This document shows, piece by piece, positions 1 to 64,000 of a stretch of 64,000 nt of DNA. The notes below the pieces were generated by a model, which did no database searches, was not told the origin of the DNA, and saw only the letters and a program-made list of their open reading frames with translations. Made by a program: the position numbers and the translations under genes. The stretch is from Candidatus Omnitrophota bacterium. Lineage in GTDB: Bacteria; Omnitrophota; Gorgyraeia; B26-G9. How positions within the stretch are numbered: position 1 is the first letter of the stretch; every line of letters starts with the position of its first letter. Where the stretch lies: NCBI GenBank assembly GCA_018817165.1, contig JAHITY010000118.1, forward strand, positions 6,526-70,525, read 5' to 3'.

Positions 1-3000
1 CTGGTTCGATTCAGAATATTTCGATGACATATTCAATCAATGGCGGATCAACCTATCCTAATGTTATCGCTGCTTCTGTAAACGCATCTTTGGGGGCTTA
101 TCCATGGGCAATTCCCGACGCGATCGGCAATCAGGTGAGAGTAAGAATAACGGATACAGCTAATTCAACGGTTTATGACAGTTCTGATGCTAATTTCTCA
201 ATCAAAGGTGTATTGCATCTAGATACGCCAAATGGCGGAGAAGTGCTGGAAGTTGGCTCAAGCCGAAATATAACCTGGACAGTTACTGGTTCAATTTCCA
301 ATGTTAAATTGGAATATTCAGTTGATGCCGGGGCAACTTATCCGAATGTGATCACAGCATCTTTGAACGCGGCTTTAGGCACATATGCTTGGAGTGTGCC
401 GGATAATTTGACTACACAGGCTAGAGTGAAGATAACCAATCTATCAGATCCAACTGTATATGATCAGTCAGATGCTGATTTTGATATTATTGGTCAGCTG
501 ATTATTTCAGCGCCAAATGGCGGGGAAGTTTGGCCAGTAGGTACATCCCAAGCAATTTCTTGGGTAACCATGGGTTCAATTGTCGATGTTAAATTAGATC
601 TATCGACAAATGGCGGAGTTACTTATCCCACGGTTATAACAGCAAGCACAGCGGCGAATATTGGTTCATATAGCTGGATGATTCCGGACGCGATATCGAT
701 TGCTGCCCGGATAAAAATATCGGATATCAGTAATCCATCGGTAGTTAATGATGTATCTGACGCGAATTTCAAAATCAGAGGTAATCTGACATTAACCTAT
801 CCAAATGGCGGAGAAGTTTTGCTGATAAATGATAATCGAAATATTACCTGGACACGCTTTGGTTCAATTGTTAACGCGAGAATCGATTATTCGAAAGACG
901 GGGGAGGAACATTCCCCTACTCGATTATTGGTTCAGTAAACGCTGCATTGCAGACTTATGCTTGGAATGTGCCGGATGACCCAGGAACCTTGATCAGAGT
1001 GAAAATCGCGGACGCGGCGGATTTATCTGTATATGATGTTTCTGACGGAAACTTCATTATTCGCGGTGGATTCAGCATTATTACTCCAAATGGCGGCGAG
1101 CAATGGACAGTTAATTCAGTGCATGATATTACATGGACAACATTTGGAACGATAACGAATGTGCGTTTATCGTATTCAAGTAATAATGGTTCTAATTGGA
1201 CATTGATTACTGCTACAGTTCCTAATATTGATTTGTATTCATGGACAGTCCCGGATAGAATCTCTGAGCAATGTCTGGTAAGAGTATCCGATGTTAATGA
1301 CAGCGATGCGAATGATCTATCAAATGCCGCATTTAAAATCATTGGAACTTTGACATTGACAGCGCCAAATGGGGCAGAGCAATGGGGTGTTGCTACAGCC
1401 CAGAATATTAGCTGGACAATGAATGGAACAATCGCTAATGTGAAATTAGAATATTCAACTAATAGCGGAGCAACATATCCGAATTTGATCATCGCCTCAG
1501 CAGCCGGCGCGCCGCTAAATTATGTTTGGACAATTCCGGACGCGATTTATAATACTTTGAGAGTAAGAGTTTCTGATGTTTTGGACGTGAATGTTTATGA
1601 TACATCAGATGCTGATTTTAAAATCAAAGCTGATTTTACTTTATTGGTGCCAAATGGCGGAGAAACATGGGTAGTAAATTCCGCTCAAACCATATCCTGG
1701 ACTTCATCAGGAACAGTACCGAATATCAGACTGGATTATTCCTCTAATGCGGGTGCAAGCTGGACTGTAATATCATTGTCCCTGGCTAATGCAGGGTCAT
1801 ATTCCTGGACAGTTCCGGATGCTATTTCTAGCCAATGTAAGATCAAGGTAGCTAATGCGGCTGATACCAGTGCTTATGATGAATCAAATAATAGTTTCAA
1901 GATCAGAGGTGATTTGATCTTAACCGCGCCAAATGGCGGAGAAACATGGGCTGTGGGCGGTGTAAGGGTTATTACTTGGAATAGAGTCGGATCAATTGCT
2001 AATATATTGGTTGAATACTCAGATAATGGCGGAACAAATTTTGTGCCGATCATTGCTTCCACCCCTAATACCGGATCATATGCTTGGACAGTACCGGATT
2101 CAATTACAACTCAGGCTTTAGTGAGAATCACTAATCTTGCTGATCTAACGGTAACGGATACTTCGGCAGCGGTATTTAAAATCCAAGGCAGTTTCATGAT
2201 TAGCTCCCCAAATGGCGGCGAAGGCTGGAGAGTTGGAACTAATCAGAATATTAATTGGACCTGGAATGGAACATTACCGTTTGTTAAATTGGAATATTCA
2301 ATTAATAGCGGATCTACCTATAATTTAATAGCGGATAATTTACCGAATGTGGGAACCTATTCATGGTTAATTCCAGATGCTGTAGCCGGAACTTGTAGAA
2401 TAAAAGTATCTGATCCTAATGATTCACAGGCTTATGATATATCCAATGGTGATTTTCGGATCCGCTGCGGATTTACGCTGAGTACGCCAAATGGCGCGGA
2501 ACAATGGAGAGTCGGTTCAGTGCGTAATATTACTTGGGCCAGCGTGGGAACAGCGCCAACAGTTACTTTGCAGTATTCTCGCGATGATTTTGTAACTGAT
2601 ATCCAGCCGATTGTCAGCAATCAGGTAAATGTCGGCAGTTATGCTTGGACAATTCCGGATGCAATATCAGATAATGTGAAAGTTAAAGTACTTGATTCCA
2701 ATGATATCGGAGCTGCGGATTCTTCTAATGCTGTTTTTAGAATTACCGGAGATTTTACAGTAATTGCGCCAAATGGCGGGGAAATGTGGAATGTAAATGA
2801 TATTGAAAACATTACCTGGACCTGGCTGGGAACAATGTCCCAGGTGAGAATTGAATACTCAGTTGACGGTGGCGCAAGTTATCCGAATATTATTTCAGCA
2901 ACGAATAATGACGGAGTATATGAATGGCTTGTTCCGGATAGTATTACCGCCCAATTAAGAGTGCGGGTCAGTGATTTAGCAGATTCAACGGCTTATGATA

Positions 3001-6000
3001 CATCCAATGGCAATGCTAAGATCCGAGCGTTTTTTACAATGCTTACTCCTAATGGTTCAGAAATTATGACAGTTAACAATAGCTATGGAATCACCTGGAA
3101 TAGTGTAGGCACAGTGGCTAATGTTGATCTGCATTATTCAACAGACGATTTCTTGACTGCTAATGGGATTGTCGGCTCAACGCCAAACGATGGGGCTCAT
3201 ACCTGGACTGTTCCAGATTCAATATCAACTACAGTTAAAGTAAGAGTCAAGAGTTCGACGGATAGCGATGCTTACGATATTTCCAATGCTAATTTTAAAA
3301 TCCGAGGCGCGTTTACAGTTACTTCGCCGAATGGCGGGGAATTATGGGCAATTAATCAGGTCAGAAATATTACTTGGAACACCACTGGAACAATTGCTAC
3401 TGTAAGAATTATGTATTCAACTAATTCAGGAGCAACTTATCTAAATACAGTTACCAACAGCGCGGTTAATACTGAGACCTATGCTTGGACAGTTCCGGAT
3501 ACGGCTACAGCAAACGCTCGGATCAGAGTGCTGGATGCCGCGGATGCAACGGTGTATGATGATTCAGATGCTAATTTCAGAATGCAGGGATTCTTTACTT
3601 TGAATGCGCCAAATGGCGGGGAGTATTGGATTGTTGGCTCTAGTCATAATATTACCTGGACATGGGGCGGAACTTTAGCCAGCGCAAAACTTTCTTATTC
3701 AACAGACAGCGGCATAACTTATCCGAATGTGATTAATGCCGCAGCCCCAAATGGCGCGGGAAGCGGCGGAACATTTAATTATGCTTGGACAGTACCGGAT
3801 AATATTTCCCTAACAGTCAAAGTAAAGGTGGAAGATCCAAATGATAATACTGTATTTGATGTATCTGATGATGATCTGACTATTGGCGGACAGATTATTC
3901 TTACCAGCCCGAATGGCGGAGAACGCTGGATAACCCGAGAATCGCACCCAATTACCTGGACAACAGCGGGAACCGTTCCGATTGTGGATATTAGATATTC
4001 CAAAGATAATTTTGGATTGAATAATATCTCAATAGTCAGCGGACAAGTTAATATTAATTCATATGCTTGGAGTGTGCCGGATGACAGATCATCTACTGTG
4101 AAAGTAAGAATACTTGATCCGCGTGACCCAACCAATACCTATGATGATTCAAACGCTAATTTTAAAATCGATTATTATACTATTTCGTTTGAGATCCGTG
4201 ATTTGATCACCAATGAAGAATTGTCAACTTTAACGGTTGACGCGTCATCAAATTTAGGTGATATCTGGGCAACAGCAACCATGCCGAATAATCCAGGAGC
4301 GCCTTTAGGTTCACCAGTTACAGTTGATTTACCGTATGGCTTATGGACAGCGGTATGGTCAAAAGTTAGTTTTGGAGATAAACAGGCAAGCTTTGAAGTC
4401 AACGCGGATAAAGCAATAGATACTCTGTATATGGAAACAACAGTTATTCATATATGGCGGGCATATTCAGAAGTTACCTATGAGGCAACCAATGATGTGC
4501 TGAAAATAGCTTCCTGGCTAGAAAGAGATGGATATGCGGTATCTGGCGCGGAAACAGTAACGATTGATGTATATAATGATGATGGAGTTTTGGTACACAG
4601 CTTATTTTCCGATACTCCGAATGCCGCGGGATTTTTCAATTTAAAATGGAATGCTCCCACTGGGTTATTGCCATCAGTAGTATATACGGTTGTTACTAAA
4701 ATAACTAATGCTTCAGGCGCGGAATTTAAGACTCCGACTTCATTTAATATTACAGAAACTCAACAGCTGGTTGCTACTCAAGCAGCGATGGAAAGCATGC
4801 GTGATGTTACATTGCCGGCTTTTCAATCAGGAGTTGAAGCAACGATCAATGCGGGTATTGCTGAACAAAAAACATTGATTGATACTAAGATGACTGAGCA
4901 GACAAATATTATTGATACAAAAACAACACAAATGCAACAGTCGGTTGATGCTAGTATGACGGCTTTTGAAACCAGATCGCAGGTCGCGATTGATCAGTTA
5001 CAAGAAGGTGCTGACCAGGCAACTGCGGCTGGAGCAGAGCTGGAAACTATTGCTAAACGTCAATCAGGGGAATTGATTCTGCCGACAACCGTACTGACCG
5101 GCGGAACAGTTAATATTCGTTTTAGAATAGCTTCGGGATTAATGCCATTGATGGATGTTATTAGTTATGATGGAACAATGCTGAGAAATCAACAGATATT
5201 GACTGAATCAACATCAGTTGCTGGTTTATACGGATATGATTTGTATATTGATGGTACTCAGTTTAAACCAGGTAAAGCGTTTACAGTAGTTGTAACGGAA
5301 AATTCAACCGGAAATTTACAGGCTGGGTCTGTAATGGTTGAGTCAACATCATTAACATCGATTGAAGGTTTAGCATCGTCTATCCCTCAGGTTAAATCGA
5401 TTGCGGATCAGACTTTGCAAGCGGTTGACGCATTGAAAAATACATTAGCAACCGGAGGAGATATCGGAAAGGCGCTTTCTAGTTTACAAGATTCTGTTGA
5501 TGATCTGCCAGCTTTAATGGCTAAAGAAGGCCCCAGCGCGAAAATGGCGGAAGATATTAATGCTTTGATGGAGCGCTTACAGGCTTTTGCCGGTGAAGAA
5601 GGTTATGATATTTCAGCGATGGTTGAGGACGCATTGAGTAATTCACCGACAATGAAAGAAATCAAGAGCAGAACGGAAAGTATTAAGAGTATTGTTAATT
5701 TCTTGCAGCAGTTGTTTGAGCACAAGTTTGGCGGAATGGAAGATGAGCCAATGGTTTCAACCTCATTGTCAACTGGTAGTTTGGTGGTAAATGTGGTTGC
5801 GGCTAATCCATCGAGCACTATGTCGCAGATCACAAAGGTAAAAGTTTATTTACCTAAAGAAGTCACTCCGAATGATATAATGGATACAGGCGGATTGGAT
5901 GTTGAGTTTGACGCGAATCAATCAATATACTATGTATTTAAAGATAGAATAGAACTTGCTCCTAAAGAAGTTCGCGTATTCAAAGTTGAGATAGAAGATA

Positions 6001-6464
6001 TCTGGATTATTCCGCAGACAAGTTTGGATGTGCTTAAACTTAGAGCAACGAAACTTGCCAGTGCTCTGGAATCAACAGAGTATGCACAAGCAACTAGTAA
6101 GCTAGCTGAGAAAACATATGCAGCGGTTGATGAAGTAATTGCCAAGCAGAATGATATTACGCTGAGCCGAGAGCAGCATATTGGGGCTTATCGGGCAAAT
6201 ATTCTGATGATTGATAAGCTAAAAGCAGAACTTACAGATATGGAAAAATTGATGATTGTCAATCCCGATGAGGTAGGCGCTCTTTCACCGGCAATGACTT
6301 GGAAGATCATTATTATCGTAATACTGTTTATCGGATTGCTGGCAGTGGTATTCTTCTTTACTTGGTATCGCAAAGCTGGATTAACGCAGGATGTGCTTTC
6401 TAAAGCAAAACAGTTTTCTTTTCCTGAAGAAGGGGACACTGAAAAGGAAAAAGAAAAGAAATAG
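1..6464 (+). CDS. Giant repetitive cell-surface/adhesin-like protein. It is 5'-partial because the ORF is open to the window start. It has at least 15 tandem ~94-aa Ig-like repeats resembling Kre9/KNH-type domains, then beta-rich and coiled-coil regions, then a C-terminal TM helix with a charged KEKEKK tail.
   Basis: ORF 24..6464 stays open upstream in the same frame, and the first residues GSIQNIS fit the repeat. The repeat unit is PNGGE-W-VG-I-W-G-V-L-YS-DGG-T-Y-W-VPD-YD-SD-F-I, recurring 14 times in full with a ~282-288 bp DNA period. The repeats have diverged. The hydrophobic stretch WKIIIIVILFIGLLAVVFFFTWY lies near the C-terminus. Confidence 0.8.
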   Translation, partial: GSIQNISMTYSINGGSTYPNVIAASVNASLGAYPWAIPDAIGNQVRVRITDTANSTVYDSSDANFSIKGVLHLDTPNGGEVLEVGSSRNITWTVTGSISNVKLEYSVDAGATYPNVITASLNAALGTYAWSVPDNLTTQARVKITNLSDPTVYDQSDADFDIIGQLIISAPNGGEVWPVGTSQAISWVTMGSIVDVKLDLSTNGGVTYPTVITASTAANIGSYSWMIPDAISIAARIKISDISNPSVVNDVSDANFKIRGNLTLTYPNGGEVLLINDNRNITWTRFGSIVNARIDYSKDGGGTFPYSIIGSVNAALQTYAWNVPDDPGTLIRVKIADAADLSVYDVSDGNFIIRGGFSIITPNGGEQWTVNSVHDITWTTFGTITNVRLSYSSNNGSNWTLITATVPNIDLYSWTVPDRISEQCLVRVSDVNDSDANDLSNAAFKIIGTLTLTAPNGAEQWGVATAQNISWTMNGTIANVKLEYSTNSGATYPNLIIASAAGAPLNYVWTIPDAIYNTLRVRVSDVLDVNVYDTSDADFKIKADFTLLVPNGGETWVVNSAQTISWTSSGTVPNIRLDYSSNAGASWTVISLSLANAGSYSWTVPDAISSQCKIKVANAADTSAYDESNNSFKIRGDLILTAPNGGETWAVGGVRVITWNRVGSIANILVEYSDNGGTNFVPIIASTPNTGSYAWTVPDSITTQALVRITNLADLTVTDTSAAVFKIQGSFMISSPNGGEGWRVGTNQNINWTWNGTLPFVKLEYSINSGSTYNLIADNLPNVGTYSWLIPDAVAGTCRIKVSDPNDSQAYDISNGDFRIRCGFTLSTPNGAEQWRVGSVRNITWASVGTAPTVTLQYSRDDFVTDIQPIVSNQVNVGSYAWTIPDAISDNVKVKVLDSNDIGAADSSNAVFRITGDFTVIAPNGGEMWNVNDIENITWTWLGTMSQVRIEYSVDGGASYPNIISATNNDGVYEWLVPDSITAQLRVRVSDLADSTAYDTSNGNAKIRAFFTMLTPNGSEIMTVNNSYGITWNSVGTVANVDLHYSTDDFLTANGIVGSTPNDGAHTWTVPDSISTTVKVRVKSSTDSDAYDISNANFKIRGAFTVTSPNGGELWAINQVRNITWNTTGTIATVRIMYSTNSGATYLNTVTNSAVNTETYAWTVPDTATANARIRVLDAADATVYDDSDANFRMQGFFTLNAPNGGEYWIVGSSHNITWTWGGTLASAKLSYSTDSGITYPNVINAAAPNGAGSGGTFNYAWTVPDNISLTVKVKVEDPNDNTVFDVSDDDLTIGGQIILTSPNGGERWITRESHPITWTTAGTVPIVDIRYSKDNFGLNNISIVSGQVNINSYAWSVPDDRSSTVKVRILDPRDPTNTYDDSNANFKIDYYTISFEIRDLITNEELSTLTVDASSNLGDIWATATMPNNPGAPLGSPVTVDLPYGLWTAVWSKVSFGDKQASFEVNADKAIDTLYMETTVIHIWRAYSEVTYEATNDVLKIASWLERDGYAVSGAETVTIDVYNDDGVLVHSLFSDTPNAAGFFNLKWNAPTGLLPSVVYTVVTKITNASGAEFKTPTSFNITETQQLVATQAAMESMRDVTLPAFQSGVEATINAGIAEQKTLIDTKMTEQTNIIDTKTTQMQQSVDASMTAFETRSQVAIDQLQEGADQATAAGAELETIAKRQSGELILPTTVLTGGTVNIRFRIASGLMPLMDVISYDGTMLRNQQILTESTSVAGLYGYDLYIDGTQFKPGKAFTVVVTENSTGNLQAGSVMVESTSLTSIEGLASSIPQVKSIADQTLQAVDALKNTLATGGDIGKALSSLQDSVDDLPALMAKEGPSAKMAEDINALMERLQAFAGEEGYDISAMVEDALSNSPTMKEIKSRTESIKSIVNFLQQLFEHKFGGMEDEPMVSTSLSTGSLVVNVVAANPSSTMSQITKVKVYLPKEVTPNDIMDTGGLDVEFDANQSIYYVFKDRIELAPKEVRVFKVEIEDIWIIPQTSLDVLKLRATKLASALESTEYAQATSKLAEKTYAAVDEVIAKQNDITLSREQHIGAYRANILMIDKLKAELTDMEKLMIVNPDEVGALSPAMTWKIIIIVILFIGLLAVVFFFTWYRKAGLTQDVLSKAKQFSFPEEGDTEKEKEKK

Positions 6465-6471
6465 TGATCAA

Positions 6472-6674
6472 AGGACTCCGAAATGACTGCTAGGCCGCAG
6501 TCATTTTGGACTAAATTCGCGCAGGCTGACTTGACGTCACAAAAAACGTTCCGTAAGTCAGGCGAAATAATAATGATTCCAAAAGTGCCTGCTAGGCCGC
6601 AGTCATTTTGGACTAAATTCGCGCAGGCTGACTTGACGTCACAAAAAACGTTCCGTAAGTCAGGCGCTCATTTT
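6472..6674 (+). repeat. Family A structured repeat, a tandem pair of copies 1 and 2, immediately after the giant gene stop
   Basis: Two near-identical ~100-nt units (6472-6564 and 6569-6674). Each has hairpin 1 (ccRaaa..gctaggccgcag..tttYgg) and hairpin 2 (gcgcaggctgacttgacg..loop..cgtaagtcaggcgc). Confidence 0.85.
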
Positions 6675-7131
6675 AAAATGTCCGAAGGACGAAAAAGCAA
6701 AAGCTGCGGGACGAAGGACGCAAAAACATGAAAGCGCTTGGCTGATGGCAAAAATTCTCTTTGAGCGGCGCTTTCGAACTTAATTTTGACAAGGATGTCA
6801 AAATAGTGAGAACGCGCGGCTGGGCCTGCACGACGCAGGCTCAGGCTTAGCGAAAAGATGTGTTTTTGCCTAATACGCACGACTTACGACGCATTTTTTT
6901 TAAAAAAGTATATCGTATTGAGTATAGGGTTTAGAGTTTTTAAAAAGTATCCTTGTCACATAACGGCGGGACAGGCAACTATATTAAGACAAAACATTAG
7001 ATTATAGGTGTAACAAGAAGCACGAATAATGAGCACTCGTTTATTTGCTAAGAAGGTGGATTTTTTCGTCTCTCGTTCTTCGTCTTAGCGAAGCGCTCGT
7101 TTTTCGGCTTCAAAGGGGGCAAAGGATTGCA

Positions 7132-7383
7132 ATGGGGGAAAAGTTATTAAATGTAACAGTGTTAAACCCGGAAAAGATTGTTTTTCAGGGTAAGGCAGAA
7201 CGCTTAATTCTGCCTGGGGAAAGTGGGGTATTCGAAATCCTGCCATTTCATAAACAACTTTTAAGTCGATTGCTAACAGGTACGATTATAATTGATGAAC
7301 AAATGATTCCTATTTACCGCGGAGTGGTACAGGTAGGGGGGAATTCTGTGACTGTTATTATCGAAGAAAAAAGAAGCACTTAA
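7132..7383 (+). CDS. atpC: F-type ATP synthase epsilon subunit. It is a short form, an N-terminal beta-sandwich only. The ORF track starts at 7045; the ATG at 7132 follows a GGGGG-rich RBS.
   Basis: LNVTVLNPEKIVFQGKAERLILPGESGVFEILPFHKQLLSRLLTGTIIIDE matches the epsilon N-terminal domain pattern. The gene sits at the head of the atp cluster. Confidence 0.6.
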   Translation: MGEKLLNVTVLNPEKIVFQGKAERLILPGESGVFEILPFHKQLLSRLLTGTIIIDEQMIPIYRGVVQVGGNSVTVIIEEKRST

Positions 7384-7416
7384 AAATTAGAGGACTAATT
7401 AGGAAGGTAAATTATT

Positions 7417-7635
7417 ATGGCAAGACAAATAATATTGCTCATGGTTTTTGCTTTGTGTATATTAGGGCCATGCGGGGTTATGGCTGCGGCGGCTTTTGCC
7501 AGCATCAGTGCTTTGGGAAGAAATCCATCAGCCGCGCCGAAAATTTTTACAGCAATGACTATAACTCTGATTTTCGCTGAAGCATTGGCAATTATCGCGA
7601 TGTTAATAATATTTCAATTGTTTCAAACTGGCTAA
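7417..7635 (+). CDS. atpE: F-type ATP synthase c subunit (proteolipid)
   Basis: 72 aa with two TM helices and a polar loop GRNPSAAPK. A conserved carboxylate lies in helix 2 (IFAEALAII). Confidence 0.7.
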   Translation: MARQIILLMVFALCILGPCGVMAAAAFASISALGRNPSAAPKIFTAMTITLIFAEALAIIAMLIIFQLFQTG

Positions 7636-7726
7636 AGGATATAATCGCGCAATAAGTTTATTTGTGTTGGATGCGGTCAAATAATGACTTATTAATACTT
7701 TTTCGGTATAATAAGAAAGACGTGTT

Positions 7727-7880
7727 GACACTGGGCAAGGTTTAATGGGAACGAAGCCCGTATCGGTAAAGTTTAACGGTTTAGGCTAAAACAATAAATT
7801 TTAATACGGCAGACGTTACCGCAAGACGAAACGGGCATCGTAACCTTGACCGCAACATTTTAAAGTTGTAATTGTAAACA
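7727..7880 (+). repeat. Family B structured repeat, copy 1, between atpE and atpF
   Basis: gacactgggcaaggttta..acgaagcccgtatcggtaa..~60 nt..gacgttaccgcaagacgaaacgggcatcgtaacc. Outer stem gcccgt/acgggc, inner stem cggtaa/ttaccg. Confidence 0.8.
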
Positions 7881-7935
7881 GGCCTTTGTTAGAGTTTACA
7901 TAAAAAAACTGATTTGATAACCATAGGGGTGCTAA

Positions 7936-8670
7936 ATGATTATAGTTAGTTTTATCCTTTTACAGATTTTTATTTTTGGAGGACTTGCTTTTTTTCTCAA
8001 ACATTTGCTTACGAGAAATGTAACCAGCGCGACGTCTCATCTTCAGGGGATGATAAAGGAGAATACCGATAAACAAGAAGAAATGCAGAAGAAGATTGAA
8101 CAAGCGGAAAAAGAATACACGGCGAAGATTAAGAAAGCAAAAGATGAAGCAGAACAAATTGAGAAACAATGCCGCAAAGAAATAGAACAGGAAAGAGATA
8201 AAATTATCACTCAAGCACATGTCCAAAGTGAAGAACTGATGACGCGGGCTAAGAAAACTTGCGAAACTATTGTGGCTGAAATGAATAAAAATGTTAATGA
8301 TAAGGCAGTGGAACGCGCGGCTGAATTAATCTGCAAAGTTTTGCCGGAAAAAAATTGTCGAGATATTCATGAAGAATGGGTAAGGTCTTTAATTAATCAG
8401 GGGTTAAATAGTTTAGATCGGCTGCGGATACCGAATGATGTATCTCAGGTTGAAGTTATTACAGCTTTCGCTTTGACTGAACAGGAAAAAGCGGATTTAC
8501 ATAAACATCTTGTGGATCATTTGGATTTAGATTTATCAATTGAGGCAAATGTTCAGCCAGAAATTGTTGCGGGGATAATTATTAATATTGGAACATTAGT
8601 TCTTGACGGCAGCTTTGCAAATAAGATCAGGGAGGTAGTACATGAGTCATTCACCGGAACCGCAGAATAA
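7936..8670 (+). CDS. atpF: ATP synthase b subunit fused to a delta (OSCP)-like C-terminus (atpF-atpH fusion)
   Basis: An N-terminal TM helix is followed by a long charged coiled coil (b-like). The C-terminus PEIVAGIIINIGTLVLDGSFANKIREV matches the delta-subunit C-terminal motif. No separate atpH is present. Confidence 0.6.
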   Translation: MIIVSFILLQIFIFGGLAFFLKHLLTRNVTSATSHLQGMIKENTDKQEEMQKKIEQAEKEYTAKIKKAKDEAEQIEKQCRKEIEQERDKIITQAHVQSEELMTRAKKTCETIVAEMNKNVNDKAVERAAELICKVLPEKNCRDIHEEWVRSLINQGLNSLDRLRIPNDVSQVEVITAFALTEQEKADLHKHLVDHLDLDLSIEANVQPEIVAGIIINIGTLVLDGSFANKIREVVHESFTGTAE

Positions 8671-10135
8671 AACTCATGATATAAAGTTTGACGTAAAGGA
8701 AGTCGGACGGGTAAAGGCTGTGCGCGAGTTTATTGTTTTAGCGGAAGATATGCCTTCCTGTGTTAATGGTCAAATTGTTGAATTTGCCAATAACTTGCGT
8801 GGGATTGTGATGGGATTTACGCAGGATGAGGTGCAGATCCTGATGCTTGGGCCAAAAGCGCAAATCCGCGCTGGCGATAAAGTATATAGTAAAGCAAAAT
8901 CTCTGTATTTGCCTGTAGGAGATGGTTTTGTCGGGAGAGTTGTTAATGCTTTGTGTGAACCAGTTGATGGGCAAGGCGAAATTAAAACTGATGATATGTT
9001 TCCGGTATTCAAAGATGCTCCGGGAATTATGGAGCGTGATACTGTTGAACGGACTTTAGAATCCGGCACCAGGATTATTGACGCGATTATGCCATTGGCA
9101 CTTGGTCAAAGGCAGCTTTTAGTCGGCGATCGGCAAACCGGTAAATCCTCGGTAACAACTGACGCTATCATAAATCAAAAAGGAAAAGATGTTATCTGCA
9201 TCTATTGTGTTATTGGAAAAACTTATTCTGGATTAGTAAAAACAATTGAATTATTTAAAGAACATAAAGTTTTTGAGTACACGATGATTGTCAGCGGGAT
9301 TGCCTCAACTTCTGTTGGCGAACAATATTTAGCGCCGTATACAGCGGCAATGATCGGCGAATATTTTATGCAACAGGGCAAAGACGTTTTAGTTGTTTTT
9401 GATGATTTAACGCGACATGCCTGGATCTATCGTCAGATCTCATTGTTGTTAAAACGCGCTCCTGGCAGAGAAGCTTATCCCGGTGATATTTTTTATACCC
9501 ATTCGCAGCTTATGGAAAGAGCCGGGCAGATGAGCAAGGCTTTGGGTGGAGGATCAATGACTTTTCTGCCGATTGTGGAAACTTTACAAGGTGATGTGGC
9601 TGGTTTTATTCCGACTAATCTTGTTTCAATGACCGATGGACAAATTTATTTTAGTTCGGCTTTATTTAATAAAGGTTTTAGACCGGCAATTGATGTTGGA
9701 CTTTCAGTATCGCGTATTGGAAATAGAGCTCAGTGGCCAGCAGTAAAAGGGCCGAGCCGTAGTTTGCGGATGGAATTTTTACAATATAAAGAGTTAGTGG
9801 CAATGACGCAGTTAAGAACTACAGAATTATCAAAAGAAGCGGAAAAAAAGTTACGGCGAGGAGAAGCAATTACCGAACTATTGATTCAAGATAAAAATAA
9901 ACCGGTATCAATGGAGCATCAGGTAGTGGATATGTACGCGCTTAATCGAGAAGTATTAGATGAATTATCGGTTGAGCAAATTAGAAAATTTAAATTAGAT
10001 TTTTATGAAAAAATTAAAGAATGGTTTCCTAATTTCTCTACAAATCTAAGGGATACTAAAATTATTGTTGATGAAAGCATTGCTAATCTTGAAGAAGCGA
10101 TTTCTTTTTATTTTAATCAGGACCAAGAAAAGTAG
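8642..10135 (+). CDS. atpA: F1 ATP synthase alpha subunit
   Basis: P-loop GDRQTGKSS. Blocks such as PGREAYPGDIFYTHSQLMERAG and LSVSRIG match alpha throughout. Confidence 0.9.
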   Translation: MSHSPEPQNKTHDIKFDVKEVGRVKAVREFIVLAEDMPSCVNGQIVEFANNLRGIVMGFTQDEVQILMLGPKAQIRAGDKVYSKAKSLYLPVGDGFVGRVVNALCEPVDGQGEIKTDDMFPVFKDAPGIMERDTVERTLESGTRIIDAIMPLALGQRQLLVGDRQTGKSSVTTDAIINQKGKDVICIYCVIGKTYSGLVKTIELFKEHKVFEYTMIVSGIASTSVGEQYLAPYTAAMIGEYFMQQGKDVLVVFDDLTRHAWIYRQISLLLKRAPGREAYPGDIFYTHSQLMERAGQMSKALGGGSMTFLPIVETLQGDVAGFIPTNLVSMTDGQIYFSSALFNKGFRPAIDVGLSVSRIGNRAQWPAVKGPSRSLRMEFLQYKELVAMTQLRTTELSKEAEKKLRRGEAITELLIQDKNKPVSMEHQVVDMYALNREVLDELSVEQIRKFKLDFYEKIKEWFPNFSTNLRDTKIIVDESIANLEEAISFYFNQDQEK

Positions 10136-10164
10136 AAGCAATTAGTAATTTGTACAATAACAAA

Positions 10165-10328
10165 GATGTGTTGATACTCGGCAAGGTTTAACGGTAACGA
10201 AGCCCGTATCGGTAATGTTAAACGGTTTAGGCTAAAAACAATAAATTTTAATACGACAGACGTTACCGTAAGCCGAAACGGGCATCGTTACCCTAATCGT
10301 AACCGTTTAAAGTTGTAAATGTAAATCT
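10165..10328 (+). repeat. Family B structured repeat, copy 2, between atpA and atpG
   Basis: About 85% identical to copy 1 over ~155 nt, including the gatgtgttgatactcggcaaggttta head. Confidence 0.8.
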
Positions 10329-10496
10329 GACTTTGTTACAGTATAAATAATTTCTAATGGCAGTTACTAAAAAGAGAAAAGATGTAAAAAATAATAGGCA
10401 AACAAGGACTGTTTTTGCTTTTGAATTTTTTGATCAGGGGTTTTTTAGGTTTTAGAAATTAGGTGTTCTGAGAGAACAGGGAACGGGGGGTTTGCG

Positions 10497-11339
10497 ATGA
10501 TTCCGATAGCACAGTTAAAAGGAGATATGGAATTTTATAAATCCTTGGGTTCCTTGATCGAAGTCTTAAAACTAGTAGCTGCCGCGCAATATCAAACTCT
10601 AGAAAAGAAGATAAAAACCTATGGTTTATATTTAGATGCTTTAAGTAATGTTTTTAGTTGGCTGGATATGCAGCAAGTAAGACATCCTTTTGTGACTAGC
10701 AGTGATAAACCAGGGGCAATTGTCGCGATAACAACTGATGCTGGTTTCTTGGGCGGTTTAAACTCTCTAGTGATGAATAAAGCATTAGAAGAAGCAAAAA
10801 TATCTGATTCTCGGATGGTAATTGTGGGGAAAAGAGGACAATTGTATGTCGAGAAACGGGAAATGGTATACGCGAATTTTCCGGGAGTTGATGATCTGAA
10901 TCGCTTGCAGCAAGCTTTAAAGTTAAGAGACTATTTAATCGAAAATGTTTTGAAAGGTAAATTCGGAAAAGTTGCTATTGTTTTTCCCCGGGCATTATCT
11001 TTTACGTCACAGCGTATCGAGGTTTTGCAAGTTTTTCCTTTTGTCTGTGAAACATCGCAGAAAATGAATAATTTACAGATTTCTGATGTTATTTTAGAAT
11101 CAAAATTTGGGGATATTGTGGAATATATGATTTATTTGTGGTTGGGGCAGAAAATATTTGAAATTTTTGGCATGGCTAGATTATCCGAACAGGCAGCAAG
11201 ATTTATGCATTTAGAAAAATGTACTGATCGGATTCAGGACTTGGATAAAAAGCTGCGATTCCAATATTTTCGGGCTAAACATGAAATTATTGATCAAAAC
11301 ATGAGAGAACTCTTTGCGGCGAGGTTATTAAATGGCTAA
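10497..11339 (+). CDS. atpG: F1 ATP synthase gamma subunit
   Basis: Position between alpha and beta, a length of 280 aa, and a C-terminal helix of the ...RAKHEIIDQNMRELFAARL type. Confidence 0.75.
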   Translation: MIPIAQLKGDMEFYKSLGSLIEVLKLVAAAQYQTLEKKIKTYGLYLDALSNVFSWLDMQQVRHPFVTSSDKPGAIVAITTDAGFLGGLNSLVMNKALEEAKISDSRMVIVGKRGQLYVEKREMVYANFPGVDDLNRLQQALKLRDYLIENVLKGKFGKVAIVFPRALSFTSQRIEVLQVFPFVCETSQKMNNLQISDVILESKFGDIVEYMIYLWLGQKIFEIFGMARLSEQAARFMHLEKCTDRIQDLDKKLRFQYFRAKHEIIDQNMRELFAARLLNG

Positions 11340-12738
11340 TAATACAGCAAAAAAAAATGTAGTAGGAATCGTTGTGGCAGTTCAAGGGCCGGTAGTCGAT
11401 GTTAAGTTTGATAACCAAGCGGATGTTCCCAATGTGTTTGATGTAATTCATACATTTACAATCGATGGCCTGAGAATAACCTTAGAAGTCGCGGAACATT
11501 CTCCCGGCAATATTGCCCGCTGTATTTCAATTAATTCAACTCAAAATTTACAAAGGAATGCCCAAGCTTTTCCCACTGGAGGAGGAATTGAAATTCCGGT
11601 TGGTGATGAGACTTATACACGATTGATGAATGTAATGGGTGAGCCGATTGACCATAAAGGTCCGATTAAAGCCACGGAAACAAGACCAATCCGCTTGGCG
11701 GAAAAAGGAACTTTTGTCAGCTTAAAAAAAGAGAGCAAAACCAAATTTGAAATAATGGAAACCGGGATTAAAATTTTTGATCTGTTGTTTCCTTTGGTAA
11801 CTGGCAGCAAGAATGGGATTCTTGGTGGCGCGGCTATGGGAAAAAGCGTGCTTACTTTGGAAATTATTCAGCATATTGTTAAGAGACATAAAGGTACTTG
11901 TGTTTTTACTGGTGCCGGAGAGCGTGTGCGTGAAGGTAATGAATTATATCATGAACTTGCCCGCCATGATATTTTAGAAAAAATGAAAATTGTATTTGGC
12001 CAAATGAATGAACCTCCGGGAGCTAGATATGAAGTCGCGATGACCGGGATTACTTTGGCGGAAAGTATTCAGCGGCAGAATAAGGATGTACTTTTGTTTA
12101 TTGATAATATTTTTCGATTTCTCCAGGCTGGTCAGGAGATATCGACACTTTTAGGCCGCGTTCCTTCAGAAACCGGATATCAGCCGACCTTGATTTCCGA
12201 GGCTGCGGAATTCCATGAACGAATTAGAACCTCTGAAGGAGGGGGAGGATCAATAACCTCAATTGAAGCTGTATATGTTCCGGCTGATGATTTAACTGAT
12301 CCCGCGGTAGTCGCGATTTTTAGCTTTCTTGATTCAGTTATTGTACTTTCCCGTGAAAAAGTGCAGCTAGGGCTTTATCCGGCGATTGATCCATTGCTTT
12401 CGTCATGCGCTAATCTTGATCCGGATATTGTGGGGAAAAGGCATTATGATGTTTCGCAACAAGTATTGCAGTTGTTTCAGCGGTATGAAGAACTGCGGAA
12501 AATAGTTTTGGTTATTGGGATCGATGAATTATCTGCTCAAGATAGGACAATTTATGAGCGGGCTCGGAAAATGCAGTTTTTTCTTACTCAACCGTTTTCA
12601 GTTGCTGAAGCTTATACCGGAAGACATGGAGAATATGTGGTTTTGGAAGATACATTATCTAGCTGCGAGCGGATAATGAGCGGTGAATTTGACCAAAAAA
12701 GAGAGGACTTGTTTTACATGATTGGGGCGCTACATTAG
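11332..12738 (+). CDS. atpD: F1 ATP synthase beta subunit. It has a divergent Walker A (GGAAMGKS) and a DELSAQD loop.
   Basis: The family signature is present throughout (GERVREGNELYHE, DELSAQDRTIYERARKMQFFLTQPFSVAE). The P-loop reads GGAAMGKS instead of the canonical GGAGVGKT. Confidence 0.9.
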   Translation: MANNTAKKNVVGIVVAVQGPVVDVKFDNQADVPNVFDVIHTFTIDGLRITLEVAEHSPGNIARCISINSTQNLQRNAQAFPTGGGIEIPVGDETYTRLMNVMGEPIDHKGPIKATETRPIRLAEKGTFVSLKKESKTKFEIMETGIKIFDLLFPLVTGSKNGILGGAAMGKSVLTLEIIQHIVKRHKGTCVFTGAGERVREGNELYHELARHDILEKMKIVFGQMNEPPGARYEVAMTGITLAESIQRQNKDVLLFIDNIFRFLQAGQEISTLLGRVPSETGYQPTLISEAAEFHERIRTSEGGGGSITSIEAVYVPADDLTDPAVVAIFSFLDSVIVLSREKVQLGLYPAIDPLLSSCANLDPDIVGKRHYDVSQQVLQLFQRYEELRKIVLVIGIDELSAQDRTIYERARKMQFFLTQPFSVAEAYTGRHGEYVVLEDTLSSCERIMSGEFDQKREDLFYMIGALH

Positions 12739-12799
12739 GGGATAGGGTGTAGGGGATAGGGTGTAGGGTGTAGGGTGTAGGGATTAGAGTTAGGGGTGT
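12738..12799 (+). repeat. G-rich tandem heptad repeat (GGGTGTA/GGGGATA)n, G-quadruplex-capable, starting at the atpD stop codon
   Basis: Eight G3-4 tracts separated by 3-4-nt loops on the sense strand. Confidence 0.8.
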
Positions 12800-12836
12800 A
12801 CATCATATCATATCTTAAAAATCACTTGCCTTTTGA

Positions 12837-12865
12837 TTGACAAAATCACTGATCAATGTAATAAT
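12837..12865 (+). promoter_or_regulatory. Putative sigma70-like promoter upstream of the gspE-PilZ cluster. It has TTGACA, a 17-nt spacer, and an extended -10 TGtAATAAT.
   Basis: TTGACA at 12837-12842, AATAAT at 12860-12865, and TG at 12857-12858. Confidence 0.4.
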
Positions 12866-12974
12866 AAAATATACATATAGGTACATCTAACTGCGTTTAT
12901 TGCTATTAGTTAAGAGTTTAAAATTAGAGCATTAAATTACTTGTTTTTATATTACCGGAGCTTGAAAAGTAATT

Positions 12975-15164
12975 ATGGATAGAAAAATTGATGCGCGGGT
13001 AATCCGTTTGCTTAAAGAAACAAAGAATCTTGATGAGGAAAACCTAAAAAGCTGTTTTATTAAAGCAGAAAACAAACAAAACTCGCCGATTCCGATCATT
13101 GCTGCTAATACCCAAATCTCAGAAGTTGAATTATTGGAAATAATTGCTCAGGATTTCCGCACAGAATATGTTGATTTGCGTAATACCTCCATAGAAAAAT
13201 CCTTGATTAAAAAAGTTCCGGTTAAAATCGCTGCCTATTATAAATTCGCTCCGATGCATCTGGAAAATCGGCTTTTAACAATTGCCCGGGCTTATCCTTT
13301 GGATATCAAAATACTTGATGAGATAAGAACGCACCTTGGGTATAGTATTAATGTTGTATTAAGCACGGAGCAGGATGTTAATGAAATGCTTAAGAAATAC
13401 TATGGTTTGGGAGCTTCAACTGTAGAGAAGATAATTGCCCAAAAAGCATATGAACATGTGACCAGTAAAAAACAAGATGATCTGGTGGATGATCTGGAAG
13501 AAACCGGAGAATCAACCTCGGTAATTCAACTGGTAAATCAGATAATTCTCGAGGCTTTTACTAAACGGGCAACGGATATTCATATTGAGCCTTATCGCAG
13601 TAAATTGCGTTTGCGCTATCGGATTGACGGTATTCTTTATGATGCCAATGTCTCTCCGGAAATTAATAACTTCCTTATTCCGATATTGTCGCGAATTAAA
13701 CTTATGTCTAATCTGAATATTGTGGAAAAACGAGTTCCGCAAGACGGCAGAGCAATTGTTCAAGTTCAAGGGCAGACTCTTGATCTACGGGTTTCGTTTA
13801 TTCCTACGCCTCATGGGGAAAGTGTTGTAATTAGAATATTGCCTACTGTTATGTTATTTGGTTTGGATAAATTAGGTCTAACCTCTATTGAACTTGATTT
13901 TTTCAAGCAATTGATCAGCAAACCGCATGGAATTATTTTTGTTACCGGACCAACGGGTAGCGGAAAAACAACTACGCTGTATACTTGCTTATCCAGTATA
14001 AATACTAGTGAACGGAAAATAATTACAATTGAAGATCCGATTGAGTATGAGCTTGAAGGGATAACTCAAATCCAAATAACTCCGGAAGTTGGTCTGGATT
14101 TTTCTCGTGGATTGAGAAGCATGCTGCGCCATGACCCGGATGTAATGATGGTAGGAGAAGTAAGGGATTTGGAAACAGCGGAAATAGCGATAAGAGTTGC
14201 TTTGACCGGACATCTAGTTTTTTCTACATTGCATACTAATGATGCTGCTAGCGGAATAACTCGTTTAATTGATATAGGCCTTGAGCCTTATTTAGTAGCT
14301 TCCAGTGTGGACGCGTTTATTGCGCAGCGTTTGCTGCGGCTGAATTGTCCGCATTGTAAAGCAGAAGATATTCAGGTAGTCCCAGGATTAAAAGCGCAAA
14401 TATTAAAAGAACTTGGTAAAAATGATGATGAAGAAATTAAAATTTATCGGAGCAAAGGCTGCCAAGCTTGTAATTTTACTGGTTTCTATGGTAGAACCGC
14501 GATACATGAAATATTAGTACTGAATGAGAAATTAAAAGCACTTACAGCAAAAAAAGCATCAAGCGATGAAATTAAAAAATGCGCGGTGGCTGATGGAATG
14601 AAGACATTACGCCAGAGTGGCTGGATCAAAGTCTTGGAAGGTCAAACAACCGCGGATGAAGTCTTAAGAGTTACTCAGGCTGATGTTTTACCGGAAAATA
14701 TGATATCGGTTGAGCAAGCTACATATGATTTTAAAAAAGATGAAAAGCCTTCTAAAATGCTTAAATTGGAGATGCCTGAAAAAATAGAACAAACAATAAA
14801 GTCTCATGATCAGCGTATTCACGAGCGAATAGAAAACAAGTTATATTTGCATTATAAAATGTTTAAAACAAAAACAAAAGATTCCGGAGAGCTGGAATAT
14901 GAGCCGGAGCTTATCGGAGTTACTAAGAATATTAGTGCCGGAGGAGTATTGCTGAATTCTGTGGAATATATTTCAAAAGGGACGATTCTGGATGTTAATA
15001 TGGAAATGCCTAATAATGAGAGAAAAATAGAATGTTTAGCAAGGGTTATTCGCTGTACAGAGGTTGTTCCTGATAAAAATTATGAAATAGCGATTTGTTT
15101 TTTAGATTTAGCAAGTGCCGAAAGAAGCAGACTTAATCGCTATATAAACAGTGTAAGCTCATAG
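12975..15164 (+). CDS. gspE: GspE/PilB-family secretion ATPase with a C-terminal PilZ (c-di-GMP receptor) domain
   Basis: GspII_E N-terminal domains, Walker [11 protein letters not shown], and the tetracysteine motif CPHCK...CQACNFTGFYGR. The last ~130 aa carry RIHER (RxxxR) followed by NISAGG (NxSxGG), typical of PilZ. Confidence 0.85.
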   Translation: MDRKIDARVIRLLKETKNLDEENLKSCFIKAENKQNSPIPIIAANTQISEVELLEIIAQDFRTEYVDLRNTSIEKSLIKKVPVKIAAYYKFAPMHLENRLLTIARAYPLDIKILDEIRTHLGYSINVVLSTEQDVNEMLKKYYGLGASTVEKIIAQKAYEHVTSKKQDDLVDDLEETGESTSVIQLVNQIILEAFTKRATDIHIEPYRSKLRLRYRIDGILYDANVSPEINNFLIPILSRIKLMSNLNIVEKRVPQDGRAIVQVQGQTLDLRVSFIPTPHGESVVIRILPTVMLFGLDKLGLTSIELDFFKQLISKPHGIIFVTGPTGSGKTTTLYTCLSSINTSERKIITIEDPIEYELEGITQIQITPEVGLDFSRGLRSMLRHDPDVMMVGEVRDLETAEIAIRVALTGHLVFSTLHTNDAASGITRLIDIGLEPYLVASSVDAFIAQRLLRLNCPHCKAEDIQVVPGLKAQILKELGKNDDEEIKIYRSKGCQACNFTGFYGRTAIHEILVLNEKLKALTAKKASSDEIKKCAVADGMKTLRQSGWIKVLEGQTTADEVLRVTQADVLPENMISVEQATYDFKKDEKPSKMLKLEMPEKIEQTIKSHDQRIHERIENKLYLHYKMFKTKTKDSGELEYEPELIGVTKNISAGGVLLNSVEYISKGTILDVNMEMPNNERKIECLARVIRCTEVVPDKNYEIAICFLDLASAERSRLNRYINSVSS

Positions 15165-15257
15165 CAGCGATTTTGAACAAAAGAAGATCAGGTTATTGCG
15201 CTGGAAAAACTGGCTTAGCCGACATGCAAGTGAGTGTAATGCATAGGATGGGGCTTT

Positions 15258-15746
15258 ATGGGTGTGTATAAATATCAGGCAACAAAGAATATTTCTGGGG
15301 TTACCATTGAATCAATAATCTATGCTGATACCATTGAAGAAGCTTTTGAGAAAATAGTAGAAATGGGCTATTCACCGGAAAAAATAGAAGAGATTAATGC
15401 TCCTGATCGCAGGGTAAATGAGCGATTAGAAATAGGGTTAAAGTTTGTTTATAGCCGGTTTAAAACCGGACAGGCTAAAGGGAGAACAAGAGAAGCTTTT
15501 ACTCAAAATATTAGTTCAGGGGGAATGCTTTTTCAATCAGAAATATCTTTTGATATCGGAACGATTTTGGATGTTGAATTGTATTTACCGGAAGGGCTAG
15601 ATGATATTAAGTGTTTGTGCCGAGTAATCCGAAGCGATCAAATAAATCAACAGGCAAATCAGTATAATATAGCAGCGTGTTTCTTAGATCTGCCTAATTC
15701 TGAGCGTTCTAGAATAAATGATTATATAACACAGCAGAAAAGATAA
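15258..15746 (+). CDS. Small two-module protein: a GspF/PilC N-terminal-domain look-alike (~48 aa) fused to a canonical PilZ domain
   Basis: The N-terminus MGVYKYQATKNISGVTIESIIYADTIEEAFEKIVEMGYSPEKIEE aligns with the N-terminus of the next gene, MGLFKYKAKKGPNKIIKSVINASSRQEAIDRISEMGYLPIFIEE. The C-terminal half has RRVNER (RRxxxR) followed by NISSGG and is closely paralogous to the PilZ tail of the upstream ATPase (GTILDV, CFLDL..ERSR.N.YI). Confidence 0.6.
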   Translation: MGVYKYQATKNISGVTIESIIYADTIEEAFEKIVEMGYSPEKIEEINAPDRRVNERLEIGLKFVYSRFKTGQAKGRTREAFTQNISSGGMLFQSEISFDIGTILDVELYLPEGLDDIKCLCRVIRSDQINQQANQYNIAACFLDLPNSERSRINDYITQQKR

Positions 15747-15748
15747 AA

Positions 15749-16972
15749 ATGGGATTATTTAAATATAAAGCAAAAAAAGGTCCGAATAAGATTATCAAGT
15801 CAGTTATCAATGCATCATCTCGGCAAGAGGCGATTGACAGAATAAGCGAGATGGGATATCTTCCAATTTTCATCGAAGAGGTGCATGATGCTGGGGGTGC
15901 TATTTTTTCTAATAAAAAATTAAATAAAGTAAAATTAAAATCAAAGCAAGTAACTGTTTTTACCCGTCAATTGGCAATATTGCTGCGTTCAGGAGTCCCG
16001 ATTCTCAAAGGATTATTGATCTTGGCAGACCAAGCATTACATGCTGATTTTAAAGCTATCTTAAATACAATTAATGCTCAGATAAAAGATGGCAATTCAC
16101 TTTCCGCAGCATTATCAGCTTATCCTAAGATCTTTTCCCCGCTTTATGTTGCCTTGGTGCGTGCAGGGGAAGATAGCGGCACATTAGAAGTTTCTTTGCT
16201 GCGGATTGCCGAATACAGACAAAAACAAGAACAAATTTTTACTAATATTAAGACTGCGCTTACCTATCCGCTTTTAATGGCTTTTGTTGGTACAGGGACA
16301 ATTATATTTATGCTGACTTTTGTTATGCCAAGATTATTGGGGATTTTTGCCAGGTTAGGTCAGGAATTGCCGCTGCCGACAAAAATATTGATCAGTATCA
16401 GCAATTTTTTGACTCAAGGCTGGGTGTGGCTGATTATTGCGGGTATTGGTTTAAGCTTAGTATTTTATTTTAAAAATAATACTCCATCAAAAAGACGAAG
16501 GATATTTATTAGTCAGCTAAAACTTAAATTTCCGGTTTTCGGTGATGTTTTTCTGAAAGCAGAGTTAGCTAGATTTAGCCGAACTCTTGAACTTTTGCTG
16601 GACAGCGGGGTCCATGTGCTGGCTGCTTTACAAAGAAGTATTCCGATTGTGGAAAATGAAATAATGCAGGATGAACTAAAAAAAGCTTATAAAGCAATTG
16701 AGCAAGGTGAATCTTTTGGGTCAACGCTAAATCAATCGATTGTTTTCCCTAAATTCATGGTTAATCTCATAAGCGTAGGGGAAGAATCCGGAAATCTTGA
16801 AGAGGCACTTAAAGAATTGGCATTTACTTATGAAGAAGAAACTGATGAAGCAGTAAAAGTCATGACAAATCTTTTGGAGCCGATGATGATATTAATTATG
16901 GGAATTGTTGTTGGTTTTATAATAGTGTCGATGCTTTTGCCCGTATTTCAATTAAATGTAATGGTTAATTAA
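15749..16972 (+). CDS. gspF: GspF/PilC inner-membrane platform protein
   Basis: 407 aa with two T2SSF repeats, TM segments, and the characteristic N-terminal domain. Confidence 0.85.
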   Translation: MGLFKYKAKKGPNKIIKSVINASSRQEAIDRISEMGYLPIFIEEVHDAGGAIFSNKKLNKVKLKSKQVTVFTRQLAILLRSGVPILKGLLILADQALHADFKAILNTINAQIKDGNSLSAALSAYPKIFSPLYVALVRAGEDSGTLEVSLLRIAEYRQKQEQIFTNIKTALTYPLLMAFVGTGTIIFMLTFVMPRLLGIFARLGQELPLPTKILISISNFLTQGWVWLIIAGIGLSLVFYFKNNTPSKRRRIFISQLKLKFPVFGDVFLKAELARFSRTLELLLDSGVHVLAALQRSIPIVENEIMQDELKKAYKAIEQGESFGSTLNQSIVFPKFMVNLISVGEESGNLEEALKELAFTYEEETDEAVKVMTNLLEPMMILIMGIVVGFIIVSMLLPVFQLNVMVN

Positions 16973-16973
16973 A

Positions 16974-17837
16974 TTGAAAATAAAAAAAACAGTTACTTAT
17001 CTTTTATTTTTTTTATTGATATTTTGCTATAGGCTGAGTTTCGCTGAACAGGGATGGACTCAGCTAAATTCAGATCATTTTATTGTCTATTATCAAGATA
17101 GCGATAAAAATTTTGCTGCTGATGTAGCAAGAAAAGCCGAGGAATATTATAATTCTATTGCCGACAACTTAGGATATGTGCGTTATTCGAATTTTTGGAA
17201 ATGGGATAAAAGAGTTAAAATTTATATTTATCCGGATCATGCGTCCTATCTTTTAGCGACTAATCAGCAGAGCTGGTCGCATGGAGTCGCGGATTATTTT
17301 AAAAAAGAAATAATTAGTTATGCCTGGGGAAAAGATTTTTTAAAATCGCTTTTACCTCATGAATTGGCACATCTAATATTCAGAGATTTTGTTGGCTTTA
17401 AGTCGGATATTCCTTTGTGGCTAGATGAAGGAGTTGCCCAATGGGAGGAAACGGAGTTAAAAGCCCAAAGACTTTCTCTGGTCAGGCAGCAAGCAAGCCA
17501 AAATATAATATTGCCAATTAGGACGATGATTGACCTGGACATAAGAACAATCGAAACTGACCAGCAGATAAAGCTGGAAGGTATGGCCTTGGATAATGGG
17601 CAAATCCCGATTCTGGAAATGGATGGAAGGGCTCTGGTTAATATTTATTATTTACAGGCTTTTTCTTTGGTAGGATTTTTAATGGAAAGATATGGGGCAG
17701 AAAGCTTTGTTGTTTTTAGTCGCCAGTTGCGAGATGGTAAGACAATTAGTGATGCTTTGAAATTTGCTTATCCACAGCAATTGCGGAGTATTGAACAACT
17801 GGAAAAACAATGGAAACAATATTTATTGAACGCTTAA
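16974..17837 (+). CDS. Secreted HExxH zinc-metallopeptidase-like protein of the peptidase MA-like fold. It has a TTG start.
   Basis: N-terminal signal peptide, then HELAHLIF (HExxH) with EGVAQWEE downstream. It is embedded between gspF and gspG. Confidence 0.45.
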   Translation: MKIKKTVTYLLFFLLIFCYRLSFAEQGWTQLNSDHFIVYYQDSDKNFAADVARKAEEYYNSIADNLGYVRYSNFWKWDKRVKIYIYPDHASYLLATNQQSWSHGVADYFKKEIISYAWGKDFLKSLLPHELAHLIFRDFVGFKSDIPLWLDEGVAQWEETELKAQRLSLVRQQASQNIILPIRTMIDLDIRTIETDQQIKLEGMALDNGQIPILEMDGRALVNIYYLQAFSLVGFLMERYGAESFVVFSRQLRDGKTISDALKFAYPQQLRSIEQLEKQWKQYLLNA

Positions 17838-17867
17838 ATTGAAAATTGAAATAAATGGGGGTAGGAT

Positions 17868-18272
17868 ATGAAGCGAAAACAAGGTTTTACTTTGATTGAA
17901 TTAATGCTGGTGGTTATTATTATAAGCGCATTAGCAGCTATGGTTTTGCCCCGGCTTGCCGGTCGTTCGGAACAGGCAAGAACCGCTGCCGCGAATGCTG
18001 ATATTAATGCGAATATTGCTACAGGACTTAAGCTTTATGAACTGGATAATGGTCAATTCCCCAGCACTTCGGAAGGCTTGCAAGCGTTGTTAATCAAGCC
18101 GGCTACTGCTAATACTTGGAACGGTCCGTATTTGGAAAAAGAGCCGATTGATCCATGGGGTAGAAAATATGAGTATAAATCTCCCGGACAGAATCGCCCT
18201 CAGGATTATGATCTTTTTTCTTTAGGCCGGGATGCTCAGCCGAGCGAAGATGATATAAATAATTGGAATTAA
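17868..18272 (+). CDS. gspG: Major T2SS pseudopilin GspG
   Basis: Prepilin leader with GFTLIELM. GPYLEKEPIDPWGRKYEYKSPG...DYDLFSLGRDAQP matches the GspG signature. Confidence 0.8.
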   Translation: MKRKQGFTLIELMLVVIIISALAAMVLPRLAGRSEQARTAAANADINANIATGLKLYELDNGQFPSTSEGLQALLIKPATANTWNGPYLEKEPIDPWGRKYEYKSPGQNRPQDYDLFSLGRDAQPSEDDINNWN

Positions 18273-18274
18273 AA

Positions 18275-18757
18275 ATGTTGTTTTTCTCTAAGCCAGGCTT
18301 AAATCAGTTGTTTAAGTTTAAATCGCTTAAAATAAGTTTCAGCCAAAATAAAGGGTTTACCTTGGTTGAGGTTCTTATCTCAGCGGTTATTTTGGCAGTG
18401 GGATTGGTAGTTATTTTTGAAGTATTTTTGACTTCATTAGATATCGTCAGCTTGTTTGATAATCGAATGAACGCGCAAATGTATTTGGATGAAAAAATCT
18501 GGCAGTTGCAGAGCAGTCTAGACCAGCAAAGCGGGCTGTTTATTCCCAGCAAACAGTCGGGCAAGGTGGTTTTAGGGCAAAAAGAATTTAATTGGCAGCT
18601 GGACTTGGAATTGGTGGATTTAACTCAGGAGTTGTTTAAAGTTAATGGGCAAATGAACTGGACAGAAGGTAAAAAAAATAGAAGCAGTAAGCGCCAAACA
18701 GTAGTTAAAAGCTATTTCAGCAATGCTAATCCTTGGAAAGATGAGGATAAGCAATGA
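18275..18757 (+). CDS. Minor pseudopilin (GspH/I-like). The ORF track starts at 18263 with TTG.
   Basis: A prepilin-type N-terminal methylation motif, KGFTLVEVLISAVIL, follows a ~25-aa leader. Confidence 0.55.
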   Translation: MLFFSKPGLNQLFKFKSLKISFSQNKGFTLVEVLISAVILAVGLVVIFEVFLTSLDIVSLFDNRMNAQMYLDEKIWQLQSSLDQQSGLFIPSKQSGKVVLGQKEFNWQLDLELVDLTQELFKVNGQMNWTEGKKNRSSKRQTVVKSYFSNANPWKDEDKQ

Positions 18758-19377
18758 TAAAAAAAAGATTATATTCCGGATTTACGTTTGTCGAAATGAC
18801 TTTAGCTACGGCAATGGTTGGCGTAATAGCGATTGCTTTGTACGCAATGATTGCTAATGGATTAAAAGTTTGGGAGATCGTTAATCAAGAATCTCCGCAG
18901 ATGGATGCCAGTTTGCTTTTTGAAAAAATAAGCATGGATTTAGCCAATGGGGTTTGCTTGGAGGGAAGTGATTTTATTGGCAATGAAAAGAGTTTTTCTT
19001 TTTCCTGCATTAGTAAAACATTTATAGCGGAGAATGGATTTAATCAAGGGGTGGGGCGAGTAAACTATGCCTATGACCCGGGAATGAAAGAAATTAATCG
19101 ACAATATGTGGATTATGAACAATTATTCGCAAAAGAGCAGCCGGAAGCGCGAAATTTAATCAGCAATATCAATAATATTCTATTAAGCTATTATTTTTTT
19201 GATGAGCAAAAAAAAGCTTTTTTATGGAGCAATGTCTGGCCCCCGGAAGCTTATGCTAAGCAGGATAAACATGCTTGGCCTTTAGCAGTTAGAGTTTCCA
19301 TAGTTTTTGAAATCCGAGGCCAGATAATTCAAAAAGGAAAAACATTTAATCTGCCGATCGGAGCAATTGAACTCTGA
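18754..19377 (+). CDS. Minor pseudopilin (GspI/J-like)
   Basis: N-terminal SGFTFVEMTLATAMV prepilin motif. Confidence 0.55.
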   Translation: MIKKRLYSGFTFVEMTLATAMVGVIAIALYAMIANGLKVWEIVNQESPQMDASLLFEKISMDLANGVCLEGSDFIGNEKSFSFSCISKTFIAENGFNQGVGRVNYAYDPGMKEINRQYVDYEQLFAKEQPEARNLISNINNILLSYYFFDEQKKAFLWSNVWPPEAYAKQDKHAWPLAVRVSIVFEIRGQIIQKGKTFNLPIGAIEL

Positions 19378-19396
19378 TTTAATATTAATAAGGTCT

Positions 19397-20509
19397 ATGA
19401 AAATAAATAAAATTATAATAAAGAGAAAAGGAAGTGTTTTAGTTCTTGTGCTTTGGGCGCTTGGACTTTTAAGTGTTTTTGGTTTATACTTAGGGCTGGG
19501 CGCGAGAAGTAAAATTGATTTTTTAAGTAGAATGGAAACGCGCAGTAAAACATTGCAGATAGCTGAAGCCGGAGTAAAACAGGCTATCGCGGCAATTGGG
19601 AATATTGATAAAAAAAAATTATATCTTTATCTTAATGATATTTGTTCAACCAATAATCAATTGTTTTCAGGAGTTGTATTCGATGATGGAGTTGTTCAGC
19701 TCGGAGTTGAATACCCAGCGAATGATTATTCGAATGGGCAAAGTGACGAACAAAATATTATCTATGGGGTTTCTGATGAACAGTCGAAACTGAATATCAA
19801 TACTGCCGAACGTAAAGAATTGCTTGCTTTATTAGTTGAATCCGCTAAAATTGACTCTGATATTGCTGATCAGATAGCTAGTTCAATTATTGATTGGCGG
19901 GATGCGGATTCTCTGTCATTGGCAAACGGCGCGGAAGATAATTATTATCATGCACTGAAAAACTCTTATGAATGCAAGGATTATCAGTTTGAATCAATAG
20001 AAGAGTTGCGTTATGTCAAGGGAATGGATTATAATATATTTAAGAAAATTCAATCGTATATAACGGTGTATGGTTCAGGTTTAGTTAATATAAATACTGC
20101 GTCAAGAAATGTATTAAAAGCCTTGGGATTAAGTGATAAATTAATCGATAAAATATTGGTTTACCGCTGCGGGCAAGATGAAATAGCGGCAAACGGCGAT
20201 GATGCTGTTTTTGAAAATATCAGTTCTGTTGTTGCCAAGTTGTCTCAATCTGAGGCAGTTTCAGCCAGTGAAGTTGCCCAGTTAAGTAATCTAACTGCTT
20301 CGGGGCGGCTGACTGTTTTTTCAAATATATTTTTGATTCAAAGTCAGGCAAACTTGAAAAATAAGCAGGATATTTGCCAGATTAAATGTTTTTTTGAAAA
20401 GAACCTAGATGAAAATTATAAAAAAGCAGGTTTTATTTTAGGCTGGAGAATGAATTATCTTAAATTATCACCGGATAATCAAGTAGAAGGGGATTATGGA
20501 ACTGAGTAA
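19397..20509 (+). CDS. gspK: GspK-like minor pseudopilin. The ORF track starts at 19367 with TTG.
   Basis: N-terminal hydrophobic GSVLVLVLWALGLLSV. The C-terminal helix-hairpin-helix LVNINTASRNVLKALGLSDKLIDKILVYR is typical of GspK. Confidence 0.6.
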   Translation: MKINKIIIKRKGSVLVLVLWALGLLSVFGLYLGLGARSKIDFLSRMETRSKTLQIAEAGVKQAIAAIGNIDKKKLYLYLNDICSTNNQLFSGVVFDDGVVQLGVEYPANDYSNGQSDEQNIIYGVSDEQSKLNINTAERKELLALLVESAKIDSDIADQIASSIIDWRDADSLSLANGAEDNYYHALKNSYECKDYQFESIEELRYVKGMDYNIFKKIQSYITVYGSGLVNINTASRNVLKALGLSDKLIDKILVYRCGQDEIAANGDDAVFENISSVVAKLSQSEAVSASEVAQLSNLTASGRLTVFSNIFLIQSQANLKNKQDICQIKCFFEKNLDENYKKAGFILGWRMNYLKLSPDNQVEGDYGTE

Positions 20510-21935
20510 ACACAAAGATATAATTGGTATAGATTTTTCAGCAGATCAGCTTAGTATCGGCCTGATGAAAACTTTAAACAAAGAGAAAACAATTATTAAT
20601 CTAGCGCAATATTCTATTGCTGGTGTTAGTGAGGCTGAAATAGCTCAGATGATTATTAAGGCTTTTAAGGATTTTAATATTAAAAATCCTTATGTGGTCA
20701 ATGTTGTCCCCTTACATCTTACGATAACAAAAAATTTAGAAATACCATCTTTGGATGTGAAAGAGATAAAAGAAATCATTGATCTGCAGTCGGGCAGACA
20801 GACGCCTTATGCCCGAGAAGAGATTATTGTTGATTATATAAATATTGGAACTTATCGGCAGAGCTATACAAAAATTTTATTGGTAATTGTGACTAGAGCT
20901 GCGATTAAAAAGCAGTTTGATGTTATGGAAAAAGCCGGGTTGAAAATTGAAAAAATAGTTTTTGCTCCGGAAGGTGTGAGCCGGGCATGCTACAGCCAGA
21001 TTAAAAAAGAAGTAAAAGACTCTCCAGTGGTTATCGTTCATATTGATTCAGATTTTACAGATTTTATTGTTAGCCTTAAAGGCGTGCCTATTTTTACAAG
21101 AAATATTCCGATCGGAGTTAAACATATTTCTGCTGATCCGGATAAATCGGAAATAAAGTTTATTGAAGAATTAAAAAACTCCTTGGAGACTTATCAGTCA
21201 GAAGATATTGATAAAACTCCTCAACTGCTAATATTGACCGGGGCTACGGAAAAGATCGAACAATTAGAAAAGTTAGTTATTGGCGAAATCCATATTCCGA
21301 TTCAGAGCATGCCATATTTTGGGTTAATTCCCTTGTCAGCGGATTTAGCGAAGATTCCGACAATTACAAAAAAGATTTCTTTCTTTAATATCGCGGCATC
21401 CGCTTTGTTTGAAAAAAATATGAAAGTGAGTCTTATCCCGGAAGAAATAAAATTAAAGCGATCTTTTGAAGAACGAGCGCAGGAACTGATTAAGATGGGC
21501 ATTTATATAATATGCTTGATGCTTATTGCCGGAAGTTTTTTTGTGACGGAGCTTTATTTTAAAGGTCAATATCTTAAGAATCTTAAAAAGAAAAATTCAA
21601 TTACTTACGAAGAAGCTAAGATATTAGAAAAAGCTATGGAAAAAATGCGGATTGTTAAGCATTATATGGCAAATAGAGGGTATAGTTTAGAAGTTGTCGC
21701 GGCAATTTACGATATATTACCAAAAGAAATTATGCTGACAAATATAAAGATGGATACTGAGAAAAAACTGCATTTAAAAGGTACTGCCCGGGCGATGTCT
21801 AATGTGTTCACATTTGTCAGTGCTTTGGAGGCATCTGAGTATTTTAGTAATGTTAAGACTAATTATACTACTTCGCGTAAAAAAGATGATGAAGATTGGG
21901 CTGATTTTGGGATTTCCTGTGTTTTAGCAAAATAA
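20496..21935 (+). CDS. gspL: GspL-like (PilM/PilN-type) assembly protein: a cytoplasmic actin-like domain, a TM segment, and a periplasmic domain
   Basis: N-terminal IIGIDFSADQLSIGL actin-like start, a central TM segment MGIYIICLMLIAGSFFV, and its position after gspK. Confidence 0.5.
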   Translation: MELSKHKDIIGIDFSADQLSIGLMKTLNKEKTIINLAQYSIAGVSEAEIAQMIIKAFKDFNIKNPYVVNVVPLHLTITKNLEIPSLDVKEIKEIIDLQSGRQTPYAREEIIVDYINIGTYRQSYTKILLVIVTRAAIKKQFDVMEKAGLKIEKIVFAPEGVSRACYSQIKKEVKDSPVVIVHIDSDFTDFIVSLKGVPIFTRNIPIGVKHISADPDKSEIKFIEELKNSLETYQSEDIDKTPQLLILTGATEKIEQLEKLVIGEIHIPIQSMPYFGLIPLSADLAKIPTITKKISFFNIAASALFEKNMKVSLIPEEIKLKRSFEERAQELIKMGIYIICLMLIAGSFFVTELYFKGQYLKNLKKKNSITYEEAKILEKAMEKMRIVKHYMANRGYSLEVVAAIYDILPKEIMLTNIKMDTEKKLHLKGTARAMSNVFTFVSALEASEYFSNVKTNYTTSRKKDDEDWADFGISCVLAK

Positions 21936-21964
21936 TTTAATAAAAATATATTTAGGGATCACAT

Positions 21965-22504
21965 ATGCTGCAAATTATTAGTAAACTTTCAAAAAGAGAA
22001 AAAATGGTTTTATCCGTGTCAATAGCTTTTGTATTTTTAGCTCTCTTAGACCGGGCGATACTTCATCCGATTATTGATAAAATGAAAAGCTTTGAGCAGG
22101 AAATAAAAGCGACTGAATATGAAATGACTAAGAATGTTAAAATTCTTGGGCAAAGCGCTCGCATAGAAAGGGAAGAAAAAAAGTATTCATCATATATAAA
22201 AGAAGCGGGTTCGGAAGAGGAAGAAACCGCTGGATTGTTGCGCATTGTGGAAAACCTTGCTAGTACCACTAATGTATATTTAGTTGATTTGAAGCCAGGC
22301 GGCGTAGAAATTGCTGGGAATGTAAAGAAATTTGTGATTAATGTTAGTTGTGAAGCGCAAATGCAGAAAATACTTAGCTTTATGTATGAAATAGAAAGTT
22401 CCGATGTTTTAATGCATATTGCAGCTTTTAGCATGAATCCAAAATCTAAGGACTCAGATATAAACCGTTGCGAATTTCTATTGAATAAAATAGTGATCCA
22501 ATAA
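21965..22504 (+). CDS. gspM: GspM/PilO-like bitopic inner-membrane protein
   Basis: 179 aa with one N-terminal TM helix, then a coiled coil and an alpha/beta periplasmic part. Position after the gspL-like gene. Confidence 0.4.
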   Translation: MLQIISKLSKREKMVLSVSIAFVFLALLDRAILHPIIDKMKSFEQEIKATEYEMTKNVKILGQSARIEREEKKYSSYIKEAGSEEEETAGLLRIVENLASTTNVYLVDLKPGGVEIAGNVKKFVINVSCEAQMQKILSFMYEIESSDVLMHIAAFSMNPKSKDSDINRCEFLLNKIVIQ

Positions 22505-22508
22505 TTAG

Positions 22509-22600
22509 TATTGCGTATCGCGTATCGCGTATTGAGTATGAAACAAAAGCAAAAAATAGTTATTTTTACGCAATACGCATGACTCAAGACTCAATACTGA
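22509..22600 (+). repeat. Complex direct and inverted repeat region, (cgtatcg)n with gtattgNgta arms, downstream of the gspM-like gene
   Basis: gtattgcgta at 22508-22517 and gtattgagt at 22529-22537, with their reverse complements at 22567-22576 and 22589-97, in an interleaved order. Confidence 0.5.
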
Positions 22601-22759
22601 ACATAAAGGCGCAAGTTCGTAAAGTTGAAAGTTCATAAAGTAAAAGCAGTTACAAATTAAAGGTTTTGAGTTTTTTAGAAATTAGTGCAATTAGAAATTT
22701 GTTTTCTGTCTTCTGTTTTCAGTTATCCTAATCGCTATCCGCTGTTTCAATCTGTCTGG

Positions 22760-22788
22760 TTGCAATATATGGGGCTTAATGATATAAT
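22760..22788 (+). promoter_or_regulatory. Putative promoter for pgk: TTGCAA, a 17-nt spacer, and an extended -10 TGaTATAAT
   Basis: TTGCAA at 22760-22765 and TATAAT at 22783-22788, preceded by TG. Confidence 0.45.
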
Positions 22789-22825
22789 AATTTGTTAAAT
22801 ATTGAACATAAGGGGAGGATACATA

Positions 22826-24010
22826 ATGAATAAAATGACAGTGAAAGATATTGATTTAAAAGATAAGAAAATCCTTATGCGAGCTGATTTTAATGTTCCT
22901 TTGGATGAAAATTGCAATATTACTGATGATTTGCGGATTGTCTCGGCTTTACCGACAATTAAATATTGTCTAGAGCAAGGGGCGGCAAAAATTATTTTGA
23001 TCAGTCATTTAGGCCGGCCCAAGGGGCAGGTTGTGGCTAAGATGAGTTTAAAACCAGTTGCCGTAAGACTGGAAAAACTTCTGGGCATGCCAATTAAGAT
23101 GTTGGATGATTGTGTGGGCGAATCAGTTAAAAGGGCAATTAGTCAATCAAGTGAAAAAGTGGTTTTATTAGAAAATTTAAGGTTTTATGCTCAGGAAACG
23201 AAAAATGAGCCGGTTTTTGCTCAGCAGTTAGCGGAATTAGGTCAGGTTTTTGTTAATGATGCTTTTGGTACAGCGCATCGCGCTCATGCATCAACTGAGG
23301 GTGTTACGCATTATCTGCCGGCAGTTGCCGGGTTTCTCTTGGAAAAAGAAATGGCTTATTTGGGCAAGGTAGTAGAAAATCCGGAAAGACCATTAGTAAC
23401 AATTCTCGGCGGAGCAAAAGTTTCCGATAAAATTAAAATGATTGAAAATATGATGGATAAAGTGGATTGTTTTTTAATCGGCGGGGGCATGGCATATACT
23501 TTTTTAAAGGCACAAGGTAAAGAAATCGGCGACTCTAAATTGGAAGCAGATAAAGTTGATTTGGCTAAAACAATTTTAGAAAAAGCAAAAGAAAATAATG
23601 TTGATTTTGTTTTACCGATCGACCATAAAGTAGCTGATAAGTTTGATGCTCAAGCAGCGGTGCAATATGTTGGCGAAGAAATCCCGAAAGGTTGGATGGG
23701 TTTAGATATTGGTCCGAAAACCATAGAATTGTTTAAACAAAAACTGAAAACAGCTAAAACAATTGTCTGGAATGGTCCGGTTGGGGTTTTCGAAATGGAG
23801 GCTTTTTCCAAAGGCACAGAGGCCTTGGCGCGGTATATTGCAACATTGCCAGCAACCAGTATTATTGGTGGTGGTGATACGGCTAGCGCAGTGAGAAAAT
23901 TTGATGTTGTAAATAAAATGAGTCATGTTTCAACTGGCGGTGGAGCCAGTCTAGAGTTATTGGAAGGCTTGGAATTACCGGGAATTGCCGCTTTAAAAAA
24001 CAGAACATAA
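22826..24010 (+). CDS. pgk: Phosphoglycerate kinase
   Basis: Full-length match (RADFNVP, GGGMAYTFL and the rest). RBS AAGGGGAGGA. Confidence 0.9.
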   Translation: MNKMTVKDIDLKDKKILMRADFNVPLDENCNITDDLRIVSALPTIKYCLEQGAAKIILISHLGRPKGQVVAKMSLKPVAVRLEKLLGMPIKMLDDCVGESVKRAISQSSEKVVLLENLRFYAQETKNEPVFAQQLAELGQVFVNDAFGTAHRAHASTEGVTHYLPAVAGFLLEKEMAYLGKVVENPERPLVTILGGAKVSDKIKMIENMMDKVDCFLIGGGMAYTFLKAQGKEIGDSKLEADKVDLAKTILEKAKENNVDFVLPIDHKVADKFDAQAAVQYVGEEIPKGWMGLDIGPKTIELFKQKLKTAKTIVWNGPVGVFEMEAFSKGTEALARYIATLPATSIIGGGDTASAVRKFDVVNKMSHVSTGGGASLELLEGLELPGIAALKNRT

Positions 24011-24019
24011 GGTATTAAA

Positions 24020-24478
24020 TTGAAAATAAAAAATAATTATTTAGGATTTACCTTAATGGAAATGCTTGCGGTAATAGCGATAATTTCTGTTTTAATGGGT
24101 ATAATTTTAAGTGGCGGTAATCAAGCAAAGCAAAGAGCCCGGATATATAAAACTAGAGCAATGATTGCTTCTTTGGAAACGGCTTTAGCCCTATATCATA
24201 CTGATTTCGGTGCTTATCCCGCAGCTGGAAATCAAAGTATGGTTAATGATTTGGCAGATGTTGCTGCTAATTCTTCAAATGCTGACTGGCATGGGCCGTA
24301 TATGTCATTTAAAGCAGCAGATCTTAATGGCCCTATTACTACAGGAACAGTAATTGATGCTTGGGGTAATGATTATGTGTATAATAATCCGCATCCTTTA
24401 GGCGCTATTCCACCATATGAAATAAGATCTCTAGGCCCTGATGCTTTAGATGCCGCTGATGATATAAGTAATTTGTAA
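24020..24478 (+). CDS. GspG-like pseudopilin (second copy), inserted between pgk and tpiA. It has a TTG start.
   Basis: LGFTLMEMLAVIAIISVL prepilin motif. The C-terminal signatures GPYM...DAWGNDYVY resemble GspG. Confidence 0.7.
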   Translation: MKIKNNYLGFTLMEMLAVIAIISVLMGIILSGGNQAKQRARIYKTRAMIASLETALALYHTDFGAYPAAGNQSMVNDLADVAANSSNADWHGPYMSFKAADLNGPITTGTVIDAWGNDYVYNNPHPLGAIPPYEIRSLGPDALDAADDISNL

Positions 24479-24501
24479 GTAGTAAACGGATTAAAGGCCT
24501 A

Positions 24502-24610
24502 TAATAATAATGATTCCGAAAGTGTCTGCTAGGCCGCAGCCATTTCGGACTAAATTCGCGCAGGTTGACTTGACGTCGTGAAGAACACTCCGTAAGTCAT
24601 GCGCTCATTT
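24502..24610 (+). repeat. Family A structured repeat, copy 3, in the tpiA 5' leader
   Basis: Shares ~105 nt with copies at 6472-6674, 42917-43023 and 47034-47134. It ends gcgctcattt directly before the AAGGAG RBS. Confidence 0.8.
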
Positions 24611-24622
24611 AAGGAGAATATA

Positions 24623-25387
24623 ATGCGTAAACCGATTATCGCTGGTAACTGGAAGATGAATAAAACAATAACTGAATCTTTGGATCTTGTCCGCCAACTT
24701 AGCATAGAATTGAAAGATGTTAAAGATGTCGATATACTGGTTTGTCCAGTATTTACAGCGCTGCATAGTGTTAGCCAGGCGGTTGACGGGTCTAATATAA
24801 AAATGGGAGCGCAGAATCTATTTTGGGAGGAAAAAGGGGCTTTTACCGGAGAAGTATCAGCTTTGATGTTAAAAGATACGCATTGCGAATATGTTATTCT
24901 TGGTCATTCGGAAAGACGAAGTATTTTTAAAGAAACTAATGAACATGTAAATAAAAAAATAAAAGCCGCGTTAAAAGCGGACTTATTACCTATTCTTTGT
25001 GTCGGAGAAAGACTTCAGGAACGCGAAGATGATAAGACTTATGATGTTATTACTGAACAAATCAAAGGTTCCTTAGCAGATATTAGCGCGGATGAACTGA
25101 AGAATATTATTATTGCCTATGAACCTGTTTGGGCAATTGGTACTGGAAAAGTTGCCAGTCCTGAACAAGCACAAGCCGTACATGCTTTTATCAGAAAACT
25201 TATATCTGATAATTTTGGTCAGGATACTGCCGAGAGTTTGCGGATTCAATACGGCGGGAGTGTAAAACCAGATAATATTAAAGTGTTGATTAATCAGCCT
25301 GACATTGATGGCGCTTTAGTTGGTGGAGCAAGTTTAAAAGCAGAAGATTTTATCCAATTAGTCTTAGCTTGTTCAATCCAGGATTAG
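24623..25387 (+). CDS. tpiA: Triosephosphate isomerase
   Basis: MRKPIIAGNWKMN start, and the catalytic motifs ILGHSERR and AYEPVWAIGTG. Confidence 0.9.
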   Translation: MRKPIIAGNWKMNKTITESLDLVRQLSIELKDVKDVDILVCPVFTALHSVSQAVDGSNIKMGAQNLFWEEKGAFTGEVSALMLKDTHCEYVILGHSERRSIFKETNEHVNKKIKAALKADLLPILCVGERLQEREDDKTYDVITEQIKGSLADISADELKNIIIAYEPVWAIGTGKVASPEQAQAVHAFIRKLISDNFGQDTAESLRIQYGGSVKPDNIKVLINQPDIDGALVGGASLKAEDFIQLVLACSIQD

Positions 25388-25465
25388 CCAGATTAAACGG
25401 GATAAAGCCTAGCGATTAATTAAAATTGATTGTTAAATGTAATTGCTCAGCCATAATTTGAATCA

Positions 25466-27142
25466 GTGATTTTCTCTACTGGGGTAAAAATGCTGAATAA
25501 ACAAAAAATATTAAGCGAATTTCTTGAAGCTAAAGGGATCGCTAATTCTGTACAACTTGAGCAAGCTAGGCAAATTCAACAGCGTGTGCAGAAACGTATT
25601 GACCATATCCTTAAAGATTTAGGCGTTAGCTATGACGATAATCTGTCTCAACTGATTATCGAAGAACTTGGGCTTGCTTATGTTGACGGACTAAATTATT
25701 CTTTTGAAAAAAAACTAATAGAACTGTTTAATCCCTTCTTTGCAAAACGTTTTAGAATTATTCCTCTTAAATTAGAATCAGATAAAATCTTAGTAGGTTT
25801 AGATGATCCGATAAATTTTTTGTCATTAGATTATTTTTCCGAAACCGTAGGCTTTATTGTGGAAGCGGAACTTATAACAAAAAAAGATATGGATTATCTG
25901 CTAAAAACTCATTATCAATCTGAAGAAGATGTTGCGCTTACTGACAATGGTTTGGTTGGATCTGAAGCAAATCTTCCGGAGGATGATGCTCCTGTTATTC
26001 AGTTAGTTAGTATGTTAATTTCTGATGCTTATGAAAAAAGAGCAAGCGATATTCATATTGAGCCTATGACTGATTCTTTAAGAATCCGCTATCGGATTGA
26101 TGGTATCTTAAGACAAGTGGAATCTCCAGAGAAAAATTTACAAGCTTCGATAATTAGCAGAATTAAATTAATGGCTGGTTTGAATATTGCTGAGAAAAGA
26201 TTGCCTCAAGATGGCAGGATCAGAACTGTGGTAAATAATAAGGAATTTGATTTAAGAATTTCAACCCTTCCTGCTCATTATGGGGAAAGTGTGGTATTGC
26301 GTATCCTAGATCGCCGAGTTATCAGAATTGAAGAAATGGGTTTTTCTTTGGCTCAGATAGAGAGTTTTAAAAACATTGTAAAAATGCCAAATGGAATAAT
26401 CCTTGTAACTGGCCCTACTGGCAGCGGGAAAAGCACAACTCTTTATGGGGTTTTAAATAGTATTAATCGCGCCAAGAAAAAAATATTAACAGTTGAAGAT
26501 CCGGTTGAGTATCAGATAAGCGGAATAAATCAGGTACAGGTAAAAACAAAAATCGGATTAACTTTCCCCATAGTATTAAGATCGATGTTACGACAAGCTC
26601 CGGATATTATAATGGTTGGAGAAATTCGGGATCTTGAGACGGCTAAAATTGCGGTGCAGTCTGCGCTTACTGGACATCTGATTTTTAGTACATTGCATAC
26701 AAATGACGCGCCAAGTGCGGTAGCGAGAATTGTTGATATGGGAATAAAGCCATATCTTGTCGGAGCTACTTTGCAGGCTATTTTGGCTCAGCGTTTGATT
26801 CGGTTGCTTTGTCCGGATTGTAAGCAATCTTATAAGCCGCCTAAAGATGAAATTAGAATTTTAGAAATTAAACCAAATAGTGAGATCGAAATTTTTAAAG
26901 CTGGGGGTTGCCCGCTTTGTGCTCATACCGGATATTTGGGGCGTACAGGTATTTTTGAGCTCTTAATGATTGATGAAAAAATCAGACGTTTAGCTGGTGA
27001 GCATGTATCGAGCAGTGTTATCAGGGAGCAGGCCAGAGCATCAGGGATGACTACATTAAAAGAGCATGCTCGGGATAAAGTGTTGGAGGGCTTAACCACC
27101 TTTCAGGAACTTGTTAGAGTTACTCAGAGCGATGTGGATTGA
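25466..27142 (+). CDS. GspE/PilB-family ATPase (second copy)
   Basis: T2SSE_N-type N-terminus, GPTGSGKSTT, tetracysteine CPDCK...CPLCAHTGYLGR. Confidence 0.85.
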   Translation: MIFSTGVKMLNKQKILSEFLEAKGIANSVQLEQARQIQQRVQKRIDHILKDLGVSYDDNLSQLIIEELGLAYVDGLNYSFEKKLIELFNPFFAKRFRIIPLKLESDKILVGLDDPINFLSLDYFSETVGFIVEAELITKKDMDYLLKTHYQSEEDVALTDNGLVGSEANLPEDDAPVIQLVSMLISDAYEKRASDIHIEPMTDSLRIRYRIDGILRQVESPEKNLQASIISRIKLMAGLNIAEKRLPQDGRIRTVVNNKEFDLRISTLPAHYGESVVLRILDRRVIRIEEMGFSLAQIESFKNIVKMPNGIILVTGPTGSGKSTTLYGVLNSINRAKKKILTVEDPVEYQISGINQVQVKTKIGLTFPIVLRSMLRQAPDIIMVGEIRDLETAKIAVQSALTGHLIFSTLHTNDAPSAVARIVDMGIKPYLVGATLQAILAQRLIRLLCPDCKQSYKPPKDEIRILEIKPNSEIEIFKAGGCPLCAHTGYLGRTGIFELLMIDEKIRRLAGEHVSSSVIREQARASGMTTLKEHARDKVLEGLTTFQELVRVTQSDVD

Positions 27143-27159
27143 ACAGAGAACAGATAGAG

Positions 27160-27290
27160 CGGAAAGGGTAGTCGGTGACGAAGCCCGTATCGGTAACGGT
27201 CACGGTTAAAAATAATGAATTTTAAGCCGAAAGACGTTGCCCTAAAACGAAACGGGTATCGTAACCTTAACCATAACCTTTTAAAAATGA
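27160..27290 (+). repeat. Family B structured repeat, copy 3, between the ATPase gene and pilT
   Basis: gacgaagcccgtatcggtaa ... cgaaacgggtatcgtaacc cores shared with 7727-7880, 10165-10328 and 58990-59112. Confidence 0.75.
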
Positions 27291-27303
27291 AGGGGGTGAA
27301 AAC

Positions 27304-28368
27304 ATGGTAGATATTGGAGAACTATTACAGCTATGTGTTAAGCATAATGCTTCGGATTTGCATTTAACTGTAGGTAAACCGCCAACGCTGCGCATTGACG
27401 GATCATTGATGTCTTTAAATTATGAACCGCTGGGGCATGAAGAAACTGAGGGATTGATGAAGTCACTGACCAGTAATGATAATCAGCGGCGGATTCAGGA
27501 AGTGGGGGGAGTTGATTTTGGTTTTGCGTTTGAAAAAATAGCCAGATTCCGTGTGTCTGTTTATAAACAAAAAGGACATTATGGTTTGACTTTGCGTCTA
27601 ATTCCCACTCATTTGCTTAGCTTTCAAGAAATTGGAGTTAGCGATGTGGTCAAGCAGTTGCTTTATCGTCCTCGGGGCTTAATTTTAGTTACCGGACCTA
27701 CAGGGTCTGGAAAAACCACAACTTTAGCAACAATGACGGATTTTATAAATACTGAGCGCGATGCGCATATTATTACAATAGAAGATCCAATAGAATATTA
27801 TCATACGCATAAAAAAGGGATTATTACGCAAAGAGAATTAGGCGTAGATGTGCCTAGTTTTAGTGAAGCCTTGATAAAAGGCTTGCGTCAAAATCCTGAT
27901 GTAATCCTAGTTGGTGAAATGCGGGACTTAGCAACTATTGAAGCGGCAATTTTAGCTGCGGAGACAGGCCATTTGGTTTTGGCGACTTTACATACAACCA
28001 GCGCGGCAAGAACTGTAGACAGAATCATTGATGTTTTTCCTCCTAATCAACAAGAACAGATAAGGACACAGTTATCTACTTCAATATTAGCGGTAATTTC
28101 GCAGCAATTAATTCCTAAAGCTTCTGGCCGAGGTCGAATCGCGGCTTTTGAGCTGATGATTAATACATCTTCGATTCAAAATCTTATTAGAGAAAAGAAA
28201 ACATATAGAATTACTTCTGATTTGCAGACTGGGGCAAAATATGGTATGAAGACATTTGATTCTTCTTTATATGAATTATATTCAAATGGCACAATTCGCT
28301 CAGAAGATGCGATTGATAAGGCATTTGACCAAGATGCTATGCGAGCAAAAGTCGAAGGCAAACTATAA
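27304..28368 (+). CDS. pilT: PilT twitching-motility (retraction) ATPase
   Basis: Lacks an N-terminal domain. [31 protein letters not shown] and the [11 protein letters not shown]-type motif are present. Confidence 0.85.
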
Positions 28369-28408
28369 GAAAATTGTTTGTAAATCCAGGTTTATTTAGG
28401 AATCAACT

Positions 28409-30112
28409 ATGAGCAATCTATTTAAATTTAAAACAATCGGCACTATTTTACAAGAACGCGGGTTGATAAGTAAAGTAGATCTGAAAGAAGGCCTTGAAAG
28501 CCAAAAGACAAGCGGTTTGCCTTTGGGTAAAATTCTTGTAAACATGGGGATTATTACCGAGGGTCAACTGCTTAATGCTTTAGGTATTCAGGCTCGGCTG
28601 GAAACAGTTGAACTGGAACAGTTTTCAGTTCCGACAGACGTTTTGGAAAAAATTCCTGGGTCAATTGCTCGTTTGTATAATATCCTCCCGCTTAATTTTG
28701 AAACCGGAACGCTTACAATAGCGACATCTGATCCATTTAATTTTAGTATAATTGATGATTTGCGGTTTATGTTTAATTGTAATATTAAAGCTAAAATAGC
28801 AACCAGAGTGAGTATTGCTGAGGCAATTAAAAAATATTATGGCTCAGACATCGAACGTGTTGATGAGATTTTTTCTGAGATCAGTAATAATATTCCAGAA
28901 CTTATTGAAGAAGCTTCTCGCGCGGATAATATAGAAGAACTTTCGGCGCAGTTACCAATTGTTAAGTTGATAAATTTAATTCTTATTCAGGCGATTAAAA
29001 AGAAGGCTTCCGATATCCATTTTGAACCTTTTCAGGATGAATTTAAAATACGTTATCGTCTGGACGGAGTACTTTATGATGTTGTTTCACCTCCGAAAAT
29101 TCTGCACATAGCGATAAGTTCAAGGATTAAGGTTATGGCGAACTTGAACATAGCGGAAACAAGATTACCACAAGATGGGCGTACGCTTGTGCGGATTGCC
29201 GGAAGAATGGTTGATATGCGTGTATCAACTTTACCAACAATTTTCGGAGAAAGTGTTGTAATTAGAATATTAGATAAAGCAACAGTGCAATTATCATTGG
29301 ATGATTTAGGTTTTAAGGAAGATATAAAAAATAAAATACTTTCCTTAATTAAAAAACCGTATGGGATAATATTGAGCACTGGGCCGACTGGATGCGGTAA
29401 GACAACAACTCAATATTCGGCATTAAGCCAGATAAATACAATTGAACAAAAAATAATTACGGTTGAAGATCCGGTGGAATTTGATTTGCCGGGTTTAATC
29501 CAGGTTTCAGTACGACCAAAAATTAATTTTACATTTCCGATTGCCTTGAGGCATATCCTTAGACAAGATCCGGATATAATTATGGTCGGAGAAATTCGGG
29601 ATACAGAAACTGTGCAAATGGCAATTCATGCTTCTTTGACCGGACATCTTGTTTTTTCTACATTGCATACTAATGATGCTCCCAGTGCGGTGACAAGGCT
29701 GATTGATATGGGGGTGGAACCTTTTTTAATTGCTTCGGCTGTTGAGGCAGTTTTGGCTCAAAGGCTTGTTCGCTGTATTTGTTTGAATTGTAAACAAGAA
29801 TATGTGCCGACAAAAAAAGAGTTTGCGGAGTCAGTGATTGACCCGGCAGAAGTTGATAATCAGAAGTTTTACAAAGGTTCTGGATGCGGGCAGTGTAATA
29901 ATTCCGGGTATCGGGGGCGAGTGGGTATTTTTGAATTAATGGTTTTAGATGAGGATTTGCGCTCACTTGTTCTTGATCGAGTAACTGTTAGTCAATTGCG
30001 CAAACAAGCAATTAAAAATGGGATGAGGACATTAAGAGAGGATGCAGTATTAAAAGTATTTCAAGGGATAACAACTTTAGAGGAACTAATTAATATAAGT
30101 TCTAATTATTAA
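28409..30112 (+). CDS. pilB: PilB/GspE-family assembly ATPase (third copy) with a tandem MshEN-like N-terminal motif
   Basis: GPTGCGKTTT, CLNCK...CGQCNNSGYRGR. The N-terminus has TIGTILQERGLISKVDLKEGLESQ and PLGKILVNMGIITEGQLLNALGIQ, resembling the 24-aa MshEN motif. Confidence 0.85.
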   Translation: MSNLFKFKTIGTILQERGLISKVDLKEGLESQKTSGLPLGKILVNMGIITEGQLLNALGIQARLETVELEQFSVPTDVLEKIPGSIARLYNILPLNFETGTLTIATSDPFNFSIIDDLRFMFNCNIKAKIATRVSIAEAIKKYYGSDIERVDEIFSEISNNIPELIEEASRADNIEELSAQLPIVKLINLILIQAIKKKASDIHFEPFQDEFKIRYRLDGVLYDVVSPPKILHIAISSRIKVMANLNIAETRLPQDGRTLVRIAGRMVDMRVSTLPTIFGESVVIRILDKATVQLSLDDLGFKEDIKNKILSLIKKPYGIILSTGPTGCGKTTTQYSALSQINTIEQKIITVEDPVEFDLPGLIQVSVRPKINFTFPIALRHILRQDPDIIMVGEIRDTETVQMAIHASLTGHLVFSTLHTNDAPSAVTRLIDMGVEPFLIASAVEAVLAQRLVRCICLNCKQEYVPTKKEFAESVIDPAEVDNQKFYKGSGCGQCNNSGYRGRVGIFELMVLDEDLRSLVLDRVTVSQLRKQAIKNGMRTLREDAVLKVFQGITTLEELINISSNY

Positions 30113-30143
30113 TAATCCAATTTATAACCAAAAATAGAAAACA

Positions 30144-31394
30144 GTGAAAATGGAAAAATTTAATTATGTAGCTGTAAAAAAAGATGGTTCGGATATTAAG
30201 GGGATTGTCGAAGCAGTAAATTTAAATGATGCTTTGACTAAAATTAAGGCAATGGGATATTATCCCTCTCAAGTTTTGCCTGATAAGAAAAATAATAAAA
30301 AAGACTCGATTAGTAATTCATTTTTTGCGCGATTAAATTTTCTTAATTTATCTGGTCATAAAATTAAAGAGATGGATCTGGTGATTTTTACTAGACAGCT
30401 TTCAGTTTTACTTGATGCGGGCTTATCTTTAGTTCGTGCTTTGCACGCTTTGCAAAAACAATCCCGGTTTAAATCGATGAATGAAATTATTTCCGATATT
30501 GTTGATATGATTGAATCAGGCAGGGCATTTAGTGATGCTTTGGCGCATTATCCCGTGACTTTTTCCAAAGTTTATATAAATATAGTTAAAGCTGGAGAGA
30601 CCGGGGGAGCGATGGATCAGGTGCTGCGACGTTTGGCTGATTTTTTAGAAAGAAATTTAAAATTACGGCAAAGAATTAATGCTGCCTTGATTTATCCTAG
30701 TCTTGTTCTTGCTGTATCGGTTTCGATTTTAATTCTTGTAATTGTTTTTGTTATTCCTAAATTTATGGAAATGTTTCAGGGTACGGGTATAGCCTTACCT
30801 TTTTTAACTTTAAGCATTATGTCTTTAAGTGATTTTATGTTAACTAAATGGTATGTGTTTATAGCGGGGATAGTTGGATTAATAGCCGGCTATAAAATGT
30901 TGTTGAGTAATTTTACGTTTCGTAAGTTTATTGATAATTTTAAATTAAACATTCCAGTTTTAGGGGGATTGACTAAAAAGGTTATTGCTGCGCGCTTTTC
31001 CCGCACTCTTTCAACTTTATTGTCAGGCGGAGTTCCCATATTGCGCGCTTTAGAATTAACCAAGGAAGTTATTGATAATGAGGTAGTGGCAACTGCGATT
31101 GCTGATGTCTCCGATCATGTTAGGGAGGGTGGCTTTATTTCTAAAGTGCTGGAACATAATTCGGCATTCCCTCAGTTGATGGTTAATATGATTTCTGTTG
31201 GTGAAGAAAGCGGTGCCTTGGATAAGATGCTGTCTAAAGTTGCTGATACTTATGAAGAAGAGGTTGATGTTACGGCTAATACCTTAACATCACTTTTGGA
31301 ACCTTTTCTGGTTATTATCATGGGCGGAGTTGTTTTGCTAATAGTTTTAGCGATGTTTTTACCTTTAATGACGCTTATTCAGTCACTAACTTAA
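30144..31394 (+). CDS. pilC: PilC/GspF platform protein (second copy)
   Basis: 416 aa with two T2SSF repeats and TM segments. Confidence 0.85.
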   Translation: MKMEKFNYVAVKKDGSDIKGIVEAVNLNDALTKIKAMGYYPSQVLPDKKNNKKDSISNSFFARLNFLNLSGHKIKEMDLVIFTRQLSVLLDAGLSLVRALHALQKQSRFKSMNEIISDIVDMIESGRAFSDALAHYPVTFSKVYINIVKAGETGGAMDQVLRRLADFLERNLKLRQRINAALIYPSLVLAVSVSILILVIVFVIPKFMEMFQGTGIALPFLTLSIMSLSDFMLTKWYVFIAGIVGLIAGYKMLLSNFTFRKFIDNFKLNIPVLGGLTKKVIAARFSRTLSTLLSGGVPILRALELTKEVIDNEVVATAIADVSDHVREGGFISKVLEHNSAFPQLMVNMISVGEESGALDKMLSKVADTYEEEVDVTANTLTSLLEPFLVIIMGGVVLLIVLAMFLPLMTLIQSLT

Positions 31395-31466
31395 TGATAT
31401 AAAATAAGTTATGTTGCATGTTTAATTTTTGTATTTTTTGTTAAAATTAAATTCAGCAGGTATAAG

Positions 31467-31495
31467 TTGACAAACCTTTATAAATGTGCTATATA
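31467..31495 (+). promoter_or_regulatory. Putative promoter for the pilMNOPQ sub-operon: TTGACA, a 17-nt spacer, and an extended -10 TGcTATATA
   Basis: TTGACA at 31467-31472 and TATATA at 31490-31495, preceded by TG. Confidence 0.45.
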
Positions 31496-31665
31496 TTATG
31501 TAATATATAAGAGTTAGAACTTCTGTATAAGCGAGTGTAAATGCAAGCGTCTTCCATTTTAAAAAGCCTTTTCAAAGGGATGAATAGGTATCTATGGGTA
31601 TTGAAACTATCTTAGTGTCTTACCTGGTTAAATTTAAAAAGGATAAATAATATTTAGGTTGTTTT

Positions 31666-33264
31666 ATGTCTATTGATAAAAATATATTTTTAGGTATTGA
31701 TATTGGTTCAAGCTCCTTGAAAATTGCTCTTTTGAGCAAGGATAAGGGGGGCAGAATTAAATTGCTTAAAGCTGTTTGTCATGAATATACTAGCTACCCT
31801 GTAACTTCCGATAATCACAATCAAACTGAATTACTCGCCTATTTTTTGAAGAAATTTCTGATCAAAGAGAATATTAATCGGGATACTCGGATAGGTATAT
31901 CTATTGCCGGCCAAGCGGCTTTTGTTAGATTAGTTAAAGTCCCAATTACTGCGCCGGAAAAGTTACGTCAGATCGTGCTTTATGAGACGCAGCAACAGGT
32001 TCCATTTCCGATTAATGAAGTTGTTTGGGATTTTCAGATATATGGTAGGGATAAAAAACAGTTAAGTGTTCTTTTAGCAGCTGTAAAAAAGGAACTTACT
32101 GGTTCCATTTTAAGCATTATCAGTGAGTTTTCCTTAAATGTGGAATTTATTGATGTAAGCAATCTTGCTTTGTATAATTGTTTGCATTATTTTTATCGGG
32201 ATCTTAAAGAAACTTTGGTTCTAGATATTGGGGCTAAGACTACAAATATTATCATTATAAGTGAGGAGAAATTTTGGACAAGAAGTTTACCCCTTGGCGG
32301 TCAAGATATTACTGATTCAATCGCGGTTGCGCTTAAAGTCGATAATGGTGTGGCTGAGAAAATTAAAAGAGAGCAGGGTAAAGTTGCAATGCTTTATTAT
32401 GGACAAAAGCTTTCTTCTGATACTCAGGAACAAAAAATTGCGGAGGCAATTACCGCGATACTTACCGATATGACCAATGAAATTGTTAAGACTTTGAATT
32501 TTTATAAGTCTCAGCATAAATCTGAGATGAATTTTAAAAAAGTATTATTAACTGGGGGTGTGAGCAAAGTTGATAATATCGATAAGTTTTTTGAGAATAG
32601 TCTATCTTTACCTGTGGAAAAGTTGGATTATTTTAATTTTCTGGGTTTTAGCCAAAAAGTTGACATGTCAATCAATGAGTTCTTTGGTCCGGCAATCGGG
32701 TTAGCTTTACGTGGTCATGGCCGCTCAATGCTCAATATTAATTTATTATCCCAAGAATACTTGAAAAAGAAAAATTTCAGTAAAAAAATTCCGTTTATTT
32801 TAAGCGCTTTTGTTTTTTTGGGATTGATATTACTTGGTTTTTTTATGCTGTTATTGAGTAAGAATGCTGAATTATCTGATTATTTTAAGAAAATAAATAA
32901 TCAGGTTAATCAATATGAACAATCAGCGAAACAATTAGATGCTTTGAAGCAAGATATTAATGAAATCCAAAAAAATCAAAAGTCAATGAATGCGATTATA
33001 AATGCACGGTATCAAGCAATAGAAATACTGAGTAAAATCACGCAAGCTATGCCTGGAGCAGTCTGGATTAAGAATTTAGATTTAAATTTAGAACTTAAAA
33101 CTATTGTTCTCGAGGGGAATTGCGGTAAGGATTTGAATGCGGTAGATCATTTTCAAAATAAAATCAAATCGCAAGATATTTTTAAAGATGTAAAACTGAA
33201 TACTGTTGGCAAACAAGCTGATGGAAGTATAGACTTTTCAATGACAATATTTATAAACAAATAG
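31666..33264 (+). CDS. pilM: PilM-PilN fusion: actin-like PilM, then a TM segment and the coiled-coil and periplasmic PilN part
   Basis: FLGIDIGSSSLKIAL N-terminus with an ATPase-like fold. A TM segment IPFILSAFVFLGLILLGFFMLLL lies near aa 375, followed by a coiled coil. Confidence 0.65.
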   Translation: MSIDKNIFLGIDIGSSSLKIALLSKDKGGRIKLLKAVCHEYTSYPVTSDNHNQTELLAYFLKKFLIKENINRDTRIGISIAGQAAFVRLVKVPITAPEKLRQIVLYETQQQVPFPINEVVWDFQIYGRDKKQLSVLLAAVKKELTGSILSIISEFSLNVEFIDVSNLALYNCLHYFYRDLKETLVLDIGAKTTNIIIISEEKFWTRSLPLGGQDITDSIAVALKVDNGVAEKIKREQGKVAMLYYGQKLSSDTQEQKIAEAITAILTDMTNEIVKTLNFYKSQHKSEMNFKKVLLTGGVSKVDNIDKFFENSLSLPVEKLDYFNFLGFSQKVDMSINEFFGPAIGLALRGHGRSMLNINLLSQEYLKKKNFSKKIPFILSAFVFLGLILLGFFMLLLSKNAELSDYFKKINNQVNQYEQSAKQLDALKQDINEIQKNQKSMNAIINARYQAIEILSKITQAMPGAVWIKNLDLNLELKTIVLEGNCGKDLNAVDHFQNKIKSQDIFKDVKLNTVGKQADGSIDFSMTIFINK

Positions 33265-33275
33265 AGATTTATATA

Positions 33276-34007
33276 ATGGAAATATTTTTAATCAAAAATT
33301 TCAGAAAAACATTTACAAGTATTGTTCTTATCGCAATCACTTGTGCTGGTTTGATATTAGCGATTATAGCAGCTGGTTTATTCAATTCTAATTTAAACCC
33401 AAAATTAGGGGATTTAGAAAAAAGGCTTATAATTTACAAAAAAACTTTAGGTAATAATCCGGAGCAATTGATCGCAGGTAAAAAAATATATAAAAGTCAA
33501 TTATTAGAAAAGAATGAAAAAATCAATAATATGTTTACAAAGCCGAATTATGTTAGTAGTACTCCGCTTTCTTTCAAACAGCTTTTGTTTAGCGCTCAGG
33601 ATAGATTGAAAGTAGAAGCGCATAAAAAAAATTTAAAATTGTCTGAATGGTTAGGATTTGATGAATATAAAATAAATGTTCCGGAGGCTGCTATTACTGA
33701 TGTTTTAACCCAGGAATTAAACGTAATTGAGGCGCTAGTTACTGGCGCAATAGATAGCGGTGTGAGCTCAATTGATAATATTAAATTATCTCATCAGAGA
33801 CTGTCCGTGACGGTAGCGGATAAGAAGTTTAGCTATTTGCCGATATCTTTATCAATTAAATCAGGTTCGGGACAAATGAAAGCTTTTTTAATGAATATTT
33901 CAAAAATGCCTGGTATTTTTGAAATAATCCAATTAAAAGTCAAGAGTGTTGATCAGGATAAGAATATGTTATCTACGGATATAATTCTACAATTTATTGA
34001 GATATGA
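33276..34007 (+). CDS. pilO: PilO-like bitopic protein
   Basis: N-terminal TM helix, coiled coil and periplasmic domain, in the position between pilN and pilP/Q. Confidence 0.4.
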   Translation: MEIFLIKNFRKTFTSIVLIAITCAGLILAIIAAGLFNSNLNPKLGDLEKRLIIYKKTLGNNPEQLIAGKKIYKSQLLEKNEKINNMFTKPNYVSSTPLSFKQLLFSAQDRLKVEAHKKNLKLSEWLGFDEYKINVPEAAITDVLTQELNVIEALVTGAIDSGVSSIDNIKLSHQRLSVTVADKKFSYLPISLSIKSGSGQMKAFLMNISKMPGIFEIIQLKVKSVDQDKNMLSTDIILQFIEI

Positions 34008-34707
34008 AAATATGAATAAAATATATGATAAGTTAGATAAAATAATTTGTTTTATTATGGCAGGATTATTTATTGTCAGCAGTTATTTATTTATAGGTAA
34101 TAGTTATAATTATAAAATATCTATGGAGCAGAAGAAAAATGCTTTAATTGTTGAAAATAAAAATGAGAATAATGATTTATTGCCAGAAGGTTTACTTTTA
34201 GACCCTGATCCTAAAGCAGCGATTGATTTGCTTGCAATAAAAAGAAATATTTTTGTTCCGTTTGAAGATGATGAGAAAAGGGTAACGTTTGATAATCCTG
34301 TCCTGGAATTATTGGATATATCATATAAACCGCTTGGTTTTCAATATCAAGGAAGAATTATTTATCCAAATGGCAAGATCGTAGCTCAAATTAATGCGAA
34401 TAATAAAAGTTATTTAGTTCAGCTGGGTGCAAAAGTGGGAGATTATAAAGTTACTCACCTGGATAAAAATTCAGTTGTCCTAAAAATGAAAAAAGGAGAA
34501 TCTTTGGATATAAAATATCTGCAACAAGGCTATAGTGATGAATTGATGGCAAAAATTAAAGACAATATTTCTGGAAAGATTGAAACAGTTTATAAAAATA
34601 GTGATATATTCGGCTATAAGGTGCTTGACATAGACAGAGATTTTGTGATATTGTCTAAGTTAGGTCAGCAGTTACGGTTACAGAAAGGAATGGTGCAAAC
34701 GAAATGA
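33997..34707 (+). CDS. pilP: PilP-like protein, membrane-anchored and beta-rich
   Basis: Lies immediately upstream of the secretin gene with a 4-nt overlap. N-terminal anchor and a beta-rich C-terminus. Confidence 0.3.
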   Translation: MRYENMNKIYDKLDKIICFIMAGLFIVSSYLFIGNSYNYKISMEQKKNALIVENKNENNDLLPEGLLLDPDPKAAIDLLAIKRNIFVPFEDDEKRVTFDNPVLELLDISYKPLGFQYQGRIIYPNGKIVAQINANNKSYLVQLGAKVGDYKVTHLDKNSVVLKMKKGESLDIKYLQQGYSDELMAKIKDNISGKIETVYKNSDIFGYKVLDIDRDFVILSKLGQQLRLQKGMVQTK

Positions 34708-36602
34708 AACGATTAATCTTCTTTTTACTTATAATATCTTTTTGCTTAAATATGGATTTAAATGTTTTTGCTCAGGATAGTGGCTTGTCTGATTTTGAAC
34801 AGGATCGGGCATTGGATTTAGCCAATCAAATTGCTCAGCAGAAAAATTCAAAGGCTACTGTAAATACAGCGAATTTAAGCCTTGGTTTGACAGATTTAAT
34901 TAACAAGGGATATGATGCTTGGGCAAATCTGGAATTTGAAAAAGCAAAAGCATATTTTAATGCAGCTTTGAGCTTGGAACCGAATAATTCGGAAATATCT
35001 GAAATTATTTATGGTTTAGAAAAAGCGCAATTAGAATATGAGCGAAGTCAGGTTAAAACAGAATTATCGCTTTTGCAGGGCAAAAGAATGCTTGATTCAG
35101 AAAAAGCTTGGTTGATTGAGCCTCCGAAGACAACAAGTTCCACTGGGCAAATAAAAAAACAATCAATTTCTTCTTTAAAAGAAAAGGCAATGACGAAAAA
35201 TGTAAGCATTGATTTTACTAATGCGCAGATTAGCAATGTGCTTGAATTTTTATCTGAGGTAAGCGGAATCAATATAATTATGGATCAGGCCGCAGTTGCT
35301 AGTGCCGGTAATATCGGCATACATCTTAAAAATGTAAGCTTGGTTCAGGCCTTAGAATCAATATTGCGTTCAAAAGGATTGGCTTATAGGTTTGAAAAGG
35401 ATTTTATTTGGGTTAGTTCCCAAGCGGATATTGCTAATGAGAGTTTAGTTATTCGGATATATAATCTTTCTCAGGGCTTAGCTAGTTTTACTTATTTTAC
35501 GACTTTTGATACTGTTACCATAAAAGGTGTGCGCCCCGATAGTAAAGTGATTTTAGGAGAAGAAGGTTTGGGTGTTGAGACTAATGAAGGAATAAAAATC
35601 GGCGGTCCAAGCGGAGTATCGGGTAAGGTTACTATGACAATTGAGGATGTTTTGAAACAAGTTGTTGATTGGCCTGAGGCAAGTAGGATATTTTTAGATA
35701 ATCGGACAAGTACGCTTATTGTGCGAAATACTCCGACTAATTTAGCAATTTTAGAGGAAGTTATACAAGCCCTTGATGTTAATCCTCCTCAGGTTATGAT
35801 TGAAGCAAGATTTGTCGAAATCGGGGAAGATGATTTATACTCTTTGGGTCTTAAAATGAATACTGAGATTAGTGGGCAGGGAGCAGCAGCTCCAACATCA
35901 TTTCCGTTTAATAAAAATAATAATGGAAAATTCGCTTCGACGTTTCCTGCACCAGCTACTACTGACTTTAACTACGGTAAACTAGATTTTTCCCAGTTTC
36001 AGGCAGTTATTTCGGCCATAGAACAGAATACTAATAGCAATACACTTTCTTCCCCGAAAATCACTACGATTAGCGGGCAGGAAGCAGTAATAAAAATAGT
36101 AAAAGAATATAGATATCCTACAAAATATGAAATCGAAGTACTAAAAGTAGAAGATGCTGATGGTAATACAGTTACGCAATCATTTCCTGTTCCAGTTGAA
36201 TTTACAACTCGCGATATTGGGATAATTTTAAAGGTTACGCCAAATGTCGGAGCTGATGAGAAAACAATTAATATGACTGTTATTCCCGAGGTCAGTGAAT
36301 TTGATGTAACTAAAGATTTTTTTAATTATGGAACTGATGAAAGACCGTTTTTGCAGCCTTTCTTTAATACGCGAAATGCAACAGCCAGTATAATTGTAAA
36401 TAATAATGAAACAGTGGTAATGGGCGGTCTTATGCGGGAAACTGTAGAACAAGGAGTTGACCGTATTCCGGTTCTGGGCAGTATTCCTTTGCTTGGCAAT
36501 TTATTCAGCCGCAAGGTAGATAATAAGCAGAAAAGAAATTTGTTGATTTTTGTTACTGCTCGAATAATCAGTCCAACAGGACAGACAGTAGTTAAAAAGT
36601 AG
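34704..36602 (+). CDS. pilQ: PilQ/GspD-family outer-membrane secretin
   Basis: Signal peptide, N0/secretin_N-like domains, and the C-terminal secretin signature VVMGGLMRE...IPVLGSIPLLGNLFS...NLLIFVTARII. Confidence 0.85.
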   Translation: MKRLIFFLLIISFCLNMDLNVFAQDSGLSDFEQDRALDLANQIAQQKNSKATVNTANLSLGLTDLINKGYDAWANLEFEKAKAYFNAALSLEPNNSEISEIIYGLEKAQLEYERSQVKTELSLLQGKRMLDSEKAWLIEPPKTTSSTGQIKKQSISSLKEKAMTKNVSIDFTNAQISNVLEFLSEVSGINIIMDQAAVASAGNIGIHLKNVSLVQALESILRSKGLAYRFEKDFIWVSSQADIANESLVIRIYNLSQGLASFTYFTTFDTVTIKGVRPDSKVILGEEGLGVETNEGIKIGGPSGVSGKVTMTIEDVLKQVVDWPEASRIFLDNRTSTLIVRNTPTNLAILEEVIQALDVNPPQVMIEARFVEIGEDDLYSLGLKMNTEISGQGAAAPTSFPFNKNNNGKFASTFPAPATTDFNYGKLDFSQFQAVISAIEQNTNSNTLSSPKITTISGQEAVIKIVKEYRYPTKYEIEVLKVEDADGNTVTQSFPVPVEFTTRDIGIILKVTPNVGADEKTINMTVIPEVSEFDVTKDFFNYGTDERPFLQPFFNTRNATASIIVNNNETVVMGGLMRETVEQGVDRIPVLGSIPLLGNLFSRKVDNKQKRNLLIFVTARIISPTGQTVVKK

Positions 36603-36713
36603 TTTTATGTTTAAACACTGTCAAACTATAACCACTTAAACCATGGGTACCGCCGCATTGTATAAATCCCGTTGATAACTATGTATTTATAGTATAAGGC
36701 ATATCTAATATCC

Positions 36714-39287
36714 ATGCAGAGAAAAAAACTTTATCTTGTTGATGGAAATTCATATATTTATCGGGCATATTATGCTATCGGCGATTTAACTACATCAACA
36801 GGTATTCCTACTGGGGCAGTTTTTGGTTTTGTAACAATGCTGAACAGGTTAAAATCAGATGCTCATCCTGATTATCTTGCCGTTTGTTTTGATTTAAAAG
36901 GTCCGACACTGCGTCATGGTGGAGAAGTGGATTATAAAAAAGATCGCAAGCCAATGCCGGAAGATCTTGTCAGTCAGATGCAGGTGGTTAAAGAGGTTAT
37001 TGGCGCTTACGGTATCCCGATTTTTCAATTGTCGGGATATGAGGCTGATGATATTATTGCAACTTTAGCGGTTAAATTTAAAGAAGATGTGGATGTTTAC
37101 ATTGCTAGCAGCGACAAAGATATGTTGCAACTAGTTGATAATTATGTTAAAATTTATAATCCGCAAAAAGAAAATAAAATTGTGGGGTATGAGCAAGTTT
37201 TTGAAAAATTTAAAGTAACTCCCAATCAAATAACAGACCTTTTAGCTTTAGCCGGAGATAGTTCAGATAGTATTCCAGGAGTGCCAGGTATCGGGCCTAA
37301 AACAGCCGCAGAATTATTATCAGTATTTAAAGATCTTGAAGGGATTTTAAGTAATACGCATAAGATTACCCAGAAAAAAAGAAAACAACTTCTTGAAGAA
37401 TTCGCGGATCAGGCAAGATTAAGTAAAAAACTGGCAACAGTAATTACTGATGTTCCAATTGATGTATCCCTGGAAAGACTTAAGGGAACGACTCAAGATA
37501 TACAGACATTGAGAGGTATTTTTCAAAGATTGGAATTTAAAAATCTATCCAGTAGTTTAGTTGATCAGGCTCCAAAACAAAATGCTGGCTTTAAAATACA
37601 TCAAATTAATACAAAAAAAGAATTATGTGATTTATATCTTAGTTTGAAAAAAGAAAAAACTTTTTCTTTCTGCGTTCGTCCTGACAATGAAAAACTGCAT
37701 AATATTAAAAGTATAGAAATAAGCACTGGTCTGCAATCGCTAATAAGCATCAGTCTAAATAATCAAGTGACAATCGCGGATGTTAAACAGCAATTAGAAG
37801 AAATTTTTTTAGATAAAAACATTCTTAAAATTGGTTACGATATTAAAAATCTATGTATTGTTTTTAAGAAAAACAATATTGAACTGGATGGTCCGTTTTT
37901 TGACATAATGGTTGGGGCATATTTATTAGAACCAGGTGCAAGTCGCAGGACTCTGGGAGATATTGCCGGGGACTATATCGCGAGAAATATTGATTATGAT
38001 ATTCAGGCAATTGAGCAGATAAATATAAAAAATATTTTAGCGCAAGAGCTTAAGGCTAAAGAATTGATAGAGCTTTTTAACACTGTTGAGATGCCTTTAA
38101 TCAGAGTTTTGGCTTTGATGGAGTGCGCGGGGATAAAAGTAGATAAAGACCTTCTTTGTTCTATGGAAAAAAGTATTGAGAAAAAATTAGAAGTACTTAC
38201 TGCTGAAATATATAAGACAAGTGGTTGTGAATTTAATATAAATTCTCCGAAACAATTAGGTGAAATTTTATTTGATAAATTAAAATTACCGGTTGGCAAA
38301 AAAGGTAAAAGCGGATTTTCAACAAATGGAGAAGTGCTGAAGCAGCTATCTTTAGAGCATGAATTACCGGCGATGATTTTAGAATATCGGGAGTTGGCTA
38401 AACTTAGGTCAACTTATGTTTTGGGATTGCTTGATTTAATTGATCCTATTAGTGGTCGAATTCATACATCTTTCAATCAAACAGTTACCGCTACTGGCAG
38501 GCTTAGTTCAAGCACCCCTAATCTTCAGAATATTCCAGTGCGTACAGAAATAGGCAGAAAAATTCGTGCCGCTTTTATCAGTAAGTCAAAGGATTGGAGT
38601 TTATTATCAGCTGACTATTCACAGATAGAGTTAAGAGTTTTAGCCCATCTGTCAGAAGATGAGTATTTGACCAAGGCCTTTAATCAGGATTTAGATATAC
38701 ATACTTTTACGGCAACTTTGATTTTTGATATTCCGAGTGAACAAGTAGATAAAAAGATGCGTTATTTGGCTAAAAGAGTTAATTTTGGGATAATTTATGG
38801 TATGGGCGCATATGGCTTAGCCAGAGATATTAATGTGTCTCATGCTGAGGCTAAGAAGTTTATTCAAGAATATTTCAAGCGGTATCCTTCGGTACAAAAC
38901 TATTTGCAAAAACAGATTGATCATGCCAGACAAACAGGTTATGTAACAACTTTGCTTAATCGGCGGCGATATATACCGCAAATAAACACAAAAAATATGA
39001 TGCAACGCAGTTTTGCCGAACGCACCGCGATGAATACGCCAATTCAAGGGACAGCAGCTGATTTAATTAAAGTAGCAATGATTAATGTATTAAATAAATT
39101 GGATCAAGGCAAGTTTAAGACGAGTATGCTTTTGCAGGTACATGATGAATTGGTTTTTGATGTTCCAGATGATGAGCTTGAACAGGTAAAAAAAATAGTC
39201 AAGCAATGTATGGAAAGTATTTTTAAGCTTCGCGTGCCAATTAAAGTTGATTTAAAATCTGGGAAAAACTGGAGAGATATGCAGTAG
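36714..39287 (+). CDS. polA: DNA polymerase I
   Basis: 857 aa with a 5'-3' exonuclease domain, a central domain and a family A polymerase domain (RRxAKxxNFGxxYG, QVHDELV). Confidence 0.9.
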   Translation: MQRKKLYLVDGNSYIYRAYYAIGDLTTSTGIPTGAVFGFVTMLNRLKSDAHPDYLAVCFDLKGPTLRHGGEVDYKKDRKPMPEDLVSQMQVVKEVIGAYGIPIFQLSGYEADDIIATLAVKFKEDVDVYIASSDKDMLQLVDNYVKIYNPQKENKIVGYEQVFEKFKVTPNQITDLLALAGDSSDSIPGVPGIGPKTAAELLSVFKDLEGILSNTHKITQKKRKQLLEEFADQARLSKKLATVITDVPIDVSLERLKGTTQDIQTLRGIFQRLEFKNLSSSLVDQAPKQNAGFKIHQINTKKELCDLYLSLKKEKTFSFCVRPDNEKLHNIKSIEISTGLQSLISISLNNQVTIADVKQQLEEIFLDKNILKIGYDIKNLCIVFKKNNIELDGPFFDIMVGAYLLEPGASRRTLGDIAGDYIARNIDYDIQAIEQINIKNILAQELKAKELIELFNTVEMPLIRVLALMECAGIKVDKDLLCSMEKSIEKKLEVLTAEIYKTSGCEFNINSPKQLGEILFDKLKLPVGKKGKSGFSTNGEVLKQLSLEHELPAMILEYRELAKLRSTYVLGLLDLIDPISGRIHTSFNQTVTATGRLSSSTPNLQNIPVRTEIGRKIRAAFISKSKDWSLLSADYSQIELRVLAHLSEDEYLTKAFNQDLDIHTFTATLIFDIPSEQVDKKMRYLAKRVNFGIIYGMGAYGLARDINVSHAEAKKFIQEYFKRYPSVQNYLQKQIDHARQTGYVTTLLNRRRYIPQINTKNMMQRSFAERTAMNTPIQGTAADLIKVAMINVLNKLDQGKFKTSMLLQVHDELVFDVPDDELEQVKKIVKQCMESIFKLRVPIKVDLKSGKNWRDMQ

Positions 39288-39337
39288 GGTTTTTAAAAAA
39301 ATGGGGAGGAATGGTTGCATGCTTCATGGGGGGAATT

Positions 39338-40750
39338 ATGAAAGTATTATTTTGTAGTTCAGAAGTTGTGCCTTTTGCGAAAACCGGTGGATTAGCTGAT
39401 GTTGCTGGAACTTTACCTCCTGAACTTGCAAATTTAGGGGTAAATATAAAAGTTGTTTTACCTTATTATAAAAGTATTGATTCTAAGAAATTTGAAATTA
39501 AAAAAATAGATAAAGATACCTCAGTTGCAGTTATTCAGAATAATGTTGAGGTTTATTTTATAGAGAATAAAAGATATTTTGACCGAGCAAATCTTTACCA
39601 ATATAACGGAGTAGATTATCGAGATAATTTGGAAAGATTTACATATTATTGTCAGCAAACATTAAGATTAGCTAAAAAGATTAAATTCAAGCCAGATATT
39701 ATTCATTGCAATGATTGGCAAAGTGCTTTAATCCCGATTTATTTAAAAACTATTTATAAAGATGATGCTTTTTTTAAAAAAACCAAAACTGTTTTTACAA
39801 TCCATAATTTGGGGTATCAAGGTCTTTTTTCCAAAGAAGATTTTTCGGTGACGGGACTTGACTATGATGTGTTTTCAATGGAGGGGTTGGAGTTCTATGG
39901 GAGGATAAATCTGCTTAAAGGCGGTTTATTGTTTTCCGATAAAATTACTACAGTGAGTTCCACCTATGCTGATGAAATTCAAACTCCGCAATTTGGCTGC
40001 GGATTAGAAGGGGTGTTGCTGAAAAGAAAAAATGATTTATCTGGAATATTAAACGGTATAAATTGTCATGATTGGGATCCAACGCAAAATAAAACACTAA
40101 CAAAAAATTATGGACCGGATGCGATTGCTGGCAAGTATCATAATAAAATTGATCTGCAGAAAATTTGCAAATTAAAAGTCAGTAAAAATATTCCCTTGCT
40201 GGGCATAATCACTAGATTGGCTGATCAAAAAGGACTAGATATCTTAGCGGAAGTTATTGATAAAATAGTTCAGATGCCGATTCAGTTTGTTTTACTTGGT
40301 ACCGGGGATCCTAAATATCATAAATTATTCGAGAATATAAAAAATAAGTATAGAAACACCTCGATACATCTTAGTTTTGATGCAAAATTAGCATATAAAA
40401 TTTATGCGGGTTCAGATATTTTCTTAATGCCTTCTTATTATGAACCGTGCGGGTTGGGGCAGCTAATAAGTCTTAATTTCGGCACAATTCCTTTGGTGCG
40501 AAAGATCGGAGGTTTAGCCGATACGGTTGTTGATTATAATCCTTTTACTAAACAAGGAAACGGTTTTGTGTTTGATAATTATCAAGCAGGGGCATTGCTG
40601 GAAGCAATAAAAAGAGCATTATGTGTTTATAATGACAGCGAGACCTGGAACAAGCTTGTTGCCGGAGCAATGAAATGCAATTTTTCCTGGGAAAAATCAG
40701 CAAAAGAGTATAATAAGCTTTATAAGAAACTTTTAAGTTCTAAAAAATAA
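39338..40750 (+). CDS. glgA: Glycogen synthase (ADP-glucose type)
   Basis: MKVLFCSSEVVPFAKTGGLADV start. The ORF track's 39311 start is probably too far upstream. Confidence 0.85.
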   Translation: MKVLFCSSEVVPFAKTGGLADVAGTLPPELANLGVNIKVVLPYYKSIDSKKFEIKKIDKDTSVAVIQNNVEVYFIENKRYFDRANLYQYNGVDYRDNLERFTYYCQQTLRLAKKIKFKPDIIHCNDWQSALIPIYLKTIYKDDAFFKKTKTVFTIHNLGYQGLFSKEDFSVTGLDYDVFSMEGLEFYGRINLLKGGLLFSDKITTVSSTYADEIQTPQFGCGLEGVLLKRKNDLSGILNGINCHDWDPTQNKTLTKNYGPDAIAGKYHNKIDLQKICKLKVSKNIPLLGIITRLADQKGLDILAEVIDKIVQMPIQFVLLGTGDPKYHKLFENIKNKYRNTSIHLSFDAKLAYKIYAGSDIFLMPSYYEPCGLGQLISLNFGTIPLVRKIGGLADTVVDYNPFTKQGNGFVFDNYQAGALLEAIKRALCVYNDSETWNKLVAGAMKCNFSWEKSAKEYNKLYKKLLSSKK

Positions 40751-40764
40751 AAAGAATTTATTTT

Positions 40765-41376
40765 ATGGATAGTAAATTAATAGTAATCGGTTTGACTGGC
40801 GGATTAGCCAGTGGAAAAAGTACCGCAGCTAAAATGTTTACTGCTTTTGGCGCAATAATTTTGGATGCGGATAGGATTGGGCATAAAACTCTAGCGAAAA
40901 ATTCTAAATGTTTTAAAAAGATAGTAAAGCGATTTGGTAATAGGATTTTAGATTGCAATGGAACAATCAATAGAGGGAGTTTAGCCAAAGTCGCATTTAA
41001 AAATAGTGCTAACCAAAAAGCCCTTTGCGCGATAATTCATCCTTGGATTTTTGAATACATTGATAAAAAAATAAAACTTTATCAAAAAAATAAAGATGTG
41101 AGATTGCTTATTGTGGAGGCAGTATTACTTATTGAATCCGGTTTGTTTGAGAAAATGGATAAGAACATTGTTGTAAAATCAAATCAGGCGCAGCAGCTTT
41201 TAAGAGCAAAACTTAATCGGAATATGGACAAGGAAGCAGCAAAGCAGAGAATGCAATATCAATTAAAACTAGCTGATAAAATCAAGTACGCTGATTATGT
41301 TATTGATAATCGCGGTACTTTTAAAAATACAGAATCTCAAGTAAAAAAAATAGTAGTTAAATTGTTAAATAATTGA
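40765..41376 (+). CDS. coaE: Dephospho-CoA kinase
   Basis: IGLTGGLASGKST P-loop, ~200 aa. Confidence 0.8.
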   Translation: MDSKLIVIGLTGGLASGKSTAAKMFTAFGAIILDADRIGHKTLAKNSKCFKKIVKRFGNRILDCNGTINRGSLAKVAFKNSANQKALCAIIHPWIFEYIDKKIKLYQKNKDVRLLIVEAVLLIESGLFEKMDKNIVVKSNQAQQLLRAKLNRNMDKEAAKQRMQYQLKLADKIKYADYVIDNRGTFKNTESQVKKIVVKLLNN

Positions 41377-41383
41377 TTAAATA

Positions 41384-42820
41384 ATGTTTGGGGCAGTTAG
41401 ATGCTTCAAACGAAAAGCGAGGGAGTGTATGAAACCACAGAAACCAGAGAGAGCAAAACCAACCAGGGCCGATAGTAATTCTCGGTATCCAATGCATAGT
41501 TCTAGACCTAAACCGTTACAGACAGAAGATCGTAAACCAATGGAAAGACATCAGACTGATGGTGGAATATATATTGGTGAGCTTAAAAAAATGAGCGGTG
41601 CCGGATTAATAAAAATCGCGAAAGAATTAAAAATTGCCGGAATTAGCGGGGTGCGTAAACAGGATCTTATTTTTAAAGTTTTGCAAGCGCAAGCGGAAAA
41701 AGCTGGTAATATGTTTGGCGAAGGAATACTGGAAATATTGCCGGATGGATTTGGTTTTTTAAGATCACCTAATTACAACTATCTGCCTTGTCCTGATGAT
41801 ATTTATATTTCTCCGAGTCAAATCAGAAAATTTAATTTAAAAACCGGTGATACAGTTAGTGGGCAGATTCGTCCACCTAAAGAAGGTGAGCGTTATTTTG
41901 CGCTGCTAAAGGTCGAAGCAGTTAATTTTGAAGCTCCGGAAAAAGTTAAAGACAAAATTCTTTTTGATAACCTTACTCCGCTTTATCCTGAGTCACGTTT
42001 AATCCTGGAAACTGATTCGGAAGATGTCTCGACTAGAATTATGGATTTATTTACCCCGATCGGAAAAGGACAGCGGGGTTTAATTGTCGCTCCTCCGTAT
42101 AGCGGAAAAACTGTTTTATTACAGAAAATAGCAAATAGTATAATTGCCAATAATGAGGATGTTGTGCTTATTGTTTTATTGATTGACGAGCGTCCGGAAG
42201 AAGTTACGGATATGCAGCGTTCAGTTAAAGCTGAAGTAATCAGCTCTACTTTTGATGAGCCGCCAGAGAGGCATGTTCAGGTGGCGGAAATTGTTTTGGA
42301 AAAAGCAAAGCGATTGGTTGAATGTGGTAGAGATGTCGTTATATTATTAGATAGTATAACTCGTTTGGCTCGAGCGCATAATACGGTTGTTCCGCATTCT
42401 GGAAAAATATTATCGGGCGGTGTTGATTCAACTGCTTTGCAAAAACCAAAACGTTTTTTTGGAGCTGCGCGGAATATTGAAGAGGGCGGATCATTGACTA
42501 TTCTGGCAACAGCCTTGGTTGACACAGGAAGCAGAATGGATGAAGTTATTTTTGAAGAATTTAAAGGTACCGGTAATATGGAATTACAGCTTGATCGTAA
42601 TTTATTTCAGAGACGGATTTACCCGGCGATTGATATTAAACGTTCGAATACGCGTAAAGAAGAATTACTGGTCGATCCAGAAGAATTAAAGCTTATTTGG
42701 ATTTTACGTAAAGCGCTTAATGAGCTGAGCAGTGTGGAAGCAATGGAGCTGCTTACTACAAAACTTAAAAAAGTATCGACAAACGCGGAATTCTTGCTTT
42801 CTCTGTCAAAAAGCAGATAA
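41384..42820 (+). CDS. rho: Transcription termination factor Rho with a basic N-terminal extension
   Basis: The N-terminal domain, an RNA-binding OB domain, and an ATPase core with Walker A/B and Q/R loops. The ~50-aa Lys/Arg/Pro-rich leader is atypical, so the start is uncertain. Confidence 0.85.
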
Positions 42821-42916
42821 ATAATCGCAAGGTATTAACAATGGTTGACGAAAAGTCTATTTTCTGATAAAATTTCTAGTTCAGAACCGAAGATGTGAAC
42901 AATCGAAAATATTTGA

Positions 42917-43023
42917 ATAATAATGATTCCGAAAGTGCCTGCTAGGTCGCAGTCATTTCGGACTAAATTCGCGCAGGCTGACTTGATGTCGCAATAATGC
43001 TCCATAAGTCAGGCGCTCATTTA
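42917..43023 (+). repeat. Family A structured repeat, copy 4, in the rpmE 5' leader
   Basis: The same two-hairpin element. It ends gcgctcattt directly before the AACAGGAGG RBS of rpmE. Confidence 0.8.
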
Positions 43024-43036
43024 ACAGGAGGGAAAT

Positions 43037-43234
43037 ATGAAGAAGAAAATACATCCAGAATACAATCAAAGCACGATAACTTGTGCTTGTGGTGAAGTAA
43101 TGAGTACAAATAGTACAAAACAGGACATGCGTGTAGAAATATGCAGCAGTTGTCATCCTTTTTTTACTGGAAAACAAAAAATGCTTGATACTGCCGGAAG
43201 AGTAGAGCGATTTAAGAAGCGATATGCTAAATAA
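43037..43234 (+). CDS. rpmE: Ribosomal protein L31
   Basis: 65 aa, MKKKIHPEY...CxxC...[10 protein letters not shown]. Confidence 0.85.
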
Positions 43235-44312
43235 TAAGCTTTTATTTGGTAAACTCGATGAGTTTGTGGATCGTTTAAAAGTTTTAGAAAATCAAATGAG
43301 TGATCCAGAGATAATAAAAAATGTTTCTGGATATCGGAAATTAGCAATAGAAAGGTCTGATCTTTTAGATAAGATCGCTTTGTTTAGTAATTATAAAAAT
43401 AATTACGAGGAGGTTAATCGTTTAAAATCAATCATTCAAGAGTCGACTGAAGAGGAAGATTTTCTTGAGCTGGTTGAAGAAGAATTAAAAGTTTTAAAAG
43501 GAAAACAAAATAAACTTATTGAAAATATTGAAGAATTTTTGATTGAGCCTGATCCGAATGATGATAAAGATATTATTATTGAAATCCGGGCCGGGACTGG
43601 CGGTGAAGAAGCCGCGCTATTTGCCGCGGATCTTTATAGAATGTATGCTTATTATGCTGAAAAGTGTGGGATCAAAGTCGAAGTAATAAATTCTAGCCCC
43701 ACGCCGATCGGTGGGTTTAAAGAAATAATTTTTTCCTTAGAGGGAAGTAAAGTTTATAAACGGTTTAAATTTGAATCGGGGATTCATCGAGTTCAAAGGG
43801 TTCCGAGTACTGAAACAGCAGGGAGAATTCATACTTCAGCGGTTAGTGTGGCAGTTTTAGCGGCGGCAGAGGAAATGGATTTAGAAATAAATATTAATGA
43901 TCTAAAAGTGGATGTATACCGTTCTTCCGGCGCTGGTGGCCAGAGCGTAAATACAACAGACTCAGCAGTAAGAATCACGCATTTGCCTACAGGGGTAGTA
44001 GTTACTTGTCAAGATGAACGCTCTCAGATTAAAAATAAAGCTAAAGCACTTAAAGTTTTAAGAGCAAAGCTATATGATCATGCTCAATTAGAGCAGGCTT
44101 CGAAAATCAGCCAAGATCGAAAGAAACAGGTTGGATCCGGAGATAGAAGTGAAAAAATAAGGACTTATAATTTTCCTGATAGACGGGTTACTGATCATCG
44201 GATTTCCTTAACTTTGTATAAAATTGAACAAATTTTAGCTGGAGATTTAGATGAACTTATTTCAGGATTGCAATCAGCGGAAAAAGAGCTTAAACTTAAA
44301 CAGAATAAATAA
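43224..44312 (+). CDS. prfA: Peptide chain release factor 1
   Basis: The GGQ motif ([23 protein letters not shown]), the PxT-type region, and a length of 362 aa. Confidence 0.9.
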
Positions 44313-44415
44313 TGAATTAGTGATATTGGCTCAATAATATTTAGTCCAAAGGCATGCTTATTTATTGCACCAATGGGGTGTAATTTTTTTTTATAATACA
44401 AGGTATGAGGAAAAA

Positions 44416-44847
44416 ATGAAATTTTCTGGATATAACTTTGTGTTAATCTCCGTAGTTTTTAGTATATTAATTAGTAACAAAGTAATGGCGCAGAATGTTA
44501 AAAAAGCCGATCAAGGTAGAGTTATTTATGAACAGCAAATGTCTTATGATGATGCGCGTAAAATGCAGGAAATAGTGGCGCAACTAGAAAAAGAAAAAAA
44601 TAATAATGATGGATCAGCAGTATCAAGTAATCCATTAATTGACGCTATGAGTGATGGCTCAGCTGATAATTCAAAAATGCTTGATATGCTGAAGATTTTA
44701 ATTAATACAATGGGTATTGATGTTTTGCCGGAAGATTTAGTTGCACAGAAAACAGGCATAGAGACGGATAACTCAGAAAAAAGCGGTGTGAATAATTTCA
44801 AGAAGTGGGACGACACACATAATTGGAAGAAGCTAAGAATTGAGTAA
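44416..44847 (+). CDS. Hypothetical secreted protein
   Basis: Signal peptide MKFSGYNFVLISVVFSILISNKVMAQ. No recognisable domain. Confidence 0.4.
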   Translation: MKFSGYNFVLISVVFSILISNKVMAQNVKKADQGRVIYEQQMSYDDARKMQEIVAQLEKEKNNNDGSAVSSNPLIDAMSDGSADNSKMLDMLKILINTMGIDVLPEDLVAQKTGIETDNSEKSGVNNFKKWDDTHNWKKLRIE

Positions 44848-44882
44848 AATTAGGGACCGATTAGCTTGAATCGTAAAATATA

Positions 44883-45776
44883 ATGAATAAACAAGATACT
44901 ACTATCGGGAAAGCTCTAAGTGCAGCAGAGTGTTTGTTATCACAGGCTGGCATTGTTTCAGCAGAAAAAGAAGCGGTAATATTACTAGGTTTTTTTTTAG
45001 ATTTAAAGCGAATTGACGTGTATTTTATTAGAAATGAAATTTTAAATTCAGATATTTTGATTGAATTTCAATCTGCGGTAAATAAAAGATGCGCTTATTT
45101 CCCCCTGCAGTATCTTACAGGGGAAACTTTTTTTTATGGTTTAAGACTGGTAATGCGGGAGGGAGTTTTTATTCCCAGGCCTGAAACAGAAATATTGGTA
45201 GAGAAAATAATTAAAATAGCGGAGAAGAATTTTCCAAACGGCTTGAAAATATTAGAGTTATGTACAGGTTCCGGTAATATTTCAGTTTCATTGACAAAAA
45301 ACATACAATATTGTACAATTATTAGTTCAGATATAAACAAAAAAGCTTTGGACTTATCGCGACATAATGCTTGTATCCATGGAGTAAGTGAGCAAATTAA
45401 ATTTATCCAAAGTGATTTGTTTGAGGCTTTAGATTCTCAAGATTATCAACAGGAAAGTAATCGGTTTGAGATTATAGTGGCTAATCCTCCTTATGTTAGT
45501 TTTGAGCAGATGAATGAATTACCGGCGGATGTGCTTAATGAACCTAAAGAGGCACTTTATGGGGGTAATGACGGTTTAGATTTTTATCGGAAAATTATTG
45601 GACAAACAAGAAATTTTTTAAAAAAAAGCGGTTATATTGCTTTTGAATTTGGTGATAAGCAAGCCAAAGATATTGAACAAATTATACAAGTAAGTAAGCT
45701 TTTTGATCAAACAGAGTTTTTTGCTGATTTAAACGGAATATACCGATTTGTAATCGCTAGGCGTATAAATGGATAA
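44883..45776 (+). CDS. prmC: Release-factor glutamine N5-methyltransferase (HemK/PrmC)
   Basis: NPPY motif (IVANPPYV) and a SAM-binding fold. Follows prfA. Confidence 0.8.
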   Translation: MNKQDTTIGKALSAAECLLSQAGIVSAEKEAVILLGFFLDLKRIDVYFIRNEILNSDILIEFQSAVNKRCAYFPLQYLTGETFFYGLRLVMREGVFIPRPETEILVEKIIKIAEKNFPNGLKILELCTGSGNISVSLTKNIQYCTIISSDINKKALDLSRHNACIHGVSEQIKFIQSDLFEALDSQDYQQESNRFEIIVANPPYVSFEQMNELPADVLNEPKEALYGGNDGLDFYRKIIGQTRNFLKKSGYIAFEFGDKQAKDIEQIIQVSKLFDQTEFFADLNGIYRFVIARRING

Positions 45777-47034
45777 AATTATTATTGAAGGTGGAGTGCC
45801 GTTAAAAGGTAAGATTGAAGTTAGTGGCGCGAAAAACGCGGCATTGCCGATATTGGCGGCAACTCTGTTAACAGAAGAAAAATGTATTATTAAAAATGTG
45901 CCGGTACTAAGGGATGTTATGACTATGCTGAGAATTCTGCGTAGTTTAGGCGTTAAGACCCAAATGGAAGGCAATAAAGTAATTATAGAACCAAAAAGAT
46001 GCAATAGTTATATTGCTGATTACAAATTAGTCAGTACTATGAGAGCGTCTATTTGTGTGTTAGGCCCGTTGTTAGCTAAACAGAAACAGGCAAAGGTTTC
46101 AATGCCAGGTGGGTGTATTATTGGGCAGCGACCTGTTGATCTGCATATAAAAGGTTTGAGTGCTTTAGGCGCAAAGATCAAGATAGAACATGGGTATATT
46201 GATGCGCGGGCAAAGCAATTGCGCGGCGCAAATATTTTTCTTGGCGGAGCATATGGTTCTTCGGTTCTGGCTACATCTAATGTGCTGATGAGTGCATGTT
46301 TGGCTAAAGGAATAACCTTAATTGAAAATGCTGCTTGTGAGCCGGAAATTGTTGATCTGGCAAATTTTTTAATTAAGATGGGTGCAAAAATAAAAGGGCA
46401 GGGAACACCTCTGATTACGATTGAAGGTGTGAAAAAATTAAGCGGTGCGACGCATACTGTAATCCCGGACAGGATAGAAGCCGGAACATTTATTCTTGCT
46501 GCGATAATTACCGGCGGGGATTTAATTATTGAAAAAGCTCGCCCGGATCATTTATCCGCTTTATTTGATAAATTAAAACAGGTTGGGTGTAGCATTACGG
46601 TTCGGGGTGATACTATTTACGCTAAAAGAAAAACTGCTTTTTTAAAGCCTGTTGATATAACAACTATGCCTTATCCGGGTTTTCCGACTGATATGCAGGC
46701 TCAAATGATGGCATTAGCATCAATCAGCGATGGAATAAGTGTTTTGACGGAAAAGATATTTCCCGATAGGTTTATGCATGTTAGTGAGTTAAACCGCATG
46801 GGAGCAGGAATTTTTTTAGAAGGGGCAAGCGCTATTGTTAAAGGCGTAAAACGTCTGAGCGGTGCGCCGGTTATGGCTTCAGATTTAAGAGCTTCAGCTG
46901 CGCTGATTCTGGCTGGTTTGGTTGCTAAAGGTAAGACAGAAATTTCTCGTATTTATCATTTAGATCGAGGTTATGACAAGATAGAAGAGAAATTGCAAAA
47001 AGTTGGGGCAAGAATTAAAAGAGTAAAAGAATAA
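45769..47034 (+). CDS. murA: UDP-N-acetylglucosamine 1-carboxyvinyltransferase
   Basis: 421 aa with the EPSP-synthase fold and an active-site Cys in VSMPGGCIIGQRPVDLH. Confidence 0.9.
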   Translation: MDKIIIEGGVPLKGKIEVSGAKNAALPILAATLLTEEKCIIKNVPVLRDVMTMLRILRSLGVKTQMEGNKVIIEPKRCNSYIADYKLVSTMRASICVLGPLLAKQKQAKVSMPGGCIIGQRPVDLHIKGLSALGAKIKIEHGYIDARAKQLRGANIFLGGAYGSSVLATSNVLMSACLAKGITLIENAACEPEIVDLANFLIKMGAKIKGQGTPLITIEGVKKLSGATHTVIPDRIEAGTFILAAIITGGDLIIEKARPDHLSALFDKLKQVGCSITVRGDTIYAKRKTAFLKPVDITTMPYPGFPTDMQAQMMALASISDGISVLTEKIFPDRFMHVSELNRMGAGIFLEGASAIVKGVKRLSGAPVMASDLRASAALILAGLVAKGKTEISRIYHLDRGYDKIEEKLQKVGARIKRVKE

Positions 47035-47134
47035 ATGATTCCGAAAGTGTCTGCTAGGCCGCAGCCATTTCGGACTAAATTCGTGTTGGCTGACTTGACG
47101 TCGCGTAAATGCTCCGTAAGTCAGACACTCATTT
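47034..47134 (+). repeat. Family A structured repeat, copy 5, between murA and rpsP
   Basis: Carries paired GCGC to GTGT (5' arm) and GCGC to ACAC (3' arm) changes that keep the hairpin-2 pairing. Confidence 0.8.
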
Positions 47135-47244
47135 AAAGAGTAAAAGTATTATCCACGCCGAAAAACGGCGGGATTAAATTCGCACAGATAATTTATATTG
47201 CTAGAAACCACATAAATTATGTGCTCATTTGAGGAGGTGAAAAA

Positions 47245-47511
47245 GTGGCTGTTATTATTCGTTTATCGAGACTAGGAACAAAAGGAAAACCGCATCATAA
47301 GATTGTGGTTATAGACCAACATAGACCGAGAGATGGACGTTTTATTGAAGAAATTGGTTATTATAATGCTTCGATTAAACCAACATTGATGGAAGTTAAA
47401 GCTGATCGTGCTTTATATTGGATGAGTGTTGGAGCAAAACCAACTGGAACTGTAAAAAGAATATTTAAAAATAAAAAAATTCCTTTAAATGCTAAAAAGG
47501 AGACAAAATAG
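47245..47511 (+). CDS. rpsP: Ribosomal protein S16 (GTG start)
   Basis: MAVIIRLSRLGTKGKPHHKIVV. Confidence 0.85.
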   Translation: MAVIIRLSRLGTKGKPHHKIVVIDQHRPRDGRFIEEIGYYNASIKPTLMEVKADRALYWMSVGAKPTGTVKRIFKNKKIPLNAKKETK

Positions 47512-47816
47512 TGAAGCGTGCTATTTTATTTGTTTTTGTTTTATTTATGGTTTCTACTGTTTCTGGGTGTAAGACTTTTAATCAGTTTAGTAATCAGAAC
47601 AGAGATAGTGCGGCATTAAAAGGGGAAGAGTTAAACCTTGATAGTGATCAGGCCTATCTGTTGAGTACATGGTATCATAATGCAGTTTTATCTGAAGATG
47701 TGGGTGATTATAATGCAGCAATTATGTATTATGCGAAAATCGTTGAATATTTTCCGGAAACTGAAAAAGGCAGAATGGCCAACAAAAGGCTTAATGTGCT
47801 GAATAGAGCACATTAA
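47511..47816 (+). CDS. Small lipoprotein with a TPR-like helical region, in the position usually occupied by rimM/KH-domain genes
   Basis: Lipobox-like signal with a Cys (VSGCK), 101 aa. Confidence 0.4.
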   Translation: MKRAILFVFVLFMVSTVSGCKTFNQFSNQNRDSAALKGEELNLDSDQAYLLSTWYHNAVLSEDVGDYNAAIMYYAKIVEYFPETEKGRMANKRLNVLNRAH

Positions 47817-47852
47817 TATTGATATGTCGGTTAAGACAAAAATTATTAAAAT

Positions 47853-48545
47853 ATGAATATAGACGTGCTCACATTATTTCCGGAAATGTTTCCGGGAATT
47901 CTGAATGAATCTATTTTAAAAAGAGCTCAAGAAAATAAAAAAGCGAAAGTTTCTATACATGATATGCGCAATTGGACTCATGATGCGCGTAAGACTGTTG
48001 ATGATAAACCTTTTGGTGGCGGTCCAGGAATGGTGATTAAACCTGAACCTGTTTTTGAAGCTTGTGACGATCTTTGTAAAAAAAATTCGTATGTGATTTT
48101 ACTTACTCCGCAAGGGGAAAAATTTAATCAAGCAATGGCTAAAGAGCTATCATCTAAAAAACGCATTTTAATGATATGCGGACACTATGAAGGCTTTGAT
48201 GAGCGGATTAGAAAAATTGCGGATAAAGAAATTTCTATAGGGGATTATGTTTTGACTGGCGGAGAAATCCCCGCTATGGTGCTTATTGATGCAGTCATCA
48301 GACTGATACCAGGAGTTTTGGGGGAAGAATCTTCATTGGATGATGAGTCGTTTAATGATGGGCTGCTTGAATATCCTCAATATACCAGACCGAGAGTTTT
48401 TAGAGATATGGAAGTACCGCCAGTTCTTTTGTCTGGCGATCATAAAAAAGTAGCTAAATGGCGCAGTGAACAAGCATTAAAAAGAACTCAGGAAAAAAGA
48501 AAAGATTTATTAAAGGAGGAAATAAACAATGGTAAAGAAAAATAG
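47853..48545 (+). CDS. trmD: tRNA (guanine37-N1)-methyltransferase
   Basis: SPOUT fold motifs ([27 protein letters not shown]). Confidence 0.85.
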
Positions 48546-48879
48546 TGATCAGCCGAAAATAGTTGATTTTGGCCCTGGTGATACAGTTAAGGTTCATGTG
48601 AAAATTCAGGAAGAAGAAGGTAAAGTGCGTATTCAGACTTTTGAAGGAATTGTACTGAGAAAGCGCGGCGGCGGTGTTAGCGAAACTTTTACTGTGAGGA
48701 GAGTTTCTTATGGTGAAGGAGTTGAAAGAATTTTCCCTTTGCATTCTCCGATTATTGACAGAATCGAGCTTGTCAAAAAAGGAAAAGTTCGTAGAGCAAG
48801 ATTGTATTATTTACGCGATCGAAAAGGTAAAAAAGCAAAAGTAGAGGAAAAAAAGACATTTGTTACTGCTGAGGCTTAA
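48529..48879 (+). CDS. rplS: Ribosomal protein L19
   Basis: 116 aa, FxPGDxVxVxxxIxEG..RxQxFEGxV pattern. Confidence 0.85.
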
Positions 48880-48885
48880 TTAAGC

Positions 48886-49488
48886 GTGTGGCGCATTGAG
48901 CAGTCTATTTTCGACCAAGGTTTTGAGTCTATTGCCGGAGTTGATGAGGCTGGCCGCGGTCCTTTAGCCGGACCAGTTGTTGCCGCGGCTGTTATTGTTC
49001 CTAAATTTTACGAATTTTCATCTAAGGTTACTGACTCTAAAAAATTGTCTGCTGCTCAGAGGCAGAGAGCATATGAAGAAATAATCGCTAAATGTATTTA
49101 CGCTTTTGCAGTTGTTGATGAAAATCAAATAGACAAGTATAATATTCTGCAGGCCAGCCTTTTGGCTATGGCTGATGCGATTCATAATCTTTCCCAAAAA
49201 CCAGAATGGGTTTTAATTGACGGAGTGCATAAACCCGCTTTGGAATTTCCCATGCAAGCGATAATTAAGGGGGATTCCTTGAGTATTTCAATCGCTAGTG
49301 CCTCAATTGTGGCTAAAGTTATAAGAGATAGTATCATGATTGAATTAGATCGGGAGTATCCTCAGTACGGTTTTGCAATTCATAAAGGCTATGGGACTAA
49401 ATCCCATTTACAATCTATATCTGCATATGGTCCATGCCCGATTCATCGTAAGACTTTCCAGCCGATAAAAGGTATTCTCAGTAAGTAG
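48886..49488 (+). CDS. rnhB: Ribonuclease HII (GTG start)
   Basis: [15 protein letters not shown] active-site motif. Confidence 0.85.
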
Positions 49489-49650
49489 TTTTCCTCTGGT
49501 TTCGAAGAATTCTCTCAAAATAAAATTTTATTAAAAGTTGGCATAATCAGTTAAAAAATGGTAAACTTTATTAATTTTTAATTGATTAAAAAAGCGCATA
49601 ACCTCATGCGATTAAAAGATAAATGAAATTTTTACTTTAACAGGTAATCT

Positions 49651-52600
49651 ATGCTTATAGGGAAAAAGTTTAAAATTATCAGAAAGACACTGGCATTATT
49701 TTGCCTGTGGGGTTTTCTTGGCCTAAACAATGCACTGGCCTTTAGCTTGCTGGATTATCCTAATCCGGATAATTTTTTGAGTCCGCAGCTGAACATTTCC
49801 ATTCCGCTTTTCATCGATGATTATCAAAAAGTTACAAAAGCTCCGCGTTGGCTTAGACCGGATATCGTGGGTTTATTTGGCGGCACCGGAGGTAATATTG
49901 CCGGCAATGTTTTAAGTTTTAGTGATTTAAATCAGTTTTTAACGGAAAAATTATTTGTCAGTTTTATTATCTCACCGCATGATGATGGCGGTTCTTCGGT
50001 TATTCTGCAGAGAATGTTATCTGAATATCTCGGGTATACGCTTTCTCCCGGTGACACAAACAATATATTCGCCGGGCTGACGAGTTATTTTAAAAAGCGG
50101 GTTCTTAGAACGCGTTTTGAAGAGAAGATCTCAGGAACGCTTTTACGTGATCAGTTAGAGAAAATTATCAGCAATACTGAAGCACTGGCTAAGCCAAGGC
50201 CTTTATTTATAGATGAACAAGAAGAAAAAACAGTGAGCAAGATAACGATCGAAGGTATTGACTATCCTGTGAGTTTTGACGCAAAGAATAACCGGTTTAT
50301 TTTTGATCAGGATAAAGAAGCCGGGATTAATCAGAAGCTAATATTTGGTAAGGAGCAATTTATAATCAAGCAATATGCGGGGAAAACAAAATTGTGTTTT
50401 ATCCCTGATGAGAATGATTCAGAAGCCTTAACTTCTGACTTAAAAACGGATTCCAACTGGGTAGAGTTTAAACAGCAAATCTTGGAACTTGCCCGGAGTT
50501 TTGATCAGGAGTTTATAAACCCGAAAATCAAAACTTTACCGGGAAAGGTTATTGATATCTCTTCTGGAAGCATGGGGAATTTTTTAATTGCCGCTAAGAT
50601 GATTCAAACCGGGGCTTATGATCCTAAAAGAAAAGATAAAATAGATCAGGATAAATATCACCAGGGGATTCAGGAATTGTGTGAAATGCTGGATATTGAT
50701 AATGGCTTTGTCAGCTGTTCGACTTTTGATCCGGCAACTTTGTATGCAAAACTTGCTTCAATTGCTATTGAAAAAGATGATAAAGCTTTATTGCTGGATG
50801 GAAATAATGAACAAGCGCTAAAAGAAAACGGGATTATAATCGATAAAATGGATCGGAGCAATGGGGTATTTGACATTTATTATGCTGGTTTGGAAAATAA
50901 TAAGCGTACCAAGTTTGGTTTAAAAATTCGGGAATATATTGAAGGCTATGTATATAGAAATAAACTCGGACGGGAAGACAGCTATTCAGAAGTGAGTCTG
51001 CCTTTAGATGTTTTAGAACGATATCCGGTTACGCTCAGCCATAATCGGCTTAGTTTGAATCTAAAGATCACGAATCAGAAAATAGTTGGGCTAGAATATG
51101 TAAAAAAAAAGGAAACTGTAAAAATTGATCAAGAGCAATTAGCGGAGTTTGAATCAGACGGACAGATTATTTTTGCTTTGCCGAAAGAGATTAGTTCGGC
51201 TTCAGAGGAATCAATCCGCAGCTTACCACGATTTTATATTGATGCAAAGTCAGGGAGCTTAAATATAGTTCTCGATACTAAGGGAATAGGCGTTGGGTTT
51301 TTAATAAATGGAGTGGAGTTAAAAATAAAAGGCCGCTTGGTTATTGAGCAGACAAATATAACCGAGGGTTTGCATCACAGCGGAATTGTTGATTTTGGTT
51401 TTTTAAATAATGTTAAGCCGCGGGTTAACAAGCATAGCCTTTTAGCAATTGCCAATGCTCCTTTGTTCATGATGGGGCCAGGCAGTCAGTATACAAGTTT
51501 AATGTCGTTGTTGCTTATTCCGGAAGTAGTCGTAGCTTTAAAACAAAGGGTTGCCAGCGGTAAAGAGAGTTTATTTATTTTTAATCCCTTAAGAGACAAT
51601 GAAACAGTGGATAGTCAAAGCGTAAGGGATATTATTAGAGCTGTTGAAAAGGTAACAGATGTGAGATTCGGGGAAATATTTAATTATGCGGTAGTGAGTG
51701 ACAGCGAAGGGTTGCAGGAAGATTTTGCCAAAGCTGAAGATGCTTTTAGGGGAGCATCATCTCCGGATTATATAGCGGCAAAACAATTATATGAAAAGTA
51801 TTCTAAGATGTACGGCTTAATGGATGAGATGAAAAATAAAAAATTATCAAATGCGAGAGAAGCATCGAGTTTTTCCAAGCTGGCAAAATACTCAAGAGGC
51901 CTTATTAGTTTTGATGAAAATGATTTAGACGCGCTGATAGACCAAGGTGTGGAAGTTTATAAAACAAAAGTTATTTTAAGCTCTCGGGAAGTTCGCAAAA
52001 AAGGAAAGGCCGAGAAGGAGGAGTCGATCAGATATGATAATGCGCAGATCGCGAATATTATTGATCAAATACTCTGGAGCCGGGGAGCTTTGTTTAAACA
52101 GGATGAAAAATTAGCCAGGCTCAGGCAGAAGCTTATTGACGAAAATTTTGATAGATATCCCGAGGGACTTTACGAAGCAATCAACCGGATAAGAAAGGAA
52201 GGGCTTTTAGGATCAAAAAGCCCCGCGGCTGCCGCACGCTATATCTTTGAACGCTTACAAAAAGAGGATTTTGCTTTATCTGATCAGCAGAGCAGAGCAT
52301 TATTAGATAAGAAGGTAATCATCACAAATCTCAAGCATACGCTTTGTGAGAAAGACGGAATTACGCCAAAAATAAAAAAAGAGTTAGAGGTGTTTTTAAG
52401 GAACAATGGTAAATTGATCGTTATCAGCGGTTTTGAAGTTCAAGAAATGAAGCAAAGGCTGCTTGATTCTCTGGATAAGAATTTATGGAGTTCAATTATT
52501 TTAGTAGCTAATTATGGAACAGAGGCATGGTACTGGGACCAGCAGCAGTCAAAATTAATGAACTTATTTAATTTTCACAAGGAAGCGGCGCTTAAAGATA

Positions 52601-53280
52601 CTCAAATAGCTAAATGGCAGCAAGTAGTGGATAATACTCTGCGGGAATATGCTTTGGATAGACCGCTTAGAGTTAAAGGCCAAGACGTGGATCAAACTAT
52701 TGCGAAAGTAGAAGATCGGGCAACGATGATTGCTTTGCGCTTGAGATCGCGAGCTTTTTTGAGCAGTTTAAATGCTATTAGCGAGGTAAACAAGCGCTTA
52801 AAAGAACAAGATCTGCCTCAGGTCAAAGCTGATGGGATTTTACGTACTCCGATGCTTGAGCGTTTAAATAATATGTTTGCCAAATATGATCTGCCGATAA
52901 GCGCTGTTTTGGGTGGAACCGGGACGATTAATACAATGGTTGAAAAAGCGGCGAATAAGGGCGATGTGATTCAGCGGGTATTATCGGCGGCAATAGATAA
53001 GGGCCTGCTGTTAAGAGAAAACCTTGAGCAAATCCTGATAATGGGTAAGGGCAATTATGAAATAGCCGAAAGGCTGCATGTGCCTTGGCTGGTGTTCCAG
53101 GTCCCGCGTCAATCCACTGAGCATACGATTGAATTTAAGAAAGGATATGGGGTTGGAGGTGCTGAGATATTTTTAGAAATTCTTAATTCGGTACAGGGGG
53201 CTTTGAATTCCTCAAAAATAGATGGTAAAAGCCGGAAGGATATCCAGGATAATGCGATGTTTATTGATCAGGCTATATAG
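49651..53280 (+). CDS. Large (1209 aa) signal-anchored protein with a highly expanded CofD/YvcK (UPF0052)-like domain and a ~580-aa C-terminal extension of unknown function
   Basis: Hydrophobic N-terminus, then the ordered family motifs GLFGGTGGN, HDDGGSSV...PGDTNN, SGSMGNFL and GPGSQYTSLMSLLLIPE, separated by insertions of ~190 and ~290 aa. Confidence 0.55.
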   Translation: MLIGKKFKIIRKTLALFCLWGFLGLNNALAFSLLDYPNPDNFLSPQLNISIPLFIDDYQKVTKAPRWLRPDIVGLFGGTGGNIAGNVLSFSDLNQFLTEKLFVSFIISPHDDGGSSVILQRMLSEYLGYTLSPGDTNNIFAGLTSYFKKRVLRTRFEEKISGTLLRDQLEKIISNTEALAKPRPLFIDEQEEKTVSKITIEGIDYPVSFDAKNNRFIFDQDKEAGINQKLIFGKEQFIIKQYAGKTKLCFIPDENDSEALTSDLKTDSNWVEFKQQILELARSFDQEFINPKIKTLPGKVIDISSGSMGNFLIAAKMIQTGAYDPKRKDKIDQDKYHQGIQELCEMLDIDNGFVSCSTFDPATLYAKLASIAIEKDDKALLLDGNNEQALKENGIIIDKMDRSNGVFDIYYAGLENNKRTKFGLKIREYIEGYVYRNKLGREDSYSEVSLPLDVLERYPVTLSHNRLSLNLKITNQKIVGLEYVKKKETVKIDQEQLAEFESDGQIIFALPKEISSASEESIRSLPRFYIDAKSGSLNIVLDTKGIGVGFLINGVELKIKGRLVIEQTNITEGLHHSGIVDFGFLNNVKPRVNKHSLLAIANAPLFMMGPGSQYTSLMSLLLIPEVVVALKQRVASGKESLFIFNPLRDNETVDSQSVRDIIRAVEKVTDVRFGEIFNYAVVSDSEGLQEDFAKAEDAFRGASSPDYIAAKQLYEKYSKMYGLMDEMKNKKLSNAREASSFSKLAKYSRGLISFDENDLDALIDQGVEVYKTKVILSSREVRKKGKAEKEESIRYDNAQIANIIDQILWSRGALFKQDEKLARLRQKLIDENFDRYPEGLYEAINRIRKEGLLGSKSPAAAARYIFERLQKEDFALSDQQSRALLDKKVIITNLKHTLCEKDGITPKIKKELEVFLRNNGKLIVISGFEVQEMKQRLLDSLDKNLWSSIILVANYGTEAWYWDQQQSKLMNLFNFHKEAALKDTQIAKWQQVVDNTLREYALDRPLRVKGQDVDQTIAKVEDRATMIALRLRSRAFLSSLNAISEVNKRLKEQDLPQVKADGILRTPMLERLNNMFAKYDLPISAVLGGTGTINTMVEKAANKGDVIQRVLSAAIDKGLLLRENLEQILIMGKGNYEIAERLHVPWLVFQVPRQSTEHTIEFKKGYGVGGAEIFLEILNSVQGALNSSKIDGKSRKDIQDNAMFIDQAI

Positions 53281-53350
53281 ATTGTTTGATTTTATTGGTT
53301 AAACAAGTATCTTTAACTAGTAAATATAATATTTGCAATGCTTTAGCTTT

Positions 53351-53379
53351 TTGCTTTTTAGCTGACTTTATGGTATAAT
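53351..53379 (+). promoter_or_regulatory. Putative promoter for the RelA/SpoT-homolog gene: TTGCTT, a 17-nt spacer, and an extended -10 TGgTATAAT
   Basis: TTGCTT at 53351-53356 and TATAAT at 53374-53379, preceded by TG. Confidence 0.45.
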
Positions 53380-53428
53380 TTATAAGTTTTTAAAAAGACT
53401 TATAAAACAAATATGATAGGTGTGATTC

Positions 53429-56221
53429 ATGAAGTTGCAAAAAAACAATCTTAAAAGAAAATTTTTTTATATAATAAATTTACTTATTATCCAGGTATTT
53501 TTATTATATAATTTGGCTTTTGCGGAAAGTTTAAAAGCTGAAAGCAATTTTCTTAGCCCTTCTTTGCAGATCGGTGTTCCTAATTTTCTCACTGTTTTTG
53601 ACAGGTATAATCAGAATAATACTGACAATATAGATAGTTATTCTCTGTTTGAGCAAAAGAAATTACAAGCAGGACTGATTAAAAAAATAATCTCTGAAAT
53701 TGAGAAAAGTGATAAATTTACATCTGCTGATTTAGAAATAGTAAAAAAATTCATAAAAATCGCAGAATCTAATTATGGAGAATCAACCTTTTCCTCTGAG
53801 CCGAATGAATACTATTTTAATCATGTGCTTGAGGTTACTGAAATTCTGCTCAGACCAGATCTAAAGTTGAATCCTTCTATGGATACTGTTTGTGCTGGGC
53901 TATTGCATCGGATGCCTGATACCCGTATTTGGCAGTCATTAATGGCAGCCGGAATAGAAGATGTTTTAATTGATGAGATAGTGAGTCTTAAAAATAAATT
54001 TTTAAATCTTACAGATTTTTCTTATACAAAGATGAATTTAAAAAAAGATAGACATACTCTTAATAATTTTATGAATAATATTATACAGCAATCTGAAGAT
54101 GATTTGGGTCAAGCTGCTCCCAATATTATAAAGCTTGTCTTGGCGGATAAGCTTGCCTCAATAAGATTTGCGTCAGAAGTAGACAGGGATACCCTTGTAA
54201 AAGATATAGCTGATGTTTATGCTCCTTTGGCACATCGGATTGGGGCACAAAAATTAAAGGATAAACTTTATAATGAATCATTTCGCTTGGCGCGCCCTGC
54301 AGAATATAAACAAACTTTAAAACTGGTTGAGGCTTTTCTCGGCAAAGATTATTTTGAATTAGATGCTGATTTGCAGGTGCTGGAAGAAAAATTAAAGAGA
54401 TTTATTAAGGATAACTTTAGAGTTGATTTTACAATCGATGTTATGGTAAGGGTTAAGGGCTTGTATGAAATTTATGAAAAATTCCGCGATAGAGAAAGTT
54501 TAAATGATGTTTTGGGTATAAGAATAATATGTGATTGTTCTGCAGCAGAGCTATATCAATTTTCAGATGTAGTCCAGCAGATTGTAGGTACTTGGGATCC
54601 TAAATTGTATGACCAGAAATTTGAGAATGGACTGCAGAGCGGGATGATATTTGTAGATGTAGGCTCTGTTGATAGCTATGATGGTAATCCTTATGAAGTA
54701 CAAATATTAAACAGACAAAGTCATGAAAAAAGAGAAAGAGAATTCCCGCATTGGTCTTATAAATTAGCACAGCGGACAGGTCAAGTATTTGATACGGAAG
54801 AATATGTTCCGATTGGTGATTTTGATGATGATTTTAAGCGTGTATTTGATGGATTAAAAGATAGCGTATTTCCGATTGCTTTGGGTGCGAATGGGGAGCT
54901 TGAAATAAAGCGTTTGGCTGCTGGGTCTGTGCCTGCTGATTTGGCTGCCGCACGCTTGGTAAACCGTTTAAATGAGGATTATAAAGGGGCTAAGGTTAGT
55001 CAATGGAAAAATGGATTGTTACTTAATACACAAGATGTAGCCATGGATTATCAAATAAAGTCTAAGGATATAGTCGAAATTGTAAGCGCTCAAGGGTACT
55101 TAAAAAATGATATTAATAAAAGAACAAATTTAAGGAAAAGCGTTAAAGGATTCAGAACTCAGTTATTGCTTGCTTTAATGGATTTAGGCGTAAGTCCTGA
55201 TTCTTCAAAGATAACATCTGGAGAAATAAGGCTTAAAGAACAATTTGATTTAAGGGGCATAAAGATTACCAGTAAGGTTGTTGAGGAATTTCTAACTCCA
55301 TTTGCTATAAGTCTGGGTTTAGCAGATGTAAAAGAGCTTTATCTGGCACTGACATATTATAATCAACAAGTGAGTGTTGGCGAAGTCATTGAAGCGGCCA
55401 AAGAATCAGGGATTAAAATCATCAAAGATAATTTTTCTGCAGATGACTTTATGTTAGGACAGATTGCTAAGAAAGGGTCACTGGAAGAATTTTTTGTTAG
55501 GGTTGGAGCAGGAGAGATAACGATAAAAGATATCAAGGCAAAAATAAAAGATTTAAAGAATGGCATTAAAACTGATATTAAAAATGTCCGTTTTGATAAA
55601 GAATATAAATTTAAGCTGACTATTCCCAGGCACACAAAGAGAAGCTCTAAGGAACGGCTTAATCAACAAATGATTACAACAAGAGTAAAAAATATTAATG
55701 AGATCATAAAATCTCTTGGTTTGGAAGTTGTTGGTGGAGAAGTGAAAAGTCCGGTATCAAAAGGCAATGGTTCGATTAAAATCCAGTTTTCTGTGCTGCA
55801 TGATGATATCTTTCAAATAAATGAATTAGTCAAAAAATTTAAAAATTCTCAAAAGGTGAAGATTGATACCATTGGATTTAATGAAACTGTAGGAAGGAAG
55901 TTTGTAGTTGAGTTCTTTAATCAAGGCCAGAAACTTACGAGTTTGATTGAATATCTTGAAAATATAATATCTCAGGAAAGCAACAGCACTCAGACTATAG
56001 AGCTTGATGTTAAGAAACAGCCGCTTGATCAAGTTAAGGATGGGATTATTGAAATAACAACCACACTTCCTTCGGGACTTGATAAAAAAGCGATTACTAC
56101 GATTCTAGAAAGGATAGAAAAAGATAGAATAGCACATCAGGCAACTAGAAATGGACTTGGTCCTCAAGCCCAAAAAAAACATATCCCTGAGCTTATGAGA
56201 ATGCTCCAATTTTCAATATAA
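53429..56221 (+). CDS. Long RelA/SpoT homolog. It has a degenerate (HD to HR) hydrolase domain, a (p)ppGpp synthetase domain, a TGS domain, and an unusual N-terminal signal-anchor plus a ~120-aa leader.
   Basis: LLHRMPDT replaces HD. LVLADKLASIRF and VYAPLAHRIGAQKLKDKLYNESFRL match the hydrolase-domain helices. The synthetase motifs RVKGLYEIYEKF, DVLGIRII and EVQILNRQSHEKREREFPHWSYK are present. A TGS-like segment runs FPIALGANGELEIKRLAAGSVPADLAAARL...GAKV. Confidence 0.8.
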   Translation: MKLQKNNLKRKFFYIINLLIIQVFLLYNLAFAESLKAESNFLSPSLQIGVPNFLTVFDRYNQNNTDNIDSYSLFEQKKLQAGLIKKIISEIEKSDKFTSADLEIVKKFIKIAESNYGESTFSSEPNEYYFNHVLEVTEILLRPDLKLNPSMDTVCAGLLHRMPDTRIWQSLMAAGIEDVLIDEIVSLKNKFLNLTDFSYTKMNLKKDRHTLNNFMNNIIQQSEDDLGQAAPNIIKLVLADKLASIRFASEVDRDTLVKDIADVYAPLAHRIGAQKLKDKLYNESFRLARPAEYKQTLKLVEAFLGKDYFELDADLQVLEEKLKRFIKDNFRVDFTIDVMVRVKGLYEIYEKFRDRESLNDVLGIRIICDCSAAELYQFSDVVQQIVGTWDPKLYDQKFENGLQSGMIFVDVGSVDSYDGNPYEVQILNRQSHEKREREFPHWSYKLAQRTGQVFDTEEYVPIGDFDDDFKRVFDGLKDSVFPIALGANGELEIKRLAAGSVPADLAAARLVNRLNEDYKGAKVSQWKNGLLLNTQDVAMDYQIKSKDIVEIVSAQGYLKNDINKRTNLRKSVKGFRTQLLLALMDLGVSPDSSKITSGEIRLKEQFDLRGIKITSKVVEEFLTPFAISLGLADVKELYLALTYYNQQVSVGEVIEAAKESGIKIIKDNFSADDFMLGQIAKKGSLEEFFVRVGAGEITIKDIKAKIKDLKNGIKTDIKNVRFDKEYKFKLTIPRHTKRSSKERLNQQMITTRVKNINEIIKSLGLEVVGGEVKSPVSKGNGSIKIQFSVLHDDIFQINELVKKFKNSQKVKIDTIGFNETVGRKFVVEFFNQGQKLTSLIEYLENIISQESNSTQTIELDVKKQPLDQVKDGIIEITTTLPSGLDKKAITTILERIEKDRIAHQATRNGLGPQAQKKHIPELMRMLQFSI

Positions 56222-56263
56222 TTTTTATTTTTTCTTTTCTTTTTTTATGCTATAATATGAAAC

Positions 56264-56668
56264 ATGGAAAATATAAAAACCTCTTGGCCGCAAGAAAAGG
56301 CGCTTAAACATCATAAAATTGCCTCTATCCTTATAATCATTAGCGCTATTTCTGGATTATACTTATGTCTTGATGATATTATAATTTTGGGTAATAATTT
56401 AAGCGCTTTTGTTTTTCCTTATTTATTTAATTATTTTGGCTTGTTCCTGTCATTATTTCAACTATATACGGCAATTTGTTTTCTGAACAAACAAGCCTGG
56501 GCTAGCAAAGCTATTTTATGGATTTTTTTAATCAGACTGCTTATGGGATATTATGATTTAATCGAGGTTGTCCCGGTTGTTCTTGTTCTGCCGTATTTAC
56601 TATTTATTCTTTCGGGAAAAAGATTAAATAGTTTGTTTGAAAAAAGTGCTAGTGACGTAAGTGCTTAA
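56264..56668 (+). CDS. Small polytopic membrane protein (3-4 TM helices), hypothetical
   Basis: 134 aa, hydrophobic helices, directly downstream of the RelA/SpoT-homolog gene. Confidence 0.4.
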   Translation: MENIKTSWPQEKALKHHKIASILIIISAISGLYLCLDDIIILGNNLSAFVFPYLFNYFGLFLSLFQLYTAICFLNKQAWASKAILWIFLIRLLMGYYDLIEVVPVVLVLPYLLFILSGKRLNSLFEKSASDVSA

Positions 56669-56763
56669 AATTATTGGGGTTTTAAATATTTAGCTGCTTT
56701 TCCGGAATATCGCTGAGTTTAGGCTTAGCTTGACATTCAAATTAGTTTGGGGTACAATTTTAA

Positions 56764-57318
56764 ATGAATAAAATGGTTATAAGGGAACGGATTCTAAAGA
56801 AATTAAAAGCGCAAAGAGAGGAGCTAAAACACAAGAAAAGCTTAGCAATAAAAAAACAACTATTTTCACAAAATCTGTTTTTACAGGCAGATACAATAAT
56901 GTTTTATATAGCGAATGATGATGAAGTTGATACAAAAGATATGATTAAAGATGTGCTTAAAATGAGAAAAAAGGTGGTTGTTCCAGTGACATTGGTAAAA
57001 GAAAATAAGATAATTCCTTCTCAGTTAAAAGATTTCGATAAAGAACTGATTAAGGGGCCTTATGGGATCTATCAACCAAAAAAACAATTCATACGCAAGG
57101 TTTTATTAAAAACCATTGATTTGATTATTGTTCCAGGAGTTGCTTTTGACCGTTTAGGGAATAGACTAGGACGGGGCGGGGGCTATTATGATAGATTTTT
57201 GGCAAAATTACAAAAATATGATGTACCAATGTTAGGGTTGGCATTTAAATGCCAGATATTGAATAAACTTCCTGTCTTACCTCATGACATTCCTGTCACA
57301 AAGCTCATTTTTGCCTAA
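56764..57318 (+). CDS. 5-formyltetrahydrofolate cyclo-ligase family protein
   Basis: IVPGVAFDRLGNRLGRGGGYYDRFL and the terminal PHDIPV motif. Confidence 0.7.
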   Translation: MNKMVIRERILKKLKAQREELKHKKSLAIKKQLFSQNLFLQADTIMFYIANDDEVDTKDMIKDVLKMRKKVVVPVTLVKENKIIPSQLKDFDKELIKGPYGIYQPKKQFIRKVLLKTIDLIIVPGVAFDRLGNRLGRGGGYYDRFLAKLQKYDVPMLGLAFKCQILNKLPVLPHDIPVTKLIFA

Positions 57319-57418
57319 TCTTAAACTGATCTCAAATCGCTAAGTGTTTATTTTAATGCAAACTTAATCGTTGTTATAACACTGAGATAGTACATCTTAA
57401 GGAGGTGAAGATCAAACT

Positions 57419-58978
57419 ATGAGTACTTTAAATATTATAATTGGGGTATCTAGTGGGATTGTCTTCTTTTTGGCTGGGTATCTTTTTCGCCGGTTTGGAG
57501 CGGAGAAAAAAGTACAAAGTGCGGAAAACAAGGCAAAACTTATTTTAGAAGAGGCGGATAAACAGGTAGAAGCAAAAAAGAAAGAAGCAAGTTTGGAAGC
57601 AAAAGACTTGCTGTATAAGACCAGAATAGAATTTGAAAAAGAATCAAAAAATAGACGCCAAGAATTACTGACTATTGAAAGACGGCTAATCAGTCGTGAA
57701 GAAAATCTGGATAGAAAAGTCGATCTTCTTGAGAAAAAAGAGCAGGATTTAAGTACGAAATATAAAAATCTGGAAACAAAAGAACAAGAAAACAAAGAGA
57801 AAGAAGATGAACTGAAAAGTCTTGTTTTAGAAGAAAAAGACCGTCTTCAGAAAGTTTCCGGATTAACCAGTGATGAGGCAAAAAAAATCTTGCTCAAGCA
57901 CATGGAAGGTGAAGTCAGATATGATGCGAATCTGATGATTAAAAGAATCGAAGATGAATCAAAAGACATTGCTGCTAAGAAAGCAAAGCAGATCATTAGT
58001 TTAGCTATTCAGCGTTGTGCTGCTGAGCATACAGTCGAATCAACCGTCAGTGTGGTTAGTTTGCCTAGTGATGATATGAAGGGCAGAATTATCGGTAGAG
58101 AGGGCCGTAATATCAGATCTTTAGAAGTGGCTACGGGAGTGGATGTGATTATTGATGATACTCCTGAGGCTGTTACCTTATCAGGATTTGATCCGATTCG
58201 CAGGGAAATAGCGCGCTTATCTCTTGAGCGCCTGATTGCCAACGGCAGAATCCATCCGGCTAGAATAGAAGAAGTCGTGGAAAAAGTAAAAAAAGAAATG
58301 GATGTTACTATCAAGGAAGAAGGTGAAAAAGCTTCTTTTGATGTAGGGGTTCAAAGAATTCATCCGGAAATAGTAAGACTCCTTGGTCGTTTGAAATACC
58401 GAACAAGTTATGGGCAAAATGTATTACAACATGCTAAAGAAGTGGCTTATATTATGGGGCTACTTGCAGGACAGCTTGACCTTGATGTTACGCTGGCTAA
58501 GAGAATAGGATTATTGCATGATATTGGTAAAGCTGTGGACCATGATCAGGAAGGAACGCATGCTGGTTTAGGAGCAGATCTAGCTAGAAAATATGGAGAA
58601 AATCAGGAAGTAGTAAACGCGATCGCGGCGCATCATGATGATAGTGAGTCTAATTCTGTTTATGGAATTTTGGTTCAAGCTGCAGATGCAATCAGTGCGA
58701 CAAGGCCAGGAGCTCGCCGGGAAACATTGGAAATTTATATTAAACGCTTAGAGAAGTTAGAAGCTATTGCGGATTCTTTTAAAGGTGTTGACCGGGCATT
58801 TGCAATTCAGGCTGGTAGGGAAATCAGAGTTATTGTTCATCCCGATAAGGTTGGAGATGCTGAATCAGCAATAATGGCACGTGAGATTACTAAAAGAATT
58901 GAAAATGAATTAGAGTATCCAGGACAGGTAAAAGTAACTGTTATCCGGGAAAAACGAGTTGTTGAATACGCAAAATAA
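57419..58978 (+). CDS. rny: Ribonuclease Y
   Basis: N-terminal TM helix, coiled coil, KH domain and HD domain (LLHDIGKAVDHD), 519 aa. Confidence 0.85.
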   Translation: MSTLNIIIGVSSGIVFFLAGYLFRRFGAEKKVQSAENKAKLILEEADKQVEAKKKEASLEAKDLLYKTRIEFEKESKNRRQELLTIERRLISREENLDRKVDLLEKKEQDLSTKYKNLETKEQENKEKEDELKSLVLEEKDRLQKVSGLTSDEAKKILLKHMEGEVRYDANLMIKRIEDESKDIAAKKAKQIISLAIQRCAAEHTVESTVSVVSLPSDDMKGRIIGREGRNIRSLEVATGVDVIIDDTPEAVTLSGFDPIRREIARLSLERLIANGRIHPARIEEVVEKVKKEMDVTIKEEGEKASFDVGVQRIHPEIVRLLGRLKYRTSYGQNVLQHAKEVAYIMGLLAGQLDLDVTLAKRIGLLHDIGKAVDHDQEGTHAGLGADLARKYGENQEVVNAIAAHHDDSESNSVYGILVQAADAISATRPGARRETLEIYIKRLEKLEAIADSFKGVDRAFAIQAGREIRVIVHPDKVGDAESAIMAREITKRIENELEYPGQVKVTVIREKRVVEYAK

Positions 58979-58989
58979 ATACTCATTTA

Positions 58990-59112
58990 ACGGTTAGGGT
59001 GACGAAACCCGTATCGTATGACGTTGGCGGTTACGGAAGTTAATAAAAAATAACAGTTTTTAAACACGGAAAACGTAACCAAAAACCGAAACGGGCATCG
59101 TAACCGTTCAAC
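58990..59112 (+). repeat. Family B structured repeat, copy 4, between rny and ymdB
   Basis: gacgaaacccgtatcg ... ccgaaacgggcatcgtaacc cores. The inner stem is re-formed with ggttacg/cgtaacc. Confidence 0.7.
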
Positions 59113-59124
59113 GTGGGACGAATT

Positions 59125-59928
59125 ATGAAGATCTTAATGATCGGTGATATTGTGGGAGACCCTGGCAGACAGGTTGTGCGCCAGAGTATTCCTATTTTAA
59201 AACAGCGAGAAGGCATTGATTTTGTGATTGCTAATGGCGAGAATTCTGCCGGTGGTTCTGGGATAACTACCCGGATCTACACGGAGCTGGTTAAAGCGGG
59301 TGTAGATGTTTTAACTTCCGGCGATCATATTTTTAAAAAAAAAGAGATTATGGAGTTTATTGATTTCCAAGATCGCTTATTAAGACCAGCAAATTATCCG
59401 CCGGGGGTTGCCGGTAAAGGATTTACGATTATTAAAGCGAATAATGGTATTAAGGTGGGAGTGGTTAATTTAAACGGCAGGGTTTTTATGGAAGCTTTGG
59501 ACTGTCCATTTCGCTGCGCGTCTGAGATTATTCAGGAAATAAAAAAACAAACTAATATTATCTTTGTAGATATACATGCCGAAGCTACCAGTGAAAAAGT
59601 GGCTATGGGTTGGCATTTAAACGGAAAGGTAAGTGCTGTTTTGGGTACGCATACGCATATCCAAACCGCTGATCAGCGCATTTTGCCGGAGTTTGAGCAT
59701 ACTGCTTATATAACTGATGTGGGGATGACTGGCTCCGTTGATTCGGTAATCGGGAGAAAAGTTGATCAGGTTTTACATCGTTTTTTAACTCACACGCCTA
59801 CTCGGTTTGAGGTCGAAGATAAAAATGTACAGCTCCAAGGAGTAATTGTTGAGCTTGATTCAGATACGGGCAAAGCATTATCAATAAAACGTGTTTGTGA
59901 AAAGCTTATGGTTGAAGATTTAAATTAA
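59125..59928 (+). CDS. ymdB: YmdB-like calcineurin-type metallophosphoesterase (2',3'-cyclic-nucleotide phosphodiesterase family)
   Basis: Near full-length collinearity with YmdB (ILMIGDIVG.PGR, ANGENSAGG, VDIHAEATSEK, GTHTHIQTAD, ITDVGMTG). The conserved rny-ymdB pairing supports it. Confidence 0.85.
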   Translation: MKILMIGDIVGDPGRQVVRQSIPILKQREGIDFVIANGENSAGGSGITTRIYTELVKAGVDVLTSGDHIFKKKEIMEFIDFQDRLLRPANYPPGVAGKGFTIIKANNGIKVGVVNLNGRVFMEALDCPFRCASEIIQEIKKQTNIIFVDIHAEATSEKVAMGWHLNGKVSAVLGTHTHIQTADQRILPEFEHTAYITDVGMTGSVDSVIGRKVDQVLHRFLTHTPTRFEVEDKNVQLQGVIVELDSDTGKALSIKRVCEKLMVEDLN

Positions 59929-59952
59929 ATAAGATGGCTTATAAAAATGTAT

Positions 59953-60006
59953 AATGTAAAATTAGCAATTTAAGCTTTAGATAATTGCTAATTTTACATT
60001 TTTTCA
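59953..60006 (+). terminator. Rho-independent terminator after ymdB. It has perfect 18-bp inverted arms (aatgtaaaattagcaatt / aattgctaattttacatt) and a T-run.
   Basis: Arms at 59953-59970 and 59983-60000 with a 12-nt loop, followed by TTTTTTC. Confidence 0.65.
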
Positions 60007-60020
60007 CAAAAAGGTAATTC

Positions 60021-60857
60021 ATGTCACATAGAATAATAAATAATGAGTTTTTGAATCAGCAGGTGTTTAGGCTTACAGTAGAAGCTGCGGATATTGCTGC
60101 CAAAATTAAGCCAGGTCAGTTTATTATTCTTAGGCTTGATGAAAAGGCAGAGAGGATTCCTTTGACAGTATCGCAAGCTAATCCGCAACAAGGTTATATT
60201 CAGCTTATTATTCAAAAAATAGGAACAAGTACTATCCGGTTGTCTGAACTTAAACCAGGCGATATTATTCAAGATATGATTGGTCCATTAGGACAACCCA
60301 CGGAGATTAAAAATTACGGTAAGGTTATTTGTATTGCCGGGGGAGTGGGAATTGCCGAGATATATCCGTTAGCTGCTGCTTTGAAAAATGCCGGAAATAC
60401 TTTGTCTTCGATTATCGGAGCACGGAATAAAGATTTGCTTATGCTAGAGCAGGAAATCAAACAACTTAGTTCTTGTTTTTATTCCGTGACTGATGATGGT
60501 TCAGCTGGCGCCAAAGGTAATGTGGGAGATATTTTAAAAAAACTGTTAACTGAACAGTCTTATGATATTGTTTTTGCTGTTGGCCCGGTAGCGATGATGA
60601 AAGCCATTGCCGAGCTTACAAAAAAGTATAAATTAAAGACGATTGTTAGTCTTAATTCAATTATGGTTGACGGTACCGGAATGTGCGGCTCTTGTCGGGT
60701 GAGTATAGCTGGAAAAACTAAATTTGTTTGTGTTGATGGTCCTGATTTTGATGCGCACTTGGTTGATTTTGCAGAATTGGCAATGCGGCAAAAAAGATTT
60801 ACTAAGCAGGAAAAGCATTGTTTGCCGGAAAATAAGGAGCATAAAGCATGTCACTAA
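60021..60857 (+). CDS. nfnA: NfnA/SudB-like FAD/NAD(P)-binding oxidoreductase small subunit with a C-terminal 2Fe-2S motif
   Basis: Ferredoxin-reductase-type fold (RLTVEA..., IAGGVGIAEIYPL) and C-terminal MCGSCRV...C cysteines. Overlaps the next gene. Confidence 0.65.
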   Translation: MSHRIINNEFLNQQVFRLTVEAADIAAKIKPGQFIILRLDEKAERIPLTVSQANPQQGYIQLIIQKIGTSTIRLSELKPGDIIQDMIGPLGQPTEIKNYGKVICIAGGVGIAEIYPLAAALKNAGNTLSSIIGARNKDLLMLEQEIKQLSSCFYSVTDDGSAGAKGNVGDILKKLLTEQSYDIVFAVGPVAMMKAIAELTKKYKLKTIVSLNSIMVDGTGMCGSCRVSIAGKTKFVCVDGPDFDAHLVDFAELAMRQKRFTKQEKHCLPENKEHKACH

Positions 60858-62236
60858 ACATAGTCCGGCAACCCATGCCTTCACAGGATCCGGAGAGCCG
60901 GATTAAGAATTTTGATGAAGTTGCTCTGGGTTATACTTTAGAGCAGGCATTAGAGGAATCAAAAAGATGTCTTAATTGTAAAAATGCGGCTTGTATAAAG
61001 GGCTGTCCTGTGCAGATCAATATCCGGGATTTTGTTCAATCAATAAAAACAAAAGATTTTCTTAATGCTTACAAAATTCTTAAATCAGCTAATAATCTTC
61101 CGGGAATTTGCGGTAGAGTATGTCCGCAGGAAACTCAGTGTGAGCAGGCTTGTGTTTTGGCTAAACAGGGAAACCCTATCGCAATCGGGCGTTTGGAACG
61201 GTTTGTGGCTGATTGGGCTATAGAAAATAATATTACTGATTTAAAATTAGATCTTAAAAAAAATATTTCCCCGAAAGTGGCAATTATTGGTTCAGGACCG
61301 GCTGGGCTTACTTGTGCCGCAGATTTGGCTAAAGCAGGATTTAAGGTGACAATTTTTGAAGGATTGCATGCTGCGGGAGGAGTATTACGTTATGGGATTC
61401 CGGAGTTCAGGATGCCTAAGAAAATTTTAGACCATGAAATTAATTTAATAAAAAGTTTGGGAGTAGAAATAAGCATTAACGTAGTGGTGGGTAAAACTAA
61501 AACTATTGATGATTTGCGTAAACAAGGATTCAAGGCGTTTTTTATTTCTACTGGCGCGGGATTACCTTATTTTCTGGAAATTCCCGGGGAAAATCTTAAT
61601 GGCGTATATTCGGCAAATGAATTCCTCACTCGGATTAATTTGATGAAAGCTTATAAGTTCCCGGAATACGAAACTCCGATATCAATAGGCGAAAAAGTTT
61701 GTGTGATTGGGGCCGGGAATGTAGCAATCGATTGTGCCAGAGCAGCGCTGCGTTTAGGCGCAAAAAAAGTTATTGTAGTATATCGGAGAAGTCAAACGGA
61801 GATGCCGGCAAGGGATGAGGAAATTATAAATGCTAAAGAAGAGGGTATAGAATTCGAATTGCTTACATCGCCGCTTAAAATTATCGGGGATGCTCAAGGC
61901 AATGTTATTGCTATGGAATGTCAAAAAAACCAATTAGCGGAGGTTGATGCTTCAGGGCGAAAAAGTCCTGTGCCGGTTCTGGGTTCAGAATTTACAATTA
62001 AAACTCAGACAGTTATCTGCGCTATTGGTCAAGGGCCAAATCCTTTATTAATCAGCAATTTACCCGAACTTAATTTGAATTCTCGAGGGAATATTATTGT
62101 TGATGAAAATATGCAGACAAACCTTATGGGAGTTTTTGCCGGCGGAGATATTGTTACTGGCGCGGCAACAGTGATCTTGGCAATGGGCGCTGGGAAAAAA
62201 GCAGCATTAGCTATTGGCCAATATCTAAAAAAATAA
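60848..62236 (+). CDS. nfnB: NfnB/GltD-like NADPH-dependent oxidoreductase (glutamate synthase small-chain family)
   Basis: Two N-terminal Fe-S cysteine clusters (CLNCKNAACIKGCP, CGRVCPQETQCEQAC) and GSGPAGL FAD/NAD Rossmann motifs. Confidence 0.75.
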   Translation: MSLNIVRQPMPSQDPESRIKNFDEVALGYTLEQALEESKRCLNCKNAACIKGCPVQINIRDFVQSIKTKDFLNAYKILKSANNLPGICGRVCPQETQCEQACVLAKQGNPIAIGRLERFVADWAIENNITDLKLDLKKNISPKVAIIGSGPAGLTCAADLAKAGFKVTIFEGLHAAGGVLRYGIPEFRMPKKILDHEINLIKSLGVEISINVVVGKTKTIDDLRKQGFKAFFISTGAGLPYFLEIPGENLNGVYSANEFLTRINLMKAYKFPEYETPISIGEKVCVIGAGNVAIDCARAALRLGAKKVIVVYRRSQTEMPARDEEIINAKEEGIEFELLTSPLKIIGDAQGNVIAMECQKNQLAEVDASGRKSPVPVLGSEFTIKTQTVICAIGQGPNPLLISNLPELNLNSRGNIIVDENMQTNLMGVFAGGDIVTGAATVILAMGAGKKAALAIGQYLKK

Positions 62237-62557
62237 ATTGTTTATATTTATTTTCCTATTATTTAGTTACCAAATATTAGATAATAATACTTTGTTGACA
62301 ATAAGCCTAATTTTTGATAAATCTTATATATTGTGTTAAAATAAAGATTACAATAATATTAGAAATTTAGAGTAGCTTCTTGATGAATCCTCAATAATTA
62401 TTATTGCCATAGATAAAGTAGACATGGAACTAGAAAACATTTTTATTAGTTTTTGTTTTTTAGTATGACTTTTTTTTTTAAACCACAGACATCTGCCATT
62501 TAAAACTAAGAGTTTAATTTTTTGAAAGATATCTTACAAAAACAAAAGAGGTGAACA

Positions 62558-63181
62558 ATGACTGACAAATTAGAGAGATTGACCAAACAGATTTATGATG
62601 AAGGGATTGCCAAAGCGAATCAGCAGGCTACGGAAATAATCAAGGCAGCCGAAGATGAAAAAAGAAAAATCCTCCGATCAGCTAGAAAAGAAGCAGAAGA
62701 CATTATTGCTGTGGCTCATAAAGAATCTGATGAATTAAAAAATATGGTTAACTCTGAAATGCGTATGGCAACTCAGCAGTCATTAGCGCTGCTCAGACAA
62801 AAAATTACGGAGCTTATCGCGGTTACTGTAACCAAAGGAGCGGTTGAGGGTTTTTTAGATGATCCTAATTTTTTAAAGAAAATTCTTGAGATTGTTATGA
62901 AAGAGTGGCTGGGATCAGGTTGTAAACAAGGCCAGGAATTTTATTTAAAACTATCGAAAAAAGTTCAGGTAGATATTGAGAACTATTTTTTTGCTGCTGG
63001 TAAGCAATCCATGGATAAGGGTTTAAAAATCGAGTTTGACGATAAAATAAAAAGCGGTTTTGTGATCAGTCCGAAAGACGGAAGTTACCGGATTGGTTTT
63101 ACCGAAGATGATTTTAAAGCGCTTATTCAGCATTTTCTCCGGCCGAGAATGAAACAATTTCTTTTTGGAGATGGTAAATGA
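62558..63181 (+). CDS. V/A-type ATPase subunit E-like protein (peripheral stalk)
   Basis: ~200 aa with a long N-terminal A/E/K-rich helix (AEIIKAAEDEKRKILRSARKEAEDII) and a globular C-terminus. It is followed by a DUF2764-like gene, as in Bacteroidetes-type V-ATPase operons. Confidence 0.4.
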   Translation: MTDKLERLTKQIYDEGIAKANQQATEIIKAAEDEKRKILRSARKEAEDIIAVAHKESDELKNMVNSEMRMATQQSLALLRQKITELIAVTVTKGAVEGFLDDPNFLKKILEIVMKEWLGSGCKQGQEFYLKLSKKVQVDIENYFFAAGKQSMDKGLKIEFDDKIKSGFVISPKDGSYRIGFTEDDFKALIQHFLRPRMKQFLFGDGK

Positions 63182-64000
63182 GTAATTATTATTATTATTT
63201 AGTTTCTTCTTTACCTGAGCTAAGATTAGATGATTATAAAGAGCCTTATCGGGTAAATGAGTTTATTGAAGAACTTTATGCTAATCTTGAGCTTGAACAT
63301 TGCGGATATGTCCAAGATATTTTATACATGAATGATAATCCGAATATTATTGATATTGTGACTGACAGTGAAAATACCTGGCTGGATGCAAAGGGAAATT
63401 GGACCTTTGATGAAATAAAAGCATTTTTCGATAATCCGGAAACTTTGGATCCTAAGCAAAACGCCTATATCTTGGAATTTATAAACGCTTTAGGCGGTTT
63501 TAAAAAAGAAGACAAAAAAATAAATCGTTTTCAAGCTGAGAATTTGCTTTTAACTAGGTTTTATACAAAGATGATGAATCACGAAAATTCTTTTATTAAA
63601 GAGTATTTTACTTTTGATTTTCAACTAAGGAATGTCTTGCTGGCAATTAATAAAAGAAAGTTTAATCAGGATAAAATTAATTTATTAGAAGTAGATGAAG
63701 ATGAAGTCGTGCAAACACTCCAAAAGTCTACGGCTAATGATTTTAACTTATCAATGAATCTTGAATATATGCAGCCATTATTAGCGGCTTTTGAGAAAGA
63801 TGATATATTATTTAGAGAAAAACTGATTGACCAGTTGCGCTGGGCAAAAATAGATCAAATTAATACTTTTGCTTATTTTAAAGTTGATGTTTTGTTGGGT
63901 TATTTAATTAAATTGATAATGGTTGAACGCTGGCTGGCGATGGGTGCTGCCCGCGGTCAGGAAGCTTTTTTGAAGATTTCTGAAATTGACCCTAAACTTT
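63178..64000 (+). CDS. DUF2764-like V-ATPase-associated protein, 3'-partial (runs off the window end)
   Basis: ATG at 63178 overlaps the stop of the upstream gene. The frame is open to 64000. It is not in the ORF track because there is no stop in the window. Confidence 0.3.
   Translation, partial: MSNYYYYLVSSLPELRLDDYKEPYRVNEFIEELYANLELEHCGYVQDILYMNDNPNIIDIVTDSENTWLDAKGNWTFDEIKAFFDNPETLDPKQNAYILEFINALGGFKKEDKKINRFQAENLLLTRFYTKMMNHENSFIKEYFTFDFQLRNVLLAINKRKFNQDKINLLEVDEDEVVQTLQKSTANDFNLSMNLEYMQPLLAAFEKDDILFREKLIDQLRWAKIDQINTFAYFKVDVLLGYLIKLIMVERWLAMGAARGQEAFLKISEIDPKL

Follow-up and report, generated by a model that had tools for sequence, protein, structure and literature searches.

The 930-aa protein encoded at 53429..56221 is, on balance, probably an accessory derivative of long RSH enzymes that is exported through the Sec pathway, and not a housekeeping stringent factor. 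The database record identical to its product is labeled "HD domain-containing protein" and originates from a Candidatus Omnitrophica MAG. We arrived at this reading by combining the domain content and active-site residues of the protein, its N- and C-terminal signals and the variability of its locus between related genomes. The relevant features of the 64-kb window, i.e. the whole stretch of DNA that was analyzed, are listed in Table 1.

Table 1. Features of the RSH-like gene and of its surroundings in the 64-kb window.
Feature	Position (nt)	Strand	Residues (aa)	Basis or remark
Type II secretion/type IV pilus-like machinery	12975..36602	+		Same strand as RSH-like gene
Adjacent CofD/YvcK-like protein, 1209 aa	49651..53280	+		Leader NFLSPQLNISIPLFI (nt 49771-49815); tail ...DQAI
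Whole gene: 930-aa long-RSH-like protein with predicted signal peptide	53429..56221	+		Candidatus Omnitrophica MAG
Predicted Sec-type signal peptide	53429..53524	+	1-32	Sequence; layout kept in orthologs; secretin as internal comparison
LSP box, NFLSPSLQIGVPNFL	53546..53590	+	40-54	Family alignment
Pseudo-hydrolase (HD-fold) domain	53687..54328	+	about 87-300	
H160-R161 replacing the HD metal dyad	53906..53911	+	160-161	Family versus canonical alignment
SYNTH (nucleotide pyrophosphokinase) domain	54416..54778	+	about 330-450	
TGS-fold domain	54860..55093	+	478-555	9-residue insertion
Helical (AH-like) region	55106..55573	+	560-715	
Two ferredoxin-like (ACT/RRM-like) beta-alpha-beta-beta-alpha-beta domains	55577..56068	+	717-880	
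C-terminal helices (low confidence)	56084..56218	+		End in conserved tail ...F-S-I-COOH (56210-56218)
Conserved hydrophobic membrane protein, 134 aa, directly downstream	56264..56668	+		Several predicted TM segments

A very divergent long RSH with a destroyed hydrolase site

The initial annotation had recognized an RSH homolog in this gene, and our analysis agrees, placing it as a very divergent long RSH. It possesses the N-terminal HD-fold domain of long RSHs, followed by SYNTH and TGS domains, a duplicated helical domain and two putative ACT-like domains. Its score against Pfam RelA_SpoT was 34.1 bits, above the cutoff of 27, and against TIGR00691 (NCBIfam) it reached 94.9 bits, below the trusted cutoff of 499.2. 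Full-length orthologs are 30-38% identical, and relatives of the RSH module were also found embedded in Omnitrophota proteins of 1487-7967 aa, with lengths of 5805 and 7967 aa among them. When the best canonical RSH matches were looked up by name, no assignment to Omnitrophota was obtained, and no relA/spoT entries were listed in the supplement of a preprint on complete Omnitrophota genomes.

The change of the HD dyad to HR had been noted before and taken to indicate a dead hydrolase, which is now substantiated by the family alignment. The arginine is invariant in 6/6 family members, as is aspartate in 65/65 canonical Rels, and none of the hydrolase residues R44, D78, E81/D82 and N148 (B. subtilis Rel numbering) has been kept. 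Because the hydrolase active site is destroyed, the protein would be incapable of alarmone hydrolysis. The description of the enzyme as "RelA-like and synthetase-only" stands as far as the dead hydrolase site in a long-RSH derivative is concerned, but not with respect to RelA: the score against the RelA equivalog NF008124 was 49.5 bits, below the cutoff of 728, and both the TGS histidine and the zinc-finger domain (ZFD) are lost.

In the SYNTH domain, the catalytic motifs RxKxxxxxxxK, DxxGxR and ExQ are all present. Residues R341, K343, K351, D360, R365, E423 and Q425, which correspond to R241, K243, K251, D264, R269, E324 and Q326 of B. subtilis Rel, do not vary within the family. The wider, much more divergent clade mostly keeps them too, with R241, K243, K251, D264 and E324 largely conserved there. 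At five other positions (again in B. subtilis Rel numbering), residues that vary little or not at all among 65 canonical Rels are changed: S247 to E, K304 to S/Q/A, N306 to M/A/G, H312 to G/K/Y and R328 to L/M. Out of the canonical acceptor (GDP/GTP) site formed by K304, N306, Y308, H312 and the EVQIRT arginine, only Y308, the aromatic residue stacking on the acceptor base, is kept as F/Y, while 65/65 canonical Rels have all of the lost residues, with K or R at position 304. The K392-D395 segment reads K-L-Y-D and thus corresponds to neither RXKD nor EXDD as these motifs were defined (PMC6416229). When the SYNTH profile was compared with PDB, its matches were confined to long Rel/RelA and, weakly, RelQ/RelP; structures of toxSAS or EAS were not among them, and no affinity of this domain to toxSAS was detected.

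Since the ATP-binding and catalytic pyrophosphokinase residues are kept, transfer of pyrophosphate from ATP to an acceptor is probably retained. The acceptor pocket appears remodeled and the product could be (p)ppGpp, (p)ppApp or another compound, although the same five changes could also signify a loss of activity. An unlikely alternative is an exported pseudoenzyme whose RSH scaffold is used for structure or for binding nucleotides or RNA (e.g. as a sensor or an adhesin-like part), as in the giant multi-domain Omnitrophota proteins. This would be consistent with the replaced synthetase-site residues, with the very low Pfam and NCBIfam scores and with the positional homologs in genomes L006 and L011, for which only HD_4 is on record; upon rescanning, the L006 homolog (P0129) reached 20.4 bits for RelA_SpoT, under the cutoff of 27. 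It would also fit the lack of an obvious ATP supply outside the cytoplasm; a periplasmic supply of ATP and GTP is not known, which counts against the exported enzyme as well. On the other hand, the seven catalytic residues are invariant among proteins that are just 30-38% identical, a pattern hard to explain without selection for catalysis, and the acceptor-stacking aromatic residue is kept.

The regulatory half is altered as well. The TGS histidine present in 65/65 canonical Rels, which corresponds to B. subtilis H420 and has a role in tRNA CCA recognition, is V, I or T in the family (V511 in this protein). The canonical "...DLxAxIGxGxIS..." segment occurs twice in the helical region, at aa 593-644 and 655-715. 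Neither the Cys/His motif of the ZFD (CCxPxPGD...HRxxC) nor an hhalign match past the AH region was found in the protein, and nothing zinc-finger-like separates the AH region from the ACT-like domains. Given the loss of the TGS histidine and the ZFD, canonical activation by starved ribosomes would be unlikely.

A predicted Sec signal peptide kept in all full-length orthologs

The N-terminus of the protein is composed of the n-region MKLQKNNLKRK (+5), a 16-aa h-region, FFYIINLLIIQVFLLY, and the c-region NLAFA, which places A-F-A at -3/-1 with a predicted cleavage at AFA|ES. The stretch that follows is neutral to acidic (about -1). This n-h-c/AxA layout is present in all full-length orthologs despite their low identity, and several of them carry a helix-breaking P/G ahead of AxA. 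Overall, a signal peptide-like N-terminus was found in 20/65 members of the divergent clade versus 0/185 canonical RSHs. The secretin encoded in the window, whose export is obligatory, displays the same signal style (VFA|QD). The call is rule-based and draws on classical rules, conservation and these internal controls. The N-terminal signal proposed in the initial annotation is supported, and so is its predicted N-in/C-out topology, as the Sec-signal features would place the body on the outer side of the membrane. Since the uncharged stretch measures 21 residues, the segment might also be an uncleaved signal-anchor, which would leave the topology unchanged and the protein tethered.

A leader box and a C-terminal tail shared with unrelated proteins

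The LSP box lies in a low-confidence linker, 8 residues past the AxA site, and its residues L42, S43, P44, F53 and L54 do not vary among family members. At the opposite end, the tail takes the form [S/A]-I, with the terminal I invariant. Both elements also occur on unrelated proteins, namely the adjacent CofD/YvcK-like protein, a 419-aa protein and a 346-aa protein, and probably on an alpha/beta-hydrolase as well. The initial annotation mentioned neither the box, nor the tail, nor the neighbor sharing both. Among ORFs with a signal peptide and an L[SA]Px[LIVMF] box, 11/12 end in [SA]I, whereas an [SA][IVA] ending is found in 7/262 of the other ORFs. This co-occurrence hints at a signal, specific to the lineage, by which a class of exported proteins may be sorted, processed or recognized.

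That the leader was recently duplicated from one window gene to the other was rejected on the basis of low DNA similarity and synonymous differences in the box codons, the box itself being the same at the protein level. Nor does the tail follow, as a rule, the [ST]-x-hydrophobic pattern of class I PDZ ligands, given that F, Q, P or E is often found at -2, and only [S/A] at -1 and I at 0 are constant. When metagenomes were scanned with N[FY]LSP[QS]L[NQV]I, 152 pattern matches were returned, none of which was confirmed by tblastn because the query is too short. An alignment of 12 leaders was too variable for scanning.

A fast-evolving gene at a hypervariable site

The RSH-like gene has genes of translation and RNA metabolism as neighbors (rplS, rnhB, rny), and its synteny is kept in several genomes. 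The site just downstream of rnhB is hypervariable between genomes. It is empty in L008, and it contains the 419-aa protein in L009, the alpha/beta-hydrolase in L013, the RSH-like gene in L001-L005 and L012, and both the CofD-like and RSH-like genes in the window, L006 and L011. L007 carries the CofD-like gene without the RSH-like gene in a rearranged context. The CofD/YvcK-like gene is an insertion found in some genomes only, and its product carries the same leader, signal peptide included, and the same tail. A kinase-like identity of the 419-aa protein was rejected, with no Pfam or PDB support. The 134-aa membrane protein was found at the site in all related loci inspected; as it persists in L008 and L009 without the RSH-like gene, it was rejected as a dedicated partner or cognate immunity protein. 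A secretin system is encoded 17 kb upstream of the RSH-like gene and includes GspE/PilB-type ATPases, two GspF, GspK, PilM/N/O, pseudopilins and the secretin (34704-36602). A promoter and terminator scan gave nothing above shuffled expectation.

Between genomes, identity of the RSH-like protein is only 28-38%, compared with 84-94% for RNase Y of the same genomes. For example, relative to the closest genome, L011, identity reaches 94% for RNase Y, 94% for YmdB and 78% for the CofD-like protein, but only 30% for the RSH-like protein. The RSH-like gene is the fastest-evolving of its block.

The initial annotation had weighed an exported enzyme against a membrane-tethered stringent factor. As far as sequence can tell, the evidence favors the exported enzyme, because the site is hypervariable and empty in L008, the gene evolves fastest in its block, and the leader and tail are found on unrelated proteins. 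For the tethered factor, an uncleaved anchor or a peripheral membrane helix would hold a cytoplasmic body acting as the (p)ppGpp synthetase of the lineage, which we regard as quite improbable. The long-RSH architecture, the conserved setting next to rplS, rnhB and rny, and an uncharged N-terminal stretch of 21 residues, enough to span a membrane, would all be compatible with it, and no other RSH is encoded in the 64-kb window. However, the charge difference across the hydrophobic segment predicts N-in/C-out, the orthologs have kept the AxA sites and P/G helix breakers, and the tRNA-sensing TGS histidine and the ZFD are lost. Furthermore, the gene evolves far faster than its neighbors, and it is absent from the L008 site and replaced in others by unrelated leader-bearing genes. 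Further observations nevertheless count against an exported accessory protein: the retained TGS, helical and ACT-like domains have known roles solely in the cytoplasm, on ribosomes, and the housekeeping flanks with their synteny could reflect vertical inheritance of a core function.

Finally, it is very improbable that the true start lies past the hydrophobic segment of an ordinary soluble cytoplasmic RelA-like enzyme: an in-frame TTG (L29) just ahead of AFA makes a shorter product formally possible, but it would not account for the conserved LSP box, there is no other start upstream, the next Met (M151) sits inside the HD fold, and n-h-c character, AxA and LSP box recur in all orthologs and in unrelated genes. 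The concern about a mis-called start, raised in the initial annotation, was dispelled upon inspection of the orthologs, since the leader is conserved in every full-length one.

Proposed mode of action

Judging by the features conserved in orthologs, the n-h-c signal peptide would guide the nascent protein across SecYEG, the N-terminus staying inside and the body ending up outside, and signal peptidase I would probably cleave after AFA32. The mature protein would then begin with a short flexible linker bearing the LSP box and end with the [S/A]-I tail. We speculate that such a pyrophosphokinase might act beyond the cytoplasm of the producer, either in the periplasm, at the surface or after release via the secretin system, with a target that might lie on or inside the cells of a host or prey.

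We also put forward a broader scenario, which we hold only tentatively and consider rather doubtful. The RSH-like protein may be one interchangeable cargo of an undescribed polymorphic effector system of Omnitrophota, whose enzymes are framed by leader and tail, mostly swapped at the rnhB hotspot, and exported, possibly via the neighboring secretin machinery, with host or prey cells as their targets. The cargo set would comprise RSH-like pyrophosphokinases of at least 2 divergent types, CofD/YvcK-like proteins, the alpha/beta-hydrolase and unknown proteins. If this is true, the RSH cargo would be a delivered alarmone or nucleotide-pyrophosphate synthetase, and its ribosome-type regulatory domains would have been kept for work inside another cell.

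Comparison with known systems

Alarmone synthesis was long held to be strictly cytoplasmic. Compared with Rel, RelA and SpoT, the protein described here differs in its predicted signal peptide, its duplicated AH segment, the missing acceptor-site residues, TGS histidine and ZFD, and in being an apparently accessory, very fast-evolving gene at a hypervariable locus. It shares a dead hydrolase site with RelA, from which it is set apart by the invariant HR. The toxSAS enzymes (Tas1/Apk1, FaRel2, CapRel) are small, occur in T6SS, phage or TA contexts and come with immunity or antitoxin partners. They resemble our protein in that an RSH-fold pyrophosphokinase is possibly used outside the producer and in the polymorphic-like locus, whereas the RSH-like gene has no adjacent cognate immunity or antitoxin gene and no sequence-level affinity to toxSAS was detected.

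A further likeness is found within the phylum itself. Very long proteins of Omnitrophota also present "cytoplasmic" enzyme domains behind export signals (bioRxiv 10.64898/2026.06.07.730766; 10.1101/2023.11.21.568195), and of 916 long proteins catalogued in one preprint, 94% have a signal peptide or TM helices (bioRxiv 10.64898/2026.06.07.730766). The words ppGpp and stringent are absent from the main text of both preprints. We count the T2SS/T4P-like machinery near the RSH-like gene as another point of resemblance to this setting, but the RSH-like protein is a compact single module of 930 aa. It would therefore offer a tractable test case for why "cytoplasmic" enzyme domains follow export signals in Omnitrophota. 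The LSP box/tail pair on unrelated proteins, the hypervariable rnhB site and the RSH modules inside giant Omnitrophota proteins are newly found here. Should the box and tail prove to be a sorting code, the exported enzyme repertoire of uncultured Omnitrophota could be listed from sequence alone.

The closest parallel is provided by the exported alarmone synthetases (EAS; SaEAS and VpEAS/RelV), active enzymes with Sec signals (Ahmad et al., mBio 2025, PMC12691689). They are small SAS-type enzymes that consist of a single domain and are related to Apk1/SaEAS, and their survey deliberately stopped short of "large, multidomain RSH proteins" (PMC12691689). Like them, our protein has a SYNTH domain behind a Sec signal peptide, as called by the above rules, lacks hydrolase activity as predicted from its residues and an adjacent dedicated immunity gene, and would act outside the cytoplasm of the producer. 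Unlike them, it retains the full long-RSH chassis (pseudo-HD, SYNTH, TGS, AH and ACT-like domains), carries the LSP box and C-terminal tail, and its SYNTH profile matched no EAS structure. Our best reading is that it may represent the long-RSH counterpart of the small exported alarmone synthetases. The latter were demonstrated only in 2025. If our protein is indeed exported, alarmone synthesis beyond the cytoplasm would also reach the multi-domain, regulated RSHs, in a phylum whose members are ultra-small and probably depend on hosts.

A very divergent long RelA/SpoT homolog

The RelA/SpoT homolog (RSH) recognized in the initial annotation is identical to a database entry from a 'Candidatus Omnitrophica' MAG; G+C content of the window is 36.8%. 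An earlier start is precluded by a TGA two codons 5' of the ATG, and the next methionine (M151) falls within the HD fold. The assignment was confirmed by Pfam, where HD_4 (37.0 bits) and RelA_SpoT (34.1 bits) barely exceed their cutoffs, and by the closest solved structures, namely B. subtilis, M. tuberculosis and S. equisimilis Rel and E. coli RelA (E 1e-17 to 1e-10). Pfam TGS remained below cutoff (17.6 vs 22.2), as did the NCBIfam RelA/SpoT subfamily model (94.9 vs 499) and RelA equivalog (49.5 vs 728). Together, the low scores and the structure matches mark the predicted protein as a true, though very divergent, long RSH. A search of 5.8 billion proteins returned only five close relatives (31–37% identity, 949–976 aa), the next matches being canonical Rel with scores that drop to some 85 bits; the gene is present in three GTDB species representatives.

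Profile-profile alignment matched this family (n = 6) to canonical Rel over the HD, SYNTH, TGS and helical domains (query 87–644), with the helical '...DLxAxIGxGxIS...' segment in tandem duplicate (second copy at 655–715). The AlphaFold2 model has a mean pLDDT of 78.9, reaching about 90 across residues 73–470. No zinc-finger domain aligned to the family by the profile-profile method and its Cys/His motif is absent. All 65 canonical enzymes have a TGS histidine that the family replaces by V/I/T; this residue (B. subtilis H420, E. coli RelA H432) is needed for sensing the deacylated tRNA CCA end. Given these two losses, the full long-RSH regulatory region proposed initially is only partly there, the TGS fold and helical domain being retained, and 'RelA-like' is a poor description in light of the equivalog score as well. 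Searched against the PDB, the SYNTH profile matched only long Rel/RelA (E about 1e-6) and, weakly, RelQ/RelP; toxSAS gave no match.

Features of the RSH-like locus and of related loci (L008, L009, L013) from other genomes
Feature	Position	Details
Large ORF at window edge	24-6464	2146 aa
Secretion cluster	12.9-36.6 kb	about 24 kb
GspE/PilB-type ATPase	12975-15164	C-terminal PilZ domain
Phosphoglycerate kinase	22802-24010	canonical
Secretin	34704-36602	in secretion cluster
rnhB	48886-49488	upstream border of variable slot
CofD/YvcK-like gene	49651-53280	1209 aa
CofD-like leader box	49771-49815
CofD-like tail	53269-53277
RSH-like gene	53429-56221	+ strand, 930 aa
RSH-like leader box	53546-53590
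Duplicated helical segment	55205-55573	aa 593-715; aligns to canonical Rel 503-574 (hhalign hits 1 and 2)
RSH-like tail	56210-56218
Small membrane protein gene	56264-56668	downstream border of variable slot
AlphaFold2, N-terminal helix	aa 2-39
AlphaFold2, disordered linker	aa 40-70
AlphaFold2, HD plus SYNTH		between linker and TGS
AlphaFold2, TGS beta-grasp	aa 480-553
AlphaFold2, helical region	aa 562-712
AlphaFold2, two beta-alpha-beta-beta-alpha-beta domains	aa 717-880
AlphaFold2, terminal helices	C-terminal of aa 880	low confidence
346-aa membrane protein	L008:12582-13622	box ...NDTLSPQVVI..., tail ...IAESI
419-aa protein, unknown fold	L009:7461-8720	box ...NEMLAPSLGL..., tail ...LVLSSI
Alpha/beta-hydrolase, probably signature-marked	L013:6263-8787	leader SFLSPQITI on 234-aa ORF (6263-6967); body and tail ...INTSI on adjacent 602-aa ORF (6979-8787)

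A lost hydrolase site and a remodelled synthetase site

The six family members were aligned with 65 canonical Rels (B. subtilis Rel numbering). In the hydrolase site R44, D78, E81/D82 and N148 are replaced and only H53, H77 and D144 remain; the HD to HR change noted earlier (at D78) proved family-wide, with the R invariant. The hydrolase site is thereby comprehensively lost. In the synthetase site R241, K243, K251, D264, R269, E324 and Q326 are invariant and Y308 persists as F/Y. Changes comprise S247 to E/N, K304 to S/Q/A, N306 to M/A/G, H312 to G/K/Y and the EVQIRT arginine to L/M. By the Rel structural literature, R241, K243 and K251 would contact the ATP phosphates, D264 and E324 would serve in Mg/catalysis, and GDP/GTP would be bound by K304, N306, Y308 and H312. 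Our reading is that the donor and catalytic machinery is retained and the acceptor pocket remodelled. An exported pseudoenzyme, to which the altered acceptor residues might also point, is unlikely beside the invariant donor and catalytic residues.

A predicted N-terminal export signal

Residues 1–11 contain five K/R and are followed by FFYIINLLIIQVFLLY, NLAFA and the net acidic ESLKAES. This N-terminus has the features of an n-h-c signal: A-x-A occupies -3/-1, and the positive-inside rule strongly favours N-in/C-out. The same layout is common to every full-length ortholog (SFA↓Q, SFA↓W, VSA↓Q, ALA↓Q, CFA↓R), upholding the signal peptide or signal-anchor first proposed; several carry P/G helix breakers ahead of the predicted cleavage site, and the leader of one database protein, P0003, is missing merely through a truncated start call. 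Two positive controls in the window, the secretin (VFA↓QD) and a peptidase (SFA↓EQ), show the same signal style. As a negative control, an SP-like N-terminus was found in 0/185 canonical RSHs collected vs 20/65 in the divergent clade. Since Rel homology starts at residue 87–101, the extension is shorter than the ~120-aa leader originally described, consisting of a 32-aa signal and a linker of about 50 aa.

Whether the signal is cleaved or remains an uncleaved anchor, the body of the protein is predicted to lie outside the cytoplasm. A tethered cytoplasmic stringent factor could likewise carry an uncleaved anchor, and is improbable given the N-in/C-out bias. A mis-called start is very improbable because the leader recurs in every full-length ortholog.

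A shared leader box and C-terminal tail

Eight residues past AFA the protein carries NFLSPSLQIGVPNFL, in which L42, S43, P44, F53 and L54 are family-invariant. The CofD/YvcK-like upstream neighbour has a signal peptide followed, at the same spacing, by NFLSPQLNISIPLFI. Leader DNA of the two genes is dissimilar and box codons differ synonymously, which rules out recent duplication of the leader and points to protein-level selection. The C-termini (...QFSI and ...DQAI) resemble each other too: all RSH family members have the terminal I, and CofD-like homologs finish ...GQAI and ...EPAI.

A scan of the window and ten related loci, taking every ORF ≥100 aa, identified 12 in which a signal peptide is combined with L[SA]Px[LIVMF]. 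Of these, 11 end in [SA]I and the remaining one is a spurious antisense ORF; among the other 262 ORFs scanned, only 7 end in [SA][IVA]. The signature, defined as a Sec signal, 5–25 aa, an L[S/A]Px[LIVMF] box and a C-terminal [S/A]-I-COOH tail, is found on unrelated proteins (RSH-like, CofD/YvcK-like, probably an alpha/beta-hydrolase, and two unknowns) in the window, L006, L007, L008, L009, L011 and L013. The two L013 ORFs lie in different frames; they are either distinct genes or a single gene split by a frameshift or assembly error. No description of this signature was found in the family models or literature searched. In the wider RSH-like clade boxes vary ([NT]LSP, LAP, or ALRP right at the cleavage site), as do tails ([SA][IVA], often ...SAA or ...SV). 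A sister subclade of about 700–780 aa (P0123, P0127, P0131, P0134, P0140) has A-L-R-P-[VIT]-[AS]-[YF] right at the predicted signal-peptidase site, and most members finish C-x-[SAN]-A-A-COOH.

A variable slot beside rnhB

The gene lies within a conserved housekeeping block (rpsP, trmD, rplS, rnhB, [variable], small membrane protein, 5-formyl-THF cyclo-ligase, rny, ymdB). Among closely related Omnitrophota the variable slot is a hotspot that is either empty or occupied by a single gene or a pair, with at least four unrelated gene kinds represented: nothing in L008, the 419-aa protein in L009, the alpha/beta-hydrolase in L013, the RSH-like gene in L001–L005 and L012, and CofD-like plus RSH-like genes in the window, L006 and L011. 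L007 has the CofD-like gene and then rearranged context, without the RSH-like or small membrane protein genes. Where the slot is intact, every inserted gene bears the signature (in L013, spread over two ORFs). The small membrane protein is kept in L008 and L009 without the RSH-like gene and is therefore not a dedicated partner.

Protein identities between the window and L011, its closest relative, are 94% for RNase Y and YmdB, 88% for 5-FTHF ligase, 78% for CofD-like, 76% for RNase HII and 30% for RSH-like. The window copy is nearer those of the L001 group (36–38%), though their RNase Y is only 83–85% identical to the window's. This discordance suggests that the gene has diversified to an extreme degree or undergone allelic replacement, a pattern not expected of a core stringent factor.

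The window also encodes a T2SS/T4P-like secretion cluster with four T2SSE-family ATPases, two GspF, GspK, PilM/N/O, pseudopilins and the secretin. One ATPase carries a PilZ (c-di-GMP-binding) domain, and the phosphoglycerate kinase gene sits mid-cluster.

RSH modules in very large proteins

A profile search run exhaustively against 1.84 billion representatives yielded 30 proteins below 1e-30, and many more with LLH[KRSTGN] for LLHD and E-x-Q-[ILV]-[LM]-[TD] for EVQIRT. The module comprises a pseudo-HD and SYNTH, in some cases also TGS, and in several proteins it forms part of a very large polypeptide, from 1487 up to 7967 aa (P0126, 5805 aa; P0147, 7967 aa; P0166, 4619 aa; also P0138, P0139, P0144 and others), some fused to HAD or ACT domains. 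Members bearing names are Omnitrophota; two of them owe their annotations, phosphoglycerate kinase and phosphoglycerate mutase, to additional enzyme domains in the fusion. Among 916 catalogued long Omnitrophota proteins, 94% have signal peptides or TM helices (bioRxiv 10.64898/2026.06.07.730766), and giant proteins of this phylum carry cytoplasmic-type enzyme domains with T2SS/T4P-like systems nearby (bioRxiv 10.64898/2026.06.07.730766; 10.1101/2023.11.21.568195). The main text of both preprints contains no ppGpp, stringent or RSH Pfam name, an Omnitrophota survey in Nature Microbiology is silent on alarmones, and our literature search found no paper joining Omnitrophota with ppGpp. The ORF at the window edge matches Kre9/KNH-like Ig-like and reelin-subrepeat-like domains and probably encodes one of the large surface or repeat proteins known from Omnitrophota.

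Comparison with known alarmone synthetases

On balance, we favor a Sec-exported, accessory, fast-diversifying long-RSH derivative that has probably kept its pyrophosphokinase chemistry but with a changed acceptor; most likely it is one of a class of exported proteins marked by leader and tail. Export of small alarmone synthetases (EAS) by bacteria, via Sec and other systems, has been demonstrated (Ahmad et al., mBio 2025, PMC12691689). Both SaEAS and VpEAS/RelV proved active and, when retained in the cytoplasm, toxic, and neither has an immunity gene; the scope of that survey ended before 'large, multidomain RSH proteins' (PMC12691689). The protein described here has the same build as long RSHs but departs from that family in several defining features and, although outside the described EAS clades, would resemble EAS in its predicted working.

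Follow-up and report, generated by a model that had tools for sequence, protein, structure and literature searches.

Why two neighbouring genes for unrelated enzymes should open with the same peptide is the question raised by this locus. Within the 64,000-nucleotide stretch of Omnitrophota DNA analysed here (the window), gene A (49651..53280, + strand) is an ORF encoding a 1209-aa CofD/YvcK-like protein, and gene B (53429..56221, + strand) is an ORF encoding a 930-aa long RSH. The initial annotation reported one motif following the hydrophobic segments of both proteins, and on checking the coordinates both peptides read as quoted: NFLSPQLNISIPLFIDDY occupies residues 41-58 of gene A (49771..49824, +) and NFLSPSLQIGVPNFLTVF residues 40-57 of gene B (53546..53599, +, inside the interval 53429-53610 that had drawn attention). 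This N-motif begins 7-10 residues past a hydrophobic segment ending ALA in A or AFA in B. Of the core originally proposed, NFLSPxLxIxxPxF...Y.Q, the motif itself holds, whereas its '...Y.Q' end does not; the tyrosines that had been aligned are spaced differently in A and B, and the conserved tail is F-x3-[Y/F]. Pfam matches (PF01933 in A; HD_4, RelA_SpoT and a weak TGS in B) bear out that the catalytic domains, CofD-like in one protein and RSH in the other, are unrelated, and the N-motif is predicted to be no part of either catalytic fold.

Taken pairwise, the similarity of A and B is only marginally significant by BLASTP (17/40 identities; E=1e-4 for 100 aa vs 100 aa, 0.007 for the full lengths), and a loose regular expression found the motif in no further six-frame ORF of the window. 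Such modest E values (1e-4 and 0.007) are what one might see if two ordinary signal peptides happened to be followed by a coincidental likeness. A motif HMM, which the initial annotation had suggested building, nevertheless singled out the pair: a 21-column model scores 19.2 and 16.6 bits for the two proteins and 5.3 for the next best. A further HMM, for which only 27 modules from other protein families were used, gave 46.3 bits for B and 36.5 for A, the next best of the 296 window ORFs reaching 6.9. These scores, together with the perfect coupling of the module to a C-terminal hexapeptide described below, already contradict chance resemblance, as does conservation of the module in orthologues, and we regard that explanation as hardly credible.

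A second explanation is that A took the 5' end of B, or the reverse, by recent partial duplication or gene conversion, and that the shared start is functionally meaningless. The two genes are adjacent, the insertion of A is limited to a sub-clade, and the window motifs (NFLSP.L.I..P.F) are closer to each other than that of B is to those of its own orthologues, all of which would suit such an event. However, the codons of the residues common to A and B differ (TTG/CTT, AGT/AGC, CCG/CCT), and conserved residues of the module vary synonymously in general, including Ser AGY/TCN switches. The gene A orthologues P0122 and P0123/L002 (54-57% identity) keep the N-motif as NYLSPQLNI..VF and NYLSPQLVI..LF, with C-termini GIGQAI and IEPAI. 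The gene B orthologues, P0002-P0006 and L002 6194-9223 (31-35% identity), keep it as QTLSPSVHLGTRPFLEVY, ETLSPAMRFDAQSFLDIY, QTLSPALHIPLNSFLESY and ENLSPKINLSYPGFTDLI, and end in AIKFSI, AINSSI, VNSSI, AISSSI, LINSAI and LIETAI. The initial annotation had allowed that the motif might prove to be a recent partial duplication missing from orthologues; since module and tail are instead retained at 31-57% identity and the codons have turned over synonymously, the duplication cannot be recent. In other genomes, module and tail are also carried by 32 more clusters of unrelated passengers, and a purely local origin, contradicted on all three counts, is very improbable.

The wider distribution emerged from a profile search, which was exhaustive, and from two scans with DNA patterns; together they yielded 49 tagged proteins. 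A profile made from nine N-termini, run against 1.84 billion representatives, returned 37 matches with E<=1e-3; almost all of them fall within residues 1-70 of proteins that range from 64 to 2087 aa. A scan of 185,579 species genomes with the back-translated motif pattern gave 48 matches, eight of them true modules and all eight within six Omnitrophota MAGs, and four of five matches in the metagenome scan were true modules. Every named source of a tagged protein is Candidatus Omnitrophota. The passengers of the 49 proteins fall into 34 clusters unrelated by BLAST, with Pfam domains that include MutS_V, B12-binding with Radical_SAM, GAF with HD_5, FBPase_glpX, GT2, TreT_GT1/GT1, PGM_PMM, PEMT, several methyltransferases, Pkinase, ARMT1-like and cNMP_binding. 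The radical-SAM protein P0132 retains an intact CxxxCxxC motif, and P0135 intact HD-GYP motifs. Compared with Pfam, NCBIfam and PDB, the N-module had no match (best E 0.07, 0.04 and 0.04, to unrelated hydrophobic or repeat proteins), and our literature search found no published description of the N-motif. The carriers are a small group of Omnitrophota, and their label, which has two parts, is apparently undescribed.

The N-module comprises about 60 homologous residues. It starts with 2-5 Lys/Arg and continues with a fixed 19-residue stretch, composed of K, a 13-residue hydrophobic core containing I-[Q/W], [N/D], and then Φ-[A/S/V]-[W/F/L]-A; a variable linker of 5-25 residues leads to [T/Y/F]-L-[S/A]-P-x-Φ-x-[I/L/M]-x4-F-x3-[Y/F]. 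No indels interrupt the 19-residue stretch in 36 aligned modules, where Ala occupies position -1 in 33 (G or T in the other three), 35 have A, S, V or C at position -3, and K/R precedes the hydrophobic core in 34. In gene A the signal-peptide-like part is MLIGKKFKIIRKTLALFCLWGFLGLNNALA (49651..49740, +), with basic n-region residues K5, K6, K8, R11 and K12; in gene B it is MKLQKNNLKRKFFYIINLLIIQVFLLYNLAFA (53429..53524, +), with an I-Q core and basic residues K2, K5, K9, R10 and K11. Both have A,A at -3/-1, and a Kyte-Doolittle scan found this N-terminal segment to be the sole hydrophobic one in either protein. By n-region charge, an h-region within the usual range of about 7-15 residues and small residues at -3/-1, the N-terminus has the make-up of a Sec-type signal peptide. 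Other signal classes fit poorly. A lipoprotein signal peptide was rejected on the lipobox, as the +1 residue is F31 in A and E33 in B and is Cys in one of the 36 aligned modules (P0131, 'SWAC'); some modules of the loci that the alignment did not include have a Cys close to the site, but not as part of a lipobox. A Tat signal was rejected because no n-region contains RR, and a type IV prepilin (class III) signal because the N-methylation motif PF07963 (G|F/M-T-L-x-E) is absent from A, B and the 27 modules; the window's own pseudopilins do match PF07963.

A second conserved element lies at the opposite end of the tagged proteins, whose C-terminal consensus is Φ-I-x-Q-[A/S]-I-COOH. All 38 complete C-termini end in [A/S]-[I/V/L], the last residue (position 0) being I in 35, V in two and L in one, with Q at -2 in 26 and I at -4 in 28; the C-terminal motif played no part in finding these proteins. 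Gene A ends in FIDQAI-COOH (53260..53277, +; stop codon 53278-53280) and gene B in MLQFSI-COOH (56201..56218, +; stop codon 56219-56221). Across 162 kb comprising the window and the other loci, the tail ending is confined, among real genes, to the nine ORFs positive with the N-module HMM, and the other matches are three antisense ORFs. An invariant position at the extreme C-terminus, hydrophobic at 0 and preceded by a small residue at -1, implies that the free end is recognised. The initial annotation had overlooked this C-terminal half, along with the tandem arrays and the conflict between a signal-peptide-like start and cytoplasm-type cargo. Tagged proteins lack a C-terminal hydrophobic segment, their ends reading ...Q-[A/S]-I. 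An LPXTG, PEP-CTERM or GlyGly-CTERM signal was rejected since no TM helix and basic tail follow the motif; a T9SS C-terminal domain, since there is no C-terminal Pfam match and conservation is confined to the last six residues; and an OMP β-signal or DegS-type PDZ ligand, since the terminal residue is I, V or L and there is no C-terminal aromatic.

Tagged genes often stand head-to-tail in arrays of 2-4, of which the A-B pair is one (others are L011/L054, L021, L023, L050, L051 and L056), with spacers ranging from overlap to 148 bp. This arrangement would also be expected if a tail and the next N-module formed a junction, in the form of a DNA repeat or cassette site that is translated, or of a polyprotein seam. 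Omnitrophota are reported to encode giant 'multi-enzyme' polyproteins that have comparable Pfam families and a TM helix roughly every 1000 aa, and their published content (GT1, PGM/PMM, radical SAM, methyltransferase, HD) overlaps the tagged set. Yet the variable spacers and the synonymous variation of conserved residues indicate that there is no DNA-level element, and all 12 true pattern matches begin an ORF just past an upstream stop codon. No profile match is longer than 2087 aa, and each protein has a single, N-terminal match; a module every ~1000 aa would predict far more than the eight motif matches seen in all species genomes. Junctions of this kind are therefore an improbable source of the pattern.

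The initial annotation had proposed that a portable module in front of unrelated enzymes marks a shared localisation or route, and this idea draws strong support from conservation in orthologues, the 34 passenger clusters and the C-terminal partner motif. Probably, N-module and C-tail form a shared targeting tag read by common machinery. As to the route, we tentatively favour export by Sec followed by further sorting, at just short of an even chance. Taken together, the proposal of a two-ended targeting tag specific to the clade, with this mechanism of export, seems to us about as apt to be right as wrong. The N-terminal stretch would engage SRP/Sec at the cytoplasmic membrane, and signal peptidase I would cut after the A-x-A site, past A30 in A and A32 in B, leaving the LSP-containing N-motif near the new N-terminus and the free carboxylate of the tail opposite. 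Both short linear motifs might then be bound by a single receptor or sorting device dedicated to them, which could, for instance, hold the N-motif by β-strand capture and the tail in a carboxylate pocket of PDZ- or TPR-like type. On this model the exported products would be a long alarmone synthetase in the case of B and a protein binding sugar nucleotides in that of A. As the cargo needs ATP/GTP, SAM, UDP-sugars or Fe-S, its final site would have to contain nucleotides and lie beyond the producer's periplasm. A host or prey cell would be the most plausible place of this kind for a phylum that is host-dependent or predatory; this lifestyle and conserved T2SS/T4P-like loci have been described for Omnitrophota (bioRxiv 10.1101/2023.11.21.568195, 10.64898/2026.06.07.730766). 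A precedent is known in exported alarmone synthetases that carry a Sec signal (PMC12691689). The cargo is almost wholly of cytoplasmic type, which counts against export.

One may postulate an alternative in which the helix is never cleaved and tethers the enzymes to the inner membrane face or within a membrane-protein complex. The N-motif and tail would then be cytoplasmic short linear motifs for a common scaffold or for tail-recognising proteolysis, in the latter case a degron read by FtsH-, Clp- or Tsp-like recognition of non-polar C-termini, and the outcome would be membrane-proximal, co-regulated enzymes of signalling and sugar metabolism. The dependence of the cargo families on cytoplasmic cofactors fits such a tether, as do the five of five tagged proteins with extra TM segments, in which the flank before the first internal TM carries +3 to +5 per 15 residues. 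P0142 also has a +8 loop of 33 residues following its second TM, and P0134 a very Arg-rich stretch at the same place; the PEMT domain of P0143, were it exported, would presumably be inverted relative to the usual PEMT topology. By the positive-inside rule these positive flanks place the N-motif side of the multi-TM members in the cytoplasm, and such charge patterns argue against translocation. The fixed length of the hydrophobic helix and its conserved polar stripe (K, Q/W and N/D at i, i+8 and i+14) seem features more of a helix that stays in place and packs specifically than of a signal peptide that is discarded. There is no bias towards even Cys numbers (16 even, 17 odd), and gene B, with its long-RSH architecture including a TGS region, sits in conserved housekeeping synteny. 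On the other side, Lys/Arg before the core and neutral or acidic residues after it predict an N-in/C-out orientation and hence a translocated passenger. The organism is one that obeys the charge rule, since RNase Y in the window (57419-58978) has the opposite charge layout to the tag N-termini, the normal one for an N-out anchor. The core is moreover too hydrophobic, with too few polar residues, for an in-plane anchor (Kyte-Doolittle 1.6-2.8 over 19 residues), and the near-invariant small residues at -3/-1 would have no obvious role if the anchor were uncleaved. On balance we consider tethering somewhat unlikely.

The proposed export can be extended to a bacterial system of this Omnitrophota clade resembling PEXEL or RxLR, in which the two halves of the tag together would send at least 30 families of cytoplasm-type enzymes into the host or prey cytoplasm, although we hold this version to be rather doubtful. 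The delivered repertoire would include the long RSH, CofD-like, Ser/Thr-kinase-like and HD-GYP proteins, glycosyl- and methyltransferases, radical SAM enzymes, FBPase and PGM/PMM, and the conduit would be dedicated, possibly the unusual T2SS-like or SecA-domain machinery of the phylum. Delivery of this kind would reconcile the signal-peptide-like start with the cofactor needs of the cargo and with the TM charge patterns, which would then apply on the side of the recipient cell. PEXEL in Plasmodium and RxLR in oomycetes are host-targeting motifs located a few to ~25 residues after the signal peptide of many unrelated proteins, and they act in eukaryotic secretory pathways of organisms that live on other cells. 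The N-motif is similarly placed 5-25 residues past the A-x-A site on 34 passenger clusters, by analogy and not homology; the sequences differ, and PEXEL and RxLR have no C-terminal partner motif.

Other comparisons are instructive. LPXTG/sortase, PEP-CTERM/exosortase, GlyGly-CTERM/rhombosortase and the T9SS CTD share with the tag a bipartite logic, many unrelated proteins in one lineage and multiple tagged paralogues per genome. They differ in that the C-terminal element of the tag is six residues with a free carboxylate, with no TM helix, basic tail or ~80-aa domain, in that the tag has an additional conserved motif in its N-terminal part, and in cargo, which comprises surface proteins in those systems and cytoplasm-type enzymes here. 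In CsgA N22 (curli), ESPR (type V) and YSIRK-G/S, later sorting is directed by a conserved sequence within the signal peptide or immediately behind it; these elements have no sequence similarity to the tag and serve one protein class, whereas the tag is found on dozens of enzyme families. C-terminal signals that depend on the carboxylate include PDZ ligands (DegS/OMP YxF, Prc/Tsp substrates), PTS1 (-SKL, read by the Pex5 TPR) and ssrA (-LAA). The tail resembles them in being invariant at the extreme C-terminus with a small -1 and a hydrophobic 0 residue, but Φ-I-x-Q-[A/S]-I matches no PDZ-ligand, PTS1 or ssrA signal. Short terminal address labels are the means by which cells sort proteins, and new ones have led to sortases, exosortases, the T9SS and PTEX. 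A tag recognisable from sequence alone gives a concrete cargo list for an uncultivated, host-dependent phylum whose cell biology is nearly uncharted, and it poses a paradox: ATP-, GTP-, SAM-, UDP-sugar- and Fe-S-dependent enzymes behind an apparent secretion signal. If the proteins are exported, the tag gives Omnitrophota an effector repertoire; if they are retained, it marks an unusual membrane assembly of signalling and sugar-metabolism enzymes. Either way, it is a search key for the missing partner by phylogenetic profiling.

No candidate receptor gene was found beside the arrays. T2SS/T4P-like genes lie upstream in the window; no PDZ-type GspC was seen among them, and nothing ties these genes to the tag. 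A conserved 134-aa downstream membrane protein accompanies the RSH gene only and no other tagged genes. The gene B neighbourhood, rnhB-RSH-4TM protein-ygfA-rny-ymdB, is conserved in four genomes, and gene A is inserted between rnhB and the RSH gene in a sub-clade only, L003 and L004 being without it.

Both enzymes score far under the NCBIfam cut-offs. Gene A scores 52.6 bits against PF01933 CofD (Pfam cut-off 30), a match to the C-terminal half only that spans residues 560-694, and 47 against NCBIfam TIGR01826 (cut-off 196). Like YvcK/CofD it keeps the GGTGGN loop (residues 77-82, nt 49879-49896) and the DDGGSS loop; it differs in a fold split by a ~420-aa insert and in an extension of ~500 aa, for which there was no Pfam or PDB match and only a weak, far-sub-threshold NCBIfam one (E=0.013).

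If exported, gene B would be the first long RSH known to us that stands behind an export-type signal. It resembles the exported alarmone synthetases (EAS; Ahmad et al. 2025, PMC12691689) in that a Sec-type signal peptide, predicted in gene B, precedes the RSH synthetase domain. The EAS themselves are small and Apk1/SAS-like, and the survey that described them left out long multidomain RSH (PMC12691689); gene B, with 930 aa, an HD(dead)-SYNTH-TGS architecture and additional motifs at both termini, falls outside their small-SAS definition. An AlphaFold model of gene B (pLDDT 48.5) is too poor to place its termini. Its domains, HD_4 at 122-272, RelA_SpoT at 341-446 and TGS at 494-552 (a weak Pfam match, E=0.004, under the cut-off), follow the order of long RSH (Rel/RelA/SpoT), and residues 101-555 align to B. 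subtilis Rel (6yxa). It differs from these enzymes in two places. The hydrolase dyad HD is HR, with L159-H160-R161 invariant in six orthologues and HR in the L002 copy too, so that the hydrolase HD domain is predicted to be dead. Of the synthetase motifs (R-x-K-x..Y, D..G-x-R-I, E-x-Q-I-R-T, H-x-x-Y-K), which are for the most part retained, EXQIRT reads EVQI[L/M][N/T] across gene B and its orthologues, R-T being L-N in gene B and M/L-T in the others, and the synthetase residues R341, K343, D360, G363, R365, E423, Q425 and H441-K445 are invariant.

Two adjacent forward-strand genes carry the motif: gene A (49651–53280, +, 1209 aa), which encodes a divergent CofD/YvcK-like protein interrupted by a large insert, and gene B (53429–56221, +, 930 aa), which encodes a member of the long RSH family. 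Re-translation of the coordinates returned N-terminal peptides exactly as written in the initial annotation, which had claimed that a shared N-terminal module joins these proteins. Pairwise alignment of the two N-termini is marginal (17/40 identities; E=1e-4 and 0.007), nothing is common to A and B past the first ~55 residues by BLASTP, and a word-indexed profile search with the two window N-termini as sole query gave no match. The B orthologues P0002–P0006 (31–35% identical) and the RSH of L002, one of the loci fetched from other genomes, all start with a signal-peptide-like sequence and carry the motif [Q/E]-[T/N]-L-S-P-x-Φ-x-Φ-x4-F-x3-[Y/I]; the A orthologues P0122 (locus L001) and P0123 (locus L002), which are 54–57% identical, carry N-Y-L-S-P-Q-L-x-I-x4-F. 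An HMM from which the A and B families were left out, built only on the modules of other protein families, scored B at 46.3 bits and A at 36.5 bits, with the runner-up at 6.9 bits among 296 six-frame window ORFs. At the level of sequence, these comparative data settle the question of chance similarity, and the orthologues together with the leave-family-out HMM uphold the motif as a real feature of both proteins.

The codons for conserved residues differ between A and B and across orthologues (Leu as TTG, CTT, CTA, CTC and TTA; Ser as AGT, AGC and TCT; Pro as CCG, CCT and CCA), which shows that it is the peptide on which selection acts. These differing codons, together with the conservation in orthologues, rule out a recent A/B duplication, and a DNA repeat or cassette site was rejected on the grounds of synonymous codon turnover and variable spacers.

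The anatomy of the ~60-residue N-module was derived from 36 sequences. It opens with two to five Lys/Arg, followed by a 19-residue stretch without indels that starts with K/R in 34/36 and contains a 13-residue hydrophobic core, with a central I/V in 34/36 and [Q/W] in 33/36. After the core come N/D/Q (28/36), Φ, [A/S/V/C] (35/36), [W/F/L/Y] and A (33/36), and the K, Q/W and N/D positions, at i, i+8 and i+14, lie on one helix face. A variable linker of 5–25 residues leads to the N-motif, [T/Y/F]-L-[S/A]-P-x-Φ-x-[I/L/M/F]-x4-F-x3-[Y/F], in which L, [S/A] and P are each present in all 36 sequences, Φ and [I/L/M/F] in 35, F in 32 and [Y/F] in 34. Neither A nor B has a further hydrophobic segment. 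Other carriers were sought by running a nine-sequence N-terminal profile over 1.84 billion representative proteins with no word index, which recovered 37 proteins at E<=1e-3 with lengths of 64–2087 aa; almost all matches were single and lay at residues 1–70. One match, P0152, is a 64-aa fragment rich in Ala/Arg with two tandem copies of ...LDSNxLSPAMNVAASIFLARFQ and no signal-peptide-like start; the resemblance is due either to chance or to an LSP-type motif put to unrelated use outside Omnitrophota.

A second element, a C-terminal hexapeptide that we refer to as the tail, was first spotted as invariant last residues in the A and B orthologue alignments. All 38 tagged proteins (carriers of the N-module) with a complete C-terminus fit the ending Φ-I-x-Q-[A/S]-I-COOH. 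The final residue is I in 35/38; position -1 is A in 24 and S in 14, position -2 is Q in 26/38, position -4 is I in 28/38, and position -5 is L, A or F in 27/38. The window tails are FIDQAI in A and MLQFSI in B. Conservation is limited to these last six residues, the preceding ones being variable and linker-like. As the proteins had been picked by their N-termini alone, the tail constitutes an independent confirmation. In 162 kb of sequence (the window and five loci), the N-module HMM matched exactly nine ORFs at 21–70 bits, with the next at 8, and these nine are the only real genes with the tail ending; three further tail-ending matches are antisense ORFs. For comparison with the tmRNA tag, the window contains no tmRNA gene.

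The tag is carried by unrelated cargo. With module and tail removed, the 49 tagged proteins (profile matches plus those in fetched loci) fell into 34 clusters without BLAST similarity between them. Pfam matches among these passengers include MutS domain V, B12-binding plus radical SAM, GAF plus HD-GYP-type HD_5, GlpX fructose bisphosphatase, GT2, TreT-like GT1, PGM/PMM, PEMT plus class I methyltransferase, several other methyltransferases, a protein-kinase domain, an ARMT1-like phosphatase, a cNMP-binding domain and TPR repeats, while many passengers had no match in Pfam. One tagged family has an HExxH between TM segments (AHESIHA in P0134, EHENIHA in L051 2-4261) and may represent a putative membrane metalloprotease-like member; its L051 member additionally has a cNMP-binding domain, and the C-terminal hexapeptide is missing from P0134, perhaps through truncation.

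In A, residues 560–694 match Pfam CofD and the GGTGGN loop lies at residues 77–82; an insert of ~420 residues (window 50100–51330) splits the CofD-like fold. The last ~500 residues (window 51751–53277) had no Pfam and no PDB sequence match, and gave one weak, far-sub-threshold NCBIfam match to a DivIVA-repeat model (E=0.013); a VIITNLKHTL segment in this part may resemble a degenerate HAD motif I. In B, Pfam places HD_4 at 122–272, RelA_SpoT at 341–446 and a weakly matching TGS, and B. subtilis Rel (6yxa) is alignable to residues 101–555. The His-Asp dyad of the RSH hydrolase is His-Arg in 7/7 family members (window 53903–53911), and with this HD to HR change in all orthologues the hydrolase is predicted to be dead. 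The synthetase EXQIRT is altered to EVQILN in B (synthetase region, window 54449–54766), with EVQI[M/L]T or EAQILT at this position in P0002–P0006 and LEIQFLT in the L002 copy; the remaining synthetase residues are invariant in six aligned orthologues (window B and P0002–P0006). The family shows a RelA-like, putatively "synthetase-only" pattern. An AlphaFold2 model of B from six sequences (pLDDT 48.5, both termini <50) was too weak to tell whether the two motifs touch one another or the fold.

Each tagged gene is an ORF of its own, with a stop codon ahead of it. Head-to-tail arrays are common, with spacers ranging from overlap to ~150 bp: four in a row in L011/L054, three in L051, and two each in L021, L023, L050 and L056. 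The window A–B pair is one such array; a promoter/terminator scan near it performed no better than chance. Published giant "multi-enzyme" Omnitrophota proteins have Pfam families that overlap the tagged set and ~1 TM helix per 1000 aa. A reading of the modules as junctions of a giant polyprotein was nonetheless rejected, because profile and DNA-pattern matches give separate, N-terminal modules; the same searches do not support tagged genes as units of the giant proteins.

The RSH neighbourhood (murA, rpsP, trmD, rplS, rnhB, RSH, a four-TM 134-aa protein, ygfA, rny, ymdB) has a conserved order in the window, L002, L003 and L004. Only the window and L002 have gene A inserted at the junction of rnhB and the RSH gene; in L001 it follows rnhB, with no RSH gene there. 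The four-TM protein (window 56264–56668; L002 9270–9659; L003 13240–13644; L004 12943–13341; 129–134 aa) contains some four hydrophobic segments and is in every case the next gene after the tagged RSH gene; its copies score 203–227 bits against a joint HMM, and the window copy had no Pfam match. It was absent from other tagged loci, and as it occurs only beside RSH genes it was rejected as a common partner of the tag; it is possibly a membrane partner specific to RSH. In three MAGs a lexA-like gene lies directly downstream of a tagged gene or array (L005 12284–14313; L023 3291–5537; L050 1479–2078), with a dinB/IMS polymerase gene next in L005 and L023, and the site upstream of lexA-like genes may be a conserved position for tagged genes.

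All members with a named source are Candidatus Omnitrophota or Omnitrophica. We scanned 185,579 species, one genome each, with a hand-built degenerate DNA pattern of about 34 bits, back-translated from T-L-[S/A]-P-x-Φ-x-I-x4-F-Q-x2-Y, for which roughly 80 chance matches were calculated. Among its 48 matches, the eight in six Omnitrophota MAGs were all true modules and none of the other 40 was; a stricter pattern gave five matches, four of them true, in a metagenome collection. The pattern catches about one module in six, so by extrapolation the tag would be limited to a small clade, not the whole phylum, each genome perhaps carrying some ten tagged genes.

We could not find this bipartite tag described in Pfam, NCBIfam, PDB or the literature searched. 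The N-module had no match in Pfam, NCBIfam or PDB sequences and has no lipobox, twin arginine or prepilin motif; the C-terminal motif was found in no paper searched, and literature searches on an Omnitrophota sorting signal or ppGpp returned nothing relevant. LPXTG, PEP-CTERM, GlyGly-CTERM and T9SS share the architecture of a signal peptide plus a C-terminal sorting signal, but the tag fails their defining C-terminal features. The tail has no TM helix after it, is not a CTD and has no aromatic last residue. The N-motif is positioned like PEXEL/RxLR and the CsgA N22 segment, and the tail resembles PDZ/TPR ligands (PTS1, OMP YxF, ssrA) in depending on the very C-terminus. We rate the tag as another lineage-specific protein-sorting tag, although with cargo this surprising it may conceivably belong to a wholly new kind of delivery system.

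Both terminal motifs are short and look flexible, are under strong purifying selection, are strictly coupled and are borne by unrelated cargo. This combination is characteristic of a targeting or docking tag that common machinery reads, and it supports the earlier reading of a common targeting module. Where the tagged proteins go we infer throughout, from evidence that is split. The reading we favour, with slightly less than even confidence, is that they would undergo Sec export with cleavage and then onward sorting to a nucleotide-containing destination, the host or prey cell. The n-h-c layout and -3/-1 rule are kept in essentially every module, and the charge layout predicts N-in/C-out, while RNase Y, encoded in the same window, has the opposite layout normal for an N-out anchor. 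Alarmone synthetases with Sec signals provide a precedent (PMC12691689), although B is not a member of these small exported enzymes; accounts of the phylum describe a host-dependent or predatory lifestyle and conserved T2SS/T4P-like loci (10.1101/2023.11.21.568195; 10.64898/2026.06.07.730766), and such a locus lies upstream in this window. Against export, the cargo requires cytoplasmic cofactors and has kept its radical-SAM and HD-GYP motifs intact, the synteny around the RSH gene is stable and of a housekeeping kind, a Cys-parity test for the disulfide signature of exported proteins showed no even-number bias, and the helix is fixed in length with a polar stripe. Furthermore, in 5/5 tagged proteins with extra TM segments the flanks satisfy the positive-inside rule only when the N-motif side is placed in the cytoplasm. 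A retained helix may instead let the enzymes dock on the cytoplasmic side of the membrane, where the tail would serve as a docking peptide or degron, an alternative to which we give somewhat lower confidence. No PDZ-bearing GspC or other obvious receptor was seen in the window T2SS/T4P clusters.

The window belongs to a 105.7-kb contig of a "Candidatus Omnitrophica" MAG. Its first ORF (window 1–6464, listed as 24–6464; L059 1–8529) is the C-terminal 2146 aa of a called gene that begins close to the end of the contig and is at least 4358 aa long. It has Ig-like Kre9/KNH, reelin-subrepeat and GldM-like domains. Next come an F-type ATPase operon and then a GspE–PilZ fusion, a free PilZ, GspF and GspG/J/K-like genes, an order that resembles the Omnitrophota arrangement reported by West-Roberts et al., in which a very long protein neighbours a T2SS-like locus and PilZ genes. 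Two T2SS/T4P-like gene sets (12975–36602) comprise three GspE/PilB-type ATPases and a PilT-like one, two GspF genes, PilM–PilN fusions, PilO and a secretin (34704–36602), and the glycolytic genes pgk (22802–24010) and tpiA (24599–25387) are embedded between pseudopilin genes. Between rpsP and trmD lies a small lipoprotein-like ORF (MKRAILFVFVLFMVSTVSGC...; 47511–47816); L003 and L004 have small genes of 109 and 105 aa, without Pfam matches, in the corresponding position. GC skew is positive in all 2-kb windows (0.11–0.28), and every convincing window gene is on the + strand; the handful of ORFs on the - strand overlap these genes and look spurious.
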